From Mayamaea pseudoterrestris (taxonomy: Eukaryota), in contig BROI01000005.1 in assembly GCA_027923505.1 (NCBI GenBank), positions 620,001 to 684,000 of the forward strand: a stretch of 64,000 nt of DNA, given 5' to 3'. Shown here piece by piece: positions 1-64,000 of this stretch. The position numbers and the translations under genes were made by a program. The notes beneath the pieces were generated by a model that saw nothing but the letters and a program-made list of their open reading frames with translations, was not told the DNA's origin and did no database searches. Position 1 is the stretch's first letter. Every line of letters begins with the position of its first letter.

Positions 1-2
1 AA

Positions 3-998
3 CGGACCGAGCGGAAGATTGAGTCTCATTACAATGGATCGCAGTATGGCGATGGTATCTACACCTGCGACGATGGGCTTTCGTACCGCAACACGTACGG
101 ACCGGTATGCTTGCTCGTTGCGCGACTCAAGGGAGCCACTGACACTGTCGTTTCAAACGCTACCTATGCGGCGGGAAGGCTCGTTGTGTTGCGCACGTGC
201 GAGCAATGTGTTCCGATTCTACAGTTTACGCTGGAGCCGAATGCCCTCATTCACAAGTATCACGACGATATTCAAGCTTTGATTGACCAGTTTTTCAACG
301 TTGACTGTGTTGCGGCGCCTGTCGCTGTTTCGCGTAACAAGACTTTATATTACACTGCGCCGGACGTGTTTGACGCTGGCGCCTTGGCAAAGATTACGAG
401 CATTTCGGCCAAGAAAATCTGCGCGACGGACGATTGCTGCGTCATTTGCCATGAGCTGCTCGAGTCCCAACAAGTTGGTCAGCTCCAGGGATGTGGACAT
501 TGCCAGTTCCACTATGAGTGCATTGTCGAGGCAGTTGGCCACTCGAGCCGCTGTCCCTTGTGCTCCAAGAACCTTGTGGAACCCCAAGGCACAATGCCAA
601 CGGGAGAGATGCGTATCACGATTCAGTCTACTTTGACCTGCGGAGGATATGCTCTTGGTACTATCCAGATTGATTACATTTTGGAAAGTGGCGTCCAAAA
701 GGTATATCACGCCAGCCCAGGAGTTGCGTTTGAAGGAACGCGACGCACAGCCTTTTTGCCTGACAATATTGAAGGCCAGCTCTTGTTGAAGCGTCTCGAA
801 TATGCGTTTCTCCATGGACTCACGTTTACGGTCGGCACTTCACTGACGACGGGCAAGACGAACAGCATTGTTTGGGCTTCGATTCATCACAAGACGGCAC
901 CCCTGGGCGGTTCTTTTGGCTTTCCCGACCCGAACTATTTCTGGAACTGCAACGAAGAGCTTGATCACTTGGGTGTGCCTTCCGCTCTGTATTTGTAG
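3..998 (+). CDS. PARP-like ART domain + RING-H2 + Deltex C-terminal (DTC) protein, copy 1 (5'-truncated by window edge)
   Basis: The frame is open from nt 3 (RTERKIESHYNGSQYGDGIYTC...YGPVCLLVARLKG). RING CVIC...CGHCQFHYEC...CPLC. DTC motifs RTAFLPD, AF..GLTFTVGTS.TTG, IHHKT, FGFPDPNY..C.EEL..LGV. Confidence 0.88.
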   Translation, partial: RTERKIESHYNGSQYGDGIYTCDDGLSYRNTYGPVCLLVARLKGATDTVVSNATYAAGRLVVLRTCEQCVPILQFTLEPNALIHKYHDDIQALIDQFFNVDCVAAPVAVSRNKTLYYTAPDVFDAGALAKITSISAKKICATDDCCVICHELLESQQVGQLQGCGHCQFHYECIVEAVGHSSRCPLCSKNLVEPQGTMPTGEMRITIQSTLTCGGYALGTIQIDYILESGVQKVYHASPGVAFEGTRRTAFLPDNIEGQLLLKRLEYAFLHGLTFTVGTSLTTGKTNSIVWASIHHKTAPLGGSFGFPDPNYFWNCNEELDHLGVPSALYL

Positions 999-1370
999 AC
1001 TTGCTGCAAATCTTTCGTGCTGAATGCGGATAGTACAGTTTATTGCTGCCTGAAATTGTGTATTTTGATAGCGTCGACAAATGTTGCATTCTTATAGAAT
1101 CAGACTTTCGATACAACTAAATTGCCTATGCCACGAACTATAGCATCATTAATCTTGGATACCATATTCCCATATATATTGTCGTTTGCATAGGCGAGAT
1201 TCGTTTAAGGATTTGGCGAGCGTTTCATTTAGCTACGTGCAACTCGTCTAGCCTGAACCTTAACGATCACGGTTTCCCGCAAAAATTTGAGCGAGCGAAA
1301 CCGACCTGCTTGCTTTCGCCATGGTTCACGACCGGACGCACATTCTGCGTTTGTCCGTTCACACTCCACC

Positions 1371-3125
1371 ATGATGCAGCATCTACAGGACTGTGTAGCG
1401 TCTTTCATTGACAGTGTGGAGCATCTGTTTGCGGAGACGCTCTACGTTGGATTTGTCATGTTTGTCGCGTGGAAACAGCTCCTTCGTCTTGGATTGTTCG
1501 TATTGAACCGTTTGCGAGACATGAGTGATACGACTGTTCCCAACGATCATGGCGATGGTAAACAGAACGTAAATAGTGATGAAGACAATGAAGAGCAGGA
1601 AGTAGATGAAAGAGACCGCGAAGCAGAAGTAGCGCAGCAACTGGAGGATGACCGCTTATTTGCCGAATCCTTGCAAGCAAAATTCGAGAACGAGAGCAAG
1701 ATGGAAGCGGAAAAACTAATGTTTTGCTCACCAAAGGGAAAGGCATGGAAATTTGTGGATGCTGTTATTCAGCTGCACAATTCATGTGAGCAGTACAATC
1801 TTCAACAGACTTCTGGTGTTCCCACGGGTGTCACGACTGTTGCTATCGACGACTTGGTATTTCTTGTCGTGCGAATGCTTGCCAAGCAGAAGGAGTTCAA
1901 GTCTTTGAGTATTTGCAGCCATGTGGACATTGGTTTCCATTGGACTAGGCACGAAAACATGAAGCGCATAAGAACCGACGGGCTTTTGACTTTCAAGGAA
2001 CGATCGAAGCGTCAGATTCATGCAAAGCATAATGGCTCCACCTACGGAGATGGCGTTTACACCAGCGACTTGCATACATCGCATAAGGATTTTGGCCCTG
2101 TCTGTCTCCTTGTCGCCCGACTTAAAGGAGCTACGTCAAATGTTGTTTCGGATTCGACGACGTATGAACAGAGCCCAATGGTCGTTTTGCGCTCCTCGGC
2201 GCAAGTCGTGCCGCTGATCCAATTCACCACAGCATCAGACAACCTTGTTCACCAGTACAAGTCCCGTCTCCAGGCTTTGATTGACATTTTCATCAATGCT
2301 CCAATAGTGCCGGCTGGTATAGGAAAGAAGATCAGCCTGCACGGTAATATGGCTGGACAGTCTCCCGCCACAGCGTCACCGTTCAATGGCGCCGTCGGTT
2401 TCTTCAATAATGCCGCTCCCGTCCAGGCTGCTCCCATCCAGGCTCTCGCACAAGTTCCGATTGTCACTACGATCCACTATGATGCACCCCACTCGCTTGG
2501 TGACAGTGCTCGCGATTTTATCACGACGATTTCGGCGGGCGCGATGTCCTTTTCAAGTAGCGACTGCGCTATTTGTCTCAATCCTTTGAATGCTACAGAC
2601 GTCGGGCAAGTCAAGACTTGCGGCCATGAATTTCACCTTGCGTGTGTTCACAATGCGATTGCGCATTCAAGTCGATGTCCTCTGTGCAATAAGAACATTG
2701 TCGAGCCTCAGGGCAAGATGCCATCAGGCGACATGGTATATCGAACATGGCATAACGTTTCTTGCACAGGTTTCGCGCACGCTGGTACGATTGAAATCAA
2801 CTACTCCATTCCGAGTGGCATTCAAGAGGAGTATCACAGTAGTCCCGGAAGTCACTTTCTGGGAGCGGTACGCATTGCGTATCTACCGGACGTTAGCGAA
2901 GGTCGATTCCTTTTGAAGCGGCTCGTCTACGCTTTTGAGCACGGGCTAACATTTACGATTGGCACATCGCTGAGCACGGGACAGCTGAACGTTGTGACCT
3001 GGGCGTCGATTCATCACAAGACGAGCAGATCTGGTGGCGCCCATGGATTCCCAGACAATAGCTACTTTTGGAACTGCAACGATGAACTTGACGCGTTGGG
3101 AGTTCCGCGGGCCGACATGTTGTAG
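1371..3125 (+). CDS. PARP-like ART + RING-H2 + DTC protein, copy 2, with N-terminal hydrophobic segment and UIM/MIU-like helix
   Basis: First ATG at 1371. ART-like DIGFHWT..NMKRIRTDGL and NGSTYGDGVYTSD; RING CAIC...CGHEFHLAC...CPLC; DTC RIAYLPD...IHHKT...HGFPD. The start could instead be 1521. Confidence 0.88.
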   Translation: MMQHLQDCVASFIDSVEHLFAETLYVGFVMFVAWKQLLRLGLFVLNRLRDMSDTTVPNDHGDGKQNVNSDEDNEEQEVDERDREAEVAQQLEDDRLFAESLQAKFENESKMEAEKLMFCSPKGKAWKFVDAVIQLHNSCEQYNLQQTSGVPTGVTTVAIDDLVFLVVRMLAKQKEFKSLSICSHVDIGFHWTRHENMKRIRTDGLLTFKERSKRQIHAKHNGSTYGDGVYTSDLHTSHKDFGPVCLLVARLKGATSNVVSDSTTYEQSPMVVLRSSAQVVPLIQFTTASDNLVHQYKSRLQALIDIFINAPIVPAGIGKKISLHGNMAGQSPATASPFNGAVGFFNNAAPVQAAPIQALAQVPIVTTIHYDAPHSLGDSARDFITTISAGAMSFSSSDCAICLNPLNATDVGQVKTCGHEFHLACVHNAIAHSSRCPLCNKNIVEPQGKMPSGDMVYRTWHNVSCTGFAHAGTIEINYSIPSGIQEEYHSSPGSHFLGAVRIAYLPDVSEGRFLLKRLVYAFEHGLTFTIGTSLSTGQLNVVTWASIHHKTSRSGGAHGFPDNSYFWNCNDELDALGVPRADML

Positions 3126-3781
3126 CTTTCTGGCACTAGACGGTACTACAAGTGGGAATGTTTTAAAATCGCAAGAAAGAGTCGAAAGCTAAGATACAGC
3201 GTTCAATTACGTAATCTTATAGCACGACTTATCCTCTTCGTCATTAATGCTCCATACGGCGACGGTCGAATTGTCATAATGACGCTAGCGCCAATCCTTC
3301 CACTGTGGCGGAGCGGATAGCTAGTTTTGTCACCGCTACGACATTTTTAAATTTAAATTTTAGTCGACGCGCAATAGCAAATTCCGAAGATCCCGCCGTC
3401 GTTTTTGGACCGCGGACAATTTCTTGTACGATGAGCACAGAACACAGAGAGTCTGCTGTCTGAACAATTTGTTTTTGGCAATGACAAGAGTATAGTCATT
3501 TCATATTTGTTACTAAAGTGGCCGACTCCGATGTGCCGATGTCGCACCTCGATGGAGATGGAGACTTTCGCACCAGCACGTGAAGCCGTTCGCCTTGGCT
3601 TTCGCATTAAGCCATGCGCTGCGACATCCAGTTGAGCGTGAACGAAAATTCGCAACGAAGAGGCAACTTTAAGCGTTGAGATTTCCAAGGAGCGAGCGTT
3701 TCGGTTTTCAAGTCAATCGACTTGCGAAGCAAAAAATAACAGCATTGTTTTGCTGCAGCTGAACGACAAACACGACAAGCC

Positions 3782-5044
3782 ATGGCATCTTCGGCACAGG
3801 ACAAGGCCAAGACGTTCGTTCAAGCAGTCTCAGATCATCATGAATCGCTTAAGCAGGCTAATGGAACAAGCGCTGCGGCATCACCCCAAATCATGGCGAC
3901 AAATCTGTCCCAGTTTGTCGAGCGCCTGCTTGCGAAGCAAGAGGAGTTTAAGGCCATGAATGTGTGCAGCCAGATTGACATTGGCTTCCATTGGACGCAG
4001 ATAGGACACGTACATAGCATTGATACGCATGGCTTGCTGACTTTACAAGAACGTATCGCGAAAGGCATTCAGTCGAAATTTAATGGCTCGGGGTGGGGTG
4101 ACGGCATTTACACTTCCGATGACCACCGTCAATGTAGCAATCAGGCGTATGGGCCAGTCTGTTTACTGGTCGCTCGACTCAAGGGTGTGACTTCAGCTGA
4201 CCCAAACCTGCTGAGCGCTACCTACGCTCAGGCTCCTTATGTAGTGCTGCGGTGTTCGGATCAGTGTGTACCGATTTTGCGATTTGATGCCACGCCGGAT
4301 GCTATTATTCACCAGTATCAAGCTGGTATACATAATCTGATAGACGCTCACCTCAACAGGGTGAAATCTCAAGCTTCTATTGACAAGTGTCTATATTACA
4401 CGGCTCCGGAAGTTTTGAACGATGGTGCCTTGGATAAAATCATTATGATACCAGATACGCCCAAACATTTGACAGATGATTGTGTCATTTGCCTGCACGC
4501 CCTCGGAACGAAGGAAATTGGGCAAATCGAGGGATGTGGGCATCGGTTTCATTGGGCATGCATCATTGAAGCAACGTCATATTCGACGCGGTGTCCCTTG
4601 TGCACAACCGCCATTGTTGAACCACAAGGCAAAATGCCTTCGGGTCAGATGACAGTCCAGCGCCGACGCGACATGACATGTGAAGGCTACGGGCCCGGCT
4701 CCATTCAGATTGATTATCGTCTAGATGGTGGTGTCCAGAAGTTGTATCACGGTAACCCTGGGGTTGCTTTCCAGGGTACAACGCGTACAGCCTACTTGCC
4801 GGATACTACGGAAGGACTTCTTTTGCTCAAGCGGCTCGAGTACGCGTTCAACCACGGTCTCACCTTTACCGTAGGTACCTCGGTGACCCAAGGCACACCA
4901 AACGTTGTAACGTGGACGTCGATTCATCACAAGACGTCACCCACGGGAGGGACGGCATCCTATGGCTTTCCAGACGATGGCTACTTTTTCAATTGCAACG
5001 AAGAGCTGGATAACTTGGGTGTCCCTTCGGCTGATTTATTGTGA
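3782..5044 (+). CDS. PARP-like ART + RING-H2 + DTC protein, copy 3
   Basis: DIGFHWT...IDTHGL, NGSGWGDGIYTSD, YGPVCLLVARLKG; RING CVIC...CGHRFHWAC...CPLC; DTC RTAYLPD...IHHKT...YGFPD...EEL. Confidence 0.9.
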   Translation: MASSAQDKAKTFVQAVSDHHESLKQANGTSAAASPQIMATNLSQFVERLLAKQEEFKAMNVCSQIDIGFHWTQIGHVHSIDTHGLLTLQERIAKGIQSKFNGSGWGDGIYTSDDHRQCSNQAYGPVCLLVARLKGVTSADPNLLSATYAQAPYVVLRCSDQCVPILRFDATPDAIIHQYQAGIHNLIDAHLNRVKSQASIDKCLYYTAPEVLNDGALDKIIMIPDTPKHLTDDCVICLHALGTKEIGQIEGCGHRFHWACIIEATSYSTRCPLCTTAIVEPQGKMPSGQMTVQRRRDMTCEGYGPGSIQIDYRLDGGVQKLYHGNPGVAFQGTTRTAYLPDTTEGLLLLKRLEYAFNHGLTFTVGTSVTQGTPNVVTWTSIHHKTSPTGGTASYGFPDDGYFFNCNEELDNLGVPSADLL

Positions 5045-5407
5045 TGAACAGCGTTGGAATGCACTACTTACATTGTAAACTTTATACTATGTGTATGTAT
5101 ACAATGCGTTCGCAACCAACGGTACGAACTGCTCTACTGATGGATAAAAGATAACACACAGCATGTGGACTTGTACCGGTAGTCTAAATTTACTAACATG
5201 TAAACTGTAAACATCATTGTCTAACTCACCATGACTACTTTTTGTTGCGCAAACAGCATTGCTTTGTTAGCGGCAAGCATTGGAAGGATTCTACCTTGTC
5301 GCAAATCCGACTGATCGCTAATTCAATCGTGGTCGTGATCGTCGTACCGGTTTTACAGATGGTTTGCTGTGCTTCGCATTTGAAACGCGCAGCCGCCACC
5401 CTTCACC

Positions 5408-6613
5408 ATGGCGCAAAACATCCGCTTCGTAATACATCCACTGGAAAGCAGCAAGACGCTTGTCTACCATAGTCAAGCAAGCAGCATAGTAGAGGCTGAA
5501 TTCACTGTTTGCAAATCTGAGGAAAGCATGAGTCTTGAAATCAACGAGATGAGCAAAGAAGCAGTCGCCAGCATGGAACGGATACAATCAGCTGATGAAT
5601 CCATATCCTCCGACTCCATGACATCTCCAACGCTATCCGACCTTGGCATGTATCTCAGTAGACCAGAAACGACATCAACGACAAGTAGCTTATTCGACAA
5701 GACAGCCATGGCCGTTCCCGTCGCTGCCATTAAGGCGCTATTGGGCGTCGTGCAGCGCAGCCAGGCCGAAACCATGATGGGTTTGCAGGACGAGCTCCGC
5801 CACGCCACGACGGAAATCTTGTCCAACACTTCGTTGCGCAAACGCCGATCGCAGATTGCGCTGCAGAGTGGATGCGAACTCTTTCTCAAGTACATTACGC
5901 GCACCTTTTTGGAACTGCCAAACTTTGACGAGTGTCGCAAGCAAGTGTTGCAGCGGGGCGAGCGCTTTCACACCATTTCGCTCGCGGCGCGGGATCGCAT
6001 CGTTGCGCAGGCGCAAGAGTTTGTCAAGGGAACGGTACTGACGCACGGATGGAGTCGCGTCGTGGCGGCGATACTGCTGGAGGCGAGTCAGACCAAGCAG
6101 TTTGATTTGATTGTCTTGGAGGGTCGACCCGATTTGAGCGGCGCCAAGGCGGCAGCTAGTTACGCGCAGGAAACTAACATACCCGTTCGAGTCATTACCG
6201 ACGCGGCCATGGCCTATGTTATGGAAAAGGTGGACATGGTGCTTGTTGGAGCGGAAGGAGTGCTGGAGAATGGCGGTGTTGTCAACAAGATTGGAACTTA
6301 TGCACTGGCGACTTGCGCCAAGGCACATAGCAAGCCATTCTACGTGGCAGCAGAGTCGTACAAGTTTGCCCGACTCTATCCATTGAGTCAGTCGGATGTT
6401 CCGCAAAGCTCGGTCAATAGTGCGCCCATGGAATTTTTGACGGCACAAGATGGGGACGGAAAGGTTGCCAAGATTGAAATGCCGAAGAATGTAGAGCTGG
6501 TTAATCCAATGACCGACTTTACGCCGTCCAACTACATTACGCTGCTCTTTACTGATCTTGGTGTTTTGACGCCGAGCGCTGTTTCTGATGAACTCATTCG
6601 ATTGTATCAGTAA
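5408..6613 (+). CDS. EIF2B1: Translation initiation factor eIF2B alpha subunit
   Basis: AMAVPVAAIKALL, ETMMGL, SGCELF, VLTHGWSRVV, VLVGAEGVLENGGVVNKIGT, AESYKFARLYPL, LLFTDLGVLTPSAVSDELIRLY. Start uncertain (5408, 5528 or later). Confidence 0.93.
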   Translation: MAQNIRFVIHPLESSKTLVYHSQASSIVEAEFTVCKSEESMSLEINEMSKEAVASMERIQSADESISSDSMTSPTLSDLGMYLSRPETTSTTSSLFDKTAMAVPVAAIKALLGVVQRSQAETMMGLQDELRHATTEILSNTSLRKRRSQIALQSGCELFLKYITRTFLELPNFDECRKQVLQRGERFHTISLAARDRIVAQAQEFVKGTVLTHGWSRVVAAILLEASQTKQFDLIVLEGRPDLSGAKAAASYAQETNIPVRVITDAAMAYVMEKVDMVLVGAEGVLENGGVVNKIGTYALATCAKAHSKPFYVAAESYKFARLYPLSQSDVPQSSVNSAPMEFLTAQDGDGKVAKIEMPKNVELVNPMTDFTPSNYITLLFTDLGVLTPSAVSDELIRLYQ

Positions 6614-6702
6614 ATGCTTGAACGAGTGAACTATGTACGCGCGTGGTGGAGGATAAAATCATGTCTCTAATTGTAATTTAACCTTTCAACATGTCTGTTC
6701 AA

Positions 6703-9700
6703 CTACAACTCATCATCAAACGACGTATAAACCTCTTCTTGAGCATCGTCCATTGAGTCAAAGTGATGCGTAATTTCTTCAATTTCACGAAAGAGCTGGA
6801 GCACAATCGCTGCAAAGATTGGAACCAAAAAGAGGACCAGCCAAAGCAGCATGCGATTTCCTCGCTTCTTGCCATTCTTGTTGTCAATGCCGGCAAAGCT
6901 GCAGGGATCTTCACTAACGGGAATGAGGCGCATCAAGAAGCCAACCGGCAAGGACATGGCGCCCATGGCAACCGTCAATCGCCACTCCTGCCAGCTAAGC
7001 TTGTATGTTTGCGTAAAATCTCCTCCAAACTCGACAATGCAGAATTGTGCCACTACGGTAAAGAGAATGACGAGCAGAAACGTGGGACTCCGAGAGAGTG
7101 ATCGAATAGGGTCAAATCGGTCGCCAATTTCACGAGCGTTGAACTCGTTAAAGACTTGGCAAAACACAAAGGCATTGAAGACTATTGTAAAGTGGTGCCG
7201 CGAGCCATCCTCGCACTTAAACATTCGCGGGCCCTCCTTCAACAAGAACACCAAGAGCGACAATTGGTAGATTGCTTGGCAGATAATGTTGCGCCACATG
7301 GGACGACTGATCAAACTGGCGTCACGTCGGTATGGGCGGCGCTCGAGCAACTCTGGCAACGGCGGTTCTGTTCCAAGCGCCAAAGCACCCATTGTATCCA
7401 TAATCAAGTTCACCCAAAGCATCATGACAGCGTTTAGAGGAGGCTGGTATCCAACGACAGCGGCCATGAAGGTAATTGTTAACGCGACAACGTTAACCGT
7501 AAGCTGAAACTGTAGAAACTTGCGAATATTGTCAAACACGGAACGTCCCCAAAGAACAGCTTTGACAATTGACGAGAAACGATCGTCCATAATGATAATG
7601 TCAGACGCCTTCTTGGCAACGTCGGTGCCGCTCAGGCCCATGGATAGACCCACATCGGCAGCCTTTAATGCTGGCGCATCATTTGTTCCATCGCCAGTTA
7701 CTCCAACGACTTCACCAACACCGCCTCGGCTGACATCCCATTCCTGCTTATATCCAGGGAGCAACATATCCTTTTGCGTCTCATAGTCGCATCCAGGATG
7801 AGCTTCCATCCACGCTTCCCTGGTCTCCGGCAAAAGCCGTCCAGTCAATCGTTGCACCAGCGTATGCTTGTCATCAGGACTAGACCGGGCCAACACTTGT
7901 AGGCGAGGAAGAATCTCGTCAAGTTGGGCAGGGCTGAGTTTTCGGAAGTCTTCGCCAATCATCGCGAGGCCGTCTATGAAGAGCAATAGAAGTACGGTGA
8001 GAAAGATACTCAGCTAAACAGTATCAACTTCATTAAATATCTTCAGCATCATACCTTTTGTCAAAATACCAGCTTGCTTGGCAATAGCAACTGCCGTGTC
8101 CAGGTTATCGCCAGTGACCATGCGAACAAAGATTCCCGATCGTTGGCAATTTGCGACGGCTTCAATCACATCCTCGCGAAGTGGATCCATAATGCCAGCC
8201 AACGCGTCAAAGCAAAGGTTGCGCTCCAACTTGTTTTCAATGTCCTTTATGGTGCAATTAGCAGGGTCCAAAACGTTCTGCACGTTGCTGCGATGAGCCA
8301 ACGCAACACACCTTAAGGCATCGTTTGCAAAGTCCTTGAGAATGGCTTCAAATTCCGCACGCTTTTGTGCCGTGAGTGGCTTTTCGGATCCATCAATATC
8401 CAAAAACGTAGTGCAACTAGCGAGTACAAGCTCCGCTGCTCCCTTGTGGTACAGAGTCCACTTGACGGAACGGGGATCGTCGGAATGAGTCTTGACCAAT
8501 ACCGACATGCGCTTGCGCTGACTCGAAAATGGCAGCAAGCGACTACCACCCGCTTCTCCAAACCGCGCCGACTCGCGACGCACGTCCGTGTCATCAAAGC
8601 GACCCCAGGCCGACTGCGCCAAGAGCAGCAAGGCTGCCTCGGTCTTGTTTCCAATCATTTGCGGTCGAACATCCTGCAGCTCGTTCGTTGACGAAGGTTC
8701 AACGTGAGCAATCTTGGCCGTCGAGCACATGCTAATGCAATTGAGAATAACGTCAAAAGCCTTGGCACTGACAAGCATGGGAACGCGATTGACGCAGTCG
8801 TCGCAAAGTGTATCGGCAAAGACACCTCGAACGACAGTCATTCGATTTTCCGTCAATGTCCCTGCAAGAGCAACGGTAAACGATATCGGTGAGACGAAGC
8901 AACTATGACTATTGCTCTACTCAGACAAACTTTTGCAAAGCTTACCAGTCTTGTCCGAGCAAATGTTTGTAGCGTTTCCCATTGTTTCACAGGCTGACAA
9001 GTGGCGAATCAAGTTTTGATCCGCCAACATTTTCTTGGTAGAAAATGCGAGCGAAATTGTCACTGCCAGCGGCAAGCCTTCCGGAACCGCCACCACGACA
9101 ATGGTGACTCCAATGATGAACGCCTCGAGCGCATACGACAAGACGGAAACGTGATGCAAGTACGGCGGATCAACGATAATCTTGATGGACATCATGGCGA
9201 CAAAGGTCGCTCCTGCCGCCGCCATGCCAATGTATCCAATCATGGCAGCCATGTCATCGAGTTTCTCCTGCAGCGGCGTCTGTCCCTGCTCCTTGTCCAA
9301 GTGACTCTTAATGATACCCCACTGCGAGTCCTTGCCGACGGCAATGGCCAAAAAGACTCCATTCCCCGCTTCCGCCGTACATCCACTCAAAACAAACGGA
9401 TCATTATCCAAATCCTTATCAATATCGACAGGCTCTCCCGTCAGCGCCGACTCATCAACTTGCAACCCATCCGCCTTGATCAAGACTCCATCACACGGAA
9501 TTTCGTCACCCGCCTCAATACACACCAAGTCACCAACCACAATCTCCGTCGACGGCACTTGCCAGTGCAGTCCGTTTCTCATGACCACCACATCCATCTG
9601 ATCGTTGACAGCCGACAATTCCCGAAACTGCGACTCCTTTTGGTAGTCGTTGAGCGCCGTCACCACACTGACAATCGACACGGCCGCCAGTATGGCGCAG

Positions 9701-10188
9701 CCTTCCACGTAGCCCGCCGTCGGATCGTCGTACATGCCAATCGCCAAACTAATGAGAGCGGCAATGATCAGTATGCGCAAGGTGGCGTCGTCAAAGGTTT
9801 GCAGGAGCAACTCGTAAAAGGTGGCGCGGCTTGGAGCGACTAATTCGTTGCAGCCCAGCAAGGAGCGGCGGACTGGCACGGAGGCAACGTCAATGCCGCG
9901 CGTCAAATCGACTTGGAGTGCCTTGGCGAGACCAGCTTGGTTGTCATACTGGTTTTGGAGACTATGCAAATTCGACGAGAGTGACTGCGCCTGGTTCATG
10001 CTTTGAATCATGATGCGGAGATTCGCAGCGTCCTGTTCCAGTTTGGATGCATCGGTAGTAATGACGCTGCTGCTACTGGAAGCCGCAGCTTTGGAAACAT
10101 TGGAAGATGATGATGATGCACCAAACATGCTGCTAGTGCTTCCGATTGGATCAAGTAGTAGTAGCAAGGCACTGTCCTCCTCTGACAT
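6703..10188 (-). CDS. P-type Ca2+-ATPase, type IIB (PMCA/ACA-like); 3 exons: 10188-8946, 8861-8055, 7973-6703
   Basis: DESALTGE, VVAVPEGLPLAVT, CSDKTG|TLT (rejoined across GT-AG intron 8945-8862), KGAAE, MVTGDN, VTGDGTNDAPALK, LWVNLIMDT. Second intron 8054-7974 restores the frame. Confidence 0.93.
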
Positions 10189-10607
10189 GTATGGAAACAC
10201 AAGTGCAATGCAAAACTGCTTGCTCTTGTGGTTACGTTGGGGGTTGTTCCAAACGGCGAGAGCCGTTGGCCGAGGGACGCGTGGACATTTTTCATCGCAG
10301 CGGCACTGAAATGGGAAAAACACGTGCATCATGAAAAGAAGCTCGGCTTGCGCGCCGAATGACTCGTCGGGCTTCGCTTCCCGACGAGTGACTTTCTCGA
10401 ATGACCATGGCGCGCACATATACCGCGGTCAATGGCATTACTTGGTCATTTCATTGCCAGGGTTTGCATCGCTGGCCTTGAGAGTTACGTCGACTAACGA
10501 TAGGATATCGTCGACTGTGCAGCTTGTTTTTCGCATTTTAGAGTATTCAGCAGCGAGCTGTTCGTTTCAATTGTTCGTTCCGTCGCACGCAAGCAACAAA
10601 CAAGAAC

Positions 10608-11714
10608 ATGAAGCTTAAACAACTACCAAAAGCCAAATCTCGCAATCATCCCATCATCCAAGTACTTGATTTTACAGAAGTATCACTCACCGAGCAAGAT
10701 GTTATTTGCGGGCGAGGCCCAAACCTTAGAAACTGGCCCGGCAATCTCATGTTTCGCTGCATTTGTTGGCAGTTGCAGCCAGTCTACGCGAACGCGCCGC
10801 GGCAGTGGAAGATAGTCATGGCGACCATAATTGTCGAAGAACTAGTTGCCATGGATCCTCCCTCCAGATTCGTGCAACTAGTGCCAAAGACATGTGTGGA
10901 AGATAGAAAATGCTTCCTGGTCACGGCTGAACTAGCGATTGAAAAGGTATGCCAAGCCTTGCGCGAACAGAAAATGAGTTGCCCCGCGCCGCTTCGTAAG
11001 CAAGCAGACAAGCTGCAACTAGTTGCACATGATAATGGCATGACGGACGTAATTTCAAGGCCAAAGGTTGTTGGAAATCTGAAGAGCCATGCTGCCTATC
11101 AGACGCTTGTCAAGGAACAAATTGAGGCAACGAAACGGTTCATTCGTATACTCTTTAGCAGCAAGATATCCAAGACATGCCAAACGCCCTCGCTGGTGCA
11201 ACGCCACTTGTTGGTGCCGTCAAAACCAGCCGTCGCCAAGCCCGCGAGCGTTTCCTTCACGGGGGTAGTTTCCAGGCCGCCCACGACCAAGCGCATCAAG
11301 ACGTCAGATCAACGCGCAAAAACACCCTCGCCGCCTTTCATTGTCACTCCAACGGCTGCTGCTGCTACGGTCGAAGCGACACACAATGACGACACAGCGA
11401 AAGCGAAACGAGCAACGTCGGACGATTTCCCAACCCGCATCTTTGCCAAGCCCATGTATGCGACGCAGTGCAACGAGACGGTGCAACCACTGCATCATGG
11501 GAGCAGAGCGGCGCGCAACAACAGAGTGATGACAGCGCCTGCCACTTACCCGGAGTCCATGGCGGAACCCACGTCCCGCAAATTGTGGAACGGTAGTGCC
11601 GTTACCTTTTTCGAGTCTTGGTTCGACGTGCCAGTTCGCACTCGCGCACCATCATTGCCGATGACTTTTCCCCCGTGTGATATCTGTATTGTTTCGCGCA
11701 ATCGCGATTGCTAG
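10608..11714 (+). CDS. DUF6824-like domain protein (diatom-expanded family)
   Basis: N-terminal EQDVICGRG..LRNWPGNLMFR....Y....R..K......IV......PPSRF......AIEKVCQALRE pattern, followed by a low-complexity tail. Confidence 0.75.
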   Translation: MKLKQLPKAKSRNHPIIQVLDFTEVSLTEQDVICGRGPNLRNWPGNLMFRCICWQLQPVYANAPRQWKIVMATIIVEELVAMDPPSRFVQLVPKTCVEDRKCFLVTAELAIEKVCQALREQKMSCPAPLRKQADKLQLVAHDNGMTDVISRPKVVGNLKSHAAYQTLVKEQIEATKRFIRILFSSKISKTCQTPSLVQRHLLVPSKPAVAKPASVSFTGVVSRPPTTKRIKTSDQRAKTPSPPFIVTPTAAAATVEATHNDDTAKAKRATSDDFPTRIFAKPMYATQCNETVQPLHHGSRAARNNRVMTAPATYPESMAEPTSRKLWNGSAVTFFESWFDVPVRTRAPSLPMTFPPCDICIVSRNRDC

Positions 11715-12006
11715 CCAGCAACGTGAACAACAACTGTAAGGAACGGTTGATGCAACTATATATACTCATGGGCACCTGCATGTTTTGAAACAATTCCTGT
11801 TTTGCATGCCGAGTTCAAAGTTTCGCACAATCAGATTCCTCCCGCTTGGCAATGCGGTGGGTGTTATACCAAGGTCAAAGTTTGCGCAAGCAATCAAAAC
11901 TTACGAGGCTCAACGCAAAGCCATTTATCACCTGTGGCAGTATTATAATGCGTGTCTTTAATTCGGGTAAACTATATACTGCTTAGAATATTAAGTCTTC
12001 TTTAAG

Positions 12007-13473
12007 TTAAACTTCACCTCTTCGTTCCATGCCTCGAGCCCTCTTTCGGAGCGACTTTAACGTTTCGCGTTGAATAGCAGGTGCATCATCGTCCTCATCG
12101 ACAAGTTCAGCTGAAGCATCGCTTTCAGCAGCATCGGCATAATCTTCATAGTCATCCTCATCCTCTAACATCACGTTTGCATCGTTGCCATGGATCCAGT
12201 CATATCCCTGACTGTACATTGTTTCTTCGCCGTCGTACCAATCAGCATCGTCGTTGCCCAAGTCCTCGTCATTATCAACCGCCTTCGCTTCACCTCCTTC
12301 ATAGCGACTGTTAAAGTCACGCACAGCCGACTCGCTCGCTTCCAAAATAATCTTCCACAAGTCTTTGCAACCATCGCCCGTGACACTACTCACGCAAAGA
12401 GGCTGACCCTCTGGTAATCCGAGTTCATTGCGGATCCGTTCCAGCTGCACTGTCAGTTCGTTTGACGAAAGCTTGTCACGCTTGGTCGCCACGACAAGAA
12501 TTGGCAATCCCATGTCAAACAAGGCCGCCAGTACCGAGCAATCGTCGGTAGTTGGCACGCGCCGAGCATCCACCAACAATATACCCAGGCAAAGTTCCTT
12601 GCGCTTTTGCAAATAGTCTTCGGCCACCTGTTGAATGGCCGCCTGTCGGTCCCGACTCAATTTGGCGTAGCCGTAGCCTGGCAAGTCGACAAAGGTCATC
12701 CAGTTGCGGTCATTTTGCTGCGTCAATGCGTAAAAGTTGACACTGGCCGTGGCACCGGGCGTTTGTCCCACGCGAGCCACTGCTTGGCGAGTGGCGCTGC
12801 CGCTGCTGTCACTGGCTGACATGCTTGATAAACGATTCAATAGACTGGACTTTCCCACGTTACTTCGACCCAAAAAGGCAACTTCGGGTGTTCCCATTGA
12901 TGGAGGTAGCGTCTTGCTCTCCAAGTGAGCGCCGAGAAAGCGGAGACGGAGGGGCGTTGTGAAAGGACTGACTCGTTTCCAATTGCAAAACTGTTGCTGA
13001 GCTGGAGATAGAAAGGACTTGGAAAGCTGGGACGATGCTGCAGATTGTTTCTTGTCTTTCGATTGACTACTTGCTGTCTCTTGGTGAGACGGAATGACGC
13101 CTTGTTGGACGAGCTGCCGTCGCTCAATTTCGTTCTGAATATTTTGCGCCGCATCCTTGCTACTCAGCACCTGCCAGGGAGGCACTCGTGCCTGACGCTT
13201 GGGAGCTGCTGCAGGCTTATAAGCATTCTTATTGTCTGACTTTTTTGCTGGCGCAGTTTTCGTTTTTGCAGCCTTCTTATTCTTATTGCTCTTTGGCGAT
13301 AATTTACTGGGTCGCGTTGCCGTTAAAGAAAATGATGATGTCACGTCAAATCTCGCTTGAAAGAGCAATTGAGGAGCTATAAATGCATCTACTGGAACAG
13401 TCACTATTTGAACTGACGCAAAAGCGCAAATAGACAAAAGAAATGGTTGTTTTCGTGGTCTTGGATTCGCCAT
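12007..13473 (-). CDS. engB: YihA/EngB ribosome-biogenesis GTPase, probably plastid-targeted
   Basis: PEVAFLGRSNVGKSSLLN (G1), GQTPGAT, FVDLPGYGYAK (G3), ATKRDKL (G4), VSSVTG. Presequence ends in VDA|FIAP (ASAFAP-like). ATG at 13473. Confidence 0.88.
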   Translation of the reverse strand: MANPRPRKQPFLLSICAFASVQIVTVPVDAFIAPQLLFQARFDVTSSFSLTATRPSKLSPKSNKNKKAAKTKTAPAKKSDNKNAYKPAAAPKRQARVPPWQVLSSKDAAQNIQNEIERRQLVQQGVIPSHQETASSQSKDKKQSAASSQLSKSFLSPAQQQFCNWKRVSPFTTPLRLRFLGAHLESKTLPPSMGTPEVAFLGRSNVGKSSLLNRLSSMSASDSSGSATRQAVARVGQTPGATASVNFYALTQQNDRNWMTFVDLPGYGYAKLSRDRQAAIQQVAEDYLQKRKELCLGILLVDARRVPTTDDCSVLAALFDMGLPILVVATKRDKLSSNELTVQLERIRNELGLPEGQPLCVSSVTGDGCKDLWKIILEASESAVRDFNSRYEGGEAKAVDNDEDLGNDDADWYDGEETMYSQGYDWIHGNDANVMLEDEDDYEDYADAAESDASAELVDEDDDAPAIQRETLKSLRKRARGMERRGEV

Positions 13474-14093
13474 GATGATGGTCGTTGGGTTTGTGATTTG
13501 TGATGTCGAAACGAATGTGTTGTTGGTTATCGGAAATACCGCTGCGACTTCAGCTGTGTCGAATGGCATCACTATGATTATATGTGCATTCACCTGACTA
13601 CCACAGATAAACAACGGTCGAATGACAATCATACCGGTGGTGATCTGAATGCGTCCCACCAAGTACCAACAGACTACCACCGATAAAGGCAAGCGGTGTA
13701 ATAGGGCATTGGAGTGGTGTTTGGTTTTAGGTTTATTTAAGGGGGGGTGTACAGTCAATGCGGTGAATGAAATGCAAAGACCATACTTGGAACAGCATGA
13801 GCAAGCTCAGAGGCTGAACCGGCGTTCAAAGAGTAGTTTAACAATTAGCCCCCCGAAGAGGGCATATTCTTGTTAAAGAATATAGAACAGTTACTACACA
13901 AGATCAAAGCCAAAAGGCGAAGAGATACTTGACTCATATGATGGCCAATGAGCAAGCAGTATCCATTGGTATCGAAGTATTCATTGCAGCATCTTGAGAT
14001 CTCTCAAAATTCCATCAATTACGCATTGGCGACAACCTTCATAACTAATGCACTCTCTTACTCAACATTATGCATTAACCGATTTGTTATTGA

Positions 14094-17000
14094 TTACAGT
14101 AAGTAGTAAAAGCTCCTCTTCACCATAAACAACAGGCAAACACAGACAAACGTTGTTGGAATAGCAAGCGCGTTCACCAGATCGGTATTGATGAGCATGT
14201 TGGACAGGTCGACAAGCAGAATTTGACCATCCGCCAGAATCCGAGCAAATAAAGACAATAACGTTATAACAGTTCCAATGTTTATAACAGCACTCTTCTG
14301 TCGATGAGGGGATACTTTTGATAATAGCGACAAGGAGGCGCCATTCAATGAGATGAGCCCAACGAACGCCACCGATGCCCCAATAAGATACTGCAGTATC
14401 CCGATTCGCCAGTCATATTGCGCCGTTTCTTTTCCATCCATGTCAGAGAAGAGCAGCGGAACTCGTCCCGACAGTGAGTAGATGGACATCCAGTTTATCA
14501 GTCCGAAAAACCCTGTTGCTACAATGCAAATGGAGCGCTGGTGCAGTGCCGGACGTCGATTGTCAGTGATAGTGAGCAACGACGATGAAAATTTCAAAAG
14601 GAGGTGCAAGTAACTTACTTTTAACACAGTCCTTTCTTCGAAGCGATGGGCAACGTGGCTGGACACAAGGTGCGTTGGTAACACGAGCAGACCGAGCCAG
14701 CATAGAAATGCTCCGCCGCGCACATAACTCCATTGAAAGTATCTTGAAACAACGATTGGAGTTGCGGAGAATAGAACTTCCCATCCCCATATGGTGAATG
14801 TTACGAGAATCAAAGCAACTGGTATTCCAGGGTGGAACATCACCAATTTCTTCAACTTCGCGACGGACAACACCAAGCGATAGCCGAAGGCATGGTGCAA
14901 CATCGCCTCATGAGTTTCAGTCTCAGATAATAGACTTCGTTCTCCCAAATTCAAGTCTAATCTGATACTTTCCTTTGAGCCATAAGCGGCTTTAAGTGAA
15001 TTCATTCCGTCCTGGGACGAGTCATCTGACGACTGTTGAAGGACAGAAGGCGATTCGACGGACTCGGTGTCGGCCATGCCCGCATTTGCATTGTCACTTT
15101 CCACCTTCAGCACTCGAGTCAAAGGTTGTTGACCTTCGCGAAGTTCGTACGTCGCCAAACACTTAAACCCACGACAAATGCGAATGAGATGGACGAACCA
15201 TAGGAGTGATAGTAGCGATGATGTTATCTGGACGCCTCTGACTCCCAAATTCATGGTCTGCGTCATTGTACCACAAAGCAAACCGCTAATCAAGCCTGCA
15301 ATTTTGTACTTTGTCAACCTTGCTGACTCTTTGACCATGAGAGAAGGTAGACACACGCACAACAACTGTCTGTTCAGTATCTCTGTGAACGAGAACCCAA
15401 TCGTTAGACGCCCCAACACTGCTATGAAAAATGAATTTCGCTCTACAGCCAAGAAGATGATCGCATTTCCACACCAGCCCATAAACGCTGCAAAGGCAAA
15501 GAACCATTTCATGCTTCGGACACTTTTTCGTGGAAACCGATTGACAGCAATTTCGTGCGAAATATACCAACAATGGATCGCTGTGCACACGAGTGCGGAT
15601 AGATTTGGTGCCCCATTAATTAGGGCGGACTTCGCAGATGCCACGTTCACAGCCCTCGCAAAAACCAAGGAGGTAGGATGTGCAACAAAATACGTTGCCG
15701 TGAACAAAAAGCATGACAAATAATTCAGCTGTAGCGACTCTGACGTGATCTCGGGCGTCAGAGATGGGTCGCTTTCCCCCGTAACTCTCTTTAAAAAGAT
15801 GTTGAAATTTCCATCAGTGGCTTTACTGTCAGGATTCAGGCTCACTGCATTCAAAACTCTGTACTCTTCTTTCGACAACGGAAATCCCGATTTGTGTGTA
15901 AAAGCACTGCTCTCTGCGATTGTCGACGCGGCTAGTGTCGAGTTCATGACTCTGTTCAGTCGCCGCTTGGTCCACTTGCCTTCCTGGAGGCCTTCGAAAA
16001 GTATGCGCGGATCGTGAAGAAGTACACCGTCCGGATCGTACGACACTATAAAGTCCAACGTACGCCTCGCGCACCCATCCAGGCCCTCGCCAACCACTTG
16101 CTGACCCGTATATGCCAGCGAAGAACGGGAAAGATATGCTTCGTAATGATCATACTTGTATCGAGCCGCTTCTCGAAGTGAAAAAATTGAACACACGGCA
16201 AAACGAAGCCTGGTAATCGACATTGTTGATTCTGTTGATGGAGGACCTTCGCTGTCGCAATCAGAATCAAGTCCTGAATGCGTAAAGTCTTCACTTTCAT
16301 CGGGTAGTATGCCGCCGCCAAATCTTCCGCGTGGTCGCTGTGGTGTTCGTGCTGTTGAAGAGTTAAGTTTCGTCAAAGCATCAGCGCGAGATCGACCAAC
16401 TTCGTATTCCGACAATGCTAGCGCAAGGCATGAAGATATGACTTGCACTGTTCTCGAATTTGCTAGCTTTTGGATCTTTGTGTCGTAAATGCCTACTAGC
16501 TTGAAATGATTCATTTGCCCAATCATTGCAGGGTGTGCCTCGAAAACATCGTTGGACGCATGCACCAGCAAGCCACCAAGAGTCCTCGAATCTCCCAGAT
16601 GGCCATTTTCAAACCACTGGGTCCGATGGTAGTATCCACCGAGCATTCGATTCATCAAAAGTCGATCATGCTTCCGACAAATCTTGCGCACGGCTATGAG
16701 ATTAACGCAAATGAAGCGGAGGACATGGAGGAGCTCGGCAGCTACTGCCGTGTACCCATCAGCTTCTTCCACTGCGGATAGAAAAAGCATGTCTTCACCG
16801 AGTATATGGTCATTGCGTTGAAACACTGGTCGATTGTTGCGAATATCAGCAAAGTGCGAAATTTTGCGACGAACCATATTCGTTGCAGTCGTCGCCGTCG
16901 TCTTTTTCGAGCCGCCAAATCTCGGAGTTCGAACGGACGACATTAAACTATGCGCCGCCGTTTCATCAGATCGACTTATCGCTGACAAAGTAACTCGATG

Positions 17001-18362
17001 CTCATTGTCACGATCGTCATCCGAATCTGACCAGGGAAACACCCCCGTCAAGCCGATACCACCTTGTTGCTGCTCATCATCCGATGACGACGAAGCTGAC
17101 GGATGCATTCCTCCATCCGACAATGTATAATCGTATTGCGTGCCTCGAATCTCAACCTTTTGCTGCCCATGAAAATGATCGTCATCAAAGGATGGAAACC
17201 GCAGACTCCCCGCCGTATCAGCTAGTTCTCCCAGTCGCGACTGCGCAAACAGCAGCACCTTTTCCGTCTCGGCGCGCAGCAGTCCCAGGAATCGTTCCGT
17301 AATGGCGCGCGCCTTGCCGTGCGCCACGCGCAAGTAGGTGGGAACCTTGCGCTCGCGCGACTCGCGCAGTTTGCGAAGCTTGCGCTTGTAGTCGCGTCGA
17401 CGCATGCGAGCCTTGGCGCGTTCATGTTCTAGTTTCTTGGCGGCTTTGCGAGCGTTTATTGATGACGCTCTGCCATTTAGAGATGGAACTGCAGGAGCGG
17501 ATGATGACACTGACGCATGTCGCTGCCGATGATTATTGTTGTGGCGAAAGCTGGAGGCGGGTGGCGTCAAGCTCTCCGACAATGTATATAATGACGAGCC
17601 ATGTGGCACTGGCGTTGCTGGTGGAAGCAAGGATGACTTTTCCGTCGTTGCGAAATGCTGCGGCTGCTGGCTGTATCCAGAGCTCCTTGGTGTAATGGCG
17701 GTTGCTGCATCTGGATCCGACGCCAAAAGAAAGGACGTTTGCTGCTCGTGATGCACAAAGGCAAAGTTATCTTCCTCCTCGTCTCTGGTTGAATGTCGTC
17801 GATTATTTATGTTGCGTGTCTCTTGACTTGATGTTTTGTTTGGATTCGCACTCGCTTGTTCACTTCCAGCTATTTTGGTCGTGTTGTCCGCGGTGCCTTG
17901 GCTCGACCAAGGTCGCTTTGCAAAAATGGAAGGAACGACATGACTTCCGCCGCAACCATTGACTCTCAAGTCTTCCTCTTCTTCCGAGGAAGTTGCTTCA
18001 TGCGAATAGCTCAGCGTAAATGACTTTGGAACAGCCTCCTCGGCGAGAAACATGTCATTCTGTGAATTGATGTTGTTCGACTGCTCGTTGTCATCTTCAT
18101 TGAGCGACGCGAAAGCAGCCTCGGAATCAGACTCCAGAAATAAGTCATTGCGATAGTCTCGACCAGCTACGATTCTGTTGCGACGTCTCCGACTAGACTG
18201 CGCGTCGACAAAGTCGTACTGATTGTTGCTTGCCCGATGGGCTTCCTCCTCGTAGACGGCTTCAATCTGCGACAGCAAAAGCTTGAGCGTTTCGTAGTCT
18301 AGATAGCCTCCTTCCCAGCCACTGCGGCGTGCCATGCGAAGAGATTTTCCAAAGCCGACCAT
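14094..18362 (-). CDS. SPX-domain + MFS membrane protein (phosphate-sensing transporter-like); probable intron 14618-14538
   Basis: SPX segments MVGFGKSL...YLDYETLK, ERFLGLLRAETEKVLLF, VLRFICVNLIAVRKICRKHDR; about 11-12 hydrophobic helices in the C-terminal third. Confidence 0.82.
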   Translation of the reverse strand: MVGFGKSLRMARRSGWEGGYLDYETLKLLLSQIEAVYEEEAHRASNNQYDFVDAQSSRRRRNRIVAGRDYRNDLFLESDSEAAFASLNEDDNEQSNNINSQNDMFLAEEAVPKSFTLSYSHEATSSEEEEDLRVNGCGGSHVVPSIFAKRPWSSQGTADNTTKIAGSEQASANPNKTSSQETRNINNRRHSTRDEEEDNFAFVHHEQQTSFLLASDPDAATAITPRSSGYSQQPQHFATTEKSSLLPPATPVPHGSSLYTLSESLTPPASSFRHNNNHRQRHASVSSSAPAVPSLNGRASSINARKAAKKLEHERAKARMRRRDYKRKLRKLRESRERKVPTYLRVAHGKARAITERFLGLLRAETEKVLLFAQSRLGELADTAGSLRFPSFDDDHFHGQQKVEIRGTQYDYTLSDGGMHPSASSSSDDEQQQGGIGLTGVFPWSDSDDDRDNEHRVTLSAISRSDETAAHSLMSSVRTPRFGGSKKTTATTATNMVRRKISHFADIRNNRPVFQRNDHILGEDMLFLSAVEEADGYTAVAAELLHVLRFICVNLIAVRKICRKHDRLLMNRMLGGYYHRTQWFENGHLGDSRTLGGLLVHASNDVFEAHPAMIGQMNHFKLVGIYDTKIQKLANSRTVQVISSCLALALSEYEVGRSRADALTKLNSSTARTPQRPRGRFGGGILPDESEDFTHSGLDSDCDSEGPPSTESTMSITRLRFAVCSIFSLREAARYKYDHYEAYLSRSSLAYTGQQVVGEGLDGCARRTLDFIVSYDPDGVLLHDPRILFEGLQEGKWTKRRLNRVMNSTLAASTIAESSAFTHKSGFPLSKEEYRVLNAVSLNPDSKATDGNFNIFLKRVTGESDPSLTPEITSESLQLNYLSCFLFTATYFVAHPTSLVFARAVNVASAKSALINGAPNLSALVCTAIHCWYISHEIAVNRFPRKSVRSMKWFFAFAAFMGWCGNAIIFLAVERNSFFIAVLGRLTIGFSFTEILNRQLLCVCLPSLMVKESARLTKYKIAGLISGLLCGTMTQTMNLGVRGVQITSSLLSLLWFVHLIRICRGFKCLATYELREGQQPLTRVLKVESDNANAGMADTESVESPSVLQQSSDDSSQDGMNSLKAAYGSKESIRLDLNLGERSLLSETETHEAMLHHAFGYRLVLSVAKLKKLVMFHPGIPVALILVTFTIWGWEVLFSATPIVVSRYFQWSYVRGGAFLCWLGLLVLPTHLVSSHVAHRFEERTVLKVSYLHLLLKFSSSLLTITDNRRPALHQRSICIVATGFFGLINWMSIYSLSGRVPLLFSDMDGKETAQYDWRIGILQYLIGASVAFVGLISLNGASLSLLSKVSPHRQKSAVINIGTVITLLSLFARILADGQILLVDLSNMLINTDLVNALAIPTTFVCVCLLFMVKRSFYYLL

Positions 18363-18685
18363 GATATTGTTTGGTTGCAGCAGTCGCAAAAGTATCGTAT
18401 CTTCATTCCATGGTGTTGCGAGATGGATGCGAGCCGAGGATCTTGACGCATCGCATCGCGACTCACAAGCGGAGTCAGTGCAGTCATCGTGATTGTTCGT
18501 TAAGAAGTTTCACGATGTTTCGCACGACTGCTCCACGACTGTGAAGTAAAGTGTACAAACGCGGTTACCACTTACCTGCGTTACTACATCGCTGCTGTCG
18601 CCGTCGAAGCTGCAACTTCTTACTTTCGACCCACTTTCGGACTGCCGGTTATTTACCTTCCTTTCATTCATCAGCCCTCTAAAAC

Positions 18686-19692
18686 ATGTCTGCTTCCGCC
18701 TTTTCGTCGCTCCCGGAGATTCTCCAGCCCAAGGAGGAGGACATCCAAATGATGCTCAGCGCTGGTGGTACGTACTTGCGCATTTCGTCGTTATCGCTCG
18801 ACTATTGAGTTGCTTGATCCATTTCTTACACTAATTTACATGCTCTTTTTAGTCCATACGGGAACGCGAAACTCTGACTCGCAAATGGAGGAGTACATTT
18901 GGCGCCGCCGCAGTGACGGCGTCCACATTCTCAACATTGGCAAGACCTGGGAAAAGTTGATCCTGGCGGCCCGCGTCATTGTCTCGATTGAGAACCCTGA
19001 GGATGTCATTGCCATTTCGGCTCGTCCCTACGGTATGCGTGCGACTCTCAAGTTTGGTACGTTTTACATGGTGAAATGAAGTTAGCCGTACAACTTGTCT
19101 TCTTTCGACTGCATACTCACAGTGTCGTCGACGCCCACCTCCAAACACAGCCAACTACACTGGCACCCAGTGCATTGCTGGCCGCTTCACGCCTGGTACC
19201 TTTACCAATCAAATCACCAAGCAGTTCCGTGAACCCCGCCTGCTGATCGTCACGGATCCACGCACCGACGCGCAGGCCGTCCGCGAGGCTAGCTACGTGA
19301 ACATTCCGGTGATTGCGCTTTGCGACAGCGACTCGCCGCTGCAGTACGTGGATGTGGCGATTCCGGCCAACAACAAGGGAAAGTTCTCCATTGGTCTCAT
19401 GTACTGGTTGTTGGCGCGTGAAGTCTTGCGTCTTCGCGGATCCATTAGCCGCACCGAGCAGTGGATCGTTCCGGTGGATTTGTTCTTTCACCGTGATCCG
19501 GAGGAGCTCAAAAAGACGGAGGAGGAAGCCGCCGTCATTGATGAAGCCGTACCGGCGCCCGTCTACGACGATGCTATCGCGGAGCCAATGGCGGATCCTT
19601 CGCAGTTGGTTGAACCGACGGCGGCGGCGGATTATGATGCCGCTGGATACAGTCAGTGGGAAGCCGAACCCACTCCGGCCGATCAGTGGTAA
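18686..19692 (+). CDS. RPSA: 40S ribosomal protein SA (uS2); exons 18686-18767, 18853-19056, 19151-19692
   Basis: Spliced product: [87 protein letters not shown]. Both introns are GT..AG. Confidence 0.96.
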
Positions 19693-19827
19693 ATTACTTT
19701 TTCATACTGATAAGCATTAGTTGACAATAACTGTTACAAAGGGTTAGCTGTCTGTCAAATTAAGTGCAAAAATACGTCTTGTGCAGTGAGGACATCTTGA
19801 TGCATGCGCGATTTGCGAGGCACACCA

Positions 19828-22043
19828 TTAGTCTCCATAGAGCTGGCTCGGAGTAATGCTGGTACGATGCGCCGACTGCGCAATGAAAGCATAGGGAGGC
19901 GTCCGCAAGCCAGCCGGTGCTCGGTTGTAATCATCGTCGTCGTCCATGTCGTCGTCACTCTCCTGCGTGAGCATGACGGGTGCATGCTGCTCGTCAAACG
20001 GAGTCGTTTCAATCTCATCCGCAATGTGACTGAGCCATAGACCAAAGACGTGGTTGGCAAGCTCCGTCTTGTCAGAATCCCGACAAAATACTCTGATCTC
20101 ATTGGCGATAAAGTACTCTGGACGCGTATAGGAACACTTGGGAGGGAGGATCGCTTCGGGGAGATCGTCGATAGAATTTTGCAGCATATTCATCTTTCCC
20201 TTCTCGATAAAGCGCATAAGCATGACAGGATCCTTGTCCTTGCGGCCGCAGTGGACGCTGCACTTTTGGACCACGAGGTCTTCCTCCGTCAACTGCTGCA
20301 CACCGTCGTGCTTTCCATGGAATGCAACCATTTGTCGGACAATCTCACCTTCCGTGAGCTTTTTCCACAGCTGAAGGTCGGAAGGCAACTCTCGGTCGAT
20401 ATTCTTGACGCCAATGCACTTGTAAAAGGCTCTGGCCCGCCATCGTTTGATGAGCTGGCGTGCCTTGGCCAAGTTTGGGTCGCGACAATTGTAAATTTGG
20501 TCAATGACGGAATCTTTTAGTGACACAAATGCTTGAGGGTCAAGCATTGCCCGACTGAGTGGCAGCTCATCGTAACCAGTTTTGGCCTTGCCGGTGCGAT
20601 CTTCTGGTGCAATGTAGATGCGAAAGAAGGGATCGGCGTGGCAGAAAATGTCGCAGACGAGGCTCTGCGCTGCGCAAACTGTCTTGTGCTGATACACAAT
20701 CTCATGCATAGTCTTTCGCTTGTTGAAAAAGTTCATGGCGTTTTGCGTCATTTTTTCAGGATAACAAATCATCAAGTGACGTCCATCGCCACCGCGGCAG
20801 CACTTGAAGCACTTGTCAGGTTGCGGACAGGAACCCCACGCAACGTAGGCTTCAGCAATCATGCGCTCGTCGATACTCCCATCCACGCCCAAGGCTCCTC
20901 GTTCATCTCGAGAAAAGTAATCCATCTTATCCACGTCCAAGCCACTGTGACGGTTGCAGACAATATCATAGAGCCACTCCTTTTCCGCTGGACGCCCGAC
21001 AAAGCCTTCGTATTTTTGCACGGCTTGCCAAATTTCCGCAACGGGTCCGCCGTTGATGGCTTCCTTGATGAAGCAAAAGTCGCGCGACGTCAGAACCGAC
21101 CCATCGCGCGCCATTATGCTGAGCGCATCCGTGCCGTCGCCAATCTGCCGCAATGGCTCGTCCAGTCGCGTCAAGTCAATCTGTAAACCAATCGATTCGA
21201 GAATGGCGTCAATCATTTGGAGAGACGTTTCTTCGTGCGAGTAGTCGTCCGGAACAGTCGGCCAATTCTCATTGGAATAGCGCTCCATCAACTCTGGATG
21301 CTTGTTCAAATGCGCCGGCAGCTGCTTGACAAATTCTTCAAAGACATGAGAGTACGCTCCGTGTCCAACGTCATGCAAGAGTCCGGCCAGTTTGGCGCAG
21401 AGCACATCCTTGGCCGAGCATTGCAGCTGCGGCTGCACGTCCTGGAATCGCATGCAAAGCTTTTCGGCCAAGTGAGCCACACCAAGCGAATGGCCAAAGC
21501 GATCGTGAGTGCAATCATTGTAGACTAGTGATGTAGTGATGAAGAAATAGAATGAGACGGAAATGAGTTGATAAACTGGAAACTTATGAGGTTTTTGCGA
21601 ACTCATTCACGACGCATCAAATTCGCTCGCCCTCTCGGTAGCATCAATCTCTTTTACTGACTCGAACAGAGCACCTACGAGATGCTCGCTGTTCAAGTGA
21701 GTACTATGAAAGCAGCCATCAAAGCCAATGATGCCATCACAGCATGCAGTGTATATGCATTTCATGTTACAAAGTTCCATTCCAACTCACCTAGAAACGC
21801 CGTCCCCAGTTGATTCAATCCACGCAGTCGCTGCATCAGCGGCGTATCCATCAAGACGCACGTGACTGGATCCAAGTGAATCGTCTTGTGCAAGCAATCG
21901 TTGGTTCGCCGCTTGCAGTTGGCGGCCGTCGTGTGAAAGCCATGGACGCTTGATTTCGTGCGCTTGGAGGATCGAGATGGACTCAGCAAGCTAATAAAGG
22001 TACGCTTGGATGCTTCGGATGATGTCGTGCAAGTGGATGACAT
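19828..22043 (-). CDS. SAMHD1: SAMHD1-like HD-domain dNTP triphosphohydrolase; exons 22043-21791, 21524-19828
   Basis: MDTPLMQRLRGLNQLGTAFL|VYNDCTHDRFGHSLGVAHLA, AGLLHDVGHGAYSHVFE, LYDIVCNRHSGLDVDKMDYF, MHEIVYQHKTV. The 266-nt GT-AG intron restores the motif order. No SAM domain is evident. Confidence 0.9.
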
Positions 22044-22364
22044 GGTGATTTATCCTGCAGTGTATCAAGATGCTTGGCAGTCTTGAGAGGAAGCAAAGCT
22101 TTCTTCCTCGTTGCTTGCAGCTTCCGGCGATGCGAGGAAGCGACATGTCGCGATGATGTCGCACCTCAACTCAAATGTGAGTTGGCGTCTGTGCTTTTCA
22201 AAGTTCAATGCGCGCGCCGGGCGGCCAGGCCGTGACATCATCGTTCCGTGCGATCGCTGGATCTTGGATCTCGCCATCGAACGCTTTTCACAAATCACAT
22301 TAACCGTTGCTCCATCACAACAATCGATTTGCTCTTCATCACAAAACCAACAAAATACAGTAAC

Positions 22365-22631
22365 ATGCCGAAACAGACTGAGGAACAGCGCGCCGCCAAG
22401 AAGGAGGAGCGCCAGGCTGCTCGTCAGAAGGAACGTGACGCCTTTCGCAAGTCGCTCGAAGGACTCGACAAGGCAGAAGTGGAAAAGAAGCAGGCCGAGC
22501 GCCAAAAGCTACTGGCGGCGCGCAAGAAGGAACACTTGGAAAAGGTTGCCGCGCGTGACAAGAGGCGCGCCAATGGAGAAGATGTGGAGGATGAGGATGA
22601 TGACGATGACGAAGTTGATGATGAAGAGTAA
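22365..22631 (+). CDS. Small, highly charged protein (basic helix with acidic tail), function unknown
   Basis: ATG in A-rich context; coding-like codon use; K/E/R-rich helix followed by a poly-D/E tail. Confidence 0.65.
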   Translation: MPKQTEEQRAAKKEERQAARQKERDAFRKSLEGLDKAEVEKKQAERQKLLAARKKEHLEKVAARDKRRANGEDVEDEDDDDDEVDDEE

Positions 22632-23272
22632 AGATTGGATCTTGATTGACGCTGCTTCCGGATCCATGGCGACGAGATGTCAAGTATATGTTAAAAGCAA
22701 ATACTATGATTCCTTTTGAGACACTTTTTACGTCAAGTGATATTTTTAGCGTGGATCGTAAAGTCGTCGACACGGTGTGGAGATTGGATCTTATCTGTCA
22801 TATTTTCACACGCGTCCATCCCTGAAGGTGCATCGAGATCCGCTCTGCATCATCTCCTCGCGTTCGTCCATCTAAATTGATTTCAACACAGGACATGGGA
22901 TAACTTTGCTGTACTAGCAAGAAGGTGAACAGTCATGAACATTTCAATGTCAAATAGGGCTCAAGTGCTGAGTGAACATGTCGTCGTCGCGTTGCTTTAA
23001 GTCTCAATAAAGGCTGCGCTTTCGCATGAAAGACATGTACCGGTACATAATATCGAATCATGATAATATGTATGCTAACATGTGTAGATACAAGTTGCTC
23101 TAAGATTGATTGTAAACAAGGTACATAAATAAAAGGTATAGCAGGTGCCAGCAACAAATACAACGCCACGTCTGCCGACGCACATGCGTGCAACAACACT
23201 TATCCAAACATGCGCCCTTCGCTTTAAAGACATGACCAATAAACACTTGCTTCAATTCTTGTGTTTCTTTCA

Positions 23273-23896
23273 TTACGCCTCGACGCTCTTCGTCGCTTCC
23301 GTTTCATGCTGCGCCTGTTGCTGCTGTTGTTGCTGCGCCTCTACAATTTCCTGCGCCAGTTTCCGGCAGCTCGCCACCACTCGCTCCAGCATACTCACCG
23401 CATGCCGCTTGTTCTCCATGCGACTGGCAAACTGGTTGCTTTGGAGACGCAGCTCGTGATGGTTGATGCGTTTGCCAACAATGTTTCGCAGCAACTCCAA
23501 CTCCAAGTCCGTCAACTGCAAATGCTCCAAATTCACCTTGAGTGCGACTGCATGTTCCTTGGGTTGCACGTAGGGAGCGTTCATGGTGCGGCCGTAGCAA
23601 GTCGTGGTGAAGCGCAGCAACGACTCGGGCACGCCGCAGTTTAGCACGGGCGAAGGTGGTTCCTGGACTGGAGCAGTGGTTCCGAGCGACGTTTCGTTGC
23701 GCTCCATTTGGTCAAACAAGTCTTGCAGCGGTGACACGTAGGATGTTTCGTTGTTGTTTCCGTCACTCGTAGATAGGGATCGGGTGGACAAGTAGTGGCG
23801 GCGATGCGCCATGCAAGCAGGTTGATGATTCGTCCGCGTCTTGGCCATGGTTGCGGCGGTGCGGCGGACCGCAGTCGTCATTAATCGGCATGTCAT
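23273..23896 (-). CDS. MRPS35: Mitochondrial small-subunit ribosomal protein mS35-like
   Basis: R/T/A-rich presequence, then EHAVALKVNLEHLQL...LRNIVGKR.....LRLQSNQFASRMENKRHAVSML, resembling the MRP-S28/mS35 domain. Confidence 0.72.
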   Translation of the reverse strand: MTCRLMTTAVRRTAATMAKTRTNHQPACMAHRRHYLSTRSLSTSDGNNNETSYVSPLQDLFDQMERNETSLGTTAPVQEPPSPVLNCGVPESLLRFTTTCYGRTMNAPYVQPKEHAVALKVNLEHLQLTDLELELLRNIVGKRINHHELRLQSNQFASRMENKRHAVSMLERVVASCRKLAQEIVEAQQQQQQQAQHETEATKSVEA

Positions 23897-24162
23897 GTTT
23901 CAATTTTTATTTTGAATATAATATATTGGTTATCTCGATCAATTATATGCCCTCGCAAGGAGTAAAACACGTCAAGCAAGAGTGACGCTTGGAATGAGCT
24001 CTGTGATGGCCGAGCGAGTGGACGGCCGCCATTGGAATGCGTCGTATTAGTACCGCTCCGACTGTTTCATAACCGCTACGACTACGACATTTTTCTGGAA
24101 CATTCGAGATTCCGTGGGCTTCGCTGCCACCATGGCTCATTCAATGGCGTTTCAAAAACGCC

Positions 24163-25959
24163 ATGGCCGTCTCCTACACCAGCAAGTCAATACACTCGTA
24201 TTCGTTGGCAGCATTGCTGCTGCTACTGTGGTCGTCACTAAATTCGCATTGCTCTATATCATTCTTCGCTCATTCACTATCAATTAGCACTAGCAACAAC
24301 ATGCCCGGCCGCGTCGTGGTCGTTGGATCGGCCAACCAAGACTTGACCACCTACACGCCAACCTTGCCCGAGATGGGAGCCACCGTCTTGGGAGAATCGT
24401 TTGAAACATCCTGCGGCGGCAAGGGTGCCAACCAGGCGTGCGCGGCCGCTTGCCTCGGTATGGCGCCCGTGAGCATGATTCTTAAAGTTGGCAGTGGCAA
24501 GAATGAAAATAGTGACAATGAGAATAGTAGCAATGACGAAGCATCCAATAATACACCCGACGTCTTTGGCAGGAACTTGTTGCATCACTTGGAGCAAGTG
24601 GGCGTCGAGGTGGACAAGACGGCGTGCGTGGTTTCCAACGAATCATCCGGCGTTGCCGCCATTACCGTGGACACGACTTCGGGCGATAACATGATTATAG
24701 TCTCGCCCGGCGCCAACTTTTTCTTGACGCCAAATGATGTTGAAGTAGCGTTGAAGAAACTGGCGTCGGAAAAAACACCAGTTTCCGTCGTGCTGGTGCA
24801 GCTGGAGATAAGACCCGAGACGGCATTGCAGGCACTGAAAACGGGCAAGGAGCTTGGCGCCATTACCATACTAAACCCGGCACCGGCGCCGGAGGGATAT
24901 TCGCTCGACGACTTTTTGCCCTACACGGATATTTTAATTCCAAACGAAACGGAGCTGCGCGCCATTTGCGGTGAACCAGCCGACTCCGACAAAAATGAAG
25001 CGGAAATTGCGTCGCAGTTGATGAAGCAAGGCGTGGGGCGCGCCTTGGTGGTGACGCTGGGAGCGCGGGGTGTCATGACGATTGAAAAACAAAATGACAA
25101 TGACAATGACTCGCACGTGGTGAGCATGGTGGATGCACCAGATGACTTGCCGGCCCGGTCCGAGCCAATCAAGGATACGATTGGCGCGGGCGACGGCTTT
25201 TGCGGCGCCCTGTCCACCTATCTGGCCATGGGCCTATCGCTGCCAGAGGCGGCGCAAAAGGCGTGCGGCGTGGCAAGCATGTCGGTGCGACGACAAGGTG
25301 CGTCCTATCCAACGTGGGACGAGCTGCCAGACTCGTTGAAAGTTGGTGCGGGACCATCAGGAGGTTCGGCAAAGAAATTTAAAATTATATTCGTCACGGG
25401 CAACAAAAAGAAGTTGGAGGAGGTGCAACAAATACTCGGCAGTGACTTGGAGGCTAGCTATGACATTACGAGTCACAAGGTTGACTTGCCGGAGCTGCAA
25501 GGCGACCCGGTGGCAATTGCCAAGGAAAAGTGTATGATTGCCGCCAAGGAGATTGGCGGCGCATGCTTGACGGAAGACACCTCCCTTTGCTTCAATGCTT
25601 TGAATGGCATGCCGGGGCCTTACATCAAGTGGTTCCTTGAGAGCTGCGGCCACGATGGCTTGAACGCCATGCTAACTGGGTTCGACGACAATACAGCGTA
25701 TGCGCAAACTGTTGTAGCGTTTACCAAAGGACCAGGCAAGGAAGTCTATGTGTTTGACGGTAGAACGGACGGCAAGATTGTTCCGGCGCGAGGATCACTA
25801 GACTTTGGCTGGGATCCAATCTTTGAGCCGCTGGAAGGTGACGGCAAGACGTACGCGGAGATGAATAAGAGCGACAAGAATGCGATTAGCCACCGTGGCC
25901 GATCCTTTGCCAAACTCAAGACCTTTTTGCTCGATAATGCTTCAAACCACGTGAGTTAA
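24163..25959 (+). CDS. Ribokinase (PfkB family) - inosine triphosphate pyrophosphatase (Ham1/ITPA) fusion
   Basis: VVVVGSANQDL, GGKGANQA, LNPAPA, PNETE, VTLGARG, DTIGAGDGF, then linker GAGPSGGS and FVTGNKKKLEE, LPELQG, EDTSL, PGPYIKWF, FGWDPIF, SHRGRSF. Alternative start at 24301. Confidence 0.93.
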   Translation: MAVSYTSKSIHSYSLAALLLLLWSSLNSHCSISFFAHSLSISTSNNMPGRVVVVGSANQDLTTYTPTLPEMGATVLGESFETSCGGKGANQACAAACLGMAPVSMILKVGSGKNENSDNENSSNDEASNNTPDVFGRNLLHHLEQVGVEVDKTACVVSNESSGVAAITVDTTSGDNMIIVSPGANFFLTPNDVEVALKKLASEKTPVSVVLVQLEIRPETALQALKTGKELGAITILNPAPAPEGYSLDDFLPYTDILIPNETELRAICGEPADSDKNEAEIASQLMKQGVGRALVVTLGARGVMTIEKQNDNDNDSHVVSMVDAPDDLPARSEPIKDTIGAGDGFCGALSTYLAMGLSLPEAAQKACGVASMSVRRQGASYPTWDELPDSLKVGAGPSGGSAKKFKIIFVTGNKKKLEEVQQILGSDLEASYDITSHKVDLPELQGDPVAIAKEKCMIAAKEIGGACLTEDTSLCFNALNGMPGPYIKWFLESCGHDGLNAMLTGFDDNTAYAQTVVAFTKGPGKEVYVFDGRTDGKIVPARGSLDFGWDPIFEPLEGDGKTYAEMNKSDKNAISHRGRSFAKLKTFLLDNASNHVS

Positions 25960-26324
25960 TTGCTAGTATCTATTGTACTAGTAGTTGCTATCATTAATAG
26001 GAATATATTGTTCGCGACATTCTATTTCTATAAGAGATCGTGTTACAGCTTGAATGCCCACTAATTGGTTGCCGCTCAATTAATCATCGCATAGTGCAAC
26101 GAAAGAACGAATGCACCGAAAAAAGGCCAGTGCTGCTGTCACAGGATCAGCCAAGGTACCGATAGCTCACACGTAGCTGAGAACCGGGCGAAAGCTTTTC
26201 CCTCCTCCCCGCTCTTATTTTGGTCGCGTTGAGACACTCCAAAGATACGAGAGCCGCACGCAGCGTCGACTGCCATCAACTTCGACTACTCGACGAATCG
26301 TTTTGTAGCTTGGAAGTGAACAAG

Positions 26325-27572
26325 ATGAAGGTATCCCTCATTCAAATACTTTTATTATCAATCTGTGCTATTGCAAAGACTAGCGGTAACTGTGAGCTGG
26401 ACTCTATATTGCTGGCTTCGTCCCATAATGGCGTTTCCATAAGGCAAACAAGCAATCAACCATTCCATTCCAATCTTGTCGTTCCAGTTTCTTTTGCTTG
26501 CAGCAGAGCCAAAATAATCGTTCCAGATGACACTGCCGATCTTGATTCTGAAAGTGTGGATCATTCAACGTTGCTGACCCGATCTAACGTGGACAAGTTC
26601 ATCTCTCGAAAAGAACCCATTAGCCTTTTGCTCGATTTACCTCAACAAGAATCATCAGTAATACAAGACCAAGAAACTTTGTCCAACACTATATTAGATT
26701 ATTTACCAAAACTTGACAAGACAAAGACGGGAACCACCATTGTCGGAATCTACGTAGACGGCCTCGTCATTTTGGCGGCCGACACTCGCGCCACGAATGG
26801 TCGCCTCGTGGCGGACAAGCGGGCCGACAAGATTCATCGCCTCACGCCGCCAAGTGCAAATTCGACCGTAGCCTTTGCCTGCGGCGCGGGAACGAGCGCG
26901 GATCTGGACAAGGTGACGCGTCAGTGCTTGTATACAGTGTTGTTGCAACAAAAGGAGCACGAGTCTATTGGACAGGAGCAATACATGATGAATAACAACA
27001 AACATGAACGACGATGGAAGCACCATGCTTCTCCAGTAGTGTTTGAAACATTGTGCCAGTTGCTCCAGGACTCGCTGTACGAAAAAGGGGGAACATGCGG
27101 GGCCAATTTGATCGTGGGTGGAGCGTCCAACGGCAAGTGCCATCTACGAGCGATTCATCCACACGGCAGCATGGATCGCATCGACTCGTTCGCGGCGCTG
27201 GGTAGTGGCGGGCTCGCCGCCATGGCCGTGCTGGAAAATAGATACAAGAGACACATGACGAGAAATGAGGCCATTACGCTTGCGCAACGAGCCATTCAAG
27301 CAGGCATTGAGAATGATTTGGGGAGCGGCTCGCAGGTGGACGTTTGCGTGATTGACAGTAGTGGGCGCGTTGAGCAATTTGGAGCCATGGTTCCTGAAGA
27401 GGAGCTGGTCGATGTAGCTTTATCTGATGGTGGTGGTGATAGTGACCAGCCGGTTGCCAATGGAGGAGTCAATGGATTTGGTAGTCTTCCATTTGTGATT
27501 CGCTCGCGACGAGTAATACAAGTTGATCCAGAGAGTGTTGAAGACGACTGGAACCAAACACTGGGTTTGTGA
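26325..27572 (+). CDS. PSMB7: 20S proteasome beta2 (PSMB7/Pup1-like) with signal peptide and long N-terminal extension
   Basis: TKTG|TTIVGI, LAADTRAT, VADK...KIH, CGAGTSAD, LIVGG, IHPHGS, ALGSGGLAAMAVLE, AGIENDLGSGSQVDVCVI. N-terminus MKVSLIQILLLSICAIA. Confidence 0.9.
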   Translation: MKVSLIQILLLSICAIAKTSGNCELDSILLASSHNGVSIRQTSNQPFHSNLVVPVSFACSRAKIIVPDDTADLDSESVDHSTLLTRSNVDKFISRKEPISLLLDLPQQESSVIQDQETLSNTILDYLPKLDKTKTGTTIVGIYVDGLVILAADTRATNGRLVADKRADKIHRLTPPSANSTVAFACGAGTSADLDKVTRQCLYTVLLQQKEHESIGQEQYMMNNNKHERRWKHHASPVVFETLCQLLQDSLYEKGGTCGANLIVGGASNGKCHLRAIHPHGSMDRIDSFAALGSGGLAAMAVLENRYKRHMTRNEAITLAQRAIQAGIENDLGSGSQVDVCVIDSSGRVEQFGAMVPEEELVDVALSDGGGDSDQPVANGGVNGFGSLPFVIRSRRVIQVDPESVEDDWNQTLGL

Positions 27573-27856
27573 TTGCCTCTTAATATTGTTACTACCCGCA
27601 GCACAATGGTTCTTTAAGTAAAGTTACGTCGCCTGGGTCAAAACTGTACATGTCCTTTTGTTCTGAAGTGTCCAACAAGACAGATCGCAATATTATTTGA
27701 CGCAGTGTCAGCTCGGCGCTCGACGGAAGCCAAAGCTGGGCTGGACCCTCGAAGCACGTTACCGCATGATGGGTATTGTTCATCTGTCCCCGATCAGTAC
27801 GCGCCTAAAACGAGGACTATAAGACGGAGCTAACTTGTAAAAACGTTGTAACTACA

Positions 27857-29038
27857 TCACTCGTCCTTTTTAACTGTAAACTTGCTATTCGCTTTTGCCG
27901 GCGCCGGTGATCCTTTCTTGGTCAATGCGCGACTCAACGCCTTTGTAACTTTCAGCGAAAGCTCCTTGCCATCCTTTAGCGTTTGCTTTTTACCATTTAG
28001 CTTGAGCGCCTTGAGCGTGTCGTCCTTTGACTCGAAAGTGACATAGGCATTGCCTTTGCATCGCTTCGTGTCCTCAAACTGAACAAGCTTGCAGTGGGCA
28101 ACCTTTCCGCATTCTTCAAACAGTTTGATAACATCCTTTTGCTTGACATCAAACGGAAGTCCCGAGACAAACACTTTGGCATCTGGATTGTGAATGCCCT
28201 TCAAGTGCTTGGCTACTTGGTTGGATCCGGGCAAGCGCACTTTCGATGGACAGTCGTAGATCCAGTGCGCGGGCGAATGCTTGTTGTTGCAGGCCATGCA
28301 GGTATAGTCGGGTGGAAGCGGCTTGGTGCGAGCCTTTTTCTTTGGTCGGGGTTTGACTTCCTGTTCTATTGGTTCGTCTTGACCTTCATGGTCCTTTTCG
28401 TTATCACTAGCTTCCTCGTCGCCTTCATCTTGGCCATCCTCGTCACCTTCGACCTCTTCTTCATCATCACCATCCTTCGTCCCAATCACCATCATTCCCG
28501 CCAGTTCCATTTCCTCCTCTCGCTTTAGCTGCGCTTCCCTTTGGAGTCGCTCCTGCTCTTCATGAGGCGTTTCAATGGGATGTAGTCCCCTTTCGACCCG
28601 CTTGCGCATGCGCCGCAGCTGCAGCTTGGTGTAGGCAATGCCGTGCTCGTCCACCTTTGGAACTTGTTCCATTAGTTTTTGGCGCTCCAATCGTTTCAAT
28701 GCGTGTTTGGATGTCGCTTTGGAGGATTTGCTAGTGTATTGGTGCTCGGCTGGCTTGTCGTCGGGAATGATTTCCTTGTGAGCGTCGTCGTCGTCATTTG
28801 CAGCCGAATCGTCTCCTCCGTCAGCTACATCAATTGATCGTGTATCTTTCTTCTTCTTTTGCTTCTTCTCCTTCTTTTCCGTCTTCTTGTTGCTCGCAGC
28901 AGCTTCCACTGCTACATCCTGCGCCTTTTCGTCGTCCTTTGTCACGTCCGTTTCCAAAGTTGCTTCAGCATCATCATGAGTTCGCTTTCGCTTGCTTTCC
29001 TTTTTAACCTTCTTTTCCTTTTTGGATGCAGAACCCAT
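27857..29038 (-). CDS. RNA-binding protein with zinc-knuckle-like motif and RRM
   Basis: Lys-rich N-terminus; YTCMAC.....HWIYDCP; RRM KVFVSGLPF...CKGNAYVTF. Confidence 0.82.
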   Translation of the reverse strand: MGSASKKEKKVKKESKRKRTHDDAEATLETDVTKDDEKAQDVAVEAAASNKKTEKKEKKQKKKKDTRSIDVADGGDDSAANDDDDAHKEIIPDDKPAEHQYTSKSSKATSKHALKRLERQKLMEQVPKVDEHGIAYTKLQLRRMRKRVERGLHPIETPHEEQERLQREAQLKREEEMELAGMMVIGTKDGDDEEEVEGDEDGQDEGDEEASDNEKDHEGQDEPIEQEVKPRPKKKARTKPLPPDYTCMACNNKHSPAHWIYDCPSKVRLPGSNQVAKHLKGIHNPDAKVFVSGLPFDVKQKDVIKLFEECGKVAHCKLVQFEDTKRCKGNAYVTFESKDDTLKALKLNGKKQTLKDGKELSLKVTKALSRALTKKGSPAPAKANSKFTVKKDE

Positions 29039-29292
29039 AGTTGCTGTTGCTGTAATATATGTTGCGGGATCAAGGAAAAACGCGACAAAGGAGCTGCCAC
29101 GGAACAATTGCAATGGCGCAATCGATTCGGTTGGCTTTCATGCTGGAGTCATAACCAGTTGAGGTCGGACCGGTACTAAATGCGACACGTGAGCGAGACC
29201 ATTGCGAAACTGCTGCTCGCTGCTGCTGCTCCACATCACTGTCCTTTCCGTGCATCTATCTGCATATTCCCTACTACTTTATTACATTAACC

Positions 29293-32250
29293 ATGTCTCG
29301 CTATCACACTAACGACGACGACAGTGACGACGAGGGCGAAATCAGCACGCCGCCGCCCGTATTGTCGAGCTACGCCATGCTGGCCAACCAGCCGCCGCCG
29401 CAGGCCGTGACGCAGCGATTAAACGCGCAGCGATTGCAGCAGCAGAAAAACAACACTGAGAGCGAACGAGACAATTATAGTGACAGGAGGAATGAGAGCG
29501 ACAGATATAATAGTAGTAGCGGTCGATCTGGTGGTGGCGATGCGAAATGGAGCAAGTCGCGACAAGATGACTACCATCATGCTGCCAGTCATCGCTCATC
29601 CTCCTGGGACGCCCCAAGCAAGAACCAAGGCAGAAGCAACAATTACAATACACGCGGTGGTCGAGGCGGAAGATTTTCGGATGGTCGCGGTGGAAGAGGA
29701 AGAGGCCGCGGCGGGCGCGATTCTCAGTTTCGCGGCGGCGGCAATCATGACAATAATTACCAGCAGCAGCGAGACAATTCAACTACAACAAGTAGAACCT
29801 ACAGTAACATGCTGGACGATGACCAGCGCTCCAAACGATCAAGTTCTATTGCGTCCGAGCAGGAGGAACGATTGTCGTCGTTGCATGGACGAGACAATGA
29901 GCATGACGGCGTCGCAGCTGCTGGGCGTAGTCGTCATGACGCAGGTCGCTTGGCTACGAATCGAAGTAGTGGTCGCAGCAACAATACTGGACGAGGTCAA
30001 TGGATGGAGCGCGGAGGAGGACGGGGTAGGGGACGAGGAGAAGACCGCGTGGACGGTTGTGGACTTTACATTGACGGTGGTCATAGAGGCGGCGGCGGCC
30101 GCGGACGAGGGTCTTTTCGCGATGACGTTGACGAGCGACGAAATGGTCGGGGTGATTATGCTTCAAGTAGTGGAAACAATGAGAGGTTCAGCAACCGCGA
30201 TCAAGGACGTGGCGGTCGGTTCCAAGGGCGAGGAAGAGGTGCTCAAAGGGACGATGAGCGATCAAGTAGTGTTTTATCGCAAGAGGCAAATCGAGACGAT
30301 GGTTTTCGTTACAGCCACTATGGAACGGAAGACTTTAAGCGAAGTCGTTCCACTGAAGATGTGAATGATTCTGTCGAGAATCAAGCGAAACGATCCAGAT
30401 TTGGATCGGCGGCCCAGTCATTTGGGAGTGAAGGTGAAATAACTGACTTTGCCGACGTTTTAATGCAAAGTCAACCTTTAGTGCAAAATACTGCAGACAT
30501 AGATCAGTCGAACCAGCTTCCGGAGCAAGGTGATATTCACGGCGTGAGCGCGCAACCCCAAAAGGAGCTTTCACCGGTACAATCGCAACGCGAGGCTTCC
30601 AATTTCGCAGAACCTTATCATCAAAGACAGGAGCATATTGTTACGGAAACGCAAGAGCAGCTGAATACGCCTCATAGTGAGCAGCATGAAAGACAGCGGC
30701 AGCAGACGCCACCAACTGAACGGTACATGGATAGTGAGGCGCCACATGAGCCGCCAGACGAACCATCATTGGCGAGTAATGCTGACAAGCAATCATCACC
30801 CCAGCAAGAGGAACAGTTGGTTCAATCTGAACCTATTCTTGAACGTGACGAGATGATGGATCATTCACGCGACCAAGAATTTGGAGCAATTCGCGATCAA
30901 GAAGGTAGGAGCGATAGGTCGGCTGCCTCACAGCTTGCATCATATGCATCTATTGGTAGCAGTCATCCTGAAGTTGACAAGAATAGAAGCAGCCACTTTG
31001 AACGGCCTGATCCTTTCAGTCAGGACAGTCGCTTGTCGTTAGGTCACAATATTGATGATAGTCATCGTATGGAGGAAGCAACACGAAACGACAATATACG
31101 CGAACAAACGCTCTCGACTGAGCCGGTAAACGTTGGAGGAGAGCGGCGGTCGTCGTGGGCTGGTAGCGATGCACATGTGCCAACGCTTCAGCATCGACAG
31201 GATCGTTACGGTCCGGCCAGTCGTGACTTTTTTGGAGAAGGGAGATCCGGAGACAACTTGGGAAAGATGTCCCATTATGGACCTGGTGATCAAATTTCTG
31301 ACGATTTTGGTAGCCGCGGACGTGGTGGACGCGGCGCGTTTGACGGGCGGGGGCGTGGCCGAGGCATGCGAGGAAGGGGAAGGGGAGATGTTGGAGGTCG
31401 ATTTGATGGCACAGGACGTAATTTTCATGTCGAGGGTTCCGTGGCGTATGGCGGCAACAATCAATTTATTTCATCAGCTCGAGACCACAATGAAGCTGGC
31501 CACCCATCACGCCATGTAATGGGCAGAGGCGGGCGGGTTGGACGAGGCATGTATGATTCGGGAACGGGTAGAGGGCTTGCTTCACGAGCATTTGGTTTTG
31601 ATCGCACTTTTCCTCGACAAGAATCTGGTGGACGCGGGCCAGGGCGAGGAGATTCTGGTGGATATGGTCGTGGTCGTGGCGATAACCGAAGGAGTAGTTT
31701 TGGCGGGCGAGTTGACGATTTTTCCGCTGGCCGCGGCGCTCCCTATGGTCCAGCTCAGCGTCTTCCGATGTATGCGGAGCATGGATCGGATTGCAGACCG
31801 GAGTCTGATTTTACTCCACGATTCCCTGTCGAATCTCATTATTCAAGGCAGGATGGTGGCCCCTCGACAACATGCATCTCTACTTCTTATCGCGATTGTG
31901 ATGTGGCTTTGGGAAGGAACGCCATGGATGGTGTGACTGTCATTGATGTCGACGCAATCTCGCTGCCAGAGCCTGAAGTGCCTGCCACAGACCCGTCTAC
32001 TTTACCACCGGAACCAGGTCAGCCGTCAGGTCGTGTGCTAGCATTGACTCGCTTACTCGATTTGGAAACGCAAATGGAGTTTGCGTATGCCAAACACATG
32101 ATGCTTTTAAGGAAGCAGAAGCTTTTGCGAGCTCAGTACGATGTGTTGAAAGACCTACCTGTAGGTATTGACGCCATCAAGGACGATTTGGCGATTTATA
32201 AGGCAAAGCATGACGAGGCGGCTAGGCTTTACGAAGATGCTGAAGGTTGA
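29293..32250 (+). CDS. Large RGG/RG-rich low-complexity protein
   Basis: 985-aa ORF with two RGG-rich blocks, a Q/E-rich middle and a short helical C-terminal segment. Confidence 0.75.
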   Translation: MSRYHTNDDDSDDEGEISTPPPVLSSYAMLANQPPPQAVTQRLNAQRLQQQKNNTESERDNYSDRRNESDRYNSSSGRSGGGDAKWSKSRQDDYHHAASHRSSSWDAPSKNQGRSNNYNTRGGRGGRFSDGRGGRGRGRGGRDSQFRGGGNHDNNYQQQRDNSTTTSRTYSNMLDDDQRSKRSSSIASEQEERLSSLHGRDNEHDGVAAAGRSRHDAGRLATNRSSGRSNNTGRGQWMERGGGRGRGRGEDRVDGCGLYIDGGHRGGGGRGRGSFRDDVDERRNGRGDYASSSGNNERFSNRDQGRGGRFQGRGRGAQRDDERSSSVLSQEANRDDGFRYSHYGTEDFKRSRSTEDVNDSVENQAKRSRFGSAAQSFGSEGEITDFADVLMQSQPLVQNTADIDQSNQLPEQGDIHGVSAQPQKELSPVQSQREASNFAEPYHQRQEHIVTETQEQLNTPHSEQHERQRQQTPPTERYMDSEAPHEPPDEPSLASNADKQSSPQQEEQLVQSEPILERDEMMDHSRDQEFGAIRDQEGRSDRSAASQLASYASIGSSHPEVDKNRSSHFERPDPFSQDSRLSLGHNIDDSHRMEEATRNDNIREQTLSTEPVNVGGERRSSWAGSDAHVPTLQHRQDRYGPASRDFFGEGRSGDNLGKMSHYGPGDQISDDFGSRGRGGRGAFDGRGRGRGMRGRGRGDVGGRFDGTGRNFHVEGSVAYGGNNQFISSARDHNEAGHPSRHVMGRGGRVGRGMYDSGTGRGLASRAFGFDRTFPRQESGGRGPGRGDSGGYGRGRGDNRRSSFGGRVDDFSAGRGAPYGPAQRLPMYAEHGSDCRPESDFTPRFPVESHYSRQDGGPSTTCISTSYRDCDVALGRNAMDGVTVIDVDAISLPEPEVPATDPSTLPPEPGQPSGRVLALTRLLDLETQMEFAYAKHMMLLRKQKLLRAQYDVLKDLPVGIDAIKDDLAIYKAKHDEAARLYEDAEG

Positions 32251-32526
32251 TGCCATCTTTAAATCTCGCTAGTTAATACTATAAATACATCGCTTTATTG
32301 GAGAGTTGGCGTATAAGCCAAAAGTTATTATATACGTTTGTTACTCCAACGATTCTTTGAGAAGTCAGTTTATCTGAAGGACTAGAGAGCAAATGCGCGA
32401 TCGAAGCTCAAAATAAGGTACTTGTAGTGTATTGTAAACGCTAAGCTATAGTATAGTAAAGTTGTCGTAAGAGCAAGAAATAGAAGGTTACATCGCTGCA
32501 AAGTCGCAGTCGTAACGTACACCTTA

Positions 32527-33564
32527 TCAATCCTCTTGACTGCGTGGTTCCTTCTCACCAATTCCTATTTCGCTATCATCCACCAACTCCAGCAATTCCT
32601 CGTCCGCAACGTCTTCCTTTCCCTTTTGTTCCTCCAGCTTGTAGTCGGCACGCATGGGCGACTGCTGGTAAATGGCACCACCCACCAAACATATGAGCAA
32701 ACTTAACACTCCCCCAACTGGTGCATGCTGATCCCAAATGACCATGTTGAGTAGAATGGTGAAGCACTTGTTCAAAACACCAATCAACGTAAAGGATGTG
32801 GCGCTGACCTTGTCGCGGCACCACCAACCCGAGTAACCAATGCCTGTTCCGGCAATGCATCCAAGCAGCAAACAAAAAATACCAATGGGACTAATGACTA
32901 CTCCAGCAGCCCGATCCGTGGACCACTTGTTGAACTCGCCGGCCATGGCGGCAAACATGAGCATGGGTGGAAGACCCAGCAGATTCACGTAAAGTACTGG
33001 TCCACTCAGCGTTTTCAAATCAACGGATCGAATAATGCGCTTGCCGTACGCCATTTCCAGTGCAATAATAACCAAATAAAACATTGGCCAGTAGTAGGCA
33101 CTCATGCCTTGCGTTTGAAACTGAATGTCAAAGCTTGCGTAGCAGTAGGCACCGAGCGCAATCAAGCCCAATCCAATCCAACTGCGCGTGTTGGGATACT
33201 CGCGCCCCAAGAATAGTACATCCAAAAAGGCTACCACGCATGGACTCAGGGCGCGAAAGACAATAATGGTTTCCACATTGGACATACTCAGTGACTTCAT
33301 ATTGGCGTAAACGCCAAGTGAAAACAAGACTATATAGTACAAGTATGGTTTCACGTAGACCCACTTGAGTTCATCCACTTTGAGGGTTTTGCTGTACTTG
33401 GCCGTGTAAATGAACGCTAGGGCTGCGACCAGTTGAATGCACACCACGAGCGAGGGATACTTCATGTAATGGAGCGTCACCTTGTTCAGCAAGACTAGCG
33501 TTGCACTACAGAGCGAGTAGGAAAGAATGGAGAGAATGACCTCCGTCTGAGGTGTCATGGTCAT
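32527..33564 (-). CDS. Nucleotide-sugar transporter (GDP-mannose/GDP-fucose, SLC35/GONST-like)
   Basis: About 10 TM helices; YSLCSATLVLLNK, SNVETIIVFR, SATSFTLIGVLNK (GxLNK motif typical of GDP-sugar transporters). Confidence 0.88.
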   Translation of the reverse strand: MTMTPQTEVILSILSYSLCSATLVLLNKVTLHYMKYPSLVVCIQLVAALAFIYTAKYSKTLKVDELKWVYVKPYLYYIVLFSLGVYANMKSLSMSNVETIIVFRALSPCVVAFLDVLFLGREYPNTRSWIGLGLIALGAYCYASFDIQFQTQGMSAYYWPMFYLVIIALEMAYGKRIIRSVDLKTLSGPVLYVNLLGLPPMLMFAAMAGEFNKWSTDRAAGVVISPIGIFCLLLGCIAGTGIGYSGWWCRDKVSATSFTLIGVLNKCFTILLNMVIWDQHAPVGGVLSLLICLVGGAIYQQSPMRADYKLEEQKGKEDVADEELLELVDDSEIGIGEKEPRSQED

Positions 33565-34154
33565 GATGTATTGTTGCAAGTGGAAGAGGTAGGTAATGGA
33601 TTGTTGGTGTTCCGATTGGCGATAATGGAAGGAAATTAGTAAGTCTTTGTCGTGTTAGGTATATGTTCGATCCAATGCAGATTTAAGAACCTCGAATGCT
33701 CCCGCCGGCAACTGTTTTTATAATGGAGGGTCTCCTTGTCAAAGCAAGAGCAGCAGAATGGTCAAAGAAGGAAGTTGTTGGCTCTTGTTGTGCCGTCGTC
33801 GCTCGTCCGTCGCCGAATCCTGCTTTCAAACGGTCACGAGTTTTCATGAAAAGAGTCATTTTGCCACGTACGTCAGTCGTGCATTCCAGAAAATGTCTTC
33901 GAAAGAGAGTCTTACCGGTACTCCAACGTGACGATTTCAATTTTTTCGTTCTCCACACCGTCAATTGATCTGATCGGCAACTTCTTTATCTTCATAGCCG
34001 GTGATATACTCACTTACAGCTCACACGATCGCTTAATAACGCGATTGATTATCAACTTGTGGACAGTTGGAAAAAGCATTGATTAGCTTCTCGGCACGCC
34101 TCATTTTTCTCATTCGTTCCGAGGAAAGCCAGGCGCCTTCTTCACGCAAACATC

Positions 34155-35582
34155 ATGGTGGAGCAGCATCATCGGCATGCTGCGACTGTCAATGTTTCTT
34201 TGAAGCGACGGCGATCAAAAACGGTGAAAATCCTTTTCACGAGTGGAGTCTTTCTATTGGTGGTATATGCGATTCGCATTACGCAACTGCTTTCCGACAG
34301 CAGTCTGCTGCACCTCAACTTGGTTCCATTACTCGATGAACATCTTACAACTACCAGCCATTTGATCTCCAAAAACCCTCGATATCTTGAGAGCGACAAT
34401 ATAACCATTGGAGTACTTTCTCAAAAGCCTCTACAGTTCTTTCGTCAAATCCAAGACGAGATTGACAAGGACGACCCGTCCACCCGATGTTTTCGCTACG
34501 GCTTTACGTACGATCCAGCCATGACTCCTCGACGCATTTTCTACGGCACACTCATGGCATCCGAGCCATGGGAACTCTTTGAAATTGTGGCGGCGGAAGC
34601 GCATGGAGTATTCTCTGGCATGGTGCTGGTGGAAGCCAACCGAACGCAAAACTTCACGCCTCGCACGTTACTTCGAATGCAGCACAAGGAAACCTTTCAA
34701 AAACTATTTGGCCTTGACAATGTACTCATTGTACCCTTTGTCAATGAACTCAAAAGATTACGAACCATACAGCGAGAGCATGCGCAACGAGATGAAATAA
34801 TACGCGGTTGGAAGACACTTGGAATGCAACGTGACGACGTGGGTTACTTGGCGGATGCCGATGAAACGTTTTCGCGCGACTTTTTGCGAGCGGTGCAGAC
34901 CTGTCAAATCGAGCTGCTGGAATACGAAAAGCACAAATGTCAAATTGGAGCTTCCGTTGTTTCTGCTGCACCGCAAATATACGAAATGTCTCCGGAATGC
35001 GTCACTGTCGGCGCGCGACATTGGAGGCATCCGGATGTGCTGAGTGGTCACTGCATTGAAGGCATTGGAGATGCAAGTAAGAATCCAATCGCTTTCCGAC
35101 GGGAAGATATTCCGTTTCTGCGAGGAAACACTTCTCAAGTGAACGTTGTTAACGGAGAAAAGTATTATCCTCTTTATACTGCCGCCGATCTGCGCATCAT
35201 TAGTGGACGCACAGTGGAAACAACAAGGGAAGCCCGACTCATTGATAATGACTTGGATAAGTTCAACGCGTATCATTTTCACAACTTTTTTGCAAACGAG
35301 CAGGAACTTCGTCACAAATATTTTACCTATGGTCATCCTGACAGCGAGGCCATGAACAAGACGATGGAAGATCTGCACGAAGACTTGGCCTTTGTCGTTG
35401 GTTGTGTCAAAAACATGACAACGAAACATCCCAAGTCTAAATATGCGCGAGTTGTTGGTGGGTATGACTTTTTGCAACCTCACTTTCGACCCATTTACTT
35501 TGCGGACCCGCTCTATCGAAGGCATCGCCATGAGAAGGTCACGCGTCTTGTATTGGATGATAAGCAAGCCGCGCTTGGCTGA
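34155..35582 (+). CDS. Type II membrane glycosyltransferase, GT17/GnT-III-like
   Basis: N-terminal TM anchor; E..LFEIVAAE, VLVEANRT, EHAQRDEI, DDVGYLADADE (DxD-type), late YHFHNFF and KYFTYGH. Confidence 0.65.
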   Translation: MVEQHHRHAATVNVSLKRRRSKTVKILFTSGVFLLVVYAIRITQLLSDSSLLHLNLVPLLDEHLTTTSHLISKNPRYLESDNITIGVLSQKPLQFFRQIQDEIDKDDPSTRCFRYGFTYDPAMTPRRIFYGTLMASEPWELFEIVAAEAHGVFSGMVLVEANRTQNFTPRTLLRMQHKETFQKLFGLDNVLIVPFVNELKRLRTIQREHAQRDEIIRGWKTLGMQRDDVGYLADADETFSRDFLRAVQTCQIELLEYEKHKCQIGASVVSAAPQIYEMSPECVTVGARHWRHPDVLSGHCIEGIGDASKNPIAFRREDIPFLRGNTSQVNVVNGEKYYPLYTAADLRIISGRTVETTREARLIDNDLDKFNAYHFHNFFANEQELRHKYFTYGHPDSEAMNKTMEDLHEDLAFVVGCVKNMTTKHPKSKYARVVGGYDFLQPHFRPIYFADPLYRRHRHEKVTRLVLDDKQAALG

Positions 35583-35923
35583 AAATGAATGCTTGGTATT
35601 GCCGACCCCGACGATTGATGACGGCAAGGTATGATACTATCGCGAGCAATCAGTCACCGTCGCTACGGTGGCCCTTAGCGAAAGGGTTTTTGGGTCCCAT
35701 GTGCTAGAGGAACTTTTCGCATTCCAATCCGACGATTATCTATAACTTGCAACGCCGCACGTCCATTTGAAGGGTGTACCAGTGAGCTTATACTTGACCA
35801 AAAGACGTACTCCTACTCAAGTATATTAGTGGTGTAGAGTTTTAGCTTATATTTCCTTTTACGCACGGTATCTTTTTTTCTTAAGCGTGCTAGCGATAGA
35901 TGGTAAGGTGTTTGCTCAACGTG

Positions 35924-37480
35924 CTACTTTGGCTGCACTAGATTTTCGGCTCCGCTCACAACCTTGGCGGAAACAATCAGGTCTCCCTCCTTTACATCTT
36001 GTAAAAAGTCTGCGCCTTCCACAACGTATCCAAAGCTGCATTGATCGACAGGAAATTAACAGGGTGAGTAAAGTTCTTACGAATGGCGCACAAAAGGTGA
36101 CCATGTTCAGTCCCTTTCACTTACCAAGGATAACGTCCATCAAGAACATTCTTTCCGGCAGGCGTCAGATCCGAGTCAAACAGCAGCCAAAAGAACTGAG
36201 AACTACCCGTGTTGGGGTCATACTCTTCGCGGGCCCAGCCCATGGCGCCGTAACTAGCAAACGGCAGCACGGTTGCTTGACCTCCGCGACCTTCATCTTC
36301 AATCGTTGTTTCATAGAATGGGCCTGCATCGCCGCGAACGAATATTTCAAGAGGAATCAAGCGCTCTCCATGCTTTCCTTGTCCGACAGTTTTGCTACCC
36401 GGCCCAACGTAGCCATCCGCTTCACCATCTGGGTCTCCCGTTTGCACGACAAATCCATCGGAACGCTGAATCTGCATATTGTTGTAAAAGCCCTTGAGCA
36501 CCAAATCGACAAAATTACCGGACGTTACTGGCGCCGCGTAACCATCCACTACCATGACTAGTTTGGCTTGCGGATAGTTTTGACCCTCCACGTTGAATGG
36601 AGACTTGCCGTCGGCCTTTTTCAAAACCATTTCAACAGTGGCGCGTCCCTGCAGCTGCGCCAAGTCGGAATATGCGGCTGGAACAATCGTCTTGTATCCA
36701 GCCGGCACCATTTGCTCCTCCAGTATGGTGAGCTGCTCAATCACGCGGCGCTGGTAGTCGTACGCACTGTCGAGCGCCGCTCGTTCCTGGTCGCTGCCGG
36801 TAAAGCTCTCCTGCGAATCCTTGAGAGCATTGGAAAGTGGATCAAGGTCGGCCTGCATTTGGACAATGGCGTCGGTGCAAACTTTGGTGTTGCGGCATGA
36901 AATAGTGTACTTGTCTGGCTTTGCCAGCAGCGTTTTGGATTTCTTGACACCGTCCAAGGCTGCTGCTTTTCGTTTTGTTCCAATATCAGTCTTGATGTCT
37001 TCCAATGTCCCTTGAAGCTGTCGAACCTATACAGAAAATAATGTTTATGTATCCAAAGATTCAGGTAGCAGTGAGTACAAAGTCTGGAAACGATAGTATA
37101 AAATCGCAAACTCTCTCTACATGTGTATTTCACGCAGCACTTACATCCTTATTCTTGATGGGAAGGCCATATCGAAGCAGCGACTCGGCATCCTTGTTCA
37201 CGCGAGACCCCGATCCACTCGCCATTTCCTTGGCTACTGCGGACGGAGGATGCATGGCGTAGGCTCCGTAGTCAAACGCAGGTACTGCTGCCGTCCATAT
37301 TGAGGCCGTGAGAAAGGCGGATGCAAGTGCTCGTCCGACCGTGGCAAAAGCTGCTTCTGCTTGCAAAGTTACTCTAGCTGTATTTGGTGGCGTTTGATGG
37401 CTGTGACTCGGAACCCATGCGAGAGTTGGCTTGACGATGGCTGCGAGTGTGACAACGAGCAACCAAGTGATTTGCACCAT
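35924..37480 (-). CDS. CYP38: Thylakoid-lumen cyclophilin CYP38/TLP40-like; exons 37480-37145, 37026-36125, 36035-35924
   Basis: Bipartite presequence (TLA|WVP) plus lumenal signal; KDAESLLRYGLPI, LQGRATVEM, VDGYAAPVTSGNFVDLV, SDGFVVQTGDP, SSQFF, NVLDGRYP|CFGYVVEGADFL. Two GT-AG introns. Confidence 0.92.
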
Positions 37481-37544
37481 GAGTACGATATTCTATCGGC
37501 GAATGAAAGTATCGAGACGACTTGAAAACTAGTAAGCCGGTAGC

Positions 37545-37612
37545 TGAACTTTTGTCTGCTTTCAATTACGTGTTAAAGGCGCAGTAGTGAACTTTTGTCT
37601 GCTTTCAATTAC
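37545..37612. repeat. Perfect 25-bp direct repeat (TGAACTTTTGTCTGCTTTCAATTAC x2, 18-bp spacer)
   Basis: Copies at 37545-37569 and 37588-37612, about 65 bp upstream of the CYP38 ATG. Confidence 0.9.
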
Positions 37613-37823
37613 AGTCGGTTGCACAGTTTCACAAATAATAATGAACCGATCTTTCATGGATCATGGTGGATGAGGCGATGAAGAGAGTGATGTGTCGGTG
37701 CGATTGGATCGCGATGACGTGTTTTCAGTCACGAGGCATGTCGAGTCGCGCCTTGCGCTACTTGTAGTAGAGAGAGTACTGTACTCTGTATTTTACTATG
37801 CTTCGCCAAGCAATGATATCGAA

Positions 37824-39227
37824 TTACTCCCACTTTTGAAATAGCAAACTCGCATTCGTTCCTCCAAACCCAAAGCTGTTACTCATGGCCATGTTTATGT
37901 CTTGCTGCTGAGGAGTATACACATGCCGCAAGCGTCGAATATAGTCGGCAGAATCAGGACCACTGTCACTGCAGGCAAGCATAATTTCTTCCGAAAGGTT
38001 CAGTGTCACCGGAATAGTTTGGTCTACCAATGCTTGGACGGTGAATGCTGCTTCCAATGCACCTGCCGCACCAAGCAAGTGACCAGTCGCTCCCTTGGTG
38101 CTACTAACCCAGGGGCCCTGAGTAACTGTAGCATCATTGCTGCAACCAAACACGTCGCAAATTACCTTGGCTTCAATCTCATCTCCCACAGGCGTTGACG
38201 TTGCGTGCGCATTCACATAGTCGACACTTGCCTCGTCAAACACACCAGCATGATTTAGCGCCATGCGCATGGCCCGCGCCGCCCCTCTGCCTTGCGGATC
38301 CGGCGATGTAATGTGAAATCCGTCACCGGCGACGCCATAGCCCGTCAGCTCGGCCAGTATCGGCGCGTTGCGCCGCAGCGCATGCTCCAGTTCCTCCAGC
38401 ACCAAGACGGCCGCGCCTTCCGCCATGACGAAACCGTCGCGATGCTCATGAAATGGTCGCGATGCCAGCGACGGATCGTCATTGTAGCTTGTCGACAGTG
38501 CCCGCAGTCTTCCAAAACCTGCCAAGCTCAGTGGATCCATGGCTGCTTCCGTGCCACCGCACATCATAACGTCCGCCATGTTGGATGCAACGTACATGGC
38601 GGCGTCACCAATGGCGTGCGTGCCGGCGGCGCACGCCGTGGATGCACTCACGTTGGGGCCTCCCAGTTGGTATTGTATTGCCACGCGGGCGCTCGCCGAA
38701 TTTTGCAGGACGCTGGGAACAAAGTGTGGACTCAGCCGCTTGAGTGAAGTTAAGCGAGAGGCGTCGACGACTTGACGCACCGACGACATGCCTGATCCAA
38801 TGGAAACGCCAGTGCGGAAATGGAGTGGATTATTGTTGCTGCATGAGTCATCTTGTTGTAGCAGATGCAACAGTTGACTCTGTTGGAGTGCCTGCTGACT
38901 CGCCATCAAGGCAAACTGCACGAATCGAGGCGTCTTGTGATCCTTGGCAACGCTTCTCACTGGCGCAGCGACTTGACACGATAAATGCTGCACAATCTCC
39001 AAGTCTCTTTCTATTGCCTCTATATCATATTCATCCTCTTGGTCATATTTCTCAGTAGTTGCAAGACATTTCAAATGCTGCATTCGCAAGGCTTGCGTCA
39101 AGCTAGTGACGCCCGATTGGTTGGCGAGCAACGCCTTCCATGTATCGGCAAAGGTGTTTCCCAGTGGAGTTATGGCTCCCAAGCCAGTGACGACGACTCG
39201 TCGACGAATGTTGCTGCTGAGAGACAT
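37824..39227 (-). CDS. fabF: 3-oxoacyl-ACP synthase II (FabF/OXSM, probably mitochondrial KAS)
   Basis: RRVVVTGLGAITPLG, STACAAG (catalytic Cys), SRPF...RDGFVMAEGA, YVNAHATSTPVGD, STKGATGHLLGAAG, SNSFGFGGTN. The start may be 39275. Confidence 0.93.
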   Translation of the reverse strand: MSLSSNIRRRVVVTGLGAITPLGNTFADTWKALLANQSGVTSLTQALRMQHLKCLATTEKYDQEDEYDIEAIERDLEIVQHLSCQVAAPVRSVAKDHKTPRFVQFALMASQQALQQSQLLHLLQQDDSCSNNNPLHFRTGVSIGSGMSSVRQVVDASRLTSLKRLSPHFVPSVLQNSASARVAIQYQLGGPNVSASTACAAGTHAIGDAAMYVASNMADVMMCGGTEAAMDPLSLAGFGRLRALSTSYNDDPSLASRPFHEHRDGFVMAEGAAVLVLEELEHALRRNAPILAELTGYGVAGDGFHITSPDPQGRGAARAMRMALNHAGVFDEASVDYVNAHATSTPVGDEIEAKVICDVFGCSNDATVTQGPWVSSTKGATGHLLGAAGALEAAFTVQALVDQTIPVTLNLSEEIMLACSDSGPDSADYIRRLRHVYTPQQQDINMAMSNSFGFGGTNASLLFQKWE

Positions 39228-39817
39228 CGCGAACGTTGATGTTGTGAAAGAGCTGCGATCGAGGGATTTTCCCATGGTGACGAGCAAGAAAAATGTGTGA
39301 CTAGTGTCGCACTGGTGTAATTTAAATTTGTCGGAACGGTACTGTCATGCGTCACGCGCACAAAAACGCACGACTGGATGCCGACGCTGCGGCACAATCA
39401 GACTGTATCGAAATGTTTGTTTCATGACTACAATTCATAATATTATGCCTGGCGCGCAAGCATCCAGTAGTTCATGACAAATATTGGTTTGGAAGGAAAC
39501 GAGGCAATGAACAACAAAGCAGCAGCATCCCTGATTGTCGCAAGCATTGACGCTCCAGCTTGACTGCGGGGTCCAAAAGGAAGCTTTAGTTGGTAGTTCT
39601 CTTGAGCAAAACAGCTCATCGTCTCGTCAACCATGGCAGTTGGCGTCAATCGGAGAGGCGATCGCATGATGCTGTTGTTGGTATAAATAACCGAGTTCTA
39701 AACTCGTTCAGTCGTCGGGCGACACGTAGTCGGCGATAATTGTCATTTACCAAACGGAGACACACACAGTACAAACTCGGAATTTTCTGTCATTTCAATG
39801 CATGACCCAAATGCTGC

Positions 39818-41428
39818 TCACTTTTTAAACGTCCAGTTTTCGCGAAACACGAGCGCTTTCGATCGATACTTTGGGTTGATCCGGTCGCCGTAAACATAGT
39901 ATTCCTTCTCGCTGTCACGCAAAAACATTTGAATCTTGGAAATATGATTCTCAACGTCACTCTTTCCATTCAACACATCGGGTAAATGCACCATGAGCTT
40001 GTGAACGACGGTAGATTGATTGGCGCGGGAGGCACTCTCGTCATTGTCAGCCTTGCCCTTTGACGAAAACGAAACGATGTCATTGCTGCCAGTCGGTCGA
40101 AGCACCCACGCGGCCCGACTACCAAAGCACGTCATGCGGTCGGCATTGTCTGCCACTTCACAAAATGACAAAACTCCGCCTTCGTCTTGAATTGCTTTCT
40201 CTTGTTCGTTTCGCTCAAACTGCAACGCCAGTGGCACAATCTGCGTAAAGGTGGACCGCCGCGCCGCAATCAAAACGTGAGCTCCAACGCTCAAAAACAG
40301 TGTATCCATCAAGCTCGACCTCCATCCCGCCAGACACTGCACACCATGCGTCCAAGCGGCGTAGCTCACGCCACGATTCGTGGCGACGCGTGGCTGCGGA
40401 AGTGACACAACAATGAGGTTTTGTCGCCGGGCGGCTTGCGTGAAGAGTGGAATGAGCGAAGCAGTGTCCGTGGCCAAAAAGATGACTGGTTGGTGTCGCT
40501 GTTCGCCATGAAAATAAAACTCGTCACTTTGAATGGCATTGGTAATGAGAGCGATCAAACGATCACAAAAGTCTTTGGTCGACATGCTTTCGTCTCCACG
40601 CTGGGCTTGTTGAAAGTGGTAGCCTTCGCCATTGCCCGCGCGCAAATGCAAACCAATGACAAAATGCTTCTTCCTGTCGAGTATCATGCGACTAGATGTA
40701 TTATCTTCATTGTGAATGACGAATTGCTGTTGCAAATAGTTGTTTGCGTGACGCTGCATGAATTTCTGCATCAAGTAGCGAAAGAGTGCAACGTCCGTCT
40801 CAAGCTTGTCCATCCACGCAACTGGAAGCTCATTGGGGTGAGGCAGCGGCAAACGAGCATTCTTGTAGGACTGTCCCGCGTAGTATCCTAACACGTCGTT
40901 TCGAATCAAGACAATCTTGTTGGTGGTGCTGATATTGTTGTTAGCAGGAGACTGATTTTCGTTGGTTGATGCACCAGCAGCAGTCACAGTCGCATTCGTC
41001 GGCATGTCGAGAAAGTCACGCAAATCCAACACACGAATCCCAAACAAGTCGTGAAAAATGTCCCACTCCAGCGTCTTGTTGTTGCCGCAATATCCAAAGG
41101 AAACCTCCACGTGCGAAACATCGGCACGCTTGGCGAGATGCACCGCCGCGGAAAGCTTGCTCATGCGATGGCCGAACCCAAACTGACCAATGTATAGAAT
41201 GCGATGATGAATGTTACTACTATTTGCTGCATGTTTCTTCGTACTACTGTCCAACTTGTAGCTCATTCGCTGTTGTCTCTCGTCAAACGTATCATCTACA
41301 GCTTGACGCCACTCCAAACGAGCGACGCGACGCCACAGACGAAGCGTCGAAGCGGCGAGGAGAATGGCAACGACTCGCAGCAGCCAAATGAATTGTCGAC
41401 GAATGCAACATTGGTGAATTGTTTTCAT
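39818..41428 (-). CDS. Type II membrane GT-B fucosyltransferase-like protein (GT23/NodZ/O-FucT superfamily)
   Basis: N-terminal TM; GFGHRM, VIGLHLRAGN (motif I, HxR), VIFLATDT (motif II), D...LS...STF (motif III). Confidence 0.65.
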   Translation of the reverse strand: MKTIHQCCIRRQFIWLLRVVAILLAASTLRLWRRVARLEWRQAVDDTFDERQQRMSYKLDSSTKKHAANSSNIHHRILYIGQFGFGHRMSKLSAAVHLAKRADVSHVEVSFGYCGNNKTLEWDIFHDLFGIRVLDLRDFLDMPTNATVTAAGASTNENQSPANNNISTTNKIVLIRNDVLGYYAGQSYKNARLPLPHPNELPVAWMDKLETDVALFRYLMQKFMQRHANNYLQQQFVIHNEDNTSSRMILDRKKHFVIGLHLRAGNGEGYHFQQAQRGDESMSTKDFCDRLIALITNAIQSDEFYFHGEQRHQPVIFLATDTASLIPLFTQAARRQNLIVVSLPQPRVATNRGVSYAAWTHGVQCLAGWRSSLMDTLFLSVGAHVLIAARRSTFTQIVPLALQFERNEQEKAIQDEGGVLSFCEVADNADRMTCFGSRAAWVLRPTGSNDIVSFSSKGKADNDESASRANQSTVVHKLMVHLPDVLNGKSDVENHISKIQMFLRDSEKEYYVYGDRINPKYRSKALVFRENWTFKK

Positions 41429-42429
41429 CACTTGATCACATGTTGCATTATCTGATCAATTCTTCCATCGCTCGGACTACTTACTTGTATAAGTTGTGAT
41501 GTGTTTATGGCGCGGGGCGCGACGCGATCGCGATTGCTAGTAGGTCATGACGCAACGGTACTCGCTAGCTAGGCAGACGCGGTGGTAACATGAACTTACG
41601 ACGTACACGAGAATAGAATCGGTATATCGATACTCGATATCAACTGTATTGTGGCCGTCGATCCGACTGGTGACCGTTCTGAAGGCTTGTCGGAGCATCT
41701 TGCTACCGTACCCACTATCCCAGCAGACGGTTCAGCTGTACCTAGCTAAACCATTACCGGTACGACAACTTCCGGACTGGAGAAGATGCTTCATCTTGAT
41801 GAAGACGATGATGCGCGTCGTTGCTATTGTTGCCTTCTGCGATATCGCTGTCAGCTGCCTATGCGCAGGCAATTCGAAGCTTATACGAAGGTTTCGGAGA
41901 AAGCTGACGAAAACCCATCGTTTAGACTCGTTTATTCGTGATTTTTGCCTTGATTTATATGCCTTGTCGCTTGTCGCTTCATATCGTTTCATGTAGACAA
42001 GAGCTTCATATCGGAAGGGTTGTATACCTTGGTGATTGAGGTGCCCATATCGGTAGGGCTTCATAACAGAATCGGCTGCCGGTCCAATGAGTCTCAAGAG
42101 AGACACCGAGGCCAATCGAGCTTCTCCTGAATGGTCCAGACAGACGGTACAGCCCATGGCATGCAATGCTTTGGTTCACTTGATCGCGTAAGCGTAATAA
42201 ACCGTTTCTGTCTCATCCGTGTCGCAGCAGTTTGAAAATTCCGTGCTCTCATCGTGACGCGTTGCAACCATGGCTAAAACGCAAAGTTGGACGCACAAAA
42301 GAGTACCACGGTTAGAATCGAAGAGCCCATCATTGCAAGAGAGACAGGCACGCCGCGCGAGCCGCCCCCACTAGAGTATTTAAATTGAGCAGCGTTAGCT
42401 AGTTACCGGTAACAAGCAGCAAGACGAGC

Positions 42430-45400
42430 ATGTCCCCCAAAACTCGAAACCAGCGCCGCGCTAAAGCTCAGTTTGCGCGCATCATGCGAGAGCGAACCGT
42501 GGAACGGATTCTAGAGGAGGAACAAGCCAAGCAGCAACAAAAGCAATACTTGGAGGGAGTCAATCAGAAGCGAGATGAACGCTTGACGAAAACAGTGTTC
42601 GTTGCAAATGTGAGGGATTTAGACGTCGAATACAATTTTCAAACGTTGCGGTCCTTCATCGAAACAAACTACGGTCCGTTGGAAGTGTACACCAAGGAAC
42701 GATGGGGCAGATCGCGTGGTGGACAAAAGTCGTACCCTCGAGCAAGACTTGTCTTTCAGAAAGCAGTTGACGCGCAAAAGCTGTTTGGAGGAACCGTCTT
42801 GGCGCAAGTGAGTGGCCCAGCGCTGATCCGATGCAGCCTTGGTTGCAAGCAGGGAATGATCACAGTGCATGCAGCAAAGCAGCGCTATGCAGATTCTTGG
42901 CGACACGACGAAGCTTTGAAGGGTGAAGTCATTTGCTTTCAAGCCAAGAGTCTGGCGCTCGGACATTATTGTCCAGACGATCATGACATGTATTGGAATA
43001 CAGTAGACGAGGCGCATGAGTTCGATGCTGAGGAATGGGTCGAAGAAATCTGCTTGCGGCAAACATGCCAAGTTCAAGTTGATCTCTTGGAGCGTACGTT
43101 TGAAATCAGCACAGCCTACAAGCCATCGGCAGCGTCTCACAATGATCCCGACGATCTCGCTAAAATTTTTGGCCTTTCAGCATTACTTGCAGATTTTGGC
43201 AATCCCACAGACACTGTCATGAGTTTCAGGTTCAAGGAGCTACGCCATCATATCGAGATTTGCAAAGAAAGTGATGACGCAAAACGGTTGTCGCTCATCT
43301 TTGTGCTCAAACATCCACCAAAAATTGAAAATATTGTACCAGACCTCTGTCTGTCTGGTTTAGACGACAGGGAACCACAGCGGGTCCGGTGCATAAGCTA
43401 CCCTGGCATTGACCGCGCTTTTTTCAATCGATGCCGTGCATTCAAGCTTTCGCTAGATGAATGTAGTCTTAGTCAGCTTTCTCGGCATGAAAGATTCACA
43501 AGACTCTTCGATTTTGGTCTATTGCGCAAGACGTTACGCCCTTACCGCACCGCCATTGATGATTTGATCCACAGTCTTCGCTCCATTGTAATGACCAGCA
43601 AGGAGCTCTGCGCGGGCTTGGCTCGCCTTCACCAATATTTGCGAAAAGTTCATGACACTGACGATCGTGCAGGTAAGCAATCTGGGAGATCTCGTGGTTC
43701 ATAAGTGCAATATTCGCTCATAATATGTTGTAACTTATTGCAGGTATTATTCTACGTGCCGCGCTTGATCAGCGCCGCTTTTCATGGTATCACCTTCTTC
43801 GTGATCAAGATAGCTCTGGTACTCTTTGTGATACGATTATAGACTCTCTTGTACGCGGGAAAGCCATGCAGGTAAGAAATGTCGGGGACGAGGACACGAT
43901 TGTAAATCTGCAATACGTTGCTTATATGCGTCAATCGACAGGTTCTTCGCCGGGTGGTCGACACTGATGGTGGATGTACAAAGCACCCTTTAAAGCTTTA
44001 TCAGACTGTCGCTGCCGAAACTGTAACCGACGCCGAATTGGTTACCAGTATACCCGACTATTGCTTGCAAATACCCAGGCTTTTATTGACACCATGCCAA
44101 GAAACTGTCTTGGGTTACGAGACAGAAATGAGCAACCGAGTTTTGCGAGATTTTGTAAATACCAAAGGATTTTCTCCTAGCTCTTTCATGCGAGCTTCCG
44201 TTGCGGACGAGAATGGACAACAGCTTTTTGGCATAGATCTGTCACGCGAGGTGGAATCGTTGTTTAAAAGCATACTCTTGTCCGGTCTTAAAATAAATGG
44301 GCATACATACCAATTTCTTGCATACTCATCCAGTCAGTTGAAAGAATGCTCGTTGTGGTTAGTGAAGCCGGAAGGCAATTGGACGGTCAAAAGGATGCGT
44401 CATGAATTTGGTGATTTTAGCCATTGCAAGTCAGCCTCTAAATACGCTGCGAGGGTTGGACAATGTTTCTCCACCACGTATAAGTCGATATCGGCTGGCT
44501 ACACGGGCTCGCGCTTTGGTGGTGCACGGCTGCAACATGCACTGATTCCTGACATTCCTGGTCAAGGTCACTTCCTTGAAAAGTTTCATACGGATGGAAC
44601 GGGTGTCATATCGCGAGCTTTAATGGACGAACTTTTGCGACAGGTTCCTTTCGGCCCAAAAGATCCTCGAGACACTTCAATTATCCAGATTCGTTACGGC
44701 GGAGCGAAAGGAACGTTGACTGCCTGGGACGCACCAACTATGACGAAATTGCTTGGCAGATCCGGTATGGACGTATTACTACGCGAATCAATGATCAAGT
44801 TCGATACTGCGTACGAGGAAATTGAAATCTGTGCCGTCGGCAAAAGCATTCCTTACTATTTGAACCGCAATGTAATTTTGATATTGAGCTGCTTGGGCAT
44901 TTCGGATGTGAATTTCCTAAATATTCAACGGAAAATGCTTGACGACCTTGATGCCATGCTTGTCTCATCTGACAAAGCACGAGAGTTGCTACCACGACTT
45001 TTAGGACCCGACACTACTATCAGATCTGTTTTACATGACATGCTGTCATCCGGACTTGAGCCCCAAGATGAGCCCTTTCTCTTTTCGTGTCTTCATGCGA
45101 TAAGGTCGCATCATCTATTTGCTCTCAGAAAGAAAACTCGCATTTTTGTGGCAGATGGCGCGGTTCTGAGGGGTGGAATTGACGAATCTGGAATGTTGCC
45201 TGAAGGGTGCGTCTATGTCCACCGCGCCCAGTGCCGGGAGCCCGGCGCCTCGGGCGACGAAGGCGTTGTTCTTGGTCCAGTCTTAGTGACGAAGCACCCT
45301 GTCATGCATGTTGGAGACGTTCGAATGCTTTGTGCTGTCAATGTTCCGGCCCTCCGTCACCATCGAAACATCATCCTGTTTAGCCAAAAAGGCATACGAC

Positions 45401-46626
45401 CAGAGCCAGATAAGATGGCTGGTAGCGATCTTGATGGTGACGAATTCGCTGTTACGTGGGATGCTAGACTTTTTTTACGGGGCTGGGATACAATCCCGGC
45501 TCCTTGTCCCAGTGACTCATTGAGCGTTTGTGCTTCTTATGCAATGCAACTTCAATGCTTTAATCAAGCGCCTCTGGACTATGCAGATCCTACCGGGACA
45601 CCTCCGGAATTTCCAAATGAATTTGAAGCTCAAAACCAAGCTCTGGTCGAGCATTTCATAAAGCATGCCAAAACAAACAATTTGGGCCGAATCGCTATGC
45701 TATGGCAAGATCATGCATCGCGAAGTGGCGCCAATTGCAGCCAGTGCCACGAACTTGCTAGATTGCATAGTATAGCAGTCGATTTTCCAAAGTCTGGGAT
45801 TCCCGCCTCACTTCCCGACAGTTTGCTTTTAAAACGCGACCAGGAGCGGGCTCATTGGCGCGAGCAAAAGCGGTATCCCGTGTTTATCTGCCAAAATGTC
45901 GTCGGTCGGCTCTACGATGAAGTCATCCGCCGAGATGTAACAGACAGAAGCATGAAGGCACTGAAAGCGTTTGCAGGGCGGGACTCGAATCGTTATGGGC
46001 AGATCCTTCCTTATTGCAGCCGTCGCGATTCCATGCAACAACTTGAAGCAGTGTATGACTCATCCATCCCCACTCTACTTGGTTTTAACGATGAAAATGA
46101 TGCACTCCTCACAATCGGCAGCGAGCACTACGAGTGGTATGAAGAAGAAGTCGCCAGTTTGGTAAACCGTTTCAAAATTAATTGTGAAGGTGAACTGACA
46201 ACTGGATGCATCCGCAAACTGCATAAGCTGCATCGACGCAGAGAGCACGAGGTCTCGGAAGAGATACGTCGCACTTTGAGACAGATTCGTATTGATTATC
46301 GAAGACGCTTTGCGGCTTCTGTTCTTCGCCTTATAGAAGTTTGTACCACTTGGCATGAAGGCGATGCATTGGAGGCGGGTTACTCCGAAGATCTTATCGA
46401 CTCAGTTTTTGAAATAGCGACGAGCAAATCAGCCAATCATTTTGATGCCAAGCAGTTAATGCTCAGACAGACTGCTTTTCGATTGGCTGCGGCGTACTAC
46501 ATTGTCGCTTATTCGCTTGATTGGCGAGAGCAAGGGAATAGGATTTCTGTTCGCTTCGGCTTTCCATGGGTCGTTTGCTCTGATGTCATCTACGCCGGAT
46601 TATTGGAAGCCTCTCATCGCAACTAA
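42430..46626 (+). CDS. RDR: Cellular RNA-dependent RNA polymerase (RNA silencing), with N-terminal RRM-like domain; exons 42430-43672, 43744-43871, 43942-46626
   Basis: SNRVLR, FLAYSSSQLK, KYAARVGQCFS, TDGTG, QIRYGGAKG, KHPVMHVGDVR, MAGSDLDGDEFAVTWD, LHSIAVDFPKSG, FGFPW. Two GT-AG introns join the two ORF-track segments. Confidence 0.93.
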
Positions 46627-46729
46627 AGCATCTAGTAACACATACCGGTACGCACTGCTTTATCCAATTGCACTGTGTGCTAATAAACAACATGTTTTAT
46701 CCTTTCCACTATTGACGATCTTTCTATCA

Positions 46730-48793
46730 TTACTTCTTCCGACTACTTTTCTTCGATACTACACCAGTACCAGAGACTGACAAATGCGCCGTGCTCTTGC
46801 CGCCGCTCCCACTTGCATCACCATTGGCTCTCGCCTGCTGTCGCGCCACCACGTCAAGTTTCTGAGACTCCTTTTCGCTCACGCCGCTGCCCTGCGCTCC
46901 TCGATGCACATGGTTTTGCTGCTGCTGCTTGGCACGTCGCTTGCGATTGTGAGAGCGCTCGTACTTTGGCAACCATCGCTCCGGATCGGGAGGAACGGGG
47001 CGATCCACACGATGCAAGCCTTGTGCCGCAAGCTTGTCGAGATGGGCCTGGCGCTGACGAGAACGCCGGCGAAGAATGGCGTCGTGAGACTTTTTTGTGT
47101 CTTTTTCAGGAGTAGTGGATTGCTGATTCAGATCGTCATTGGTGCTCGTTGCCAGTGTGCGCATCTTGCTCGATGTCAAGCGAGGCAACTCCTGACGCTC
47201 CAACTCTGCTCCGTTAAATTGATCCAAAACATTCTCGTCATGCACCGTGATTTCGCCCTTTGCCTGCTGCCACATTTCCAAGGCACGGTCCGGATCAACA
47301 TGCGACAGCGCTCGCACCAGCTTGGCGCGCGTAGTGGCGTCTGCATTCGGATCGTCCTTCAGCTCTTGCTCGTAGCGCTCCACTGCCTGCGCATATTCGC
47401 CATGCGCCATGTACCAATCGCCGTTCCGCTCCGCTGCGCCCAACGTATACTGCATGCCAACGCGTGACTGCAGCGACACTGGAACGGAATTTACCGTCAG
47501 CGGTTCACGCATATGCAGCATGAGGTACAGGATTGCTTCGTCGCGCACCGCACAAGCGTTTAGCGCTCGCAGCTTGTCCAAAGTGGTGCGCAGCAGCTGC
47601 AGACTCTTGTTTGTGTGACTCGTCGCGTTGGTTGGATCATCGTGCGACGATGCTAATGGCTCTTCATCGTTCTCGCTAGCCGCTACTACAGTAGTTTCGT
47701 CGCAGTAGTAGAGCAATACATTTAGGCGAGCCTGCCACCAAAGACTTTGCGCAACGTTCAGCTCTTGTTGCTTCAACTGCTTGCTCTTGTCAAACCACTG
47801 CGCGAACATCTCCTTGACCGTCGCGCGGCAAGCGTCATGGTTCTTGGCGCGCAGCTGCAGACACGCCAGGTTGTAGCGGTAGATGCGCGTCTGCAGATTC
47901 GTCCACTTTTTATGGATTGGCGGCAGTTGCTCGAGCGTTTGGCGCGCGTCGTCCACACCAGCGAGCGTTTGATTGTGCTGGTGCACTGCATGCAGAGCGG
48001 TCGATGAGGAGAGTGGCAATGTCGTCGTCGACTTGTGCACACTGCCCCGCCAGTAACTTGCGGCGGCCTGCAAGGCCGCGCGCGCATGCGCTCGTTCATG
48101 TTCGTCGCCTGCCATTTGCAGCGCCACACGGAGCGGCCGCAAATCGTTGGATTCGATGGCGCGCAGAATGCCGTGGTTCAAAGCAACGTCCGGCTCGGTC
48201 GCCAGCAGCGACTCGAAATTGTCGACTAGTTGTGTGACATCATTCGTCGCTGACTGGCAGCAGTAGGGTGTCGCGACGGATGCTTGCGCCGCCAAATAGT
48301 TTGCAACTAGCTGCGCCCGCACTTGGTCGTTGGTAACAGACTCCTCGTCACGAGTCAAGAGTGTTTCGTATAGCTGAATTGCCGCACTGGACTGCTTCAT
48401 ATGGTAGAGCGACTGCGCCCTTAAGTGCGCGTGTAACATTTCCGTGCTACTGCTGCTGCCGCCATTCGAGTCATTGGATACCAACTGTAACACTTGTTCG
48501 TACTTGCTCAGTCGATACAAAATGTAGGCACGATCAATGGAACATGACGAATGATGCAACTGCTTCTGCTGCTCGTCCAGTGTCTGCTCTAGCGCCGATA
48601 CGTCATTGAGCTCCAGTAGCGTCTTGACGTGACAGTCTTGAAGTGCTGGAAGCAAATCATTCAAGTCTTTCACAAGCGACGGTCCGACGAGAATTTGCTT
48701 GGCCTTGCCGTAATCTTCGGCCTGCAAGGCTGCCACGAGAGACTTTAATTGATCCAGTTGCTCGGGAGTGACGACTCTTGATGTCGTTGTCAT
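46730..48793 (-). CDS. SRP72: Signal recognition particle subunit SRP72
   Basis: TPR-like N-terminus (DRAYILYRL, HLRAQSLY); C-terminal PDPERWLPKYERS...RGAQG. Confidence 0.88.
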   Translation of the reverse strand: MTTTSRVVTPEQLDQLKSLVAALQAEDYGKAKQILVGPSLVKDLNDLLPALQDCHVKTLLELNDVSALEQTLDEQQKQLHHSSCSIDRAYILYRLSKYEQVLQLVSNDSNGGSSSSTEMLHAHLRAQSLYHMKQSSAAIQLYETLLTRDEESVTNDQVRAQLVANYLAAQASVATPYCCQSATNDVTQLVDNFESLLATEPDVALNHGILRAIESNDLRPLRVALQMAGDEHERAHARAALQAAASYWRGSVHKSTTTLPLSSSTALHAVHQHNQTLAGVDDARQTLEQLPPIHKKWTNLQTRIYRYNLACLQLRAKNHDACRATVKEMFAQWFDKSKQLKQQELNVAQSLWWQARLNVLLYYCDETTVVAASENDEEPLASSHDDPTNATSHTNKSLQLLRTTLDKLRALNACAVRDEAILYLMLHMREPLTVNSVPVSLQSRVGMQYTLGAAERNGDWYMAHGEYAQAVERYEQELKDDPNADATTRAKLVRALSHVDPDRALEMWQQAKGEITVHDENVLDQFNGAELERQELPRLTSSKMRTLATSTNDDLNQQSTTPEKDTKKSHDAILRRRSRQRQAHLDKLAAQGLHRVDRPVPPDPERWLPKYERSHNRKRRAKQQQQNHVHRGAQGSGVSEKESQKLDVVARQQARANGDASGSGGKSTAHLSVSGTGVVSKKSSRKK

Positions 48794-49085
48794 TGCTACT
48801 GTAGTATATTCTTTCCAGTCTATAATATTTTAAGTTCAATAACATACAAGAAAAATGCAAGATAAAGGCGAATGTGACGGACGACCGCTCGTTCGTGCCA
48901 GGTCGCAACAAGCGTCAGTGCCGGTACGATGTTTTATACACGGTGCGACGTTTTAACGAAACTGATTCATTCGACGTCATGTCGCTACGGTACTCGTCAA
49001 CATGCATCATCGGTCGACCATGGCCGCGCAAGGGAAACGATCGTCGGCTCTCACTTGCCCTTGGGGCGCATAAATTCGTTGCACC

Positions 49086-51203
49086 ATGAACGACGGCTGG
49101 GAAGACGACGACGACTTGGATTTACTTGACGATGATGTTACGCAGGACGCTGAGACGGCTGCGCCACCACTGCAATCAGCAGCAGCACTGCTTCATCAAC
49201 AATTTACGAACGATAATCTTTTTGAAGATGGTAATCTACCTGAAAATGCGTGGGAGGAGGAGGATGCCATTTTGGATCTTGTCATTGATGAAGATGAGAT
49301 AAACGGTGAAGTAGCAGCAGCAGTCGGCAGATCGGAGGAAGAGCTACCAGATGGAAGCAACAAATACAACCACGAAGACATAACGCCAGAAATATCGCAG
49401 CAGCAGCAGCCAATTGACTCCCAGGATGACTCCGCTGCAGTAAACGAATTATACACGGAACTGCATGACTACATGGTTTCGCTGCCAAATCTCGCTGCGG
49501 CGGTGAATGACACCTTTCGCAACGACTACAATACCGGTGCCAAGGCGCATGAACTAGTCGAGTACTACGGCAGTCGCCCCCATCTCGCGCAATACACCAT
49601 TGAGACGGAACTGCCGCGCATGAACTATGTTTTGACGGACATTGACTATAGCCAATGGAGTAGTAATAGCAGCAGTAGCAGCAGCAAGCATCATGATTCT
49701 GCGACGGAAGCATTGGCAACTCGTTTGAAACGAGCGGCGGAAACGCATGCGCTGCTCGTGCGGAGCGCCAATCAGTCACTACTGGCGGATCCGCTGCAAG
49801 TGTTAATGACAACGACGAGTTCAAAACACAGTCATGGCAGCACTACCATGATTCGCACCGACTATGGTATGACATGCGTGGCAACCAACGTCAATATCAA
49901 CTTGCATCTACCGTCACCATCCATGGTGCAGCTGCAGGCGGAGCTGCAAGTCTTGGTGCCCACCAAACATGGTGAGCGCCGCGTCGTTGGATGCTTGCAG
50001 TTGAACGTGGCCTTTGCGCCATCTCATGGTACTAGTTGCGCGGTGATTGAATATAAACTGGCGCACGTGGCACTGGCGGACGATTTTCAAGACGCACTGC
50101 TACCATGGGCGCGCTGTCTAATGGAGCAGCGTCGCTTCGACGTGGAACTCGACGGCAACAACGACGCTTGGTCGCCGCATCAAAATGGCAGTGTCGCACA
50201 TGACGTGCGCGACTCCTTGGTGCAGCAGTCTCACTTGCTGCTCCAAACCACTGGCATGCAGGCGGCCTGGACGGAAGTGAAAGTGGCGACGAACAAGCTG
50301 CCGGCGTTTTTGCCGCATGACGTGTTGCAGGAGGCCATGTTGGAGGAGGAGCGGCACAGTCATGAGCAGCAACGACAGCAGCAGCAGCAGCGACGTCAAC
50401 AGCAACATCAACAATCAATGCCGGACCATCGTCCAACCAGTATATTGGGAGGGTTGGTCAAAAAGGGATGGACGCAATTGGCCAACTCGGTGGCGTTGCC
50501 CGAGGAGGATGAATCCTTATATCAAGCCTGGCAACCGCAACCGCTCGCACAACAACAACTAGTGAGTCCTCTTAACGGTATTCCAGAGCAAGGTTTGCAA
50601 TTGTACCGACAGGAGAATTTTATTCACTTGGCGACACATGCCGGTGAAAGGCCACAAAACCCATTTAAAAGGCAGTCACAAGATGTTTTGCACGAAACAA
50701 ACGAACAGCACCTAAAGCAGACTGTGTCATTTCCTCCTTCGCTTACGTTATATCGCCAGGATAATGATGGGCAGAAGCAAACAACTGCTTCGAATGCATC
50801 TGAACGACGAGGTCACATTTTTGACATTCCGCCATTTCAGCAGGAGCAAAGTAAAGGTTTACAACTTTATCGCAAATCAGATGAGCCATTATCAATGCAG
50901 CCAAATATTCACCTGCATTCCCAAAGAAACGCGGAACGCGACATGAAGTTTGAAACTTTGAAAGACGTGGTGCCGGACGGGTGGGACGATGACGTTGACG
51001 TTGCAATCGACGATGGCGATGATATTGACAACCTCAAGGAGCAAGATAATAAGGCGGTTGCATTGTCCAAATCCACGTCTGCCATTGACGATCCGTTTGG
51101 TTTTGTGACACTGAATTTCAAGTACGATCCAGTGACGGACATTCGACCGACGCGCAAACGCTGGGTCAATCCGTTTCCTGGTCCGCGGCGGCTGCAGCCA
51201 TGA
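49086..51203 (+). CDS. Hypothetical protein with acidic termini and Q-rich tracts
   Basis: Uninterrupted 705-aa ORF, divergent from SRP72; no family recognised. Confidence 0.7.
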   Translation: MNDGWEDDDDLDLLDDDVTQDAETAAPPLQSAAALLHQQFTNDNLFEDGNLPENAWEEEDAILDLVIDEDEINGEVAAAVGRSEEELPDGSNKYNHEDITPEISQQQQPIDSQDDSAAVNELYTELHDYMVSLPNLAAAVNDTFRNDYNTGAKAHELVEYYGSRPHLAQYTIETELPRMNYVLTDIDYSQWSSNSSSSSSKHHDSATEALATRLKRAAETHALLVRSANQSLLADPLQVLMTTTSSKHSHGSTTMIRTDYGMTCVATNVNINLHLPSPSMVQLQAELQVLVPTKHGERRVVGCLQLNVAFAPSHGTSCAVIEYKLAHVALADDFQDALLPWARCLMEQRRFDVELDGNNDAWSPHQNGSVAHDVRDSLVQQSHLLLQTTGMQAAWTEVKVATNKLPAFLPHDVLQEAMLEEERHSHEQQRQQQQQRRQQQHQQSMPDHRPTSILGGLVKKGWTQLANSVALPEEDESLYQAWQPQPLAQQQLVSPLNGIPEQGLQLYRQENFIHLATHAGERPQNPFKRQSQDVLHETNEQHLKQTVSFPPSLTLYRQDNDGQKQTTASNASERRGHIFDIPPFQQEQSKGLQLYRKSDEPLSMQPNIHLHSQRNAERDMKFETLKDVVPDGWDDDVDVAIDDGDDIDNLKEQDNKAVALSKSTSAIDDPFGFVTLNFKYDPVTDIRPTRKRWVNPFPGPRRLQP

Positions 51204-51288
51204 TTTTAAGTATATCTATATCGTATACATCAATATGGATTTATGCATGTATGAATAAATTACGTTAGAACTCTTCATTGTGCTCTTG

Positions 51289-52680
51289 TTACTCATATTC
51301 ATTGCCTGACAGAGCACCAAACAATGCCTCTTGTCCTTCGGGCGATTGAAGCATCAAGGCATGATCATGATGCACGTTAGCAACGACCAAGCGATGATGA
51401 AACTGATGTCCATACACTTGTTTGATGGATGCAAAAAAGTGTTCGCTCCGTTGGCGACGAAACGGCCCCTGCAGTTGCGCTTGACAGTCGCCGTTCAACA
51501 AAACGTCGAGCTCGCCAGCCAAATACACCACGTCTCGTTGAATGTAGCGTCGCACCACGGCATCCACGCCACCAGCGTCTCGAATGGCTTGATTCTTGTA
51601 CGGCGTTGGGAGAAAATCTCCTTCACCAAGACCCCACTCCCACTCGTTGTAGCTGGTGCAGTTGCCAATCTCGTCACGCGTCGGCAGCCGCAAGGTTCCT
51701 TGCAAATATCGTCTTGCATCCAAGTAGCAAAAGCTCTTTGGATTGGCCACCACGATGCGCAGCTTGAGCAATGGACTCGTGAGAGCAAAGCAGTTGGAAA
51801 GCAACGCCCATCGCTGCGCATACTGCCCGCCGGCCGAGTGGCCTGCCACAATCACGTTGCGTAACTTTGGAAACTGCATAATGCTCGTGGCAACGTAATC
51901 CAGCAAAACATCCACGGCAGCGTAGGCACTCACGGGAGCATTCATGGCGTCGGCGCCATATCGCCAAGTATGATAGATTGGTCCGTTCTCGTCCTCCCAA
52001 TAGAGTGGTTCACTGCTGCTATCACTGCTGCTATCACTGCTGCTGCTGCTCGCTGCTGCTGCTTGGCTGCCGGGCGCCAAGAACCATGGCGCAACTATAA
52101 GTGTCGTGTCGGGATCTGGAGTCGCAGCATGCGCGGCGCATATATAGTCGTCCGCGTTTCGCCCCGATCCATGAATAACCACCAGTAACGTCTCCACCAT
52201 CAAGTGCTGCTGGAGCGTGGCAGCGTCTGCGGCGTGGAGTGATCCCATGGTGGATAGATAGGCCAATGGAGGAATGTTTGGTGCAATCGGTAAACCATAA
52301 ATCTCCTGCAACACGTTACTTGCGACGGAGCAAAGTTGGTAACGTGGCACTCGATCCGGTAGTTCATCGTTTTCGGCATCCACCTTTTCACAGAACAATT
52401 CCGGCAATGTGCCGACTGCATTGTCGTCTCGACGTTGCGCACACGCAAAACCCTCACCACATCCGGTGACTCCCATGGCGTCGCAGCAAACTCCTTTCGT
52501 TTCGTCATGTCCCGAGACGCAGGTGAATGACCCATCAGTCGTTGTTGGACAGCACGTGTTGCCGTCGGGACAGACGCTGGAGCTGGAAGCATCGCAGGCA
52601 TGCCAGGCATGAGAAACTTTGACTAGAAAGATTGCAATGACGATAAGGCAAGCAGCAGCTGGCCGGAGAATGACTTTCAT
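51289..52680 (-). CDS. Secreted alpha/beta hydrolase with N-terminal granulin-like Cys-rich domain
   Basis: Signal peptide; C..CPDGNTCC...C...CC....GC..GFAC; IHGSGRNADDY, nucleophile elbow GHSAGG, VANP, LAGELD, HDH. Confidence 0.8.
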   Translation of the reverse strand: MKVILRPAAACLIVIAIFLVKVSHAWHACDASSSSVCPDGNTCCPTTTDGSFTCVSGHDETKGVCCDAMGVTGCGEGFACAQRRDDNAVGTLPELFCEKVDAENDELPDRVPRYQLCSVASNVLQEIYGLPIAPNIPPLAYLSTMGSLHAADAATLQQHLMVETLLVVIHGSGRNADDYICAAHAATPDPDTTLIVAPWFLAPGSQAAAASSSSSDSSSDSSSEPLYWEDENGPIYHTWRYGADAMNAPVSAYAAVDVLLDYVATSIMQFPKLRNVIVAGHSAGGQYAQRWALLSNCFALTSPLLKLRIVVANPKSFCYLDARRYLQGTLRLPTRDEIGNCTSYNEWEWGLGEGDFLPTPYKNQAIRDAGGVDAVVRRYIQRDVVYLAGELDVLLNGDCQAQLQGPFRRQRSEHFFASIKQVYGHQFHHRLVVANVHHDHALMLQSPEGQEALFGALSGNEYE

Positions 52681-52964
52681 GGTTAGAAATTGCAGTGTTT
52701 GGATTCATAATGAAGGTTCCGGCCGAAACGACGAATCGCTGATCATATTGAGTGACGGTACGACTTGTATTTTGATGCTACCTTGACCGAGGGAGATCTC
52801 TCTCAACCTGCCTTTGCGGTGCAACAGGATTAGATGCGACGTAAAGATTAAGAAAAGATTGTATAGGTTGGTGTTTGACTAAATACCCAAAAGGTTGCTT
52901 TAAACAGTAATTTACGCAAATGAATCGCAAACTTTAAAAAAACGCCGCGCCACATGCAGTTATA

Positions 52965-55900
52965 TTAAAAACCAAAGTCTGACGAAGGACTCGCGCTACC
53001 AAGATCCTTGTCCAGGTAGTTTTGCTCGTACTGCTTCATCATGTCTCGCTGCGCCTCGAGATCCACCGTCTGCGCCACCGATTGCGTCTGCGCCCTCGTC
53101 GCCTCGCGCAGTTTCAAAGCGGCAGCCTTGGCTTCCTTTTCTTGTAGCTCCTTGGCCAAGGCCTCCTTTTCCTCCTCCTCGGCTCGCTGCGCCTTTAATT
53201 CCTCGCCGCGGGCGGCAGCTTCCTTGAGTCGCTGCGCCTTGGCGGCGTCCGCCTCGGCCTTGATGCGCTCCTCGCGCGCCTTGCGGTCCGCCTCTTGCTG
53301 CTTGGTCATGGCAGCGCGTTCGCGAGCAGCACCCCAGGCGTCGTCCTCGTCGTCATCCTCCTGATGATTGTTCTTTTCCGACTCGGCAGTGGGCATGCTC
53401 CAGTTGGCAGCAAAGTCGCCATTGCCTTCGTCGTCCTCATTGTCGTCAGCCAATTCACCGAATCCGTCTCCGAGACGAAACTCCTTCGCAGCGTTATTGT
53501 TGTTGTTGCTAAATTGCTTGCCGCCAAATTGCCCAGCAGCCTGGGCAATCTTGGCGTCGTCGCCATCAGAGTCAGAGTCACTGTCGTCTCCTTTGCTTCC
53601 GAATGCAAAGAATGAACCAGAATCAGGTTTCGGCTGTTGCGCCGCAGCTGCTGATTTCTTGGGAGCAGTGGTACTAGTCGTTGCCTGTGAAGGAGCCTTT
53701 CCGGTAGTCTTGGGTTTCTTCTTTGGCTTTGGCTTTGACTTTTTCATAAACTGCGCGAAATGACATGATCAGCAAATGTTCATTTGACCAATGCGAAATG
53801 GGCAAACATTCAAGTATCTTACCTTTGTTACGTAACGCAACAATTTCCGCTGAGTCTTCACATCGAGAAGATCAATTTCGAGGTCAATGTCACCAGCATC
53901 GGCTTCAAGGGGAGTAGCTTCCCGAATAATTTGAACCACTGCGTCCAATTCGTCAGGAGGCAAAAGACCAATATTTTCTGTCAACAGCTCCTGCTCTTCT
54001 TCTGTCAAAGGCTTCGTATCTTCTACCGCAACTCTTTCGACAGTGTAGGCTGTTTCACTCTTTCGTTTTTGTGCCTTTTTGCGCTCTGGTGCAGAAGAGG
54101 CTACCGATGCTGATGAGGGAGGTGCTGTATATACAGTAGTTATCGAATCATCAATGTCATTTTCGTCGCCTGGCGACAACTCCGCCAACAGCTTGTGAGT
54201 GTCGACCAACTGCGTCGACAGCTGCTGAATGTGACCTAGAAGTAGATTAAACTCGGTACGGGACACCGTACTTCCGTTGGCAGAAGTACTGCTGACAATG
54301 TCGGCGAAGAAGTTCGCGTTGGCTGCGGCCATCGCTTGCGCCTCCTCAAGTCGCATGCGTTTAGCACTTTTCAACGGCTCGCCGTCGCGCTTTCGCTTCT
54401 TATCGTCCTTTCCTTTCTTGGCCTTTTCTTCGTCAGCAATTTTTACCATGATGCGTTCCACCTCGCGAAACTTTTGGTTAAAGAATACCAGAAGCGCCCT
54501 TGCAGCTTGGTGGACCGAGTGGGCAGGATCAACATTGAAAGTCATAGCATTCTGGAAAACAAGTCGCACCAAGCGAGCAAGCTCATCGGGATCAGACACA
54601 GCGTTGGTTTCCATTCGTCGATGAATCGTCTTCAAGTCCATCGGCTCTTTAATGATCTGATGATAGGAAGGGATGCCCAGCGCAACAGGATCGACAGGTT
54701 CAGCAAAGAAGTTTCCCATCTCGGTATCTTTTTCTCGAACTGCCCTGAGTATCTGCGCACACATGATCATTGTTCGGGTAAGCAGTGCATCTGGATCATC
54801 GTCCTCGAGCTTCGATGGGAGTTTGACAAGCCGAGTCGACTCTCTCCTTTGAGCAGCAGTTCCCAACGATGCAGTCGATGGCTGACGCACAAGAGCATCG
54901 GGTCTCGTCGCCAACGGAGCCCCAGGTACTACTGCAGCGACTTTAGCCTGTGCTGGTACGGCAAGCTGCTCTGTTGGGTACATGCGATACAACTCTACTT
55001 GGCCGCCTGTCTTCCCGCTCATGACCAGCGTACCCAACAAACTGAAGGTCCCAATCGGGTTGATTCCTTTCCCGTAAACATTGTAAGATCCTTGCGAGTT
55101 CAACCGAAACTTCATAACAACCTGCTGATCGATAATAGTTTGATACCGAGAGCCTTGCTTTTTTATTTGAAAATTACCCTTGTATCTGTCCGAGTCTAGC
55201 GGAAATTGTTTCGAATCGCCACTGGCTGCAGCAGCTGCTTGCGCAAAATGAGACTCTAATCGAAATGTGCAAGGACTAATCTGCCCACCTGTAAAGGATT
55301 CTCTAGTCACTGCCCACTTTCCCGCGCAAGTATGCGTGCCGTCTTCGTTGACTCGAAGCACTCCTCGCATCACAGCCGAATAGCCTCCATTGGCAGGTGG
55401 GACAATTGGCTCCAACTTCGATCCATTTTCGGCCTCGGGTGGAGTGACAACATCGTCAAGCGAAAGAATTGGCTCCATGGCTTGTGCCAATGAAGGGCGA
55501 CGCTGCACAGGAGCTGGAGCGCCAACTGATGCCGTTGCAGGTGGAACGGAAGTCTTGGCCTTAATCTTCCGCGGCTGAAAGTGACGAAATATGGTCAAGA
55601 CATTATCTGGTTCAGCAGACAATGTCCCAGTTATGTTGTATTTGCCGAATACGTTCGTGCCTCGTCCTTCCACGTTGTATCCGCCGGCATTGTTCCTTCG
55701 AAATTTGAGCGTCACGTCCCGCTCATTAATACGAGTCCTAGTGCCATCATCATTTGTCAAGTCGAACCAACCAGAATAGCGACCCGACACAGGAAAGATA
55801 CCAGCAGCGGTTCCACTGCTTTTGTGCTCGTATTCAAATCTATTCGTTGGACCGCCATCGTTCAAGAAGTTCAAACCTGCAGCCCACATTCCACTAATTT

Positions 55901-57269
55901 TGTGAACGACTTCACTGGCACCAAGAGTTTCGACAGACTCTTCCTTTACCATCTTGCCTCTCAAGCAAATGACTCCAGAGGGAAAAGATTCAGAAGGCGG
56001 TGGTAGCGGGCCTTCCGCAACTTCGACGCCAACGACAGCTCCACCAGCATCAGCAGTCTTGCCGTCCGACGTAGTAGCGGCAGGAACCGCAGCTTCCTCG
56101 TACCGCTTCCGCATTTCAATCTTATACGTAGGGTCGTTATAATTAGGACTATTGGGGTCTTCACTTCTATTTGGCGTGGCCGTGCCTTGAATCAAGAAAA
56201 CGCCAAACTGATTTGTTCCCTTTCCATCAAGCAAAAATGACTCGTCATCTTGCTTGGTGTATGTTATTTTGACTCCGCTCTCGGGAATGACTTTGGAACG
56301 CTCCTTTTTCTTTCCCTTGCTAGTAATATGGGAATACATGAGACTAAATGAGCCATGAAACTCGCCGTCCTGCGGCAGTAGTGTCAGCTCCTCGTCAGGC
56401 GAAAGCGTGCGATACAATTCAAATCGTTGCGGAGGAAACGCCGTCGAGTTTTCATAGTTCCAATTGCCGCGAATCAAATGCCGCCGCGTATTCTCCTCGT
56501 AGCAAAGCGTTCCCTTCATTACTGGTAATTGCGGAGCTGGAGCTGCGGCTTCAGTCTGCAGCTTGGTAGTGTTTGCTACAGCTACAGTAGTGTCGACGGA
56601 ATTCGCAGCAGTGACCGATGTGAGTTGTGATTCGGCTGCAGTAGACGCTTGCGCCGACGACGCATCGTCCTTTGATTCTAATTCATTCTGCAATAAATCG
56701 TCCGCGCCTGTCGCTGCTGCATCATTCGTATCCGCTTGCTTGTGCGCGTCTGGCTGAATCGCGTGGCTGTCTTCCATGACGGCATCGCCTTCATCTTCAT
56801 CTGCTGCAGCTTCAGTCATTTCAACGTCTTGTCCAGCCGAACTGCTTGCATTATTAACAGTCGCTAAATTTTCGTCTACTTGCATAGTGTCATCTGCAGT
56901 TGCGTCAGTCTCGACCGCAGTTTCCCCTGCACTGCCATTTTGCTGCGTGACAGCAGCATTGTCTTCATCGTCCAATTGCTGCTCGTAAACATTAATGCTA
57001 ATTGCCCCATTATTTTTGTTATCTTTTTCAATAAATTTAGATGCGTCTGAATCATCTGCGTCGTCTAAATTTAAATTGTCGTCATTGTTATTAATTTTTT
57101 CGTCGTCGTGCTCAGACTGCGGCAGCACTGCACTCTCCGTTCGCCCTTCCACAGGGTTGCTTTCGTTCGAGCCTTCGCCGCTTCCAGTATTTTCGTTTGC
57201 TACTAAAGTATTCTTGCTAGTGTCATGGTATTTATCGTTACTAGTAGATTCCAAAGAGGATACTTCCAT
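52965..57269 (-). CDS. BET-family bromodomain + ET (NET) protein; exons 57269-53823, 53750-52965
   Basis: Bromodomain FFAEPVDPVALGIPSYHQIIKEPMDLKTI...VFQNAMTFN; ET domain PLTEEEQELLTENIGLLP...VVQIIRE...IDLEIDLLDVKTQRKL. Intron 53822-53751 joins the 260-aa downstream ORF. Confidence 0.88.
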
Positions 57270-57537
57270 AGTCAAACGCTCATGGAGAGGGACTTTTGAT
57301 TTGTGGTTCTGCAGCGCCGCTGCAGCACATGCACGGCTGAATGGACGACCGTTCGTGGACGCGTCGAGTTCCACGTGGCAAGAACTCGTGAAAACTGACT
57401 TTGCAGTCTTATAGTTAGGGTTCGAAAAGGAAATTTAGCTATTTGTCACGACCTGGCTGCCACTCCAACGGTCAATTACCTTTTTGCACAGTGATATGCA
57501 AACTCTGTAGTTGGTTAGTATTTCATACTAGATTATT

Positions 57538-60234
57538 CTAATCAAATACACCTCGCGGAGTGTATGTCTTTTCTTCAAAAAAGCGGTAAATCGTCCTGGT
57601 GAGTGTCGATTCAGCCTCTTCCTCCGCATTGCTTCCTATATCTGACCATTCATCGTCGTCGCTCCCCTCTTGAAAGCCAGCATTGTCCACTACCATCGGA
57701 TCATCGGTAGCGTCTTCAATTGGAAAAATATTTGCGTCTCCGTCAAGTATTTTAGCAACGAGACCCTCCTCGCTAGCAGTGATTGGCCGAAAGGGTGGCA
57801 CCCCACAGAAACGTTTATGATCATCTTTATAATCATCCTTCATGCATGAAGTGCAACAATAAGAGGCGATCCGACAACCGGGACATCGAACAGCAGCAGA
57901 CCTGATGCTGGTCGTCGCTCGACGATCGCCGGCGACGCGAGTGAAAATAGTCACTTCTGCACACTCGAATCTCCAGCACTGAACCCGATCGTCTGGCCAA
58001 AAATCACGACCCAAAAACTCCACAATGCGGAGACCAACGTCCCTCGGCATGGCGAGTCGGTGGGTAGACAACATGACACACTTTGCAGCCTGACGAAATT
58101 CCGGCTGAAACGACAAGTGACTGCTAGGATTCCAAGGTGCACTCCAAGCACGAAACAACAGTAGCAGCGACAAATCATGCCGAGCTCGGAGCTCTCCCCG
58201 AGTTAGCTCGTGTTCGTCTTCATCGGCGCACCAGTGCATGACACAATCTTCACCGCTGGCACTGCTATCATCGTCAGAGTCGTCATCATCGTCTGAATCA
58301 GAGTCATCCGAATCATCCTCCTCGCAGGGAAAGTTTGTTCCGTAGGCACAAACGACAGGATCCAGCGGAGTGACGTCGTAAGTGAAGCGACACCAAAGAA
58401 GAAAATCTGTATATCCAAGACAAGCCGCGCGAATATCCACCATATTCCGAAGAAAAAGCGCACGTACAGCATCACGCACATCCGTGGGAGGTCGTCCGTG
58501 ACAAATTTGTTGAATCTTGCCAAATAGCATCTCATGGGCGCTGCCTCCGTCGGGAGCCCTTGGCTGCTCGAGCTTTTGCAGTAGATTAGATGCGTCGGTT
58601 ATACAATTTGCCATACGATTCGGCACGCACATGCGAGTCTCAGCCAAGGCAGCGTCTTTTACGCCGAAATACAAAGAATTCGAATCTTCACCAACATCCG
58701 CTTGACTCTCATCAACTGGCTTTATAAGTGGCGCGGTAGAATTGATTAAAAGGCTTGCAATATTTTTGACCACGGCACTTGCAAGAGTGTAATATTGATC
58801 AATTACTGGAAGATAAAGCAAACAAGCTTCGGCAATGTCCACCAAGGCTCGGAGGCAGTTGACGTATGTTTCCAGTGCAAGAGAAACGGCTTGCGTGTTG
58901 GTGTCACCACTGCGAACCGCCTTGAGGCGGTGTCGTTCCAGCGAGCCGCGCACGCCAAGTGCTTGAATCACATTATTGACTAGATCAACCGGCACCTTGG
59001 TGCTGCCTTCCGCATCATCATCCTCGTTTTCCAGTCGCCGCACACAAGCAGTTCTCTTCATCCTGAGTTTCCACTTTCCCTCCAAATCGGCAGTCTCATT
59101 TTCCTCGTCCAGCAAATGTCCAAACTCTCGATGAAACGTTGAGCGAACAAAGCCAGCCAAAACATTCACATGCTCCTCCTTGAATACTGTAACACCAAAC
59201 GCCAGTACTTGCGGTAAAAAGTCAATAATAAGTTCGCGCTCCATGCAATAGTGAGTCGCCGGGCTGTCACTCGTCCACTCGCATTCACGGTCGCACGCAA
59301 TGTATTCGCTGCTCACAATGGTCAACAATCGTGCCAACAAGCTACAGTCATCCAAGTCATGATGCCGCGCCAATAGCACCAACACTGCCGCCGCCAATCG
59401 ATCGTCTCGCTGCAGTTCACTCAATGAATGCTTGAGTAGTTTCAGCAGTATGCTGCCCCGATGCGTTCGCTCAAACGGAAGGCGATCATGTCCATGACGT
59501 TCATCAATCAACAAAGTATCATTTTGCTCAAAAAGTTCCTTCTGCGCCGCGGCTGCATAAAAGGCATTGTCTCCCTGCAAAGCCGCCTGCGCCTTCAAAT
59601 CAACCAATGGGCTTGCCAAGTAGGATTGATTGTCATCGAGCGCATGCTGCATCATGTACACCAACGTTTCGTAACTGCAGCAGTGACACTGCTTCTGCAG
59701 CATGGTTTGAGCAAGCGCTTGAATGGAGACTGGAGTATGCGAGTCAACGACTGGAACGTCGGATGGATCTTCGTAATTGTTGTCGTCGACGGAGCCAGCG
59801 TAAATGCGCTTGTCAAACGGCAATAGGCAAGGCGGAATCGAATCAAATGGAATGGGATGCTTGAGTAAGCTCGTGATGGAATGGCCAATCTTGTCAACAT
59901 ACAAGGCGTCGTAGGCGTCCAGTAATGGATATAATGCTGTATCGTAGGGATACATGGAAGGATCCTCCACGATTCCTTGTGGATTAGCGTAGTTTCGACG
60001 CGGTCTGATTGGTTCCATTGTTATTGTTTTTCCGTCCTGAGGAATCGTTTCGATCGTAATGAGCTGCTCGTATTTTGCAGTTTCCTCCTCCCATTCTTGA
60101 TCAATTTGAGCTTTCAGTTGCTGGAACGATTCACATTGGAGCTGAAGGAGCTCCGAGTTGAGCGGCTGGTACCAATCCGTTGTCGAGGCATTGGAATCAC
60201 TTGGAGCTGCTGCTGATTTATTTGTCGAGGCCAT
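57538..60234 (-). CDS. MYND-type zinc finger protein
   Basis: C-terminal CWRFEC...CPGCRIASYCCTSCMKDDYKDDHKRFC; long helical N-terminal region. Start 60234 or 60306. Confidence 0.75.
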   Translation of the reverse strand: MASTNKSAAAPSDSNASTTDWYQPLNSELLQLQCESFQQLKAQIDQEWEEETAKYEQLITIETIPQDGKTITMEPIRPRRNYANPQGIVEDPSMYPYDTALYPLLDAYDALYVDKIGHSITSLLKHPIPFDSIPPCLLPFDKRIYAGSVDDNNYEDPSDVPVVDSHTPVSIQALAQTMLQKQCHCCSYETLVYMMQHALDDNQSYLASPLVDLKAQAALQGDNAFYAAAAQKELFEQNDTLLIDERHGHDRLPFERTHRGSILLKLLKHSLSELQRDDRLAAAVLVLLARHHDLDDCSLLARLLTIVSSEYIACDRECEWTSDSPATHYCMERELIIDFLPQVLAFGVTVFKEEHVNVLAGFVRSTFHREFGHLLDEENETADLEGKWKLRMKRTACVRRLENEDDDAEGSTKVPVDLVNNVIQALGVRGSLERHRLKAVRSGDTNTQAVSLALETYVNCLRALVDIAEACLLYLPVIDQYYTLASAVVKNIASLLINSTAPLIKPVDESQADVGEDSNSLYFGVKDAALAETRMCVPNRMANCITDASNLLQKLEQPRAPDGGSAHEMLFGKIQQICHGRPPTDVRDAVRALFLRNMVDIRAACLGYTDFLLWCRFTYDVTPLDPVVCAYGTNFPCEEDDSDDSDSDDDDDSDDDSSASGEDCVMHWCADEDEHELTRGELRARHDLSLLLLFRAWSAPWNPSSHLSFQPEFRQAAKCVMLSTHRLAMPRDVGLRIVEFLGRDFWPDDRVQCWRFECAEVTIFTRVAGDRRATTSIRSAAVRCPGCRIASYCCTSCMKDDYKDDHKRFCGVPPFRPITASEEGLVAKILDGDANIFPIEDATDDPMVVDNAGFQEGSDDDEWSDIGSNAEEEAESTLTRTIYRFFEEKTYTPRGVFD

Positions 60235-60371
60235 GATAAATTCCCACGGTACTACTTCTGCTTGATTTTTTGAGTTTTTATACAATGAACGGGTCGCTAC
60301 CGGCATGTACAAGCTTGTTGTGAAACAAAATTAATATGCGAGTCGAAAATGAATGCGCAATGCGCAACGAA

Positions 60372-60415
60372 AATGACAAGCATGGTTGGTTGCAATGACA
60401 AGCATGGTTGGTTGC
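60372..60415. repeat. Perfect 22-bp tandem duplication (AATGACAAGCATGGTTGGTTGC x2)
   Basis: Read directly; lies upstream of the MYND gene. Confidence 0.9.
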
Positions 60416-60779
60416 AGTGAGCGACGTCACGTTCGTGTTCGGTCTGACTCGGTCAGATCGGTCCCTTCCCCCTGCTGCAAAGTGAAAATTCCGGCGCGCA
60501 GAACACGTTTTCAGTACAAGATCTACACAAATTTCTACGCGGACACGGCTTCTCGGGACTCGATAACGGTCAACGGATTTCATCGGGATTCTACCATGTA
60601 AGACGTACCGGTACTCATTCAAGGAACGACATGACCGGTGCTACACACTCACTGGGCATTATTGCATCTAGCTAACAAGCAGGCTTATAAGCATATAAAA
60701 CACCATATTAGGCAGCAAGGGGCATGCCATTTTATTGTGCCTACCTTAAAAATGCATGAAATTGGTTCAACTCCTCATC

Positions 60780-61890
60780 ACCAAGCTTGTCATCCTCTGA
60801 GGCTCCCAGTCTGTCTTTAGCAATTGACCAAGCGGCTTGCCATCAAGTGAGCCATAGCCAAGTCCAGTGAGTCACCTACCTCAAGTCTCTTTCCCAGTGC
60901 AGCACCAAGCTTGTCACCCTCTGTGGCTGCCAGTTTCTCCCAGCACCTGCCCCAGCAGCCTACCATCAAGTGTGCCATCAAGTGACTCAAGCGCCAAAGC
61001 CCAGAGTGTCGCCTATCAAAGGACCCAGTATCCATCCTAGTGCAGCACTGAGCTTACCACCCTTGTGACTCCACTTTGTCTCCCAGCAGTCACCCCAGCA
61101 GCTTGCTATCAAGCGTGCACGTGACCTGTCCCAAGCCAAAAACTTGTGCGCCACCTAGGGTGGACCCAGTCTCCTTTCCAGTGCAGTACCAAACTTGTCC
61201 CCCTCTGTAACTCACAGTTTGTCTTTAAGCAGTCGCCAAGTGTGCCATCAAGTGACCCAGGTGCCAAGCCCAGTGCGTCACCTAGCGCAGGACCCAGTCT
61301 CCTTCCCAGTGCAGTACCAAACTTGTCCCTCTCTGTAACTCACGGTTTGTCTCCAAGCACTCAACCCGGCAGCTTGCCATCAAGTGTGCCATCATGTGAT
61401 CCAAGCGCCAAGCCCAGTGTGTCATCTAGCGCAGGACCCAGTCTCCTTCCCAATGCAGTACCAAATTTGTCCCTCTCTGTAACTCACAGTTTGTCTCCAA
61501 GCACTCAACCCAGCAGCTTGCCATCAAATATGCCGCTATGTGATCCAAGCGCAAGCCCAGTGTGTCACCTAGCGCAGGACCCAGTCTCCCTTGCGTTCAG
61601 CATCAAGCTCGTCGCCCTCTGTGGCTGCCAGTTCCTCCCAGCACTCGCCCCAGCAGCCTACCATCAATTGTGCCATCAAGTGATTCAAGCACTAAGCCCA
61701 GTGTATCACCTAGCGCAGGACCCAGTCTCCCTTGCATGCAGCATCAAGCTTGTCTAAGCACTTAACCCAGCAGCTTGCCATCAAGTTTGCTGCCAAGTGA
61801 ATCATGTGACCTAGTGCAGGACCCCCCACTCTCCTTCCCAGTACATCACCAAACTTCTCACCCTCTGTGGCTCCCAGTTTGTCTCCAGGT
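60780..61890 (+). repeat. Degenerate tandem repeat, unit about 144 bp (12-bp sub-period, PSxx-coding), about 7-8 copies; probably a decayed Pro/Ser-repeat gene
   Basis: The anchor GGACCCAGT recurs near 61021, 61162, 61290, 61434, 61577 and 61718. The translation has PSSVPSCDPSAKPSVSSSAGPSLLP repeats with frameshifts and stops. Confidence 0.85.
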
Positions 61891-62222
61891 ACTTATTAAT
61901 ATGCAGGCAGTTGGAGCAAGCCATCAGGATTTGTTTGCAATACATTTTTTACCAAATGATGTACCAAGCTTGCCACTCGTACTGCATGCGCATATGGAGG
62001 TGCCACGCAGTCGGGTCAGACCCCGGTCCCTCGGTGCAATCGCATCGTTGCATCTAGAACCGCTGCGACGTAATACTCCAGCGAAGACGGCAACCACCAT
62101 CACTTTCGAGCAGCTGGCAGCAGTCACAATTGCAACGGGATTACTACTTGGACGACAAGCTATATCGTTTGATACATACACTAATACTACCTCTACTACT
62201 TATCATCAACTAGAAGACAATC

Positions 62223-64000
62223 ATGGGTGTTCCAAAGGTGAGTGGAATTGCAGTCGCGATGGCTGATGACAAATCCATGACTGTCACTTTGCTCAATCCA
62301 ACGGATCTCTCTCTCCTACTTAATTCTCTTGCATTCCAGTTTTACCGCTGGATCTCGGAGCGCTACCCCAAAATTAATCAGCTCATTAGCGACAATGCCT
62401 TATTGCCCGAGATTGATCACTTGTACTTGGATTTGAACGGCATTATCCACGGCTGCACGCACCCCTCCGACCGCGATGTTTCCGACATTTTATCGGAACG
62501 CGAAATGATGCTTGGCATTATGAACTACCTTGATCGTCTCGTCACGCAGATTGCCAAACCAAAAGTATCCGTCTACATGGCGATTGACGGAGTGGCGCCA
62601 CGCGCCAAGCTCAACCAGCAGCGGTCCCGACGCTTTCGCAGTGCCAAGGACATGGCCGAAGCCACCAAGGACTTGCCCAAGGATGCCAAGGGCAATGTTG
62701 CGCAAGTCTTTGATTCAAACTGCATTACGCCTGGAACTGAGTTTCTCGACAAGGTTTCCAAAGTCATTCAATACTTTATTCGCAAAAAGATCAAGGAGGA
62801 TGTATTGTGGCGCAACTTGACTGTCATTTTTTCCGGTCACGACGTTCCAGGCGAGGGCGAGCACAAGATTATGCAGCACATTCGCGAAATGCGCTCGCAG
62901 CCGAGCTACCAGCCGAATACGCGCCACTGCATCTACGGACAGGATGCCGACTTGATCATGCTGGGGTTGGTGACGCATGAACCGCATTTTGTCATTTTGC
63001 GTGAAGTGGTTGACTTTAACAGTTTTGCAAGACAAACGAACACGTTAAAGGCGGTCAAGAAGTTTACCAAGCAGAGTGACTTTCAGTTACTGCACTTGTC
63101 AGTCTTGCGCGAGTATTTGGAAATGGAGTTTTGCTACAAGCAGCCGGAATATGATTTGGAGCGCTGCATTGACGATTTTGTATTCATGACGTTTTTGGTG
63201 GGAAACGACTTTTTGCCGCACATGCCGACGCTTGACATTGGAGATGGAGCGTTTGACTTGCTCTTTGATTTGTATCGCGAGCAGCGGCAAACGTGGAATG
63301 GAGAGTACTTGACGTCGTCGGGCAAGATTAGTGATGCGGTTCGGTTGGAAAACTTTTTGGCGGCGATTGGAGAAGCCGAGTCTGACATTCTGGCGGACCG
63401 TGAGGATAAGGATGCTGCAATGCGAAAGAAACGACGTCGCTTTGACAAGCGCTCGGGAACGCCCAGTGAAGCGGAGCTCAAGCATCAAGAGATGAGCAAG
63501 CAGACTGATTTCATGACTATGATTGACGATATGATGGCCAGGGCAGACTTGTGCGATGACGACTTTGTGTCCGGCTGGATGCCATCAGAAGAGGGCGACG
63601 GAAAGGATTTCAAGGGACGCTATTACTACGAGAAGCTTAAGCTTACTCCTTTGGACAAGGATGCGCATTGGCATCTTCGCAAGTCGTACATGGAAGGTCT
63701 CATTTGGTGTCTGGCGTATTATTACGAAGGCTGTATTTCGTGGGGTTGGTTTTATCCGTACCACTACGGACCCATGTTGAGCGATCTTCATGGCTTGCCA
63801 AAGATGTTTAGCGAAATATCATTCGATCAGGGAGCACCTTTAACTCCGTTCATGCAGCTCATGGGTTGCTTGCCACCGGCGTCAGGCATTCTTGTTCCGC
63901 CTCTTTATCGCGGATTAATGATTTCGCCCGACTCGCCAATCATTTCGTTTTATCCTACTGACTTTGAAGTGGATATGAACGGCAAAAAGTAAGTTTATGT
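62223..64000 (+). CDS. XRN1: 5'-3' exoribonuclease XRN1 (5' part; continues beyond window); intron 62238-62339, next intron starts at 63989
   Basis: Spliced MGVPK|FYRWISERYP; DHLYLDLNGIIH, AIDGVAPRAKLNQQRSRRF, FDSNCITPGTEF, VPGEGEHKIM, YGQDADLIML, VGNDFLPH, SWGWFYPYHYGP. Confidence 0.94.

Follow-up and report, generated by a model that had tools for sequence, protein, structure and literature searches.

PARP-like and Deltex RING-DTC modules predicted in one polypeptide chain in three tandem diatom genes

Three consecutive, intron-free open reading frames (ORFs) were found on the + strand at the start of the 64-kb window (the whole stretch of Mayamaea pseudoterrestris DNA that was analysed, 64,000 nucleotides). 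All three had one architecture, namely, an N-terminal domain, a RING-H2 finger and a Deltex DTC domain. The initial annotation had proposed three same-strand paralogues with a common ART-like/RING-H2/DTC architecture, and this was borne out by the ORFs and by Pfam at the positions given below, which all refer to the + strand. Copy 1 (3..998) was open in the 5' direction at the window edge, and the 331 aa inside the window were the C-terminal 331 aa of the 516-aa protein P0004, which was present in full on the same contig. Copy 2 (P0006, 1371..3125) had 584 aa when counted from the first ATG at 1371; its ORF (1287..3125) was open from a TTG at 1287. Ahead of its ADP-ribosyltransferase (ART) domain, copy 2 had a hydrophobic N-terminal segment and a charged region that is probably helical. 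Copy 3 (P0001, 3782..5044, 420 aa) was the shortest form and contained the ART domain, a linker, the RING-H2 and the DTC. Over the shared part, the identity to copy 1 was 53% for copy 2 and 59% for copy 3. No macrodomain, PARG, NUDIX or E2 gene was found among the neighbours in the 64-kb window. Three skips (3146-3247, 4068-4148 and 5048-5236) were not read as introns; the runs that contained them were DNA-like contigs that crossed intergenic sequence and showed allele-like differences.

The ART domain extended over nt 1722-2351 in copy 2, and its rear part occupied nt 3-314 in copy 1; in copy 3 it extended over aa 5-192 (3794..4357) according to the AF2 model, Foldseek and VIA-align. The presence of the ART segment noted earlier was confirmed, but it had been drawn too small, as the folded domain of copy 3 covered approximately residues 5-192 (nt 3794-4357). 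The ART motifs that had been quoted were located in the ORFs. GFHWT was at nt 1932-1946 and 3983-3997 in copies 2 and 3, GDG[IV]Y was at 48-62, 2046-2060 and 4097-4111 in copies 1-3, and the LVARLKG and VVLR...Q.VP motifs were also found. The His motif of copy 1 was correctly placed upstream of the window, and it read GYHWT in P0004 rather than GFHWT. The triad His of copy 2 was in GFHWT, the triad Tyr was in GDGVY (2046-2060), and the third triad position was the Met in PMVVLR (2175-2213). In copy 3, the corresponding residues were His70 (nt 3989-3991), Tyr110 (4109-4111) and Tyr153 (4238-4240). The copy 3 domain included two helices on its N-terminal side and one on its C-terminal side, the latter (aa 173-190) being specific to the family. 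It was followed by a structured linker (aa 202-223, 4385..4450) with a Y-x-A-P motif (YYTAP, nt 4394-4408), which was also seen in copy 1 (348-362). Of 57 ART-RING-DTC relatives, at least 90% retained Pro209 of this motif, and the linker strands 202-206 and 220-223 were confident in the full-length model of copy 3. Copy 2 had a long low-complexity linker between the ART domain and the RING-H2.

The RING-H2 fingers were located at 435-563, 2562-2690 and 4475..4603 in copies 1, 2 and 3, and the DTC domains were located at 585-977, 2709-3104 and 4625..5023, respectively. The finger of copy 3 had the pattern C-x2-C ... C-G-H-x2-H-x2-C ... C-x2-C, whereas the two His ligands of copy 1 were separated by one residue more (CGHCQFH). 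In Pfam, copies 1, 2 and 3 scored 134.3, 135.0 and 141.7 bits for the DTC (PF18102, cut-off of 25 bits; E 4e-39, 2.3e-39 and 2e-41), and the scores for zf-RING_2 (cut-off of 27.3 bits) were 34.5-38.2 bits (E 2.4e-8, 7.5e-9 and 1.7e-9). The RING was directly before the DTC, and the alignment with DTX2 ran without a gap from the final Cys pair of the RING into the DTC, which gave the same linker length. An Ile in the RING of copy 3 was at the place of Ile414 of DTX2, for which an E2-binding role is described in PMC7442474. Residues matching R535, S567/S568, W578, H582, H594 and E608 of DTX2 were also aligned without gaps. In copy 3 these were the Arg in RTAYLPD (nt 4784-4804), the Ser in GTSVTQG (4874-4894), the Trp and His pair in WTSIHHKT (4913-4936), the aromatic Tyr in YGFPD (4961-4975) and the Glu in NEELD (4997-5011). 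The pocket Arg, Ser, Trp and His were kept in all three copies, and the H594 equivalent was aromatic, with Phe in copy 1, His in copy 2 and Tyr in copy 3. IHHKT and N[ED]ELD were present in every copy and were aligned with H582 and E608. [quoted passage not shown] Moreover, the DTC of DTX3L had 43% identity to that of copy 3 in Foldseek, with a TM-score of 0.92-0.93 and an rmsd of 1.5-1.6. The earlier reading of a complete DTC and RING-H2 in each copy therefore held, with both domains above the Pfam cut-offs and all DTX2 pocket and catalytic residues kept.

The fold of the N-terminal domain was evaluated via AF2 modelling of aa 1-225 of copy 3 (pLDDT 90.4, pTM 0.83). The Foldseek search against the PDB gave 86 matches at E<=1e-3, and all among the matches listed were PARP-family catalytic domains. 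The best matches were PARP10, PARP15, PARP14, PARP13 and PARP12, with E values from 4e-5 and a probability of 1.00. In VIA-align, which was run over 48,161 chains, ranks 1-16 and 18 went to domains of PARPs, tankyrases or pseudo-PARPs (Z values of 13.7 to 8.5), whereas the next fold class reached Z <=6.7. The Z values were 13.7 for PARP10, 13.2 for PARP13 and 13.2 for PARP15, with 134-146 residues aligned, and the PARP10 alignment spanned residues 14..174 of the model. According to both programs, the domain had a PARP-type ART fold, and the helices that precede the first strand were part of the match. Hence, the AlphaFold and Foldseek check that had been suggested for the N-terminal segment placed PARP catalytic domains first. 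The full-length model of copy 3 had a pLDDT of 92.4 and a pTM of 0.65, and in view of this pTM the placement of the ART domain relative to the RING-DTC module was not confidently predicted. With this model, Foldseek returned the DTX2 RING-DTC with ADP-ribose (E 5.9e-17, TM 0.75), the DTX3L DTC and then PARP14, PARP10 and PARP15.

The relation to PARP was more distant at the sequence level. The curated cut-off of Pfam PARP (PF00644), 26.7 bits, was reached by no copy in the window; copy 2 scored 12.2 bits (E 0.13), and copies 1 and 3 had no match at E<=1. Among the long relatives, 3 of 20 matched at E<=0.01, the best scores being 24.3, 16.2 and 15.9 bits, and the sub-threshold matches always fell on the same region of the profile. 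Since the cut-off was missed, the domain was named PARP-like and treated as a divergent sister family rather than a member of Pfam PARP. A profile of the N-terminal domain was then compared by hhalign with the PARP domain of P0248, a Thalassiosira profunda gene model of TAZ-RING-DTC-PARP order. With the alignment of the whole family, hhalign gave the DTC match only, and with the N-domain columns alone it gave a probability of 72.8% (E 3.2e-5, 133 columns). Ordinary hmmsearch with the window N-domain profile did not match P0248 at E<=1e-3, and hmmsearch with all filters off aligned a 24-residue stretch only (E about 5e-4). In the ESM Atlas, a PARP cluster was first at 0.95, and 16 of the 30 matches were in the PARP set. 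No PARP chain was found at E<=10 when the family profile was searched against all PDB sequences. Taken with the fold and the intact DTC pocket, the sub-threshold and bridging PARP matches upheld the claim of a PARP-like ART, a RING and a DTC in one chain, and we are highly confident of this architecture and of the fold of its modules.

The family to which the three copies belong was large (430 clusters). A DTC followed the ART domain in 60 of the 69 relatives with at least 180 aa downstream of the ART, and at least 88% of copy 3 was covered in the alignment by 44 of 119 among the matches listed. Gene models from five named genera (Mayamaea, Fistulifera, Chaetoceros, Thalassiosira and Amphora) had the same single-chain order, and the nearest named relatives were raphid pennate diatoms. 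The ART-RING-DTC fusion is the rule for this large family, whose distribution is apparently diatom-wide. The initial annotation had asked whether the architecture was already described and widespread. It proved to be widespread in diatoms, and no description was found; the public records were unannotated and labelled the proteins only 'deltex-like'. No PARP-DTC fusion was described in the searchable literature, diatom Deltex work included; an earlier mention, if there is one, is most likely in the review of Aravind et al. 2015 (PMC6126934). In the tree, each copy was grouped with closer relatives from other sources. Since each copy was nearer to these outside relatives than to its siblings, the triplication, and with it the paralogy of the three genes, is old. 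The tree led us to reject a recent local expansion, and the suggestion that local expansion points to a defence or stress role was not supported. A viral origin was also considered, and no sign of it was seen, the best viral-structure matches being ordinary giant-virus and phage PARP domains.

The active-site residues were evaluated among 150 relatives. His70 and Tyr110 were each kept in 148 of 150, and Thr72 and Gly108 were kept in all 150. Where PARPs have H-G-S/T, the family had an aromatic residue in place of the Gly (H-[YW]-T). The third triad position, which was set by the motif register, the predicted strand start and the hhalign alignment to P0248 rather than by superposed structures, was Leu, Met and Tyr in copies 1, 2 and 3, with no acidic residue at the adjacent positions. 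The catalytic Glu was therefore missing from all three copies, and the domain may be a pseudo-PARP, in which the fold and perhaps NAD+/ADP-ribose binding are kept without transfer. Such a domain would be a reader, an NAD+ sensor or a scaffold steering or gating the RING-DTC module as the sole enzyme, and would resemble PARP9 beside DTX3L, or PARP13, TASOR or RCD1. Pseudo-PARP domains were among the best fold matches in VIA-align (PARP13 Z 13.2, RCD1 11.8, TASOR 11.5 and SRO1 11.4). However, the conserved His, Tyr and Thr argue against this reading, and the pseudo-PARPs named here have presumably lost the His/Tyr/Thr residues that are kept in the diatom family. Furthermore, Glu persisted at the triad position in 57 of 148 relatives, and 20 of these had a DTC. 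According to PMC7500938, the RING-DTC of DTX proteins alone can act on NAD+/ADP-ribose without an active PARP, which favours a pseudo-PARP, and some PARPs that lack the Glu are inactive, as is stated for PARP9. By contrast, according to PMC1266365, which lists H-Y-I and H-Y-L among the triad variants of human PARPs, a hydrophobic third residue is typical of active mono-ARTs. A pseudo-PARP was judged rather unlikely, though a serious alternative.

A second alternative is that the mark is directed to nucleic acids, such that the ART domain would modify DNA or RNA instead of protein and the DTC would ubiquitylate ADP-ribose on DNA/RNA ends, for example in meiosis or antiviral responses. The sole match of the family profile outside Deltex among the PDB sequences was a short one to the DNA ADP-ribosyltransferase DarT1 (E 0.0015), in which the H-aromatic-T motif and the next helix were matched, and DTX3L is reported to ubiquitylate single-stranded nucleic acids (PMC11460948). 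However, the DarT1 match covered 27 profile positions only, the PARP fold match was far stronger (VIA-align Z of 13.7 versus 6.5 for DarT), and Pfam revealed no domain for nucleic-acid binding in any of the three copies. Modification of nucleic acids was thus considered improbable. It is very improbable that the fusion is an artefact of ORF reading, with the ART and RING-DTC as separate products or the genes as decaying duplicates. In its favour, the linker between the ART and the RING showed little conservation and was long in copy 2. Against it, every copy read through from one part to the other with neither a stop codon nor a frame change, and the single-chain order recurred in 60 of the 69 relatives long enough to show it and in the named models of five genera. 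Apart from the missing ART Glu, the catalytic residues were all intact, as were the zinc-binding residues. In addition, the closer relatives that each copy had in other sources point to long-term selection.

The reading that we prefer is that each gene encodes a single-chain enzyme in which a PARP-like ART domain with active writer function is joined to a Deltex RING-DTC ligase, although for the active writer our judgement is evenly balanced. Since a PARP-like ART and a complete Deltex ligase are in one chain, one protein may both write ADP-ribose and ubiquitylate it. We infer NAD+ binding, transferase activity, a target, the ubiquitin chemistry and a biological role for such an enzyme. The ART domain, whose H-Y-hydrophobic triad is as in mono-ADP-ribosylating PARPs, would transfer one ADP-ribose from NAD+ onto a substrate or onto itself, and the DTC pocket of the same chain would take up that ADP-ribose. 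In the pocket, the Trp and the aromatic residue would stack on the adenine, and the Arg and the Ser backbone would hold the diphosphate, while the RING would deliver E2~ubiquitin. Diatoms were listed as lacking PARPs in a 2010 survey (PMC2964712, Table 1), and Deltex-family genes were up-regulated in sexual reproduction in four diatoms (PMC12618581). It is tentatively proposed, with less than even confidence, that diatoms possess a large family of autonomous dual writers particular to their lineage, in which mono-ADP-ribosylation would be followed by ubiquitin on that ADP-ribose to give a hybrid mark without a partner. The paralogues would be differently anchored (soluble, membrane-tethered, TAZ- or UIM-bearing) and would act in sexual reproduction, meiosis or stress/virus responses.

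Only in the years 2020 to 2022 was it shown that ADP-ribose is bound and ubiquitylated by Deltex ligases. The coupling of ADP-ribosylation and ubiquitylation is an active question, and which PARP (PARP9, PARP14 or PARP7) feeds which Deltex ligase in cells is still under study. A natural fusion of PARP-like and RING-DTC modules within 420 residues, conserved in many diatoms and with old paralogues, is independent evolutionary evidence of the two activities as one unit. If the proposal is true, the fusion would be a natural Rosetta-stone proof that the ART and DTC have long functioned as a single ancient unit, and it would provide a minimal system of 420 aa, a compact protein with which the hand-over from writer to ligase may be followed in vitro. 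A predicted enzymatic domain is thereby added to proteins labelled only as deltex-like, and the view of diatoms as lacking PARP-type enzymes, as given in Table 1 of PMC2964712, is revised. The up-regulation reported in PMC12618581 makes diatom sexual reproduction a concrete candidate setting.

The proteins were compared with known systems. They shared the RING-H2 and DTC fold, the linker length, the ADP-ribose/NAD+ pocket and the His-Glu pair with the RING-DTC of human DTX2 and DTX1 (PDB 6y3j and 6y5p). DTX1, DTX2 and DTX4 carry WWE domains at the N-terminus, whereas the window proteins have an ART domain in that place. The ART domain was nearest in fold to PARP10, PARP14, PARP15, PARP13 and PARP12. 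It shared the fold over about 146 residues, the His and Tyr, and a hydrophobic residue in place of the Glu with the mono-ADP-ribosylating PARP10, PARP14 and PARP15 (H-Y-I/L). However, the identity to these was only 12-17%, H-[YW]-T replaced H-G-S/T, the diatom domain had an extra conserved C-terminal helix, and the distance from the Tyr to the third triad residue was shorter, 43 residues against what we take to be 68 in PARP10. P0248 was alike as a diatom protein that joins RING-DTC to a PARP-type domain, but in this unverified gene model the order was reversed, with the PARP after the DTC, and its PARP passed the Pfam cut-off (33.4 bits) and had H-G-T. The fungal Clade 6 PARP-UBCc and the Dictyostelium U-box-Macro-PARP proteins, described in PMC2964712, set a precedent for the joining of ART and ubiquitin-system domains within a single polypeptide; they carry E2-like or U-box domains instead of a DTC and hence lack a module that reads and ubiquitylates ADP-ribose. 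Outside diatoms, the window RING-DTC was closest to the DTX3L type, that is, fish dtx3l and coral Macro-RING-DTC proteins. Section 5 of a preprint (10.64898/2026.04.23.720386) covers metazoans only and reports no such fusion. In Pfam, macro, KH-like and RRM domains were absent from the window proteins, whose order was ART-RING-DTC. A close parallel is the animal DTX3L-PARP9 (and PARP14) axis, in which a Deltex RING-DTC ligase works with an ART domain of the macro-PARP clade. In animals this axis consists of two or three separate polypeptides joined through other domains, whereas the diatom modules are in one chain, and this one-chain PARP-like/Deltex architecture, which may combine functions that are divided between two proteins in animals, may be new.

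The three consecutive paralogues lay on the forward strand of the window, and introns were needed by none of them. The ORF of copy 1 (3..998) was open at the 5' edge, with 331 aa within the window, and those of copy 2 (1287..3125, first ATG 1371) and copy 3 (3782..5044) encoded 584 and 420 aa. The copies were identical to recorded products of a single 1.24-Mb contig (P0004, 516 aa; P0006, 584 aa; and P0001, 420 aa, respectively), and within the region common to all three, copies 2 and 3 showed 53% and 59% identity to copy 1. A DTC was matched by Pfam in copies 1, 2 and 3 (E 4e-39, 2.3e-39 and 2e-41), with a RING finger immediately N-terminal of it in each (zf-RING_2, E 2.4e-8 to 1.7e-9). The ORFs and the Pfam matches confirmed the common architecture described in the initial annotation, whose motifs and coordinates were also correct on re-check. 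In the RING of copy 1, the His zinc ligands were one residue further apart (CGHCQFH, within 492-521) than in copies 2 and 3 (CGHxFH), and despite this the RING matched at E 2.4e-8. A Y/H-Y-x-A-P motif was located between the ART and RING domains (348-362, 2475-2489 and 4394-4408), in confidently predicted strands, and at least 90% of 57 ART-RING-DTC relatives retained its Pro. Public DNA-like contigs showed many single-base differences over positions 1-7000, with two contig versions in places (e.g., 1362-1796), which fits two diverged alleles or strains.

The sequence-level case for a PARP domain in the window copies was weak. Pfam PARP (PF00644) gave E 0.13 in copy 2 (12.2 bits vs the cut-off of 26.7) and no match in copies 1 and 3. 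Relatives were therefore gathered with phmmer, with residues 1-225 of copy 3 as the query and 1.84 billion representatives as the target; 430 proteins matched at E<=1e-3, of which 223 reached E<=1e-10. From an alignment of 150 of these relatives (A3), AlphaFold2 produced a confident model (pLDDT 90.4, pTM 0.83). Foldseek returned 86 PDB matches at E<=1e-3, and every match listed was a PARP-family catalytic domain, in the order PARP10 (E 4e-5), PARP15, 14, 13, 12 and tankyrase. VIA-align, which is independent of Foldseek, was run against 48,161 representative chains; the top matches were PARP10 (Z 13.7, 146 residues), PARP13 (13.2) and PARP15 (13.2). Its ranks 1-16 and 18 also included RCD1, TASOR, SRO1, tankyrases, PARP1, 4, 3, 2 and PARP16, and a conoid chain from Toxoplasma, its type unstated, took rank 17. 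Z was 6.7 or less in the class that followed (DarT1 6.5, diphtheria toxin 5.9). According to the model, the N-terminal domain adopts an ART fold of the PARP type, as had been proposed from the sequence.

The sequence bridges to PARP agreed with the fold result. Pfam PARP reached E<=0.01 in 3 of 20 long relatives, always at profile positions of about 27-100 (best 24.3 bits). The PARP domain of P0248, a gene model of the diatom Thalassiosira profunda, was Pfam-valid (33.4 bits), and hhalign aligned the N-domain profile to it over 133 columns (probability 72.8%, E 3.2e-5). In the ESM Atlas, a PARP cluster was the first feature match (0.95), and the PARP set made up 16 of 30 matches. In contrast, the search of the N-domain profile against all PDB sequences found no PARP chains at E<=10, and the sole match noted was DarT1 (27 positions, E 0.0015).

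For the putative active site, conservation was counted column by column in A3 (150 sequences; copy 3 numbering). Thr72 and Gly108 were kept in 150/150, Gly84, Leu85 and Gly106 in 149, His70, Ile80 and Tyr110 in 148, Gln161 in 145, Arg132 in 144, Asp66 in 140, Gly68 in 139, and Asn76 in 116. The spacing H-x-T-x3-N-x3-I-x3-G-L and the motif G-x-G-[IV]-Y paralleled the PARP signature quoted in the initial annotation. The third position of the H-Y-E triad was defined as the first residue of the strand preceding Q-C-x-P and was set by the motif register, the predicted strand 153-156, and the hhalign alignment to P0248. Copies 1, 2 and 3 had Leu, Met and Tyr, respectively, at this position. Glu occurred there or one residue earlier in 57/148 parsable relatives (20 of the 57 with a DTC too), and in 72 of the other 91 the conserved Gln was preceded, at a distance of eight residues, by Leu, Met, Val, Ile or Phe. 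From these counts, the family looks ancestrally H-Y-E, and the window's clade had an H-Y-hydrophobic triad. The catalytic Glu missing from the window copies, together with the aromatic residue replacing the Gly of the PARP H-G motif (here H-[YW]-T), leaves room for a pseudo-PARP that serves as a reader or sensor. This reading is less likely than an active enzyme, and the near-invariant His and Tyr point to a functional NAD+ site.

In their RING-DTC half, the proteins have a complete Deltex module. In a phmmer search of PDB with aa 227-420 of copy 3, DTX2 (E 8.5e-30), DTX3L (3.7e-29) and DTX1 (6e-24) were matched, and DTX2 equivalences were read off the ungapped alignment. The ADP-ribose contacts of DTX2 include R535, S567/S568, W578, H582 and H594 (PMC7442474). 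R535 corresponded to the Arg of R-x-A-[YF]-L-P-D, S567/S568 to G-T-S, and W578 and H582 to W-x-S-I-H-H-K-T. H594, at a position that is aromatic in other Deltex proteins (PMC7500938), was replaced by Phe in copy 1 and Tyr in copy 3 and was His in copy 2. E608, which with H582 is the proposed hydroxyl-activating pair (PMC7615817), had its counterpart in copies 1-3 in the Glu residue within N-[ED]-E-L-D. The E2-binding Ile following the first RING Cys (PMC7442474) was kept, and the RING-DTC linker, the length of which matters in DTX1 (PMC7500938), was as long as that of DTX2. Moreover, the full-length AlphaFold2 model of copy 3 (pLDDT 92.4, pTM 0.65) matched the DTX3L DTC (TM 0.92-0.93, 43% identity) and the DTX2 RING-DTC with ADP-ribose (E 5.9e-17, TM 0.75), and PARP domains came next.

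A one-chain writer and ligase is the best reading, with roughly an even chance of being correct; all of its chemistry we infer from fold, residues and architecture. The ART domain would mono-ADP-ribosylate a target or itself, and the DTC in the same chain would bind the resulting ADP-ribose. With RING-bound E2~ubiquitin, the DTC may then esterify the 3' hydroxyl or ubiquitylate the marked protein. A nucleic-acid-directed ART is improbable, and that the fusion is an ORF artefact is highly improbable.

Local HMMs over 161 N-domain-bearing proteins located a DTC in 70. Where the N-domain was followed by 180 residues or more (69 proteins), a DTC was present in 60, and the remainder were mostly truncated metagenome fragments. 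Judged from these proteins, the ART-DTC fusion is the normal state of the family. In the whole-copy-3 search, 44 of 119 other proteins among the matches listed aligned over at least 88% of the length (hand count). Named examples were from Mayamaea pseudoterrestris ('E3 ubiquitin-protein ligase dtx3l'), Fistulifera solaris ('deltex'), Chaetoceros tenuissimus, Thalassiosira exigua and Amphora coffeaeformis, and UIM or TAZ domains were added in some relatives. PF00644 was absent from the precomputed Pfam domains of all matches listed in that search and was present in 1 of the 120 listed in a second one (P0248); thus, the ART domain was unannotated in the public records of the listed relatives.

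Other arrangements were also found. P0248 had the reverse order (zf-TAZ 196-262, RING 319-368, DTC 385-517, PARP 631-687); provided that this gene model is correct, diatoms have fused PARP-type and RING-DTC modules on two or more occasions. In Chaetoceros tenuissimus, the locus tags of two ART-DTC genes on one contig were adjacent (06427 for P0230 and 06426 for P0244), with a further RING-DTC gene, 06432, nearby. The tandem arrangement therefore recurs, in a centric diatom too. Many relatives (P0171-P0204 and others) had two to four DTC per chain and no ART domain, including proteins of the diatoms Attheya and Pseudo-nitzschia and some fish dtx3l-like proteins. P0129, a 475-aa protein derived from an MMETSP transcript, carried a tandem pair of family ART domains and lacked a DTC over that length.

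The age of the copies was explored with a maximum-likelihood tree of 35 N-domains (the closest matches and four more distant ones, restricted to rows with nearly full domain coverage). Copy 1 clustered with P0005 (support 95/92), copy 2 with P0007 and P0008 (99/95), and copy 3 with P0003, P0002 and others (95/76). As each copy grouped with relatives from other sources, the triplication is, on this tree, older than the split from the carriers of those sequences, which could be close relatives. The suggestion that local expansion indicates defence was unsupported, since the copies were old paralogues. Copy 2 (1371-1530) and its closest relatives had in common a hydrophobic N-terminal segment, absent from copies 1 and 3, which could be a membrane anchor; the N-termini of P0007 and P0008 begin MGQ.

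The nearest named relatives were diatoms, and the rest of the 64-kb window held ordinary nuclear genes, including an eIF2B-family gene, a GTPase, a proteasome subunit and a bromodomain protein, with no macrodomain, PARG or E2 gene among them. A P-type cation ATPase (6703-10419, reverse strand) extended over three ORFs (6703-7986, 8014-8856 and 8917-10419), presumably exons split by short introns or frame changes. On the forward strand, one ORF (24163-25959) combined a PfkB-family kinase domain (E 2.2e-46) with a Ham1/ITPase domain (E 3e-51), and a eukaryotic RNA-dependent RNA polymerase (43918-46626; PF05183, E 7.5e-133) and an XRN 5'-3' exonuclease (62223-63992) were also located.

The initial annotation was unaware of this architecture being characterised, and likewise no description of an ART-RING-DTC fusion was found in the searchable literature, a scope without InterPro or Aravind et al. 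(2015), the likeliest place. A preprint on DTX3L-PARP co-evolution (10.64898/2026.04.23.720386) covers, in its available text, metazoans only. In the 2010 survey of Citarelli et al. (PMC2964712), diatoms were among the groups listed without PARP genes. Deltex-family genes were reported to be up-regulated during sexual reproduction in four diatoms (2025; PMC12618581), and their gene list was not found in the supplement of that paper. The PARP and Deltex modules and their animal partnership, DTX3L with PARP9 and PARP14, are already known. Human PARPs with H-Y-I or H-Y-L in place of H-Y-E are mono-ADP-ribosyltransferases. These variants, which are among the human triads listed (PMC1266365), have the same triad pattern as the window's clade.
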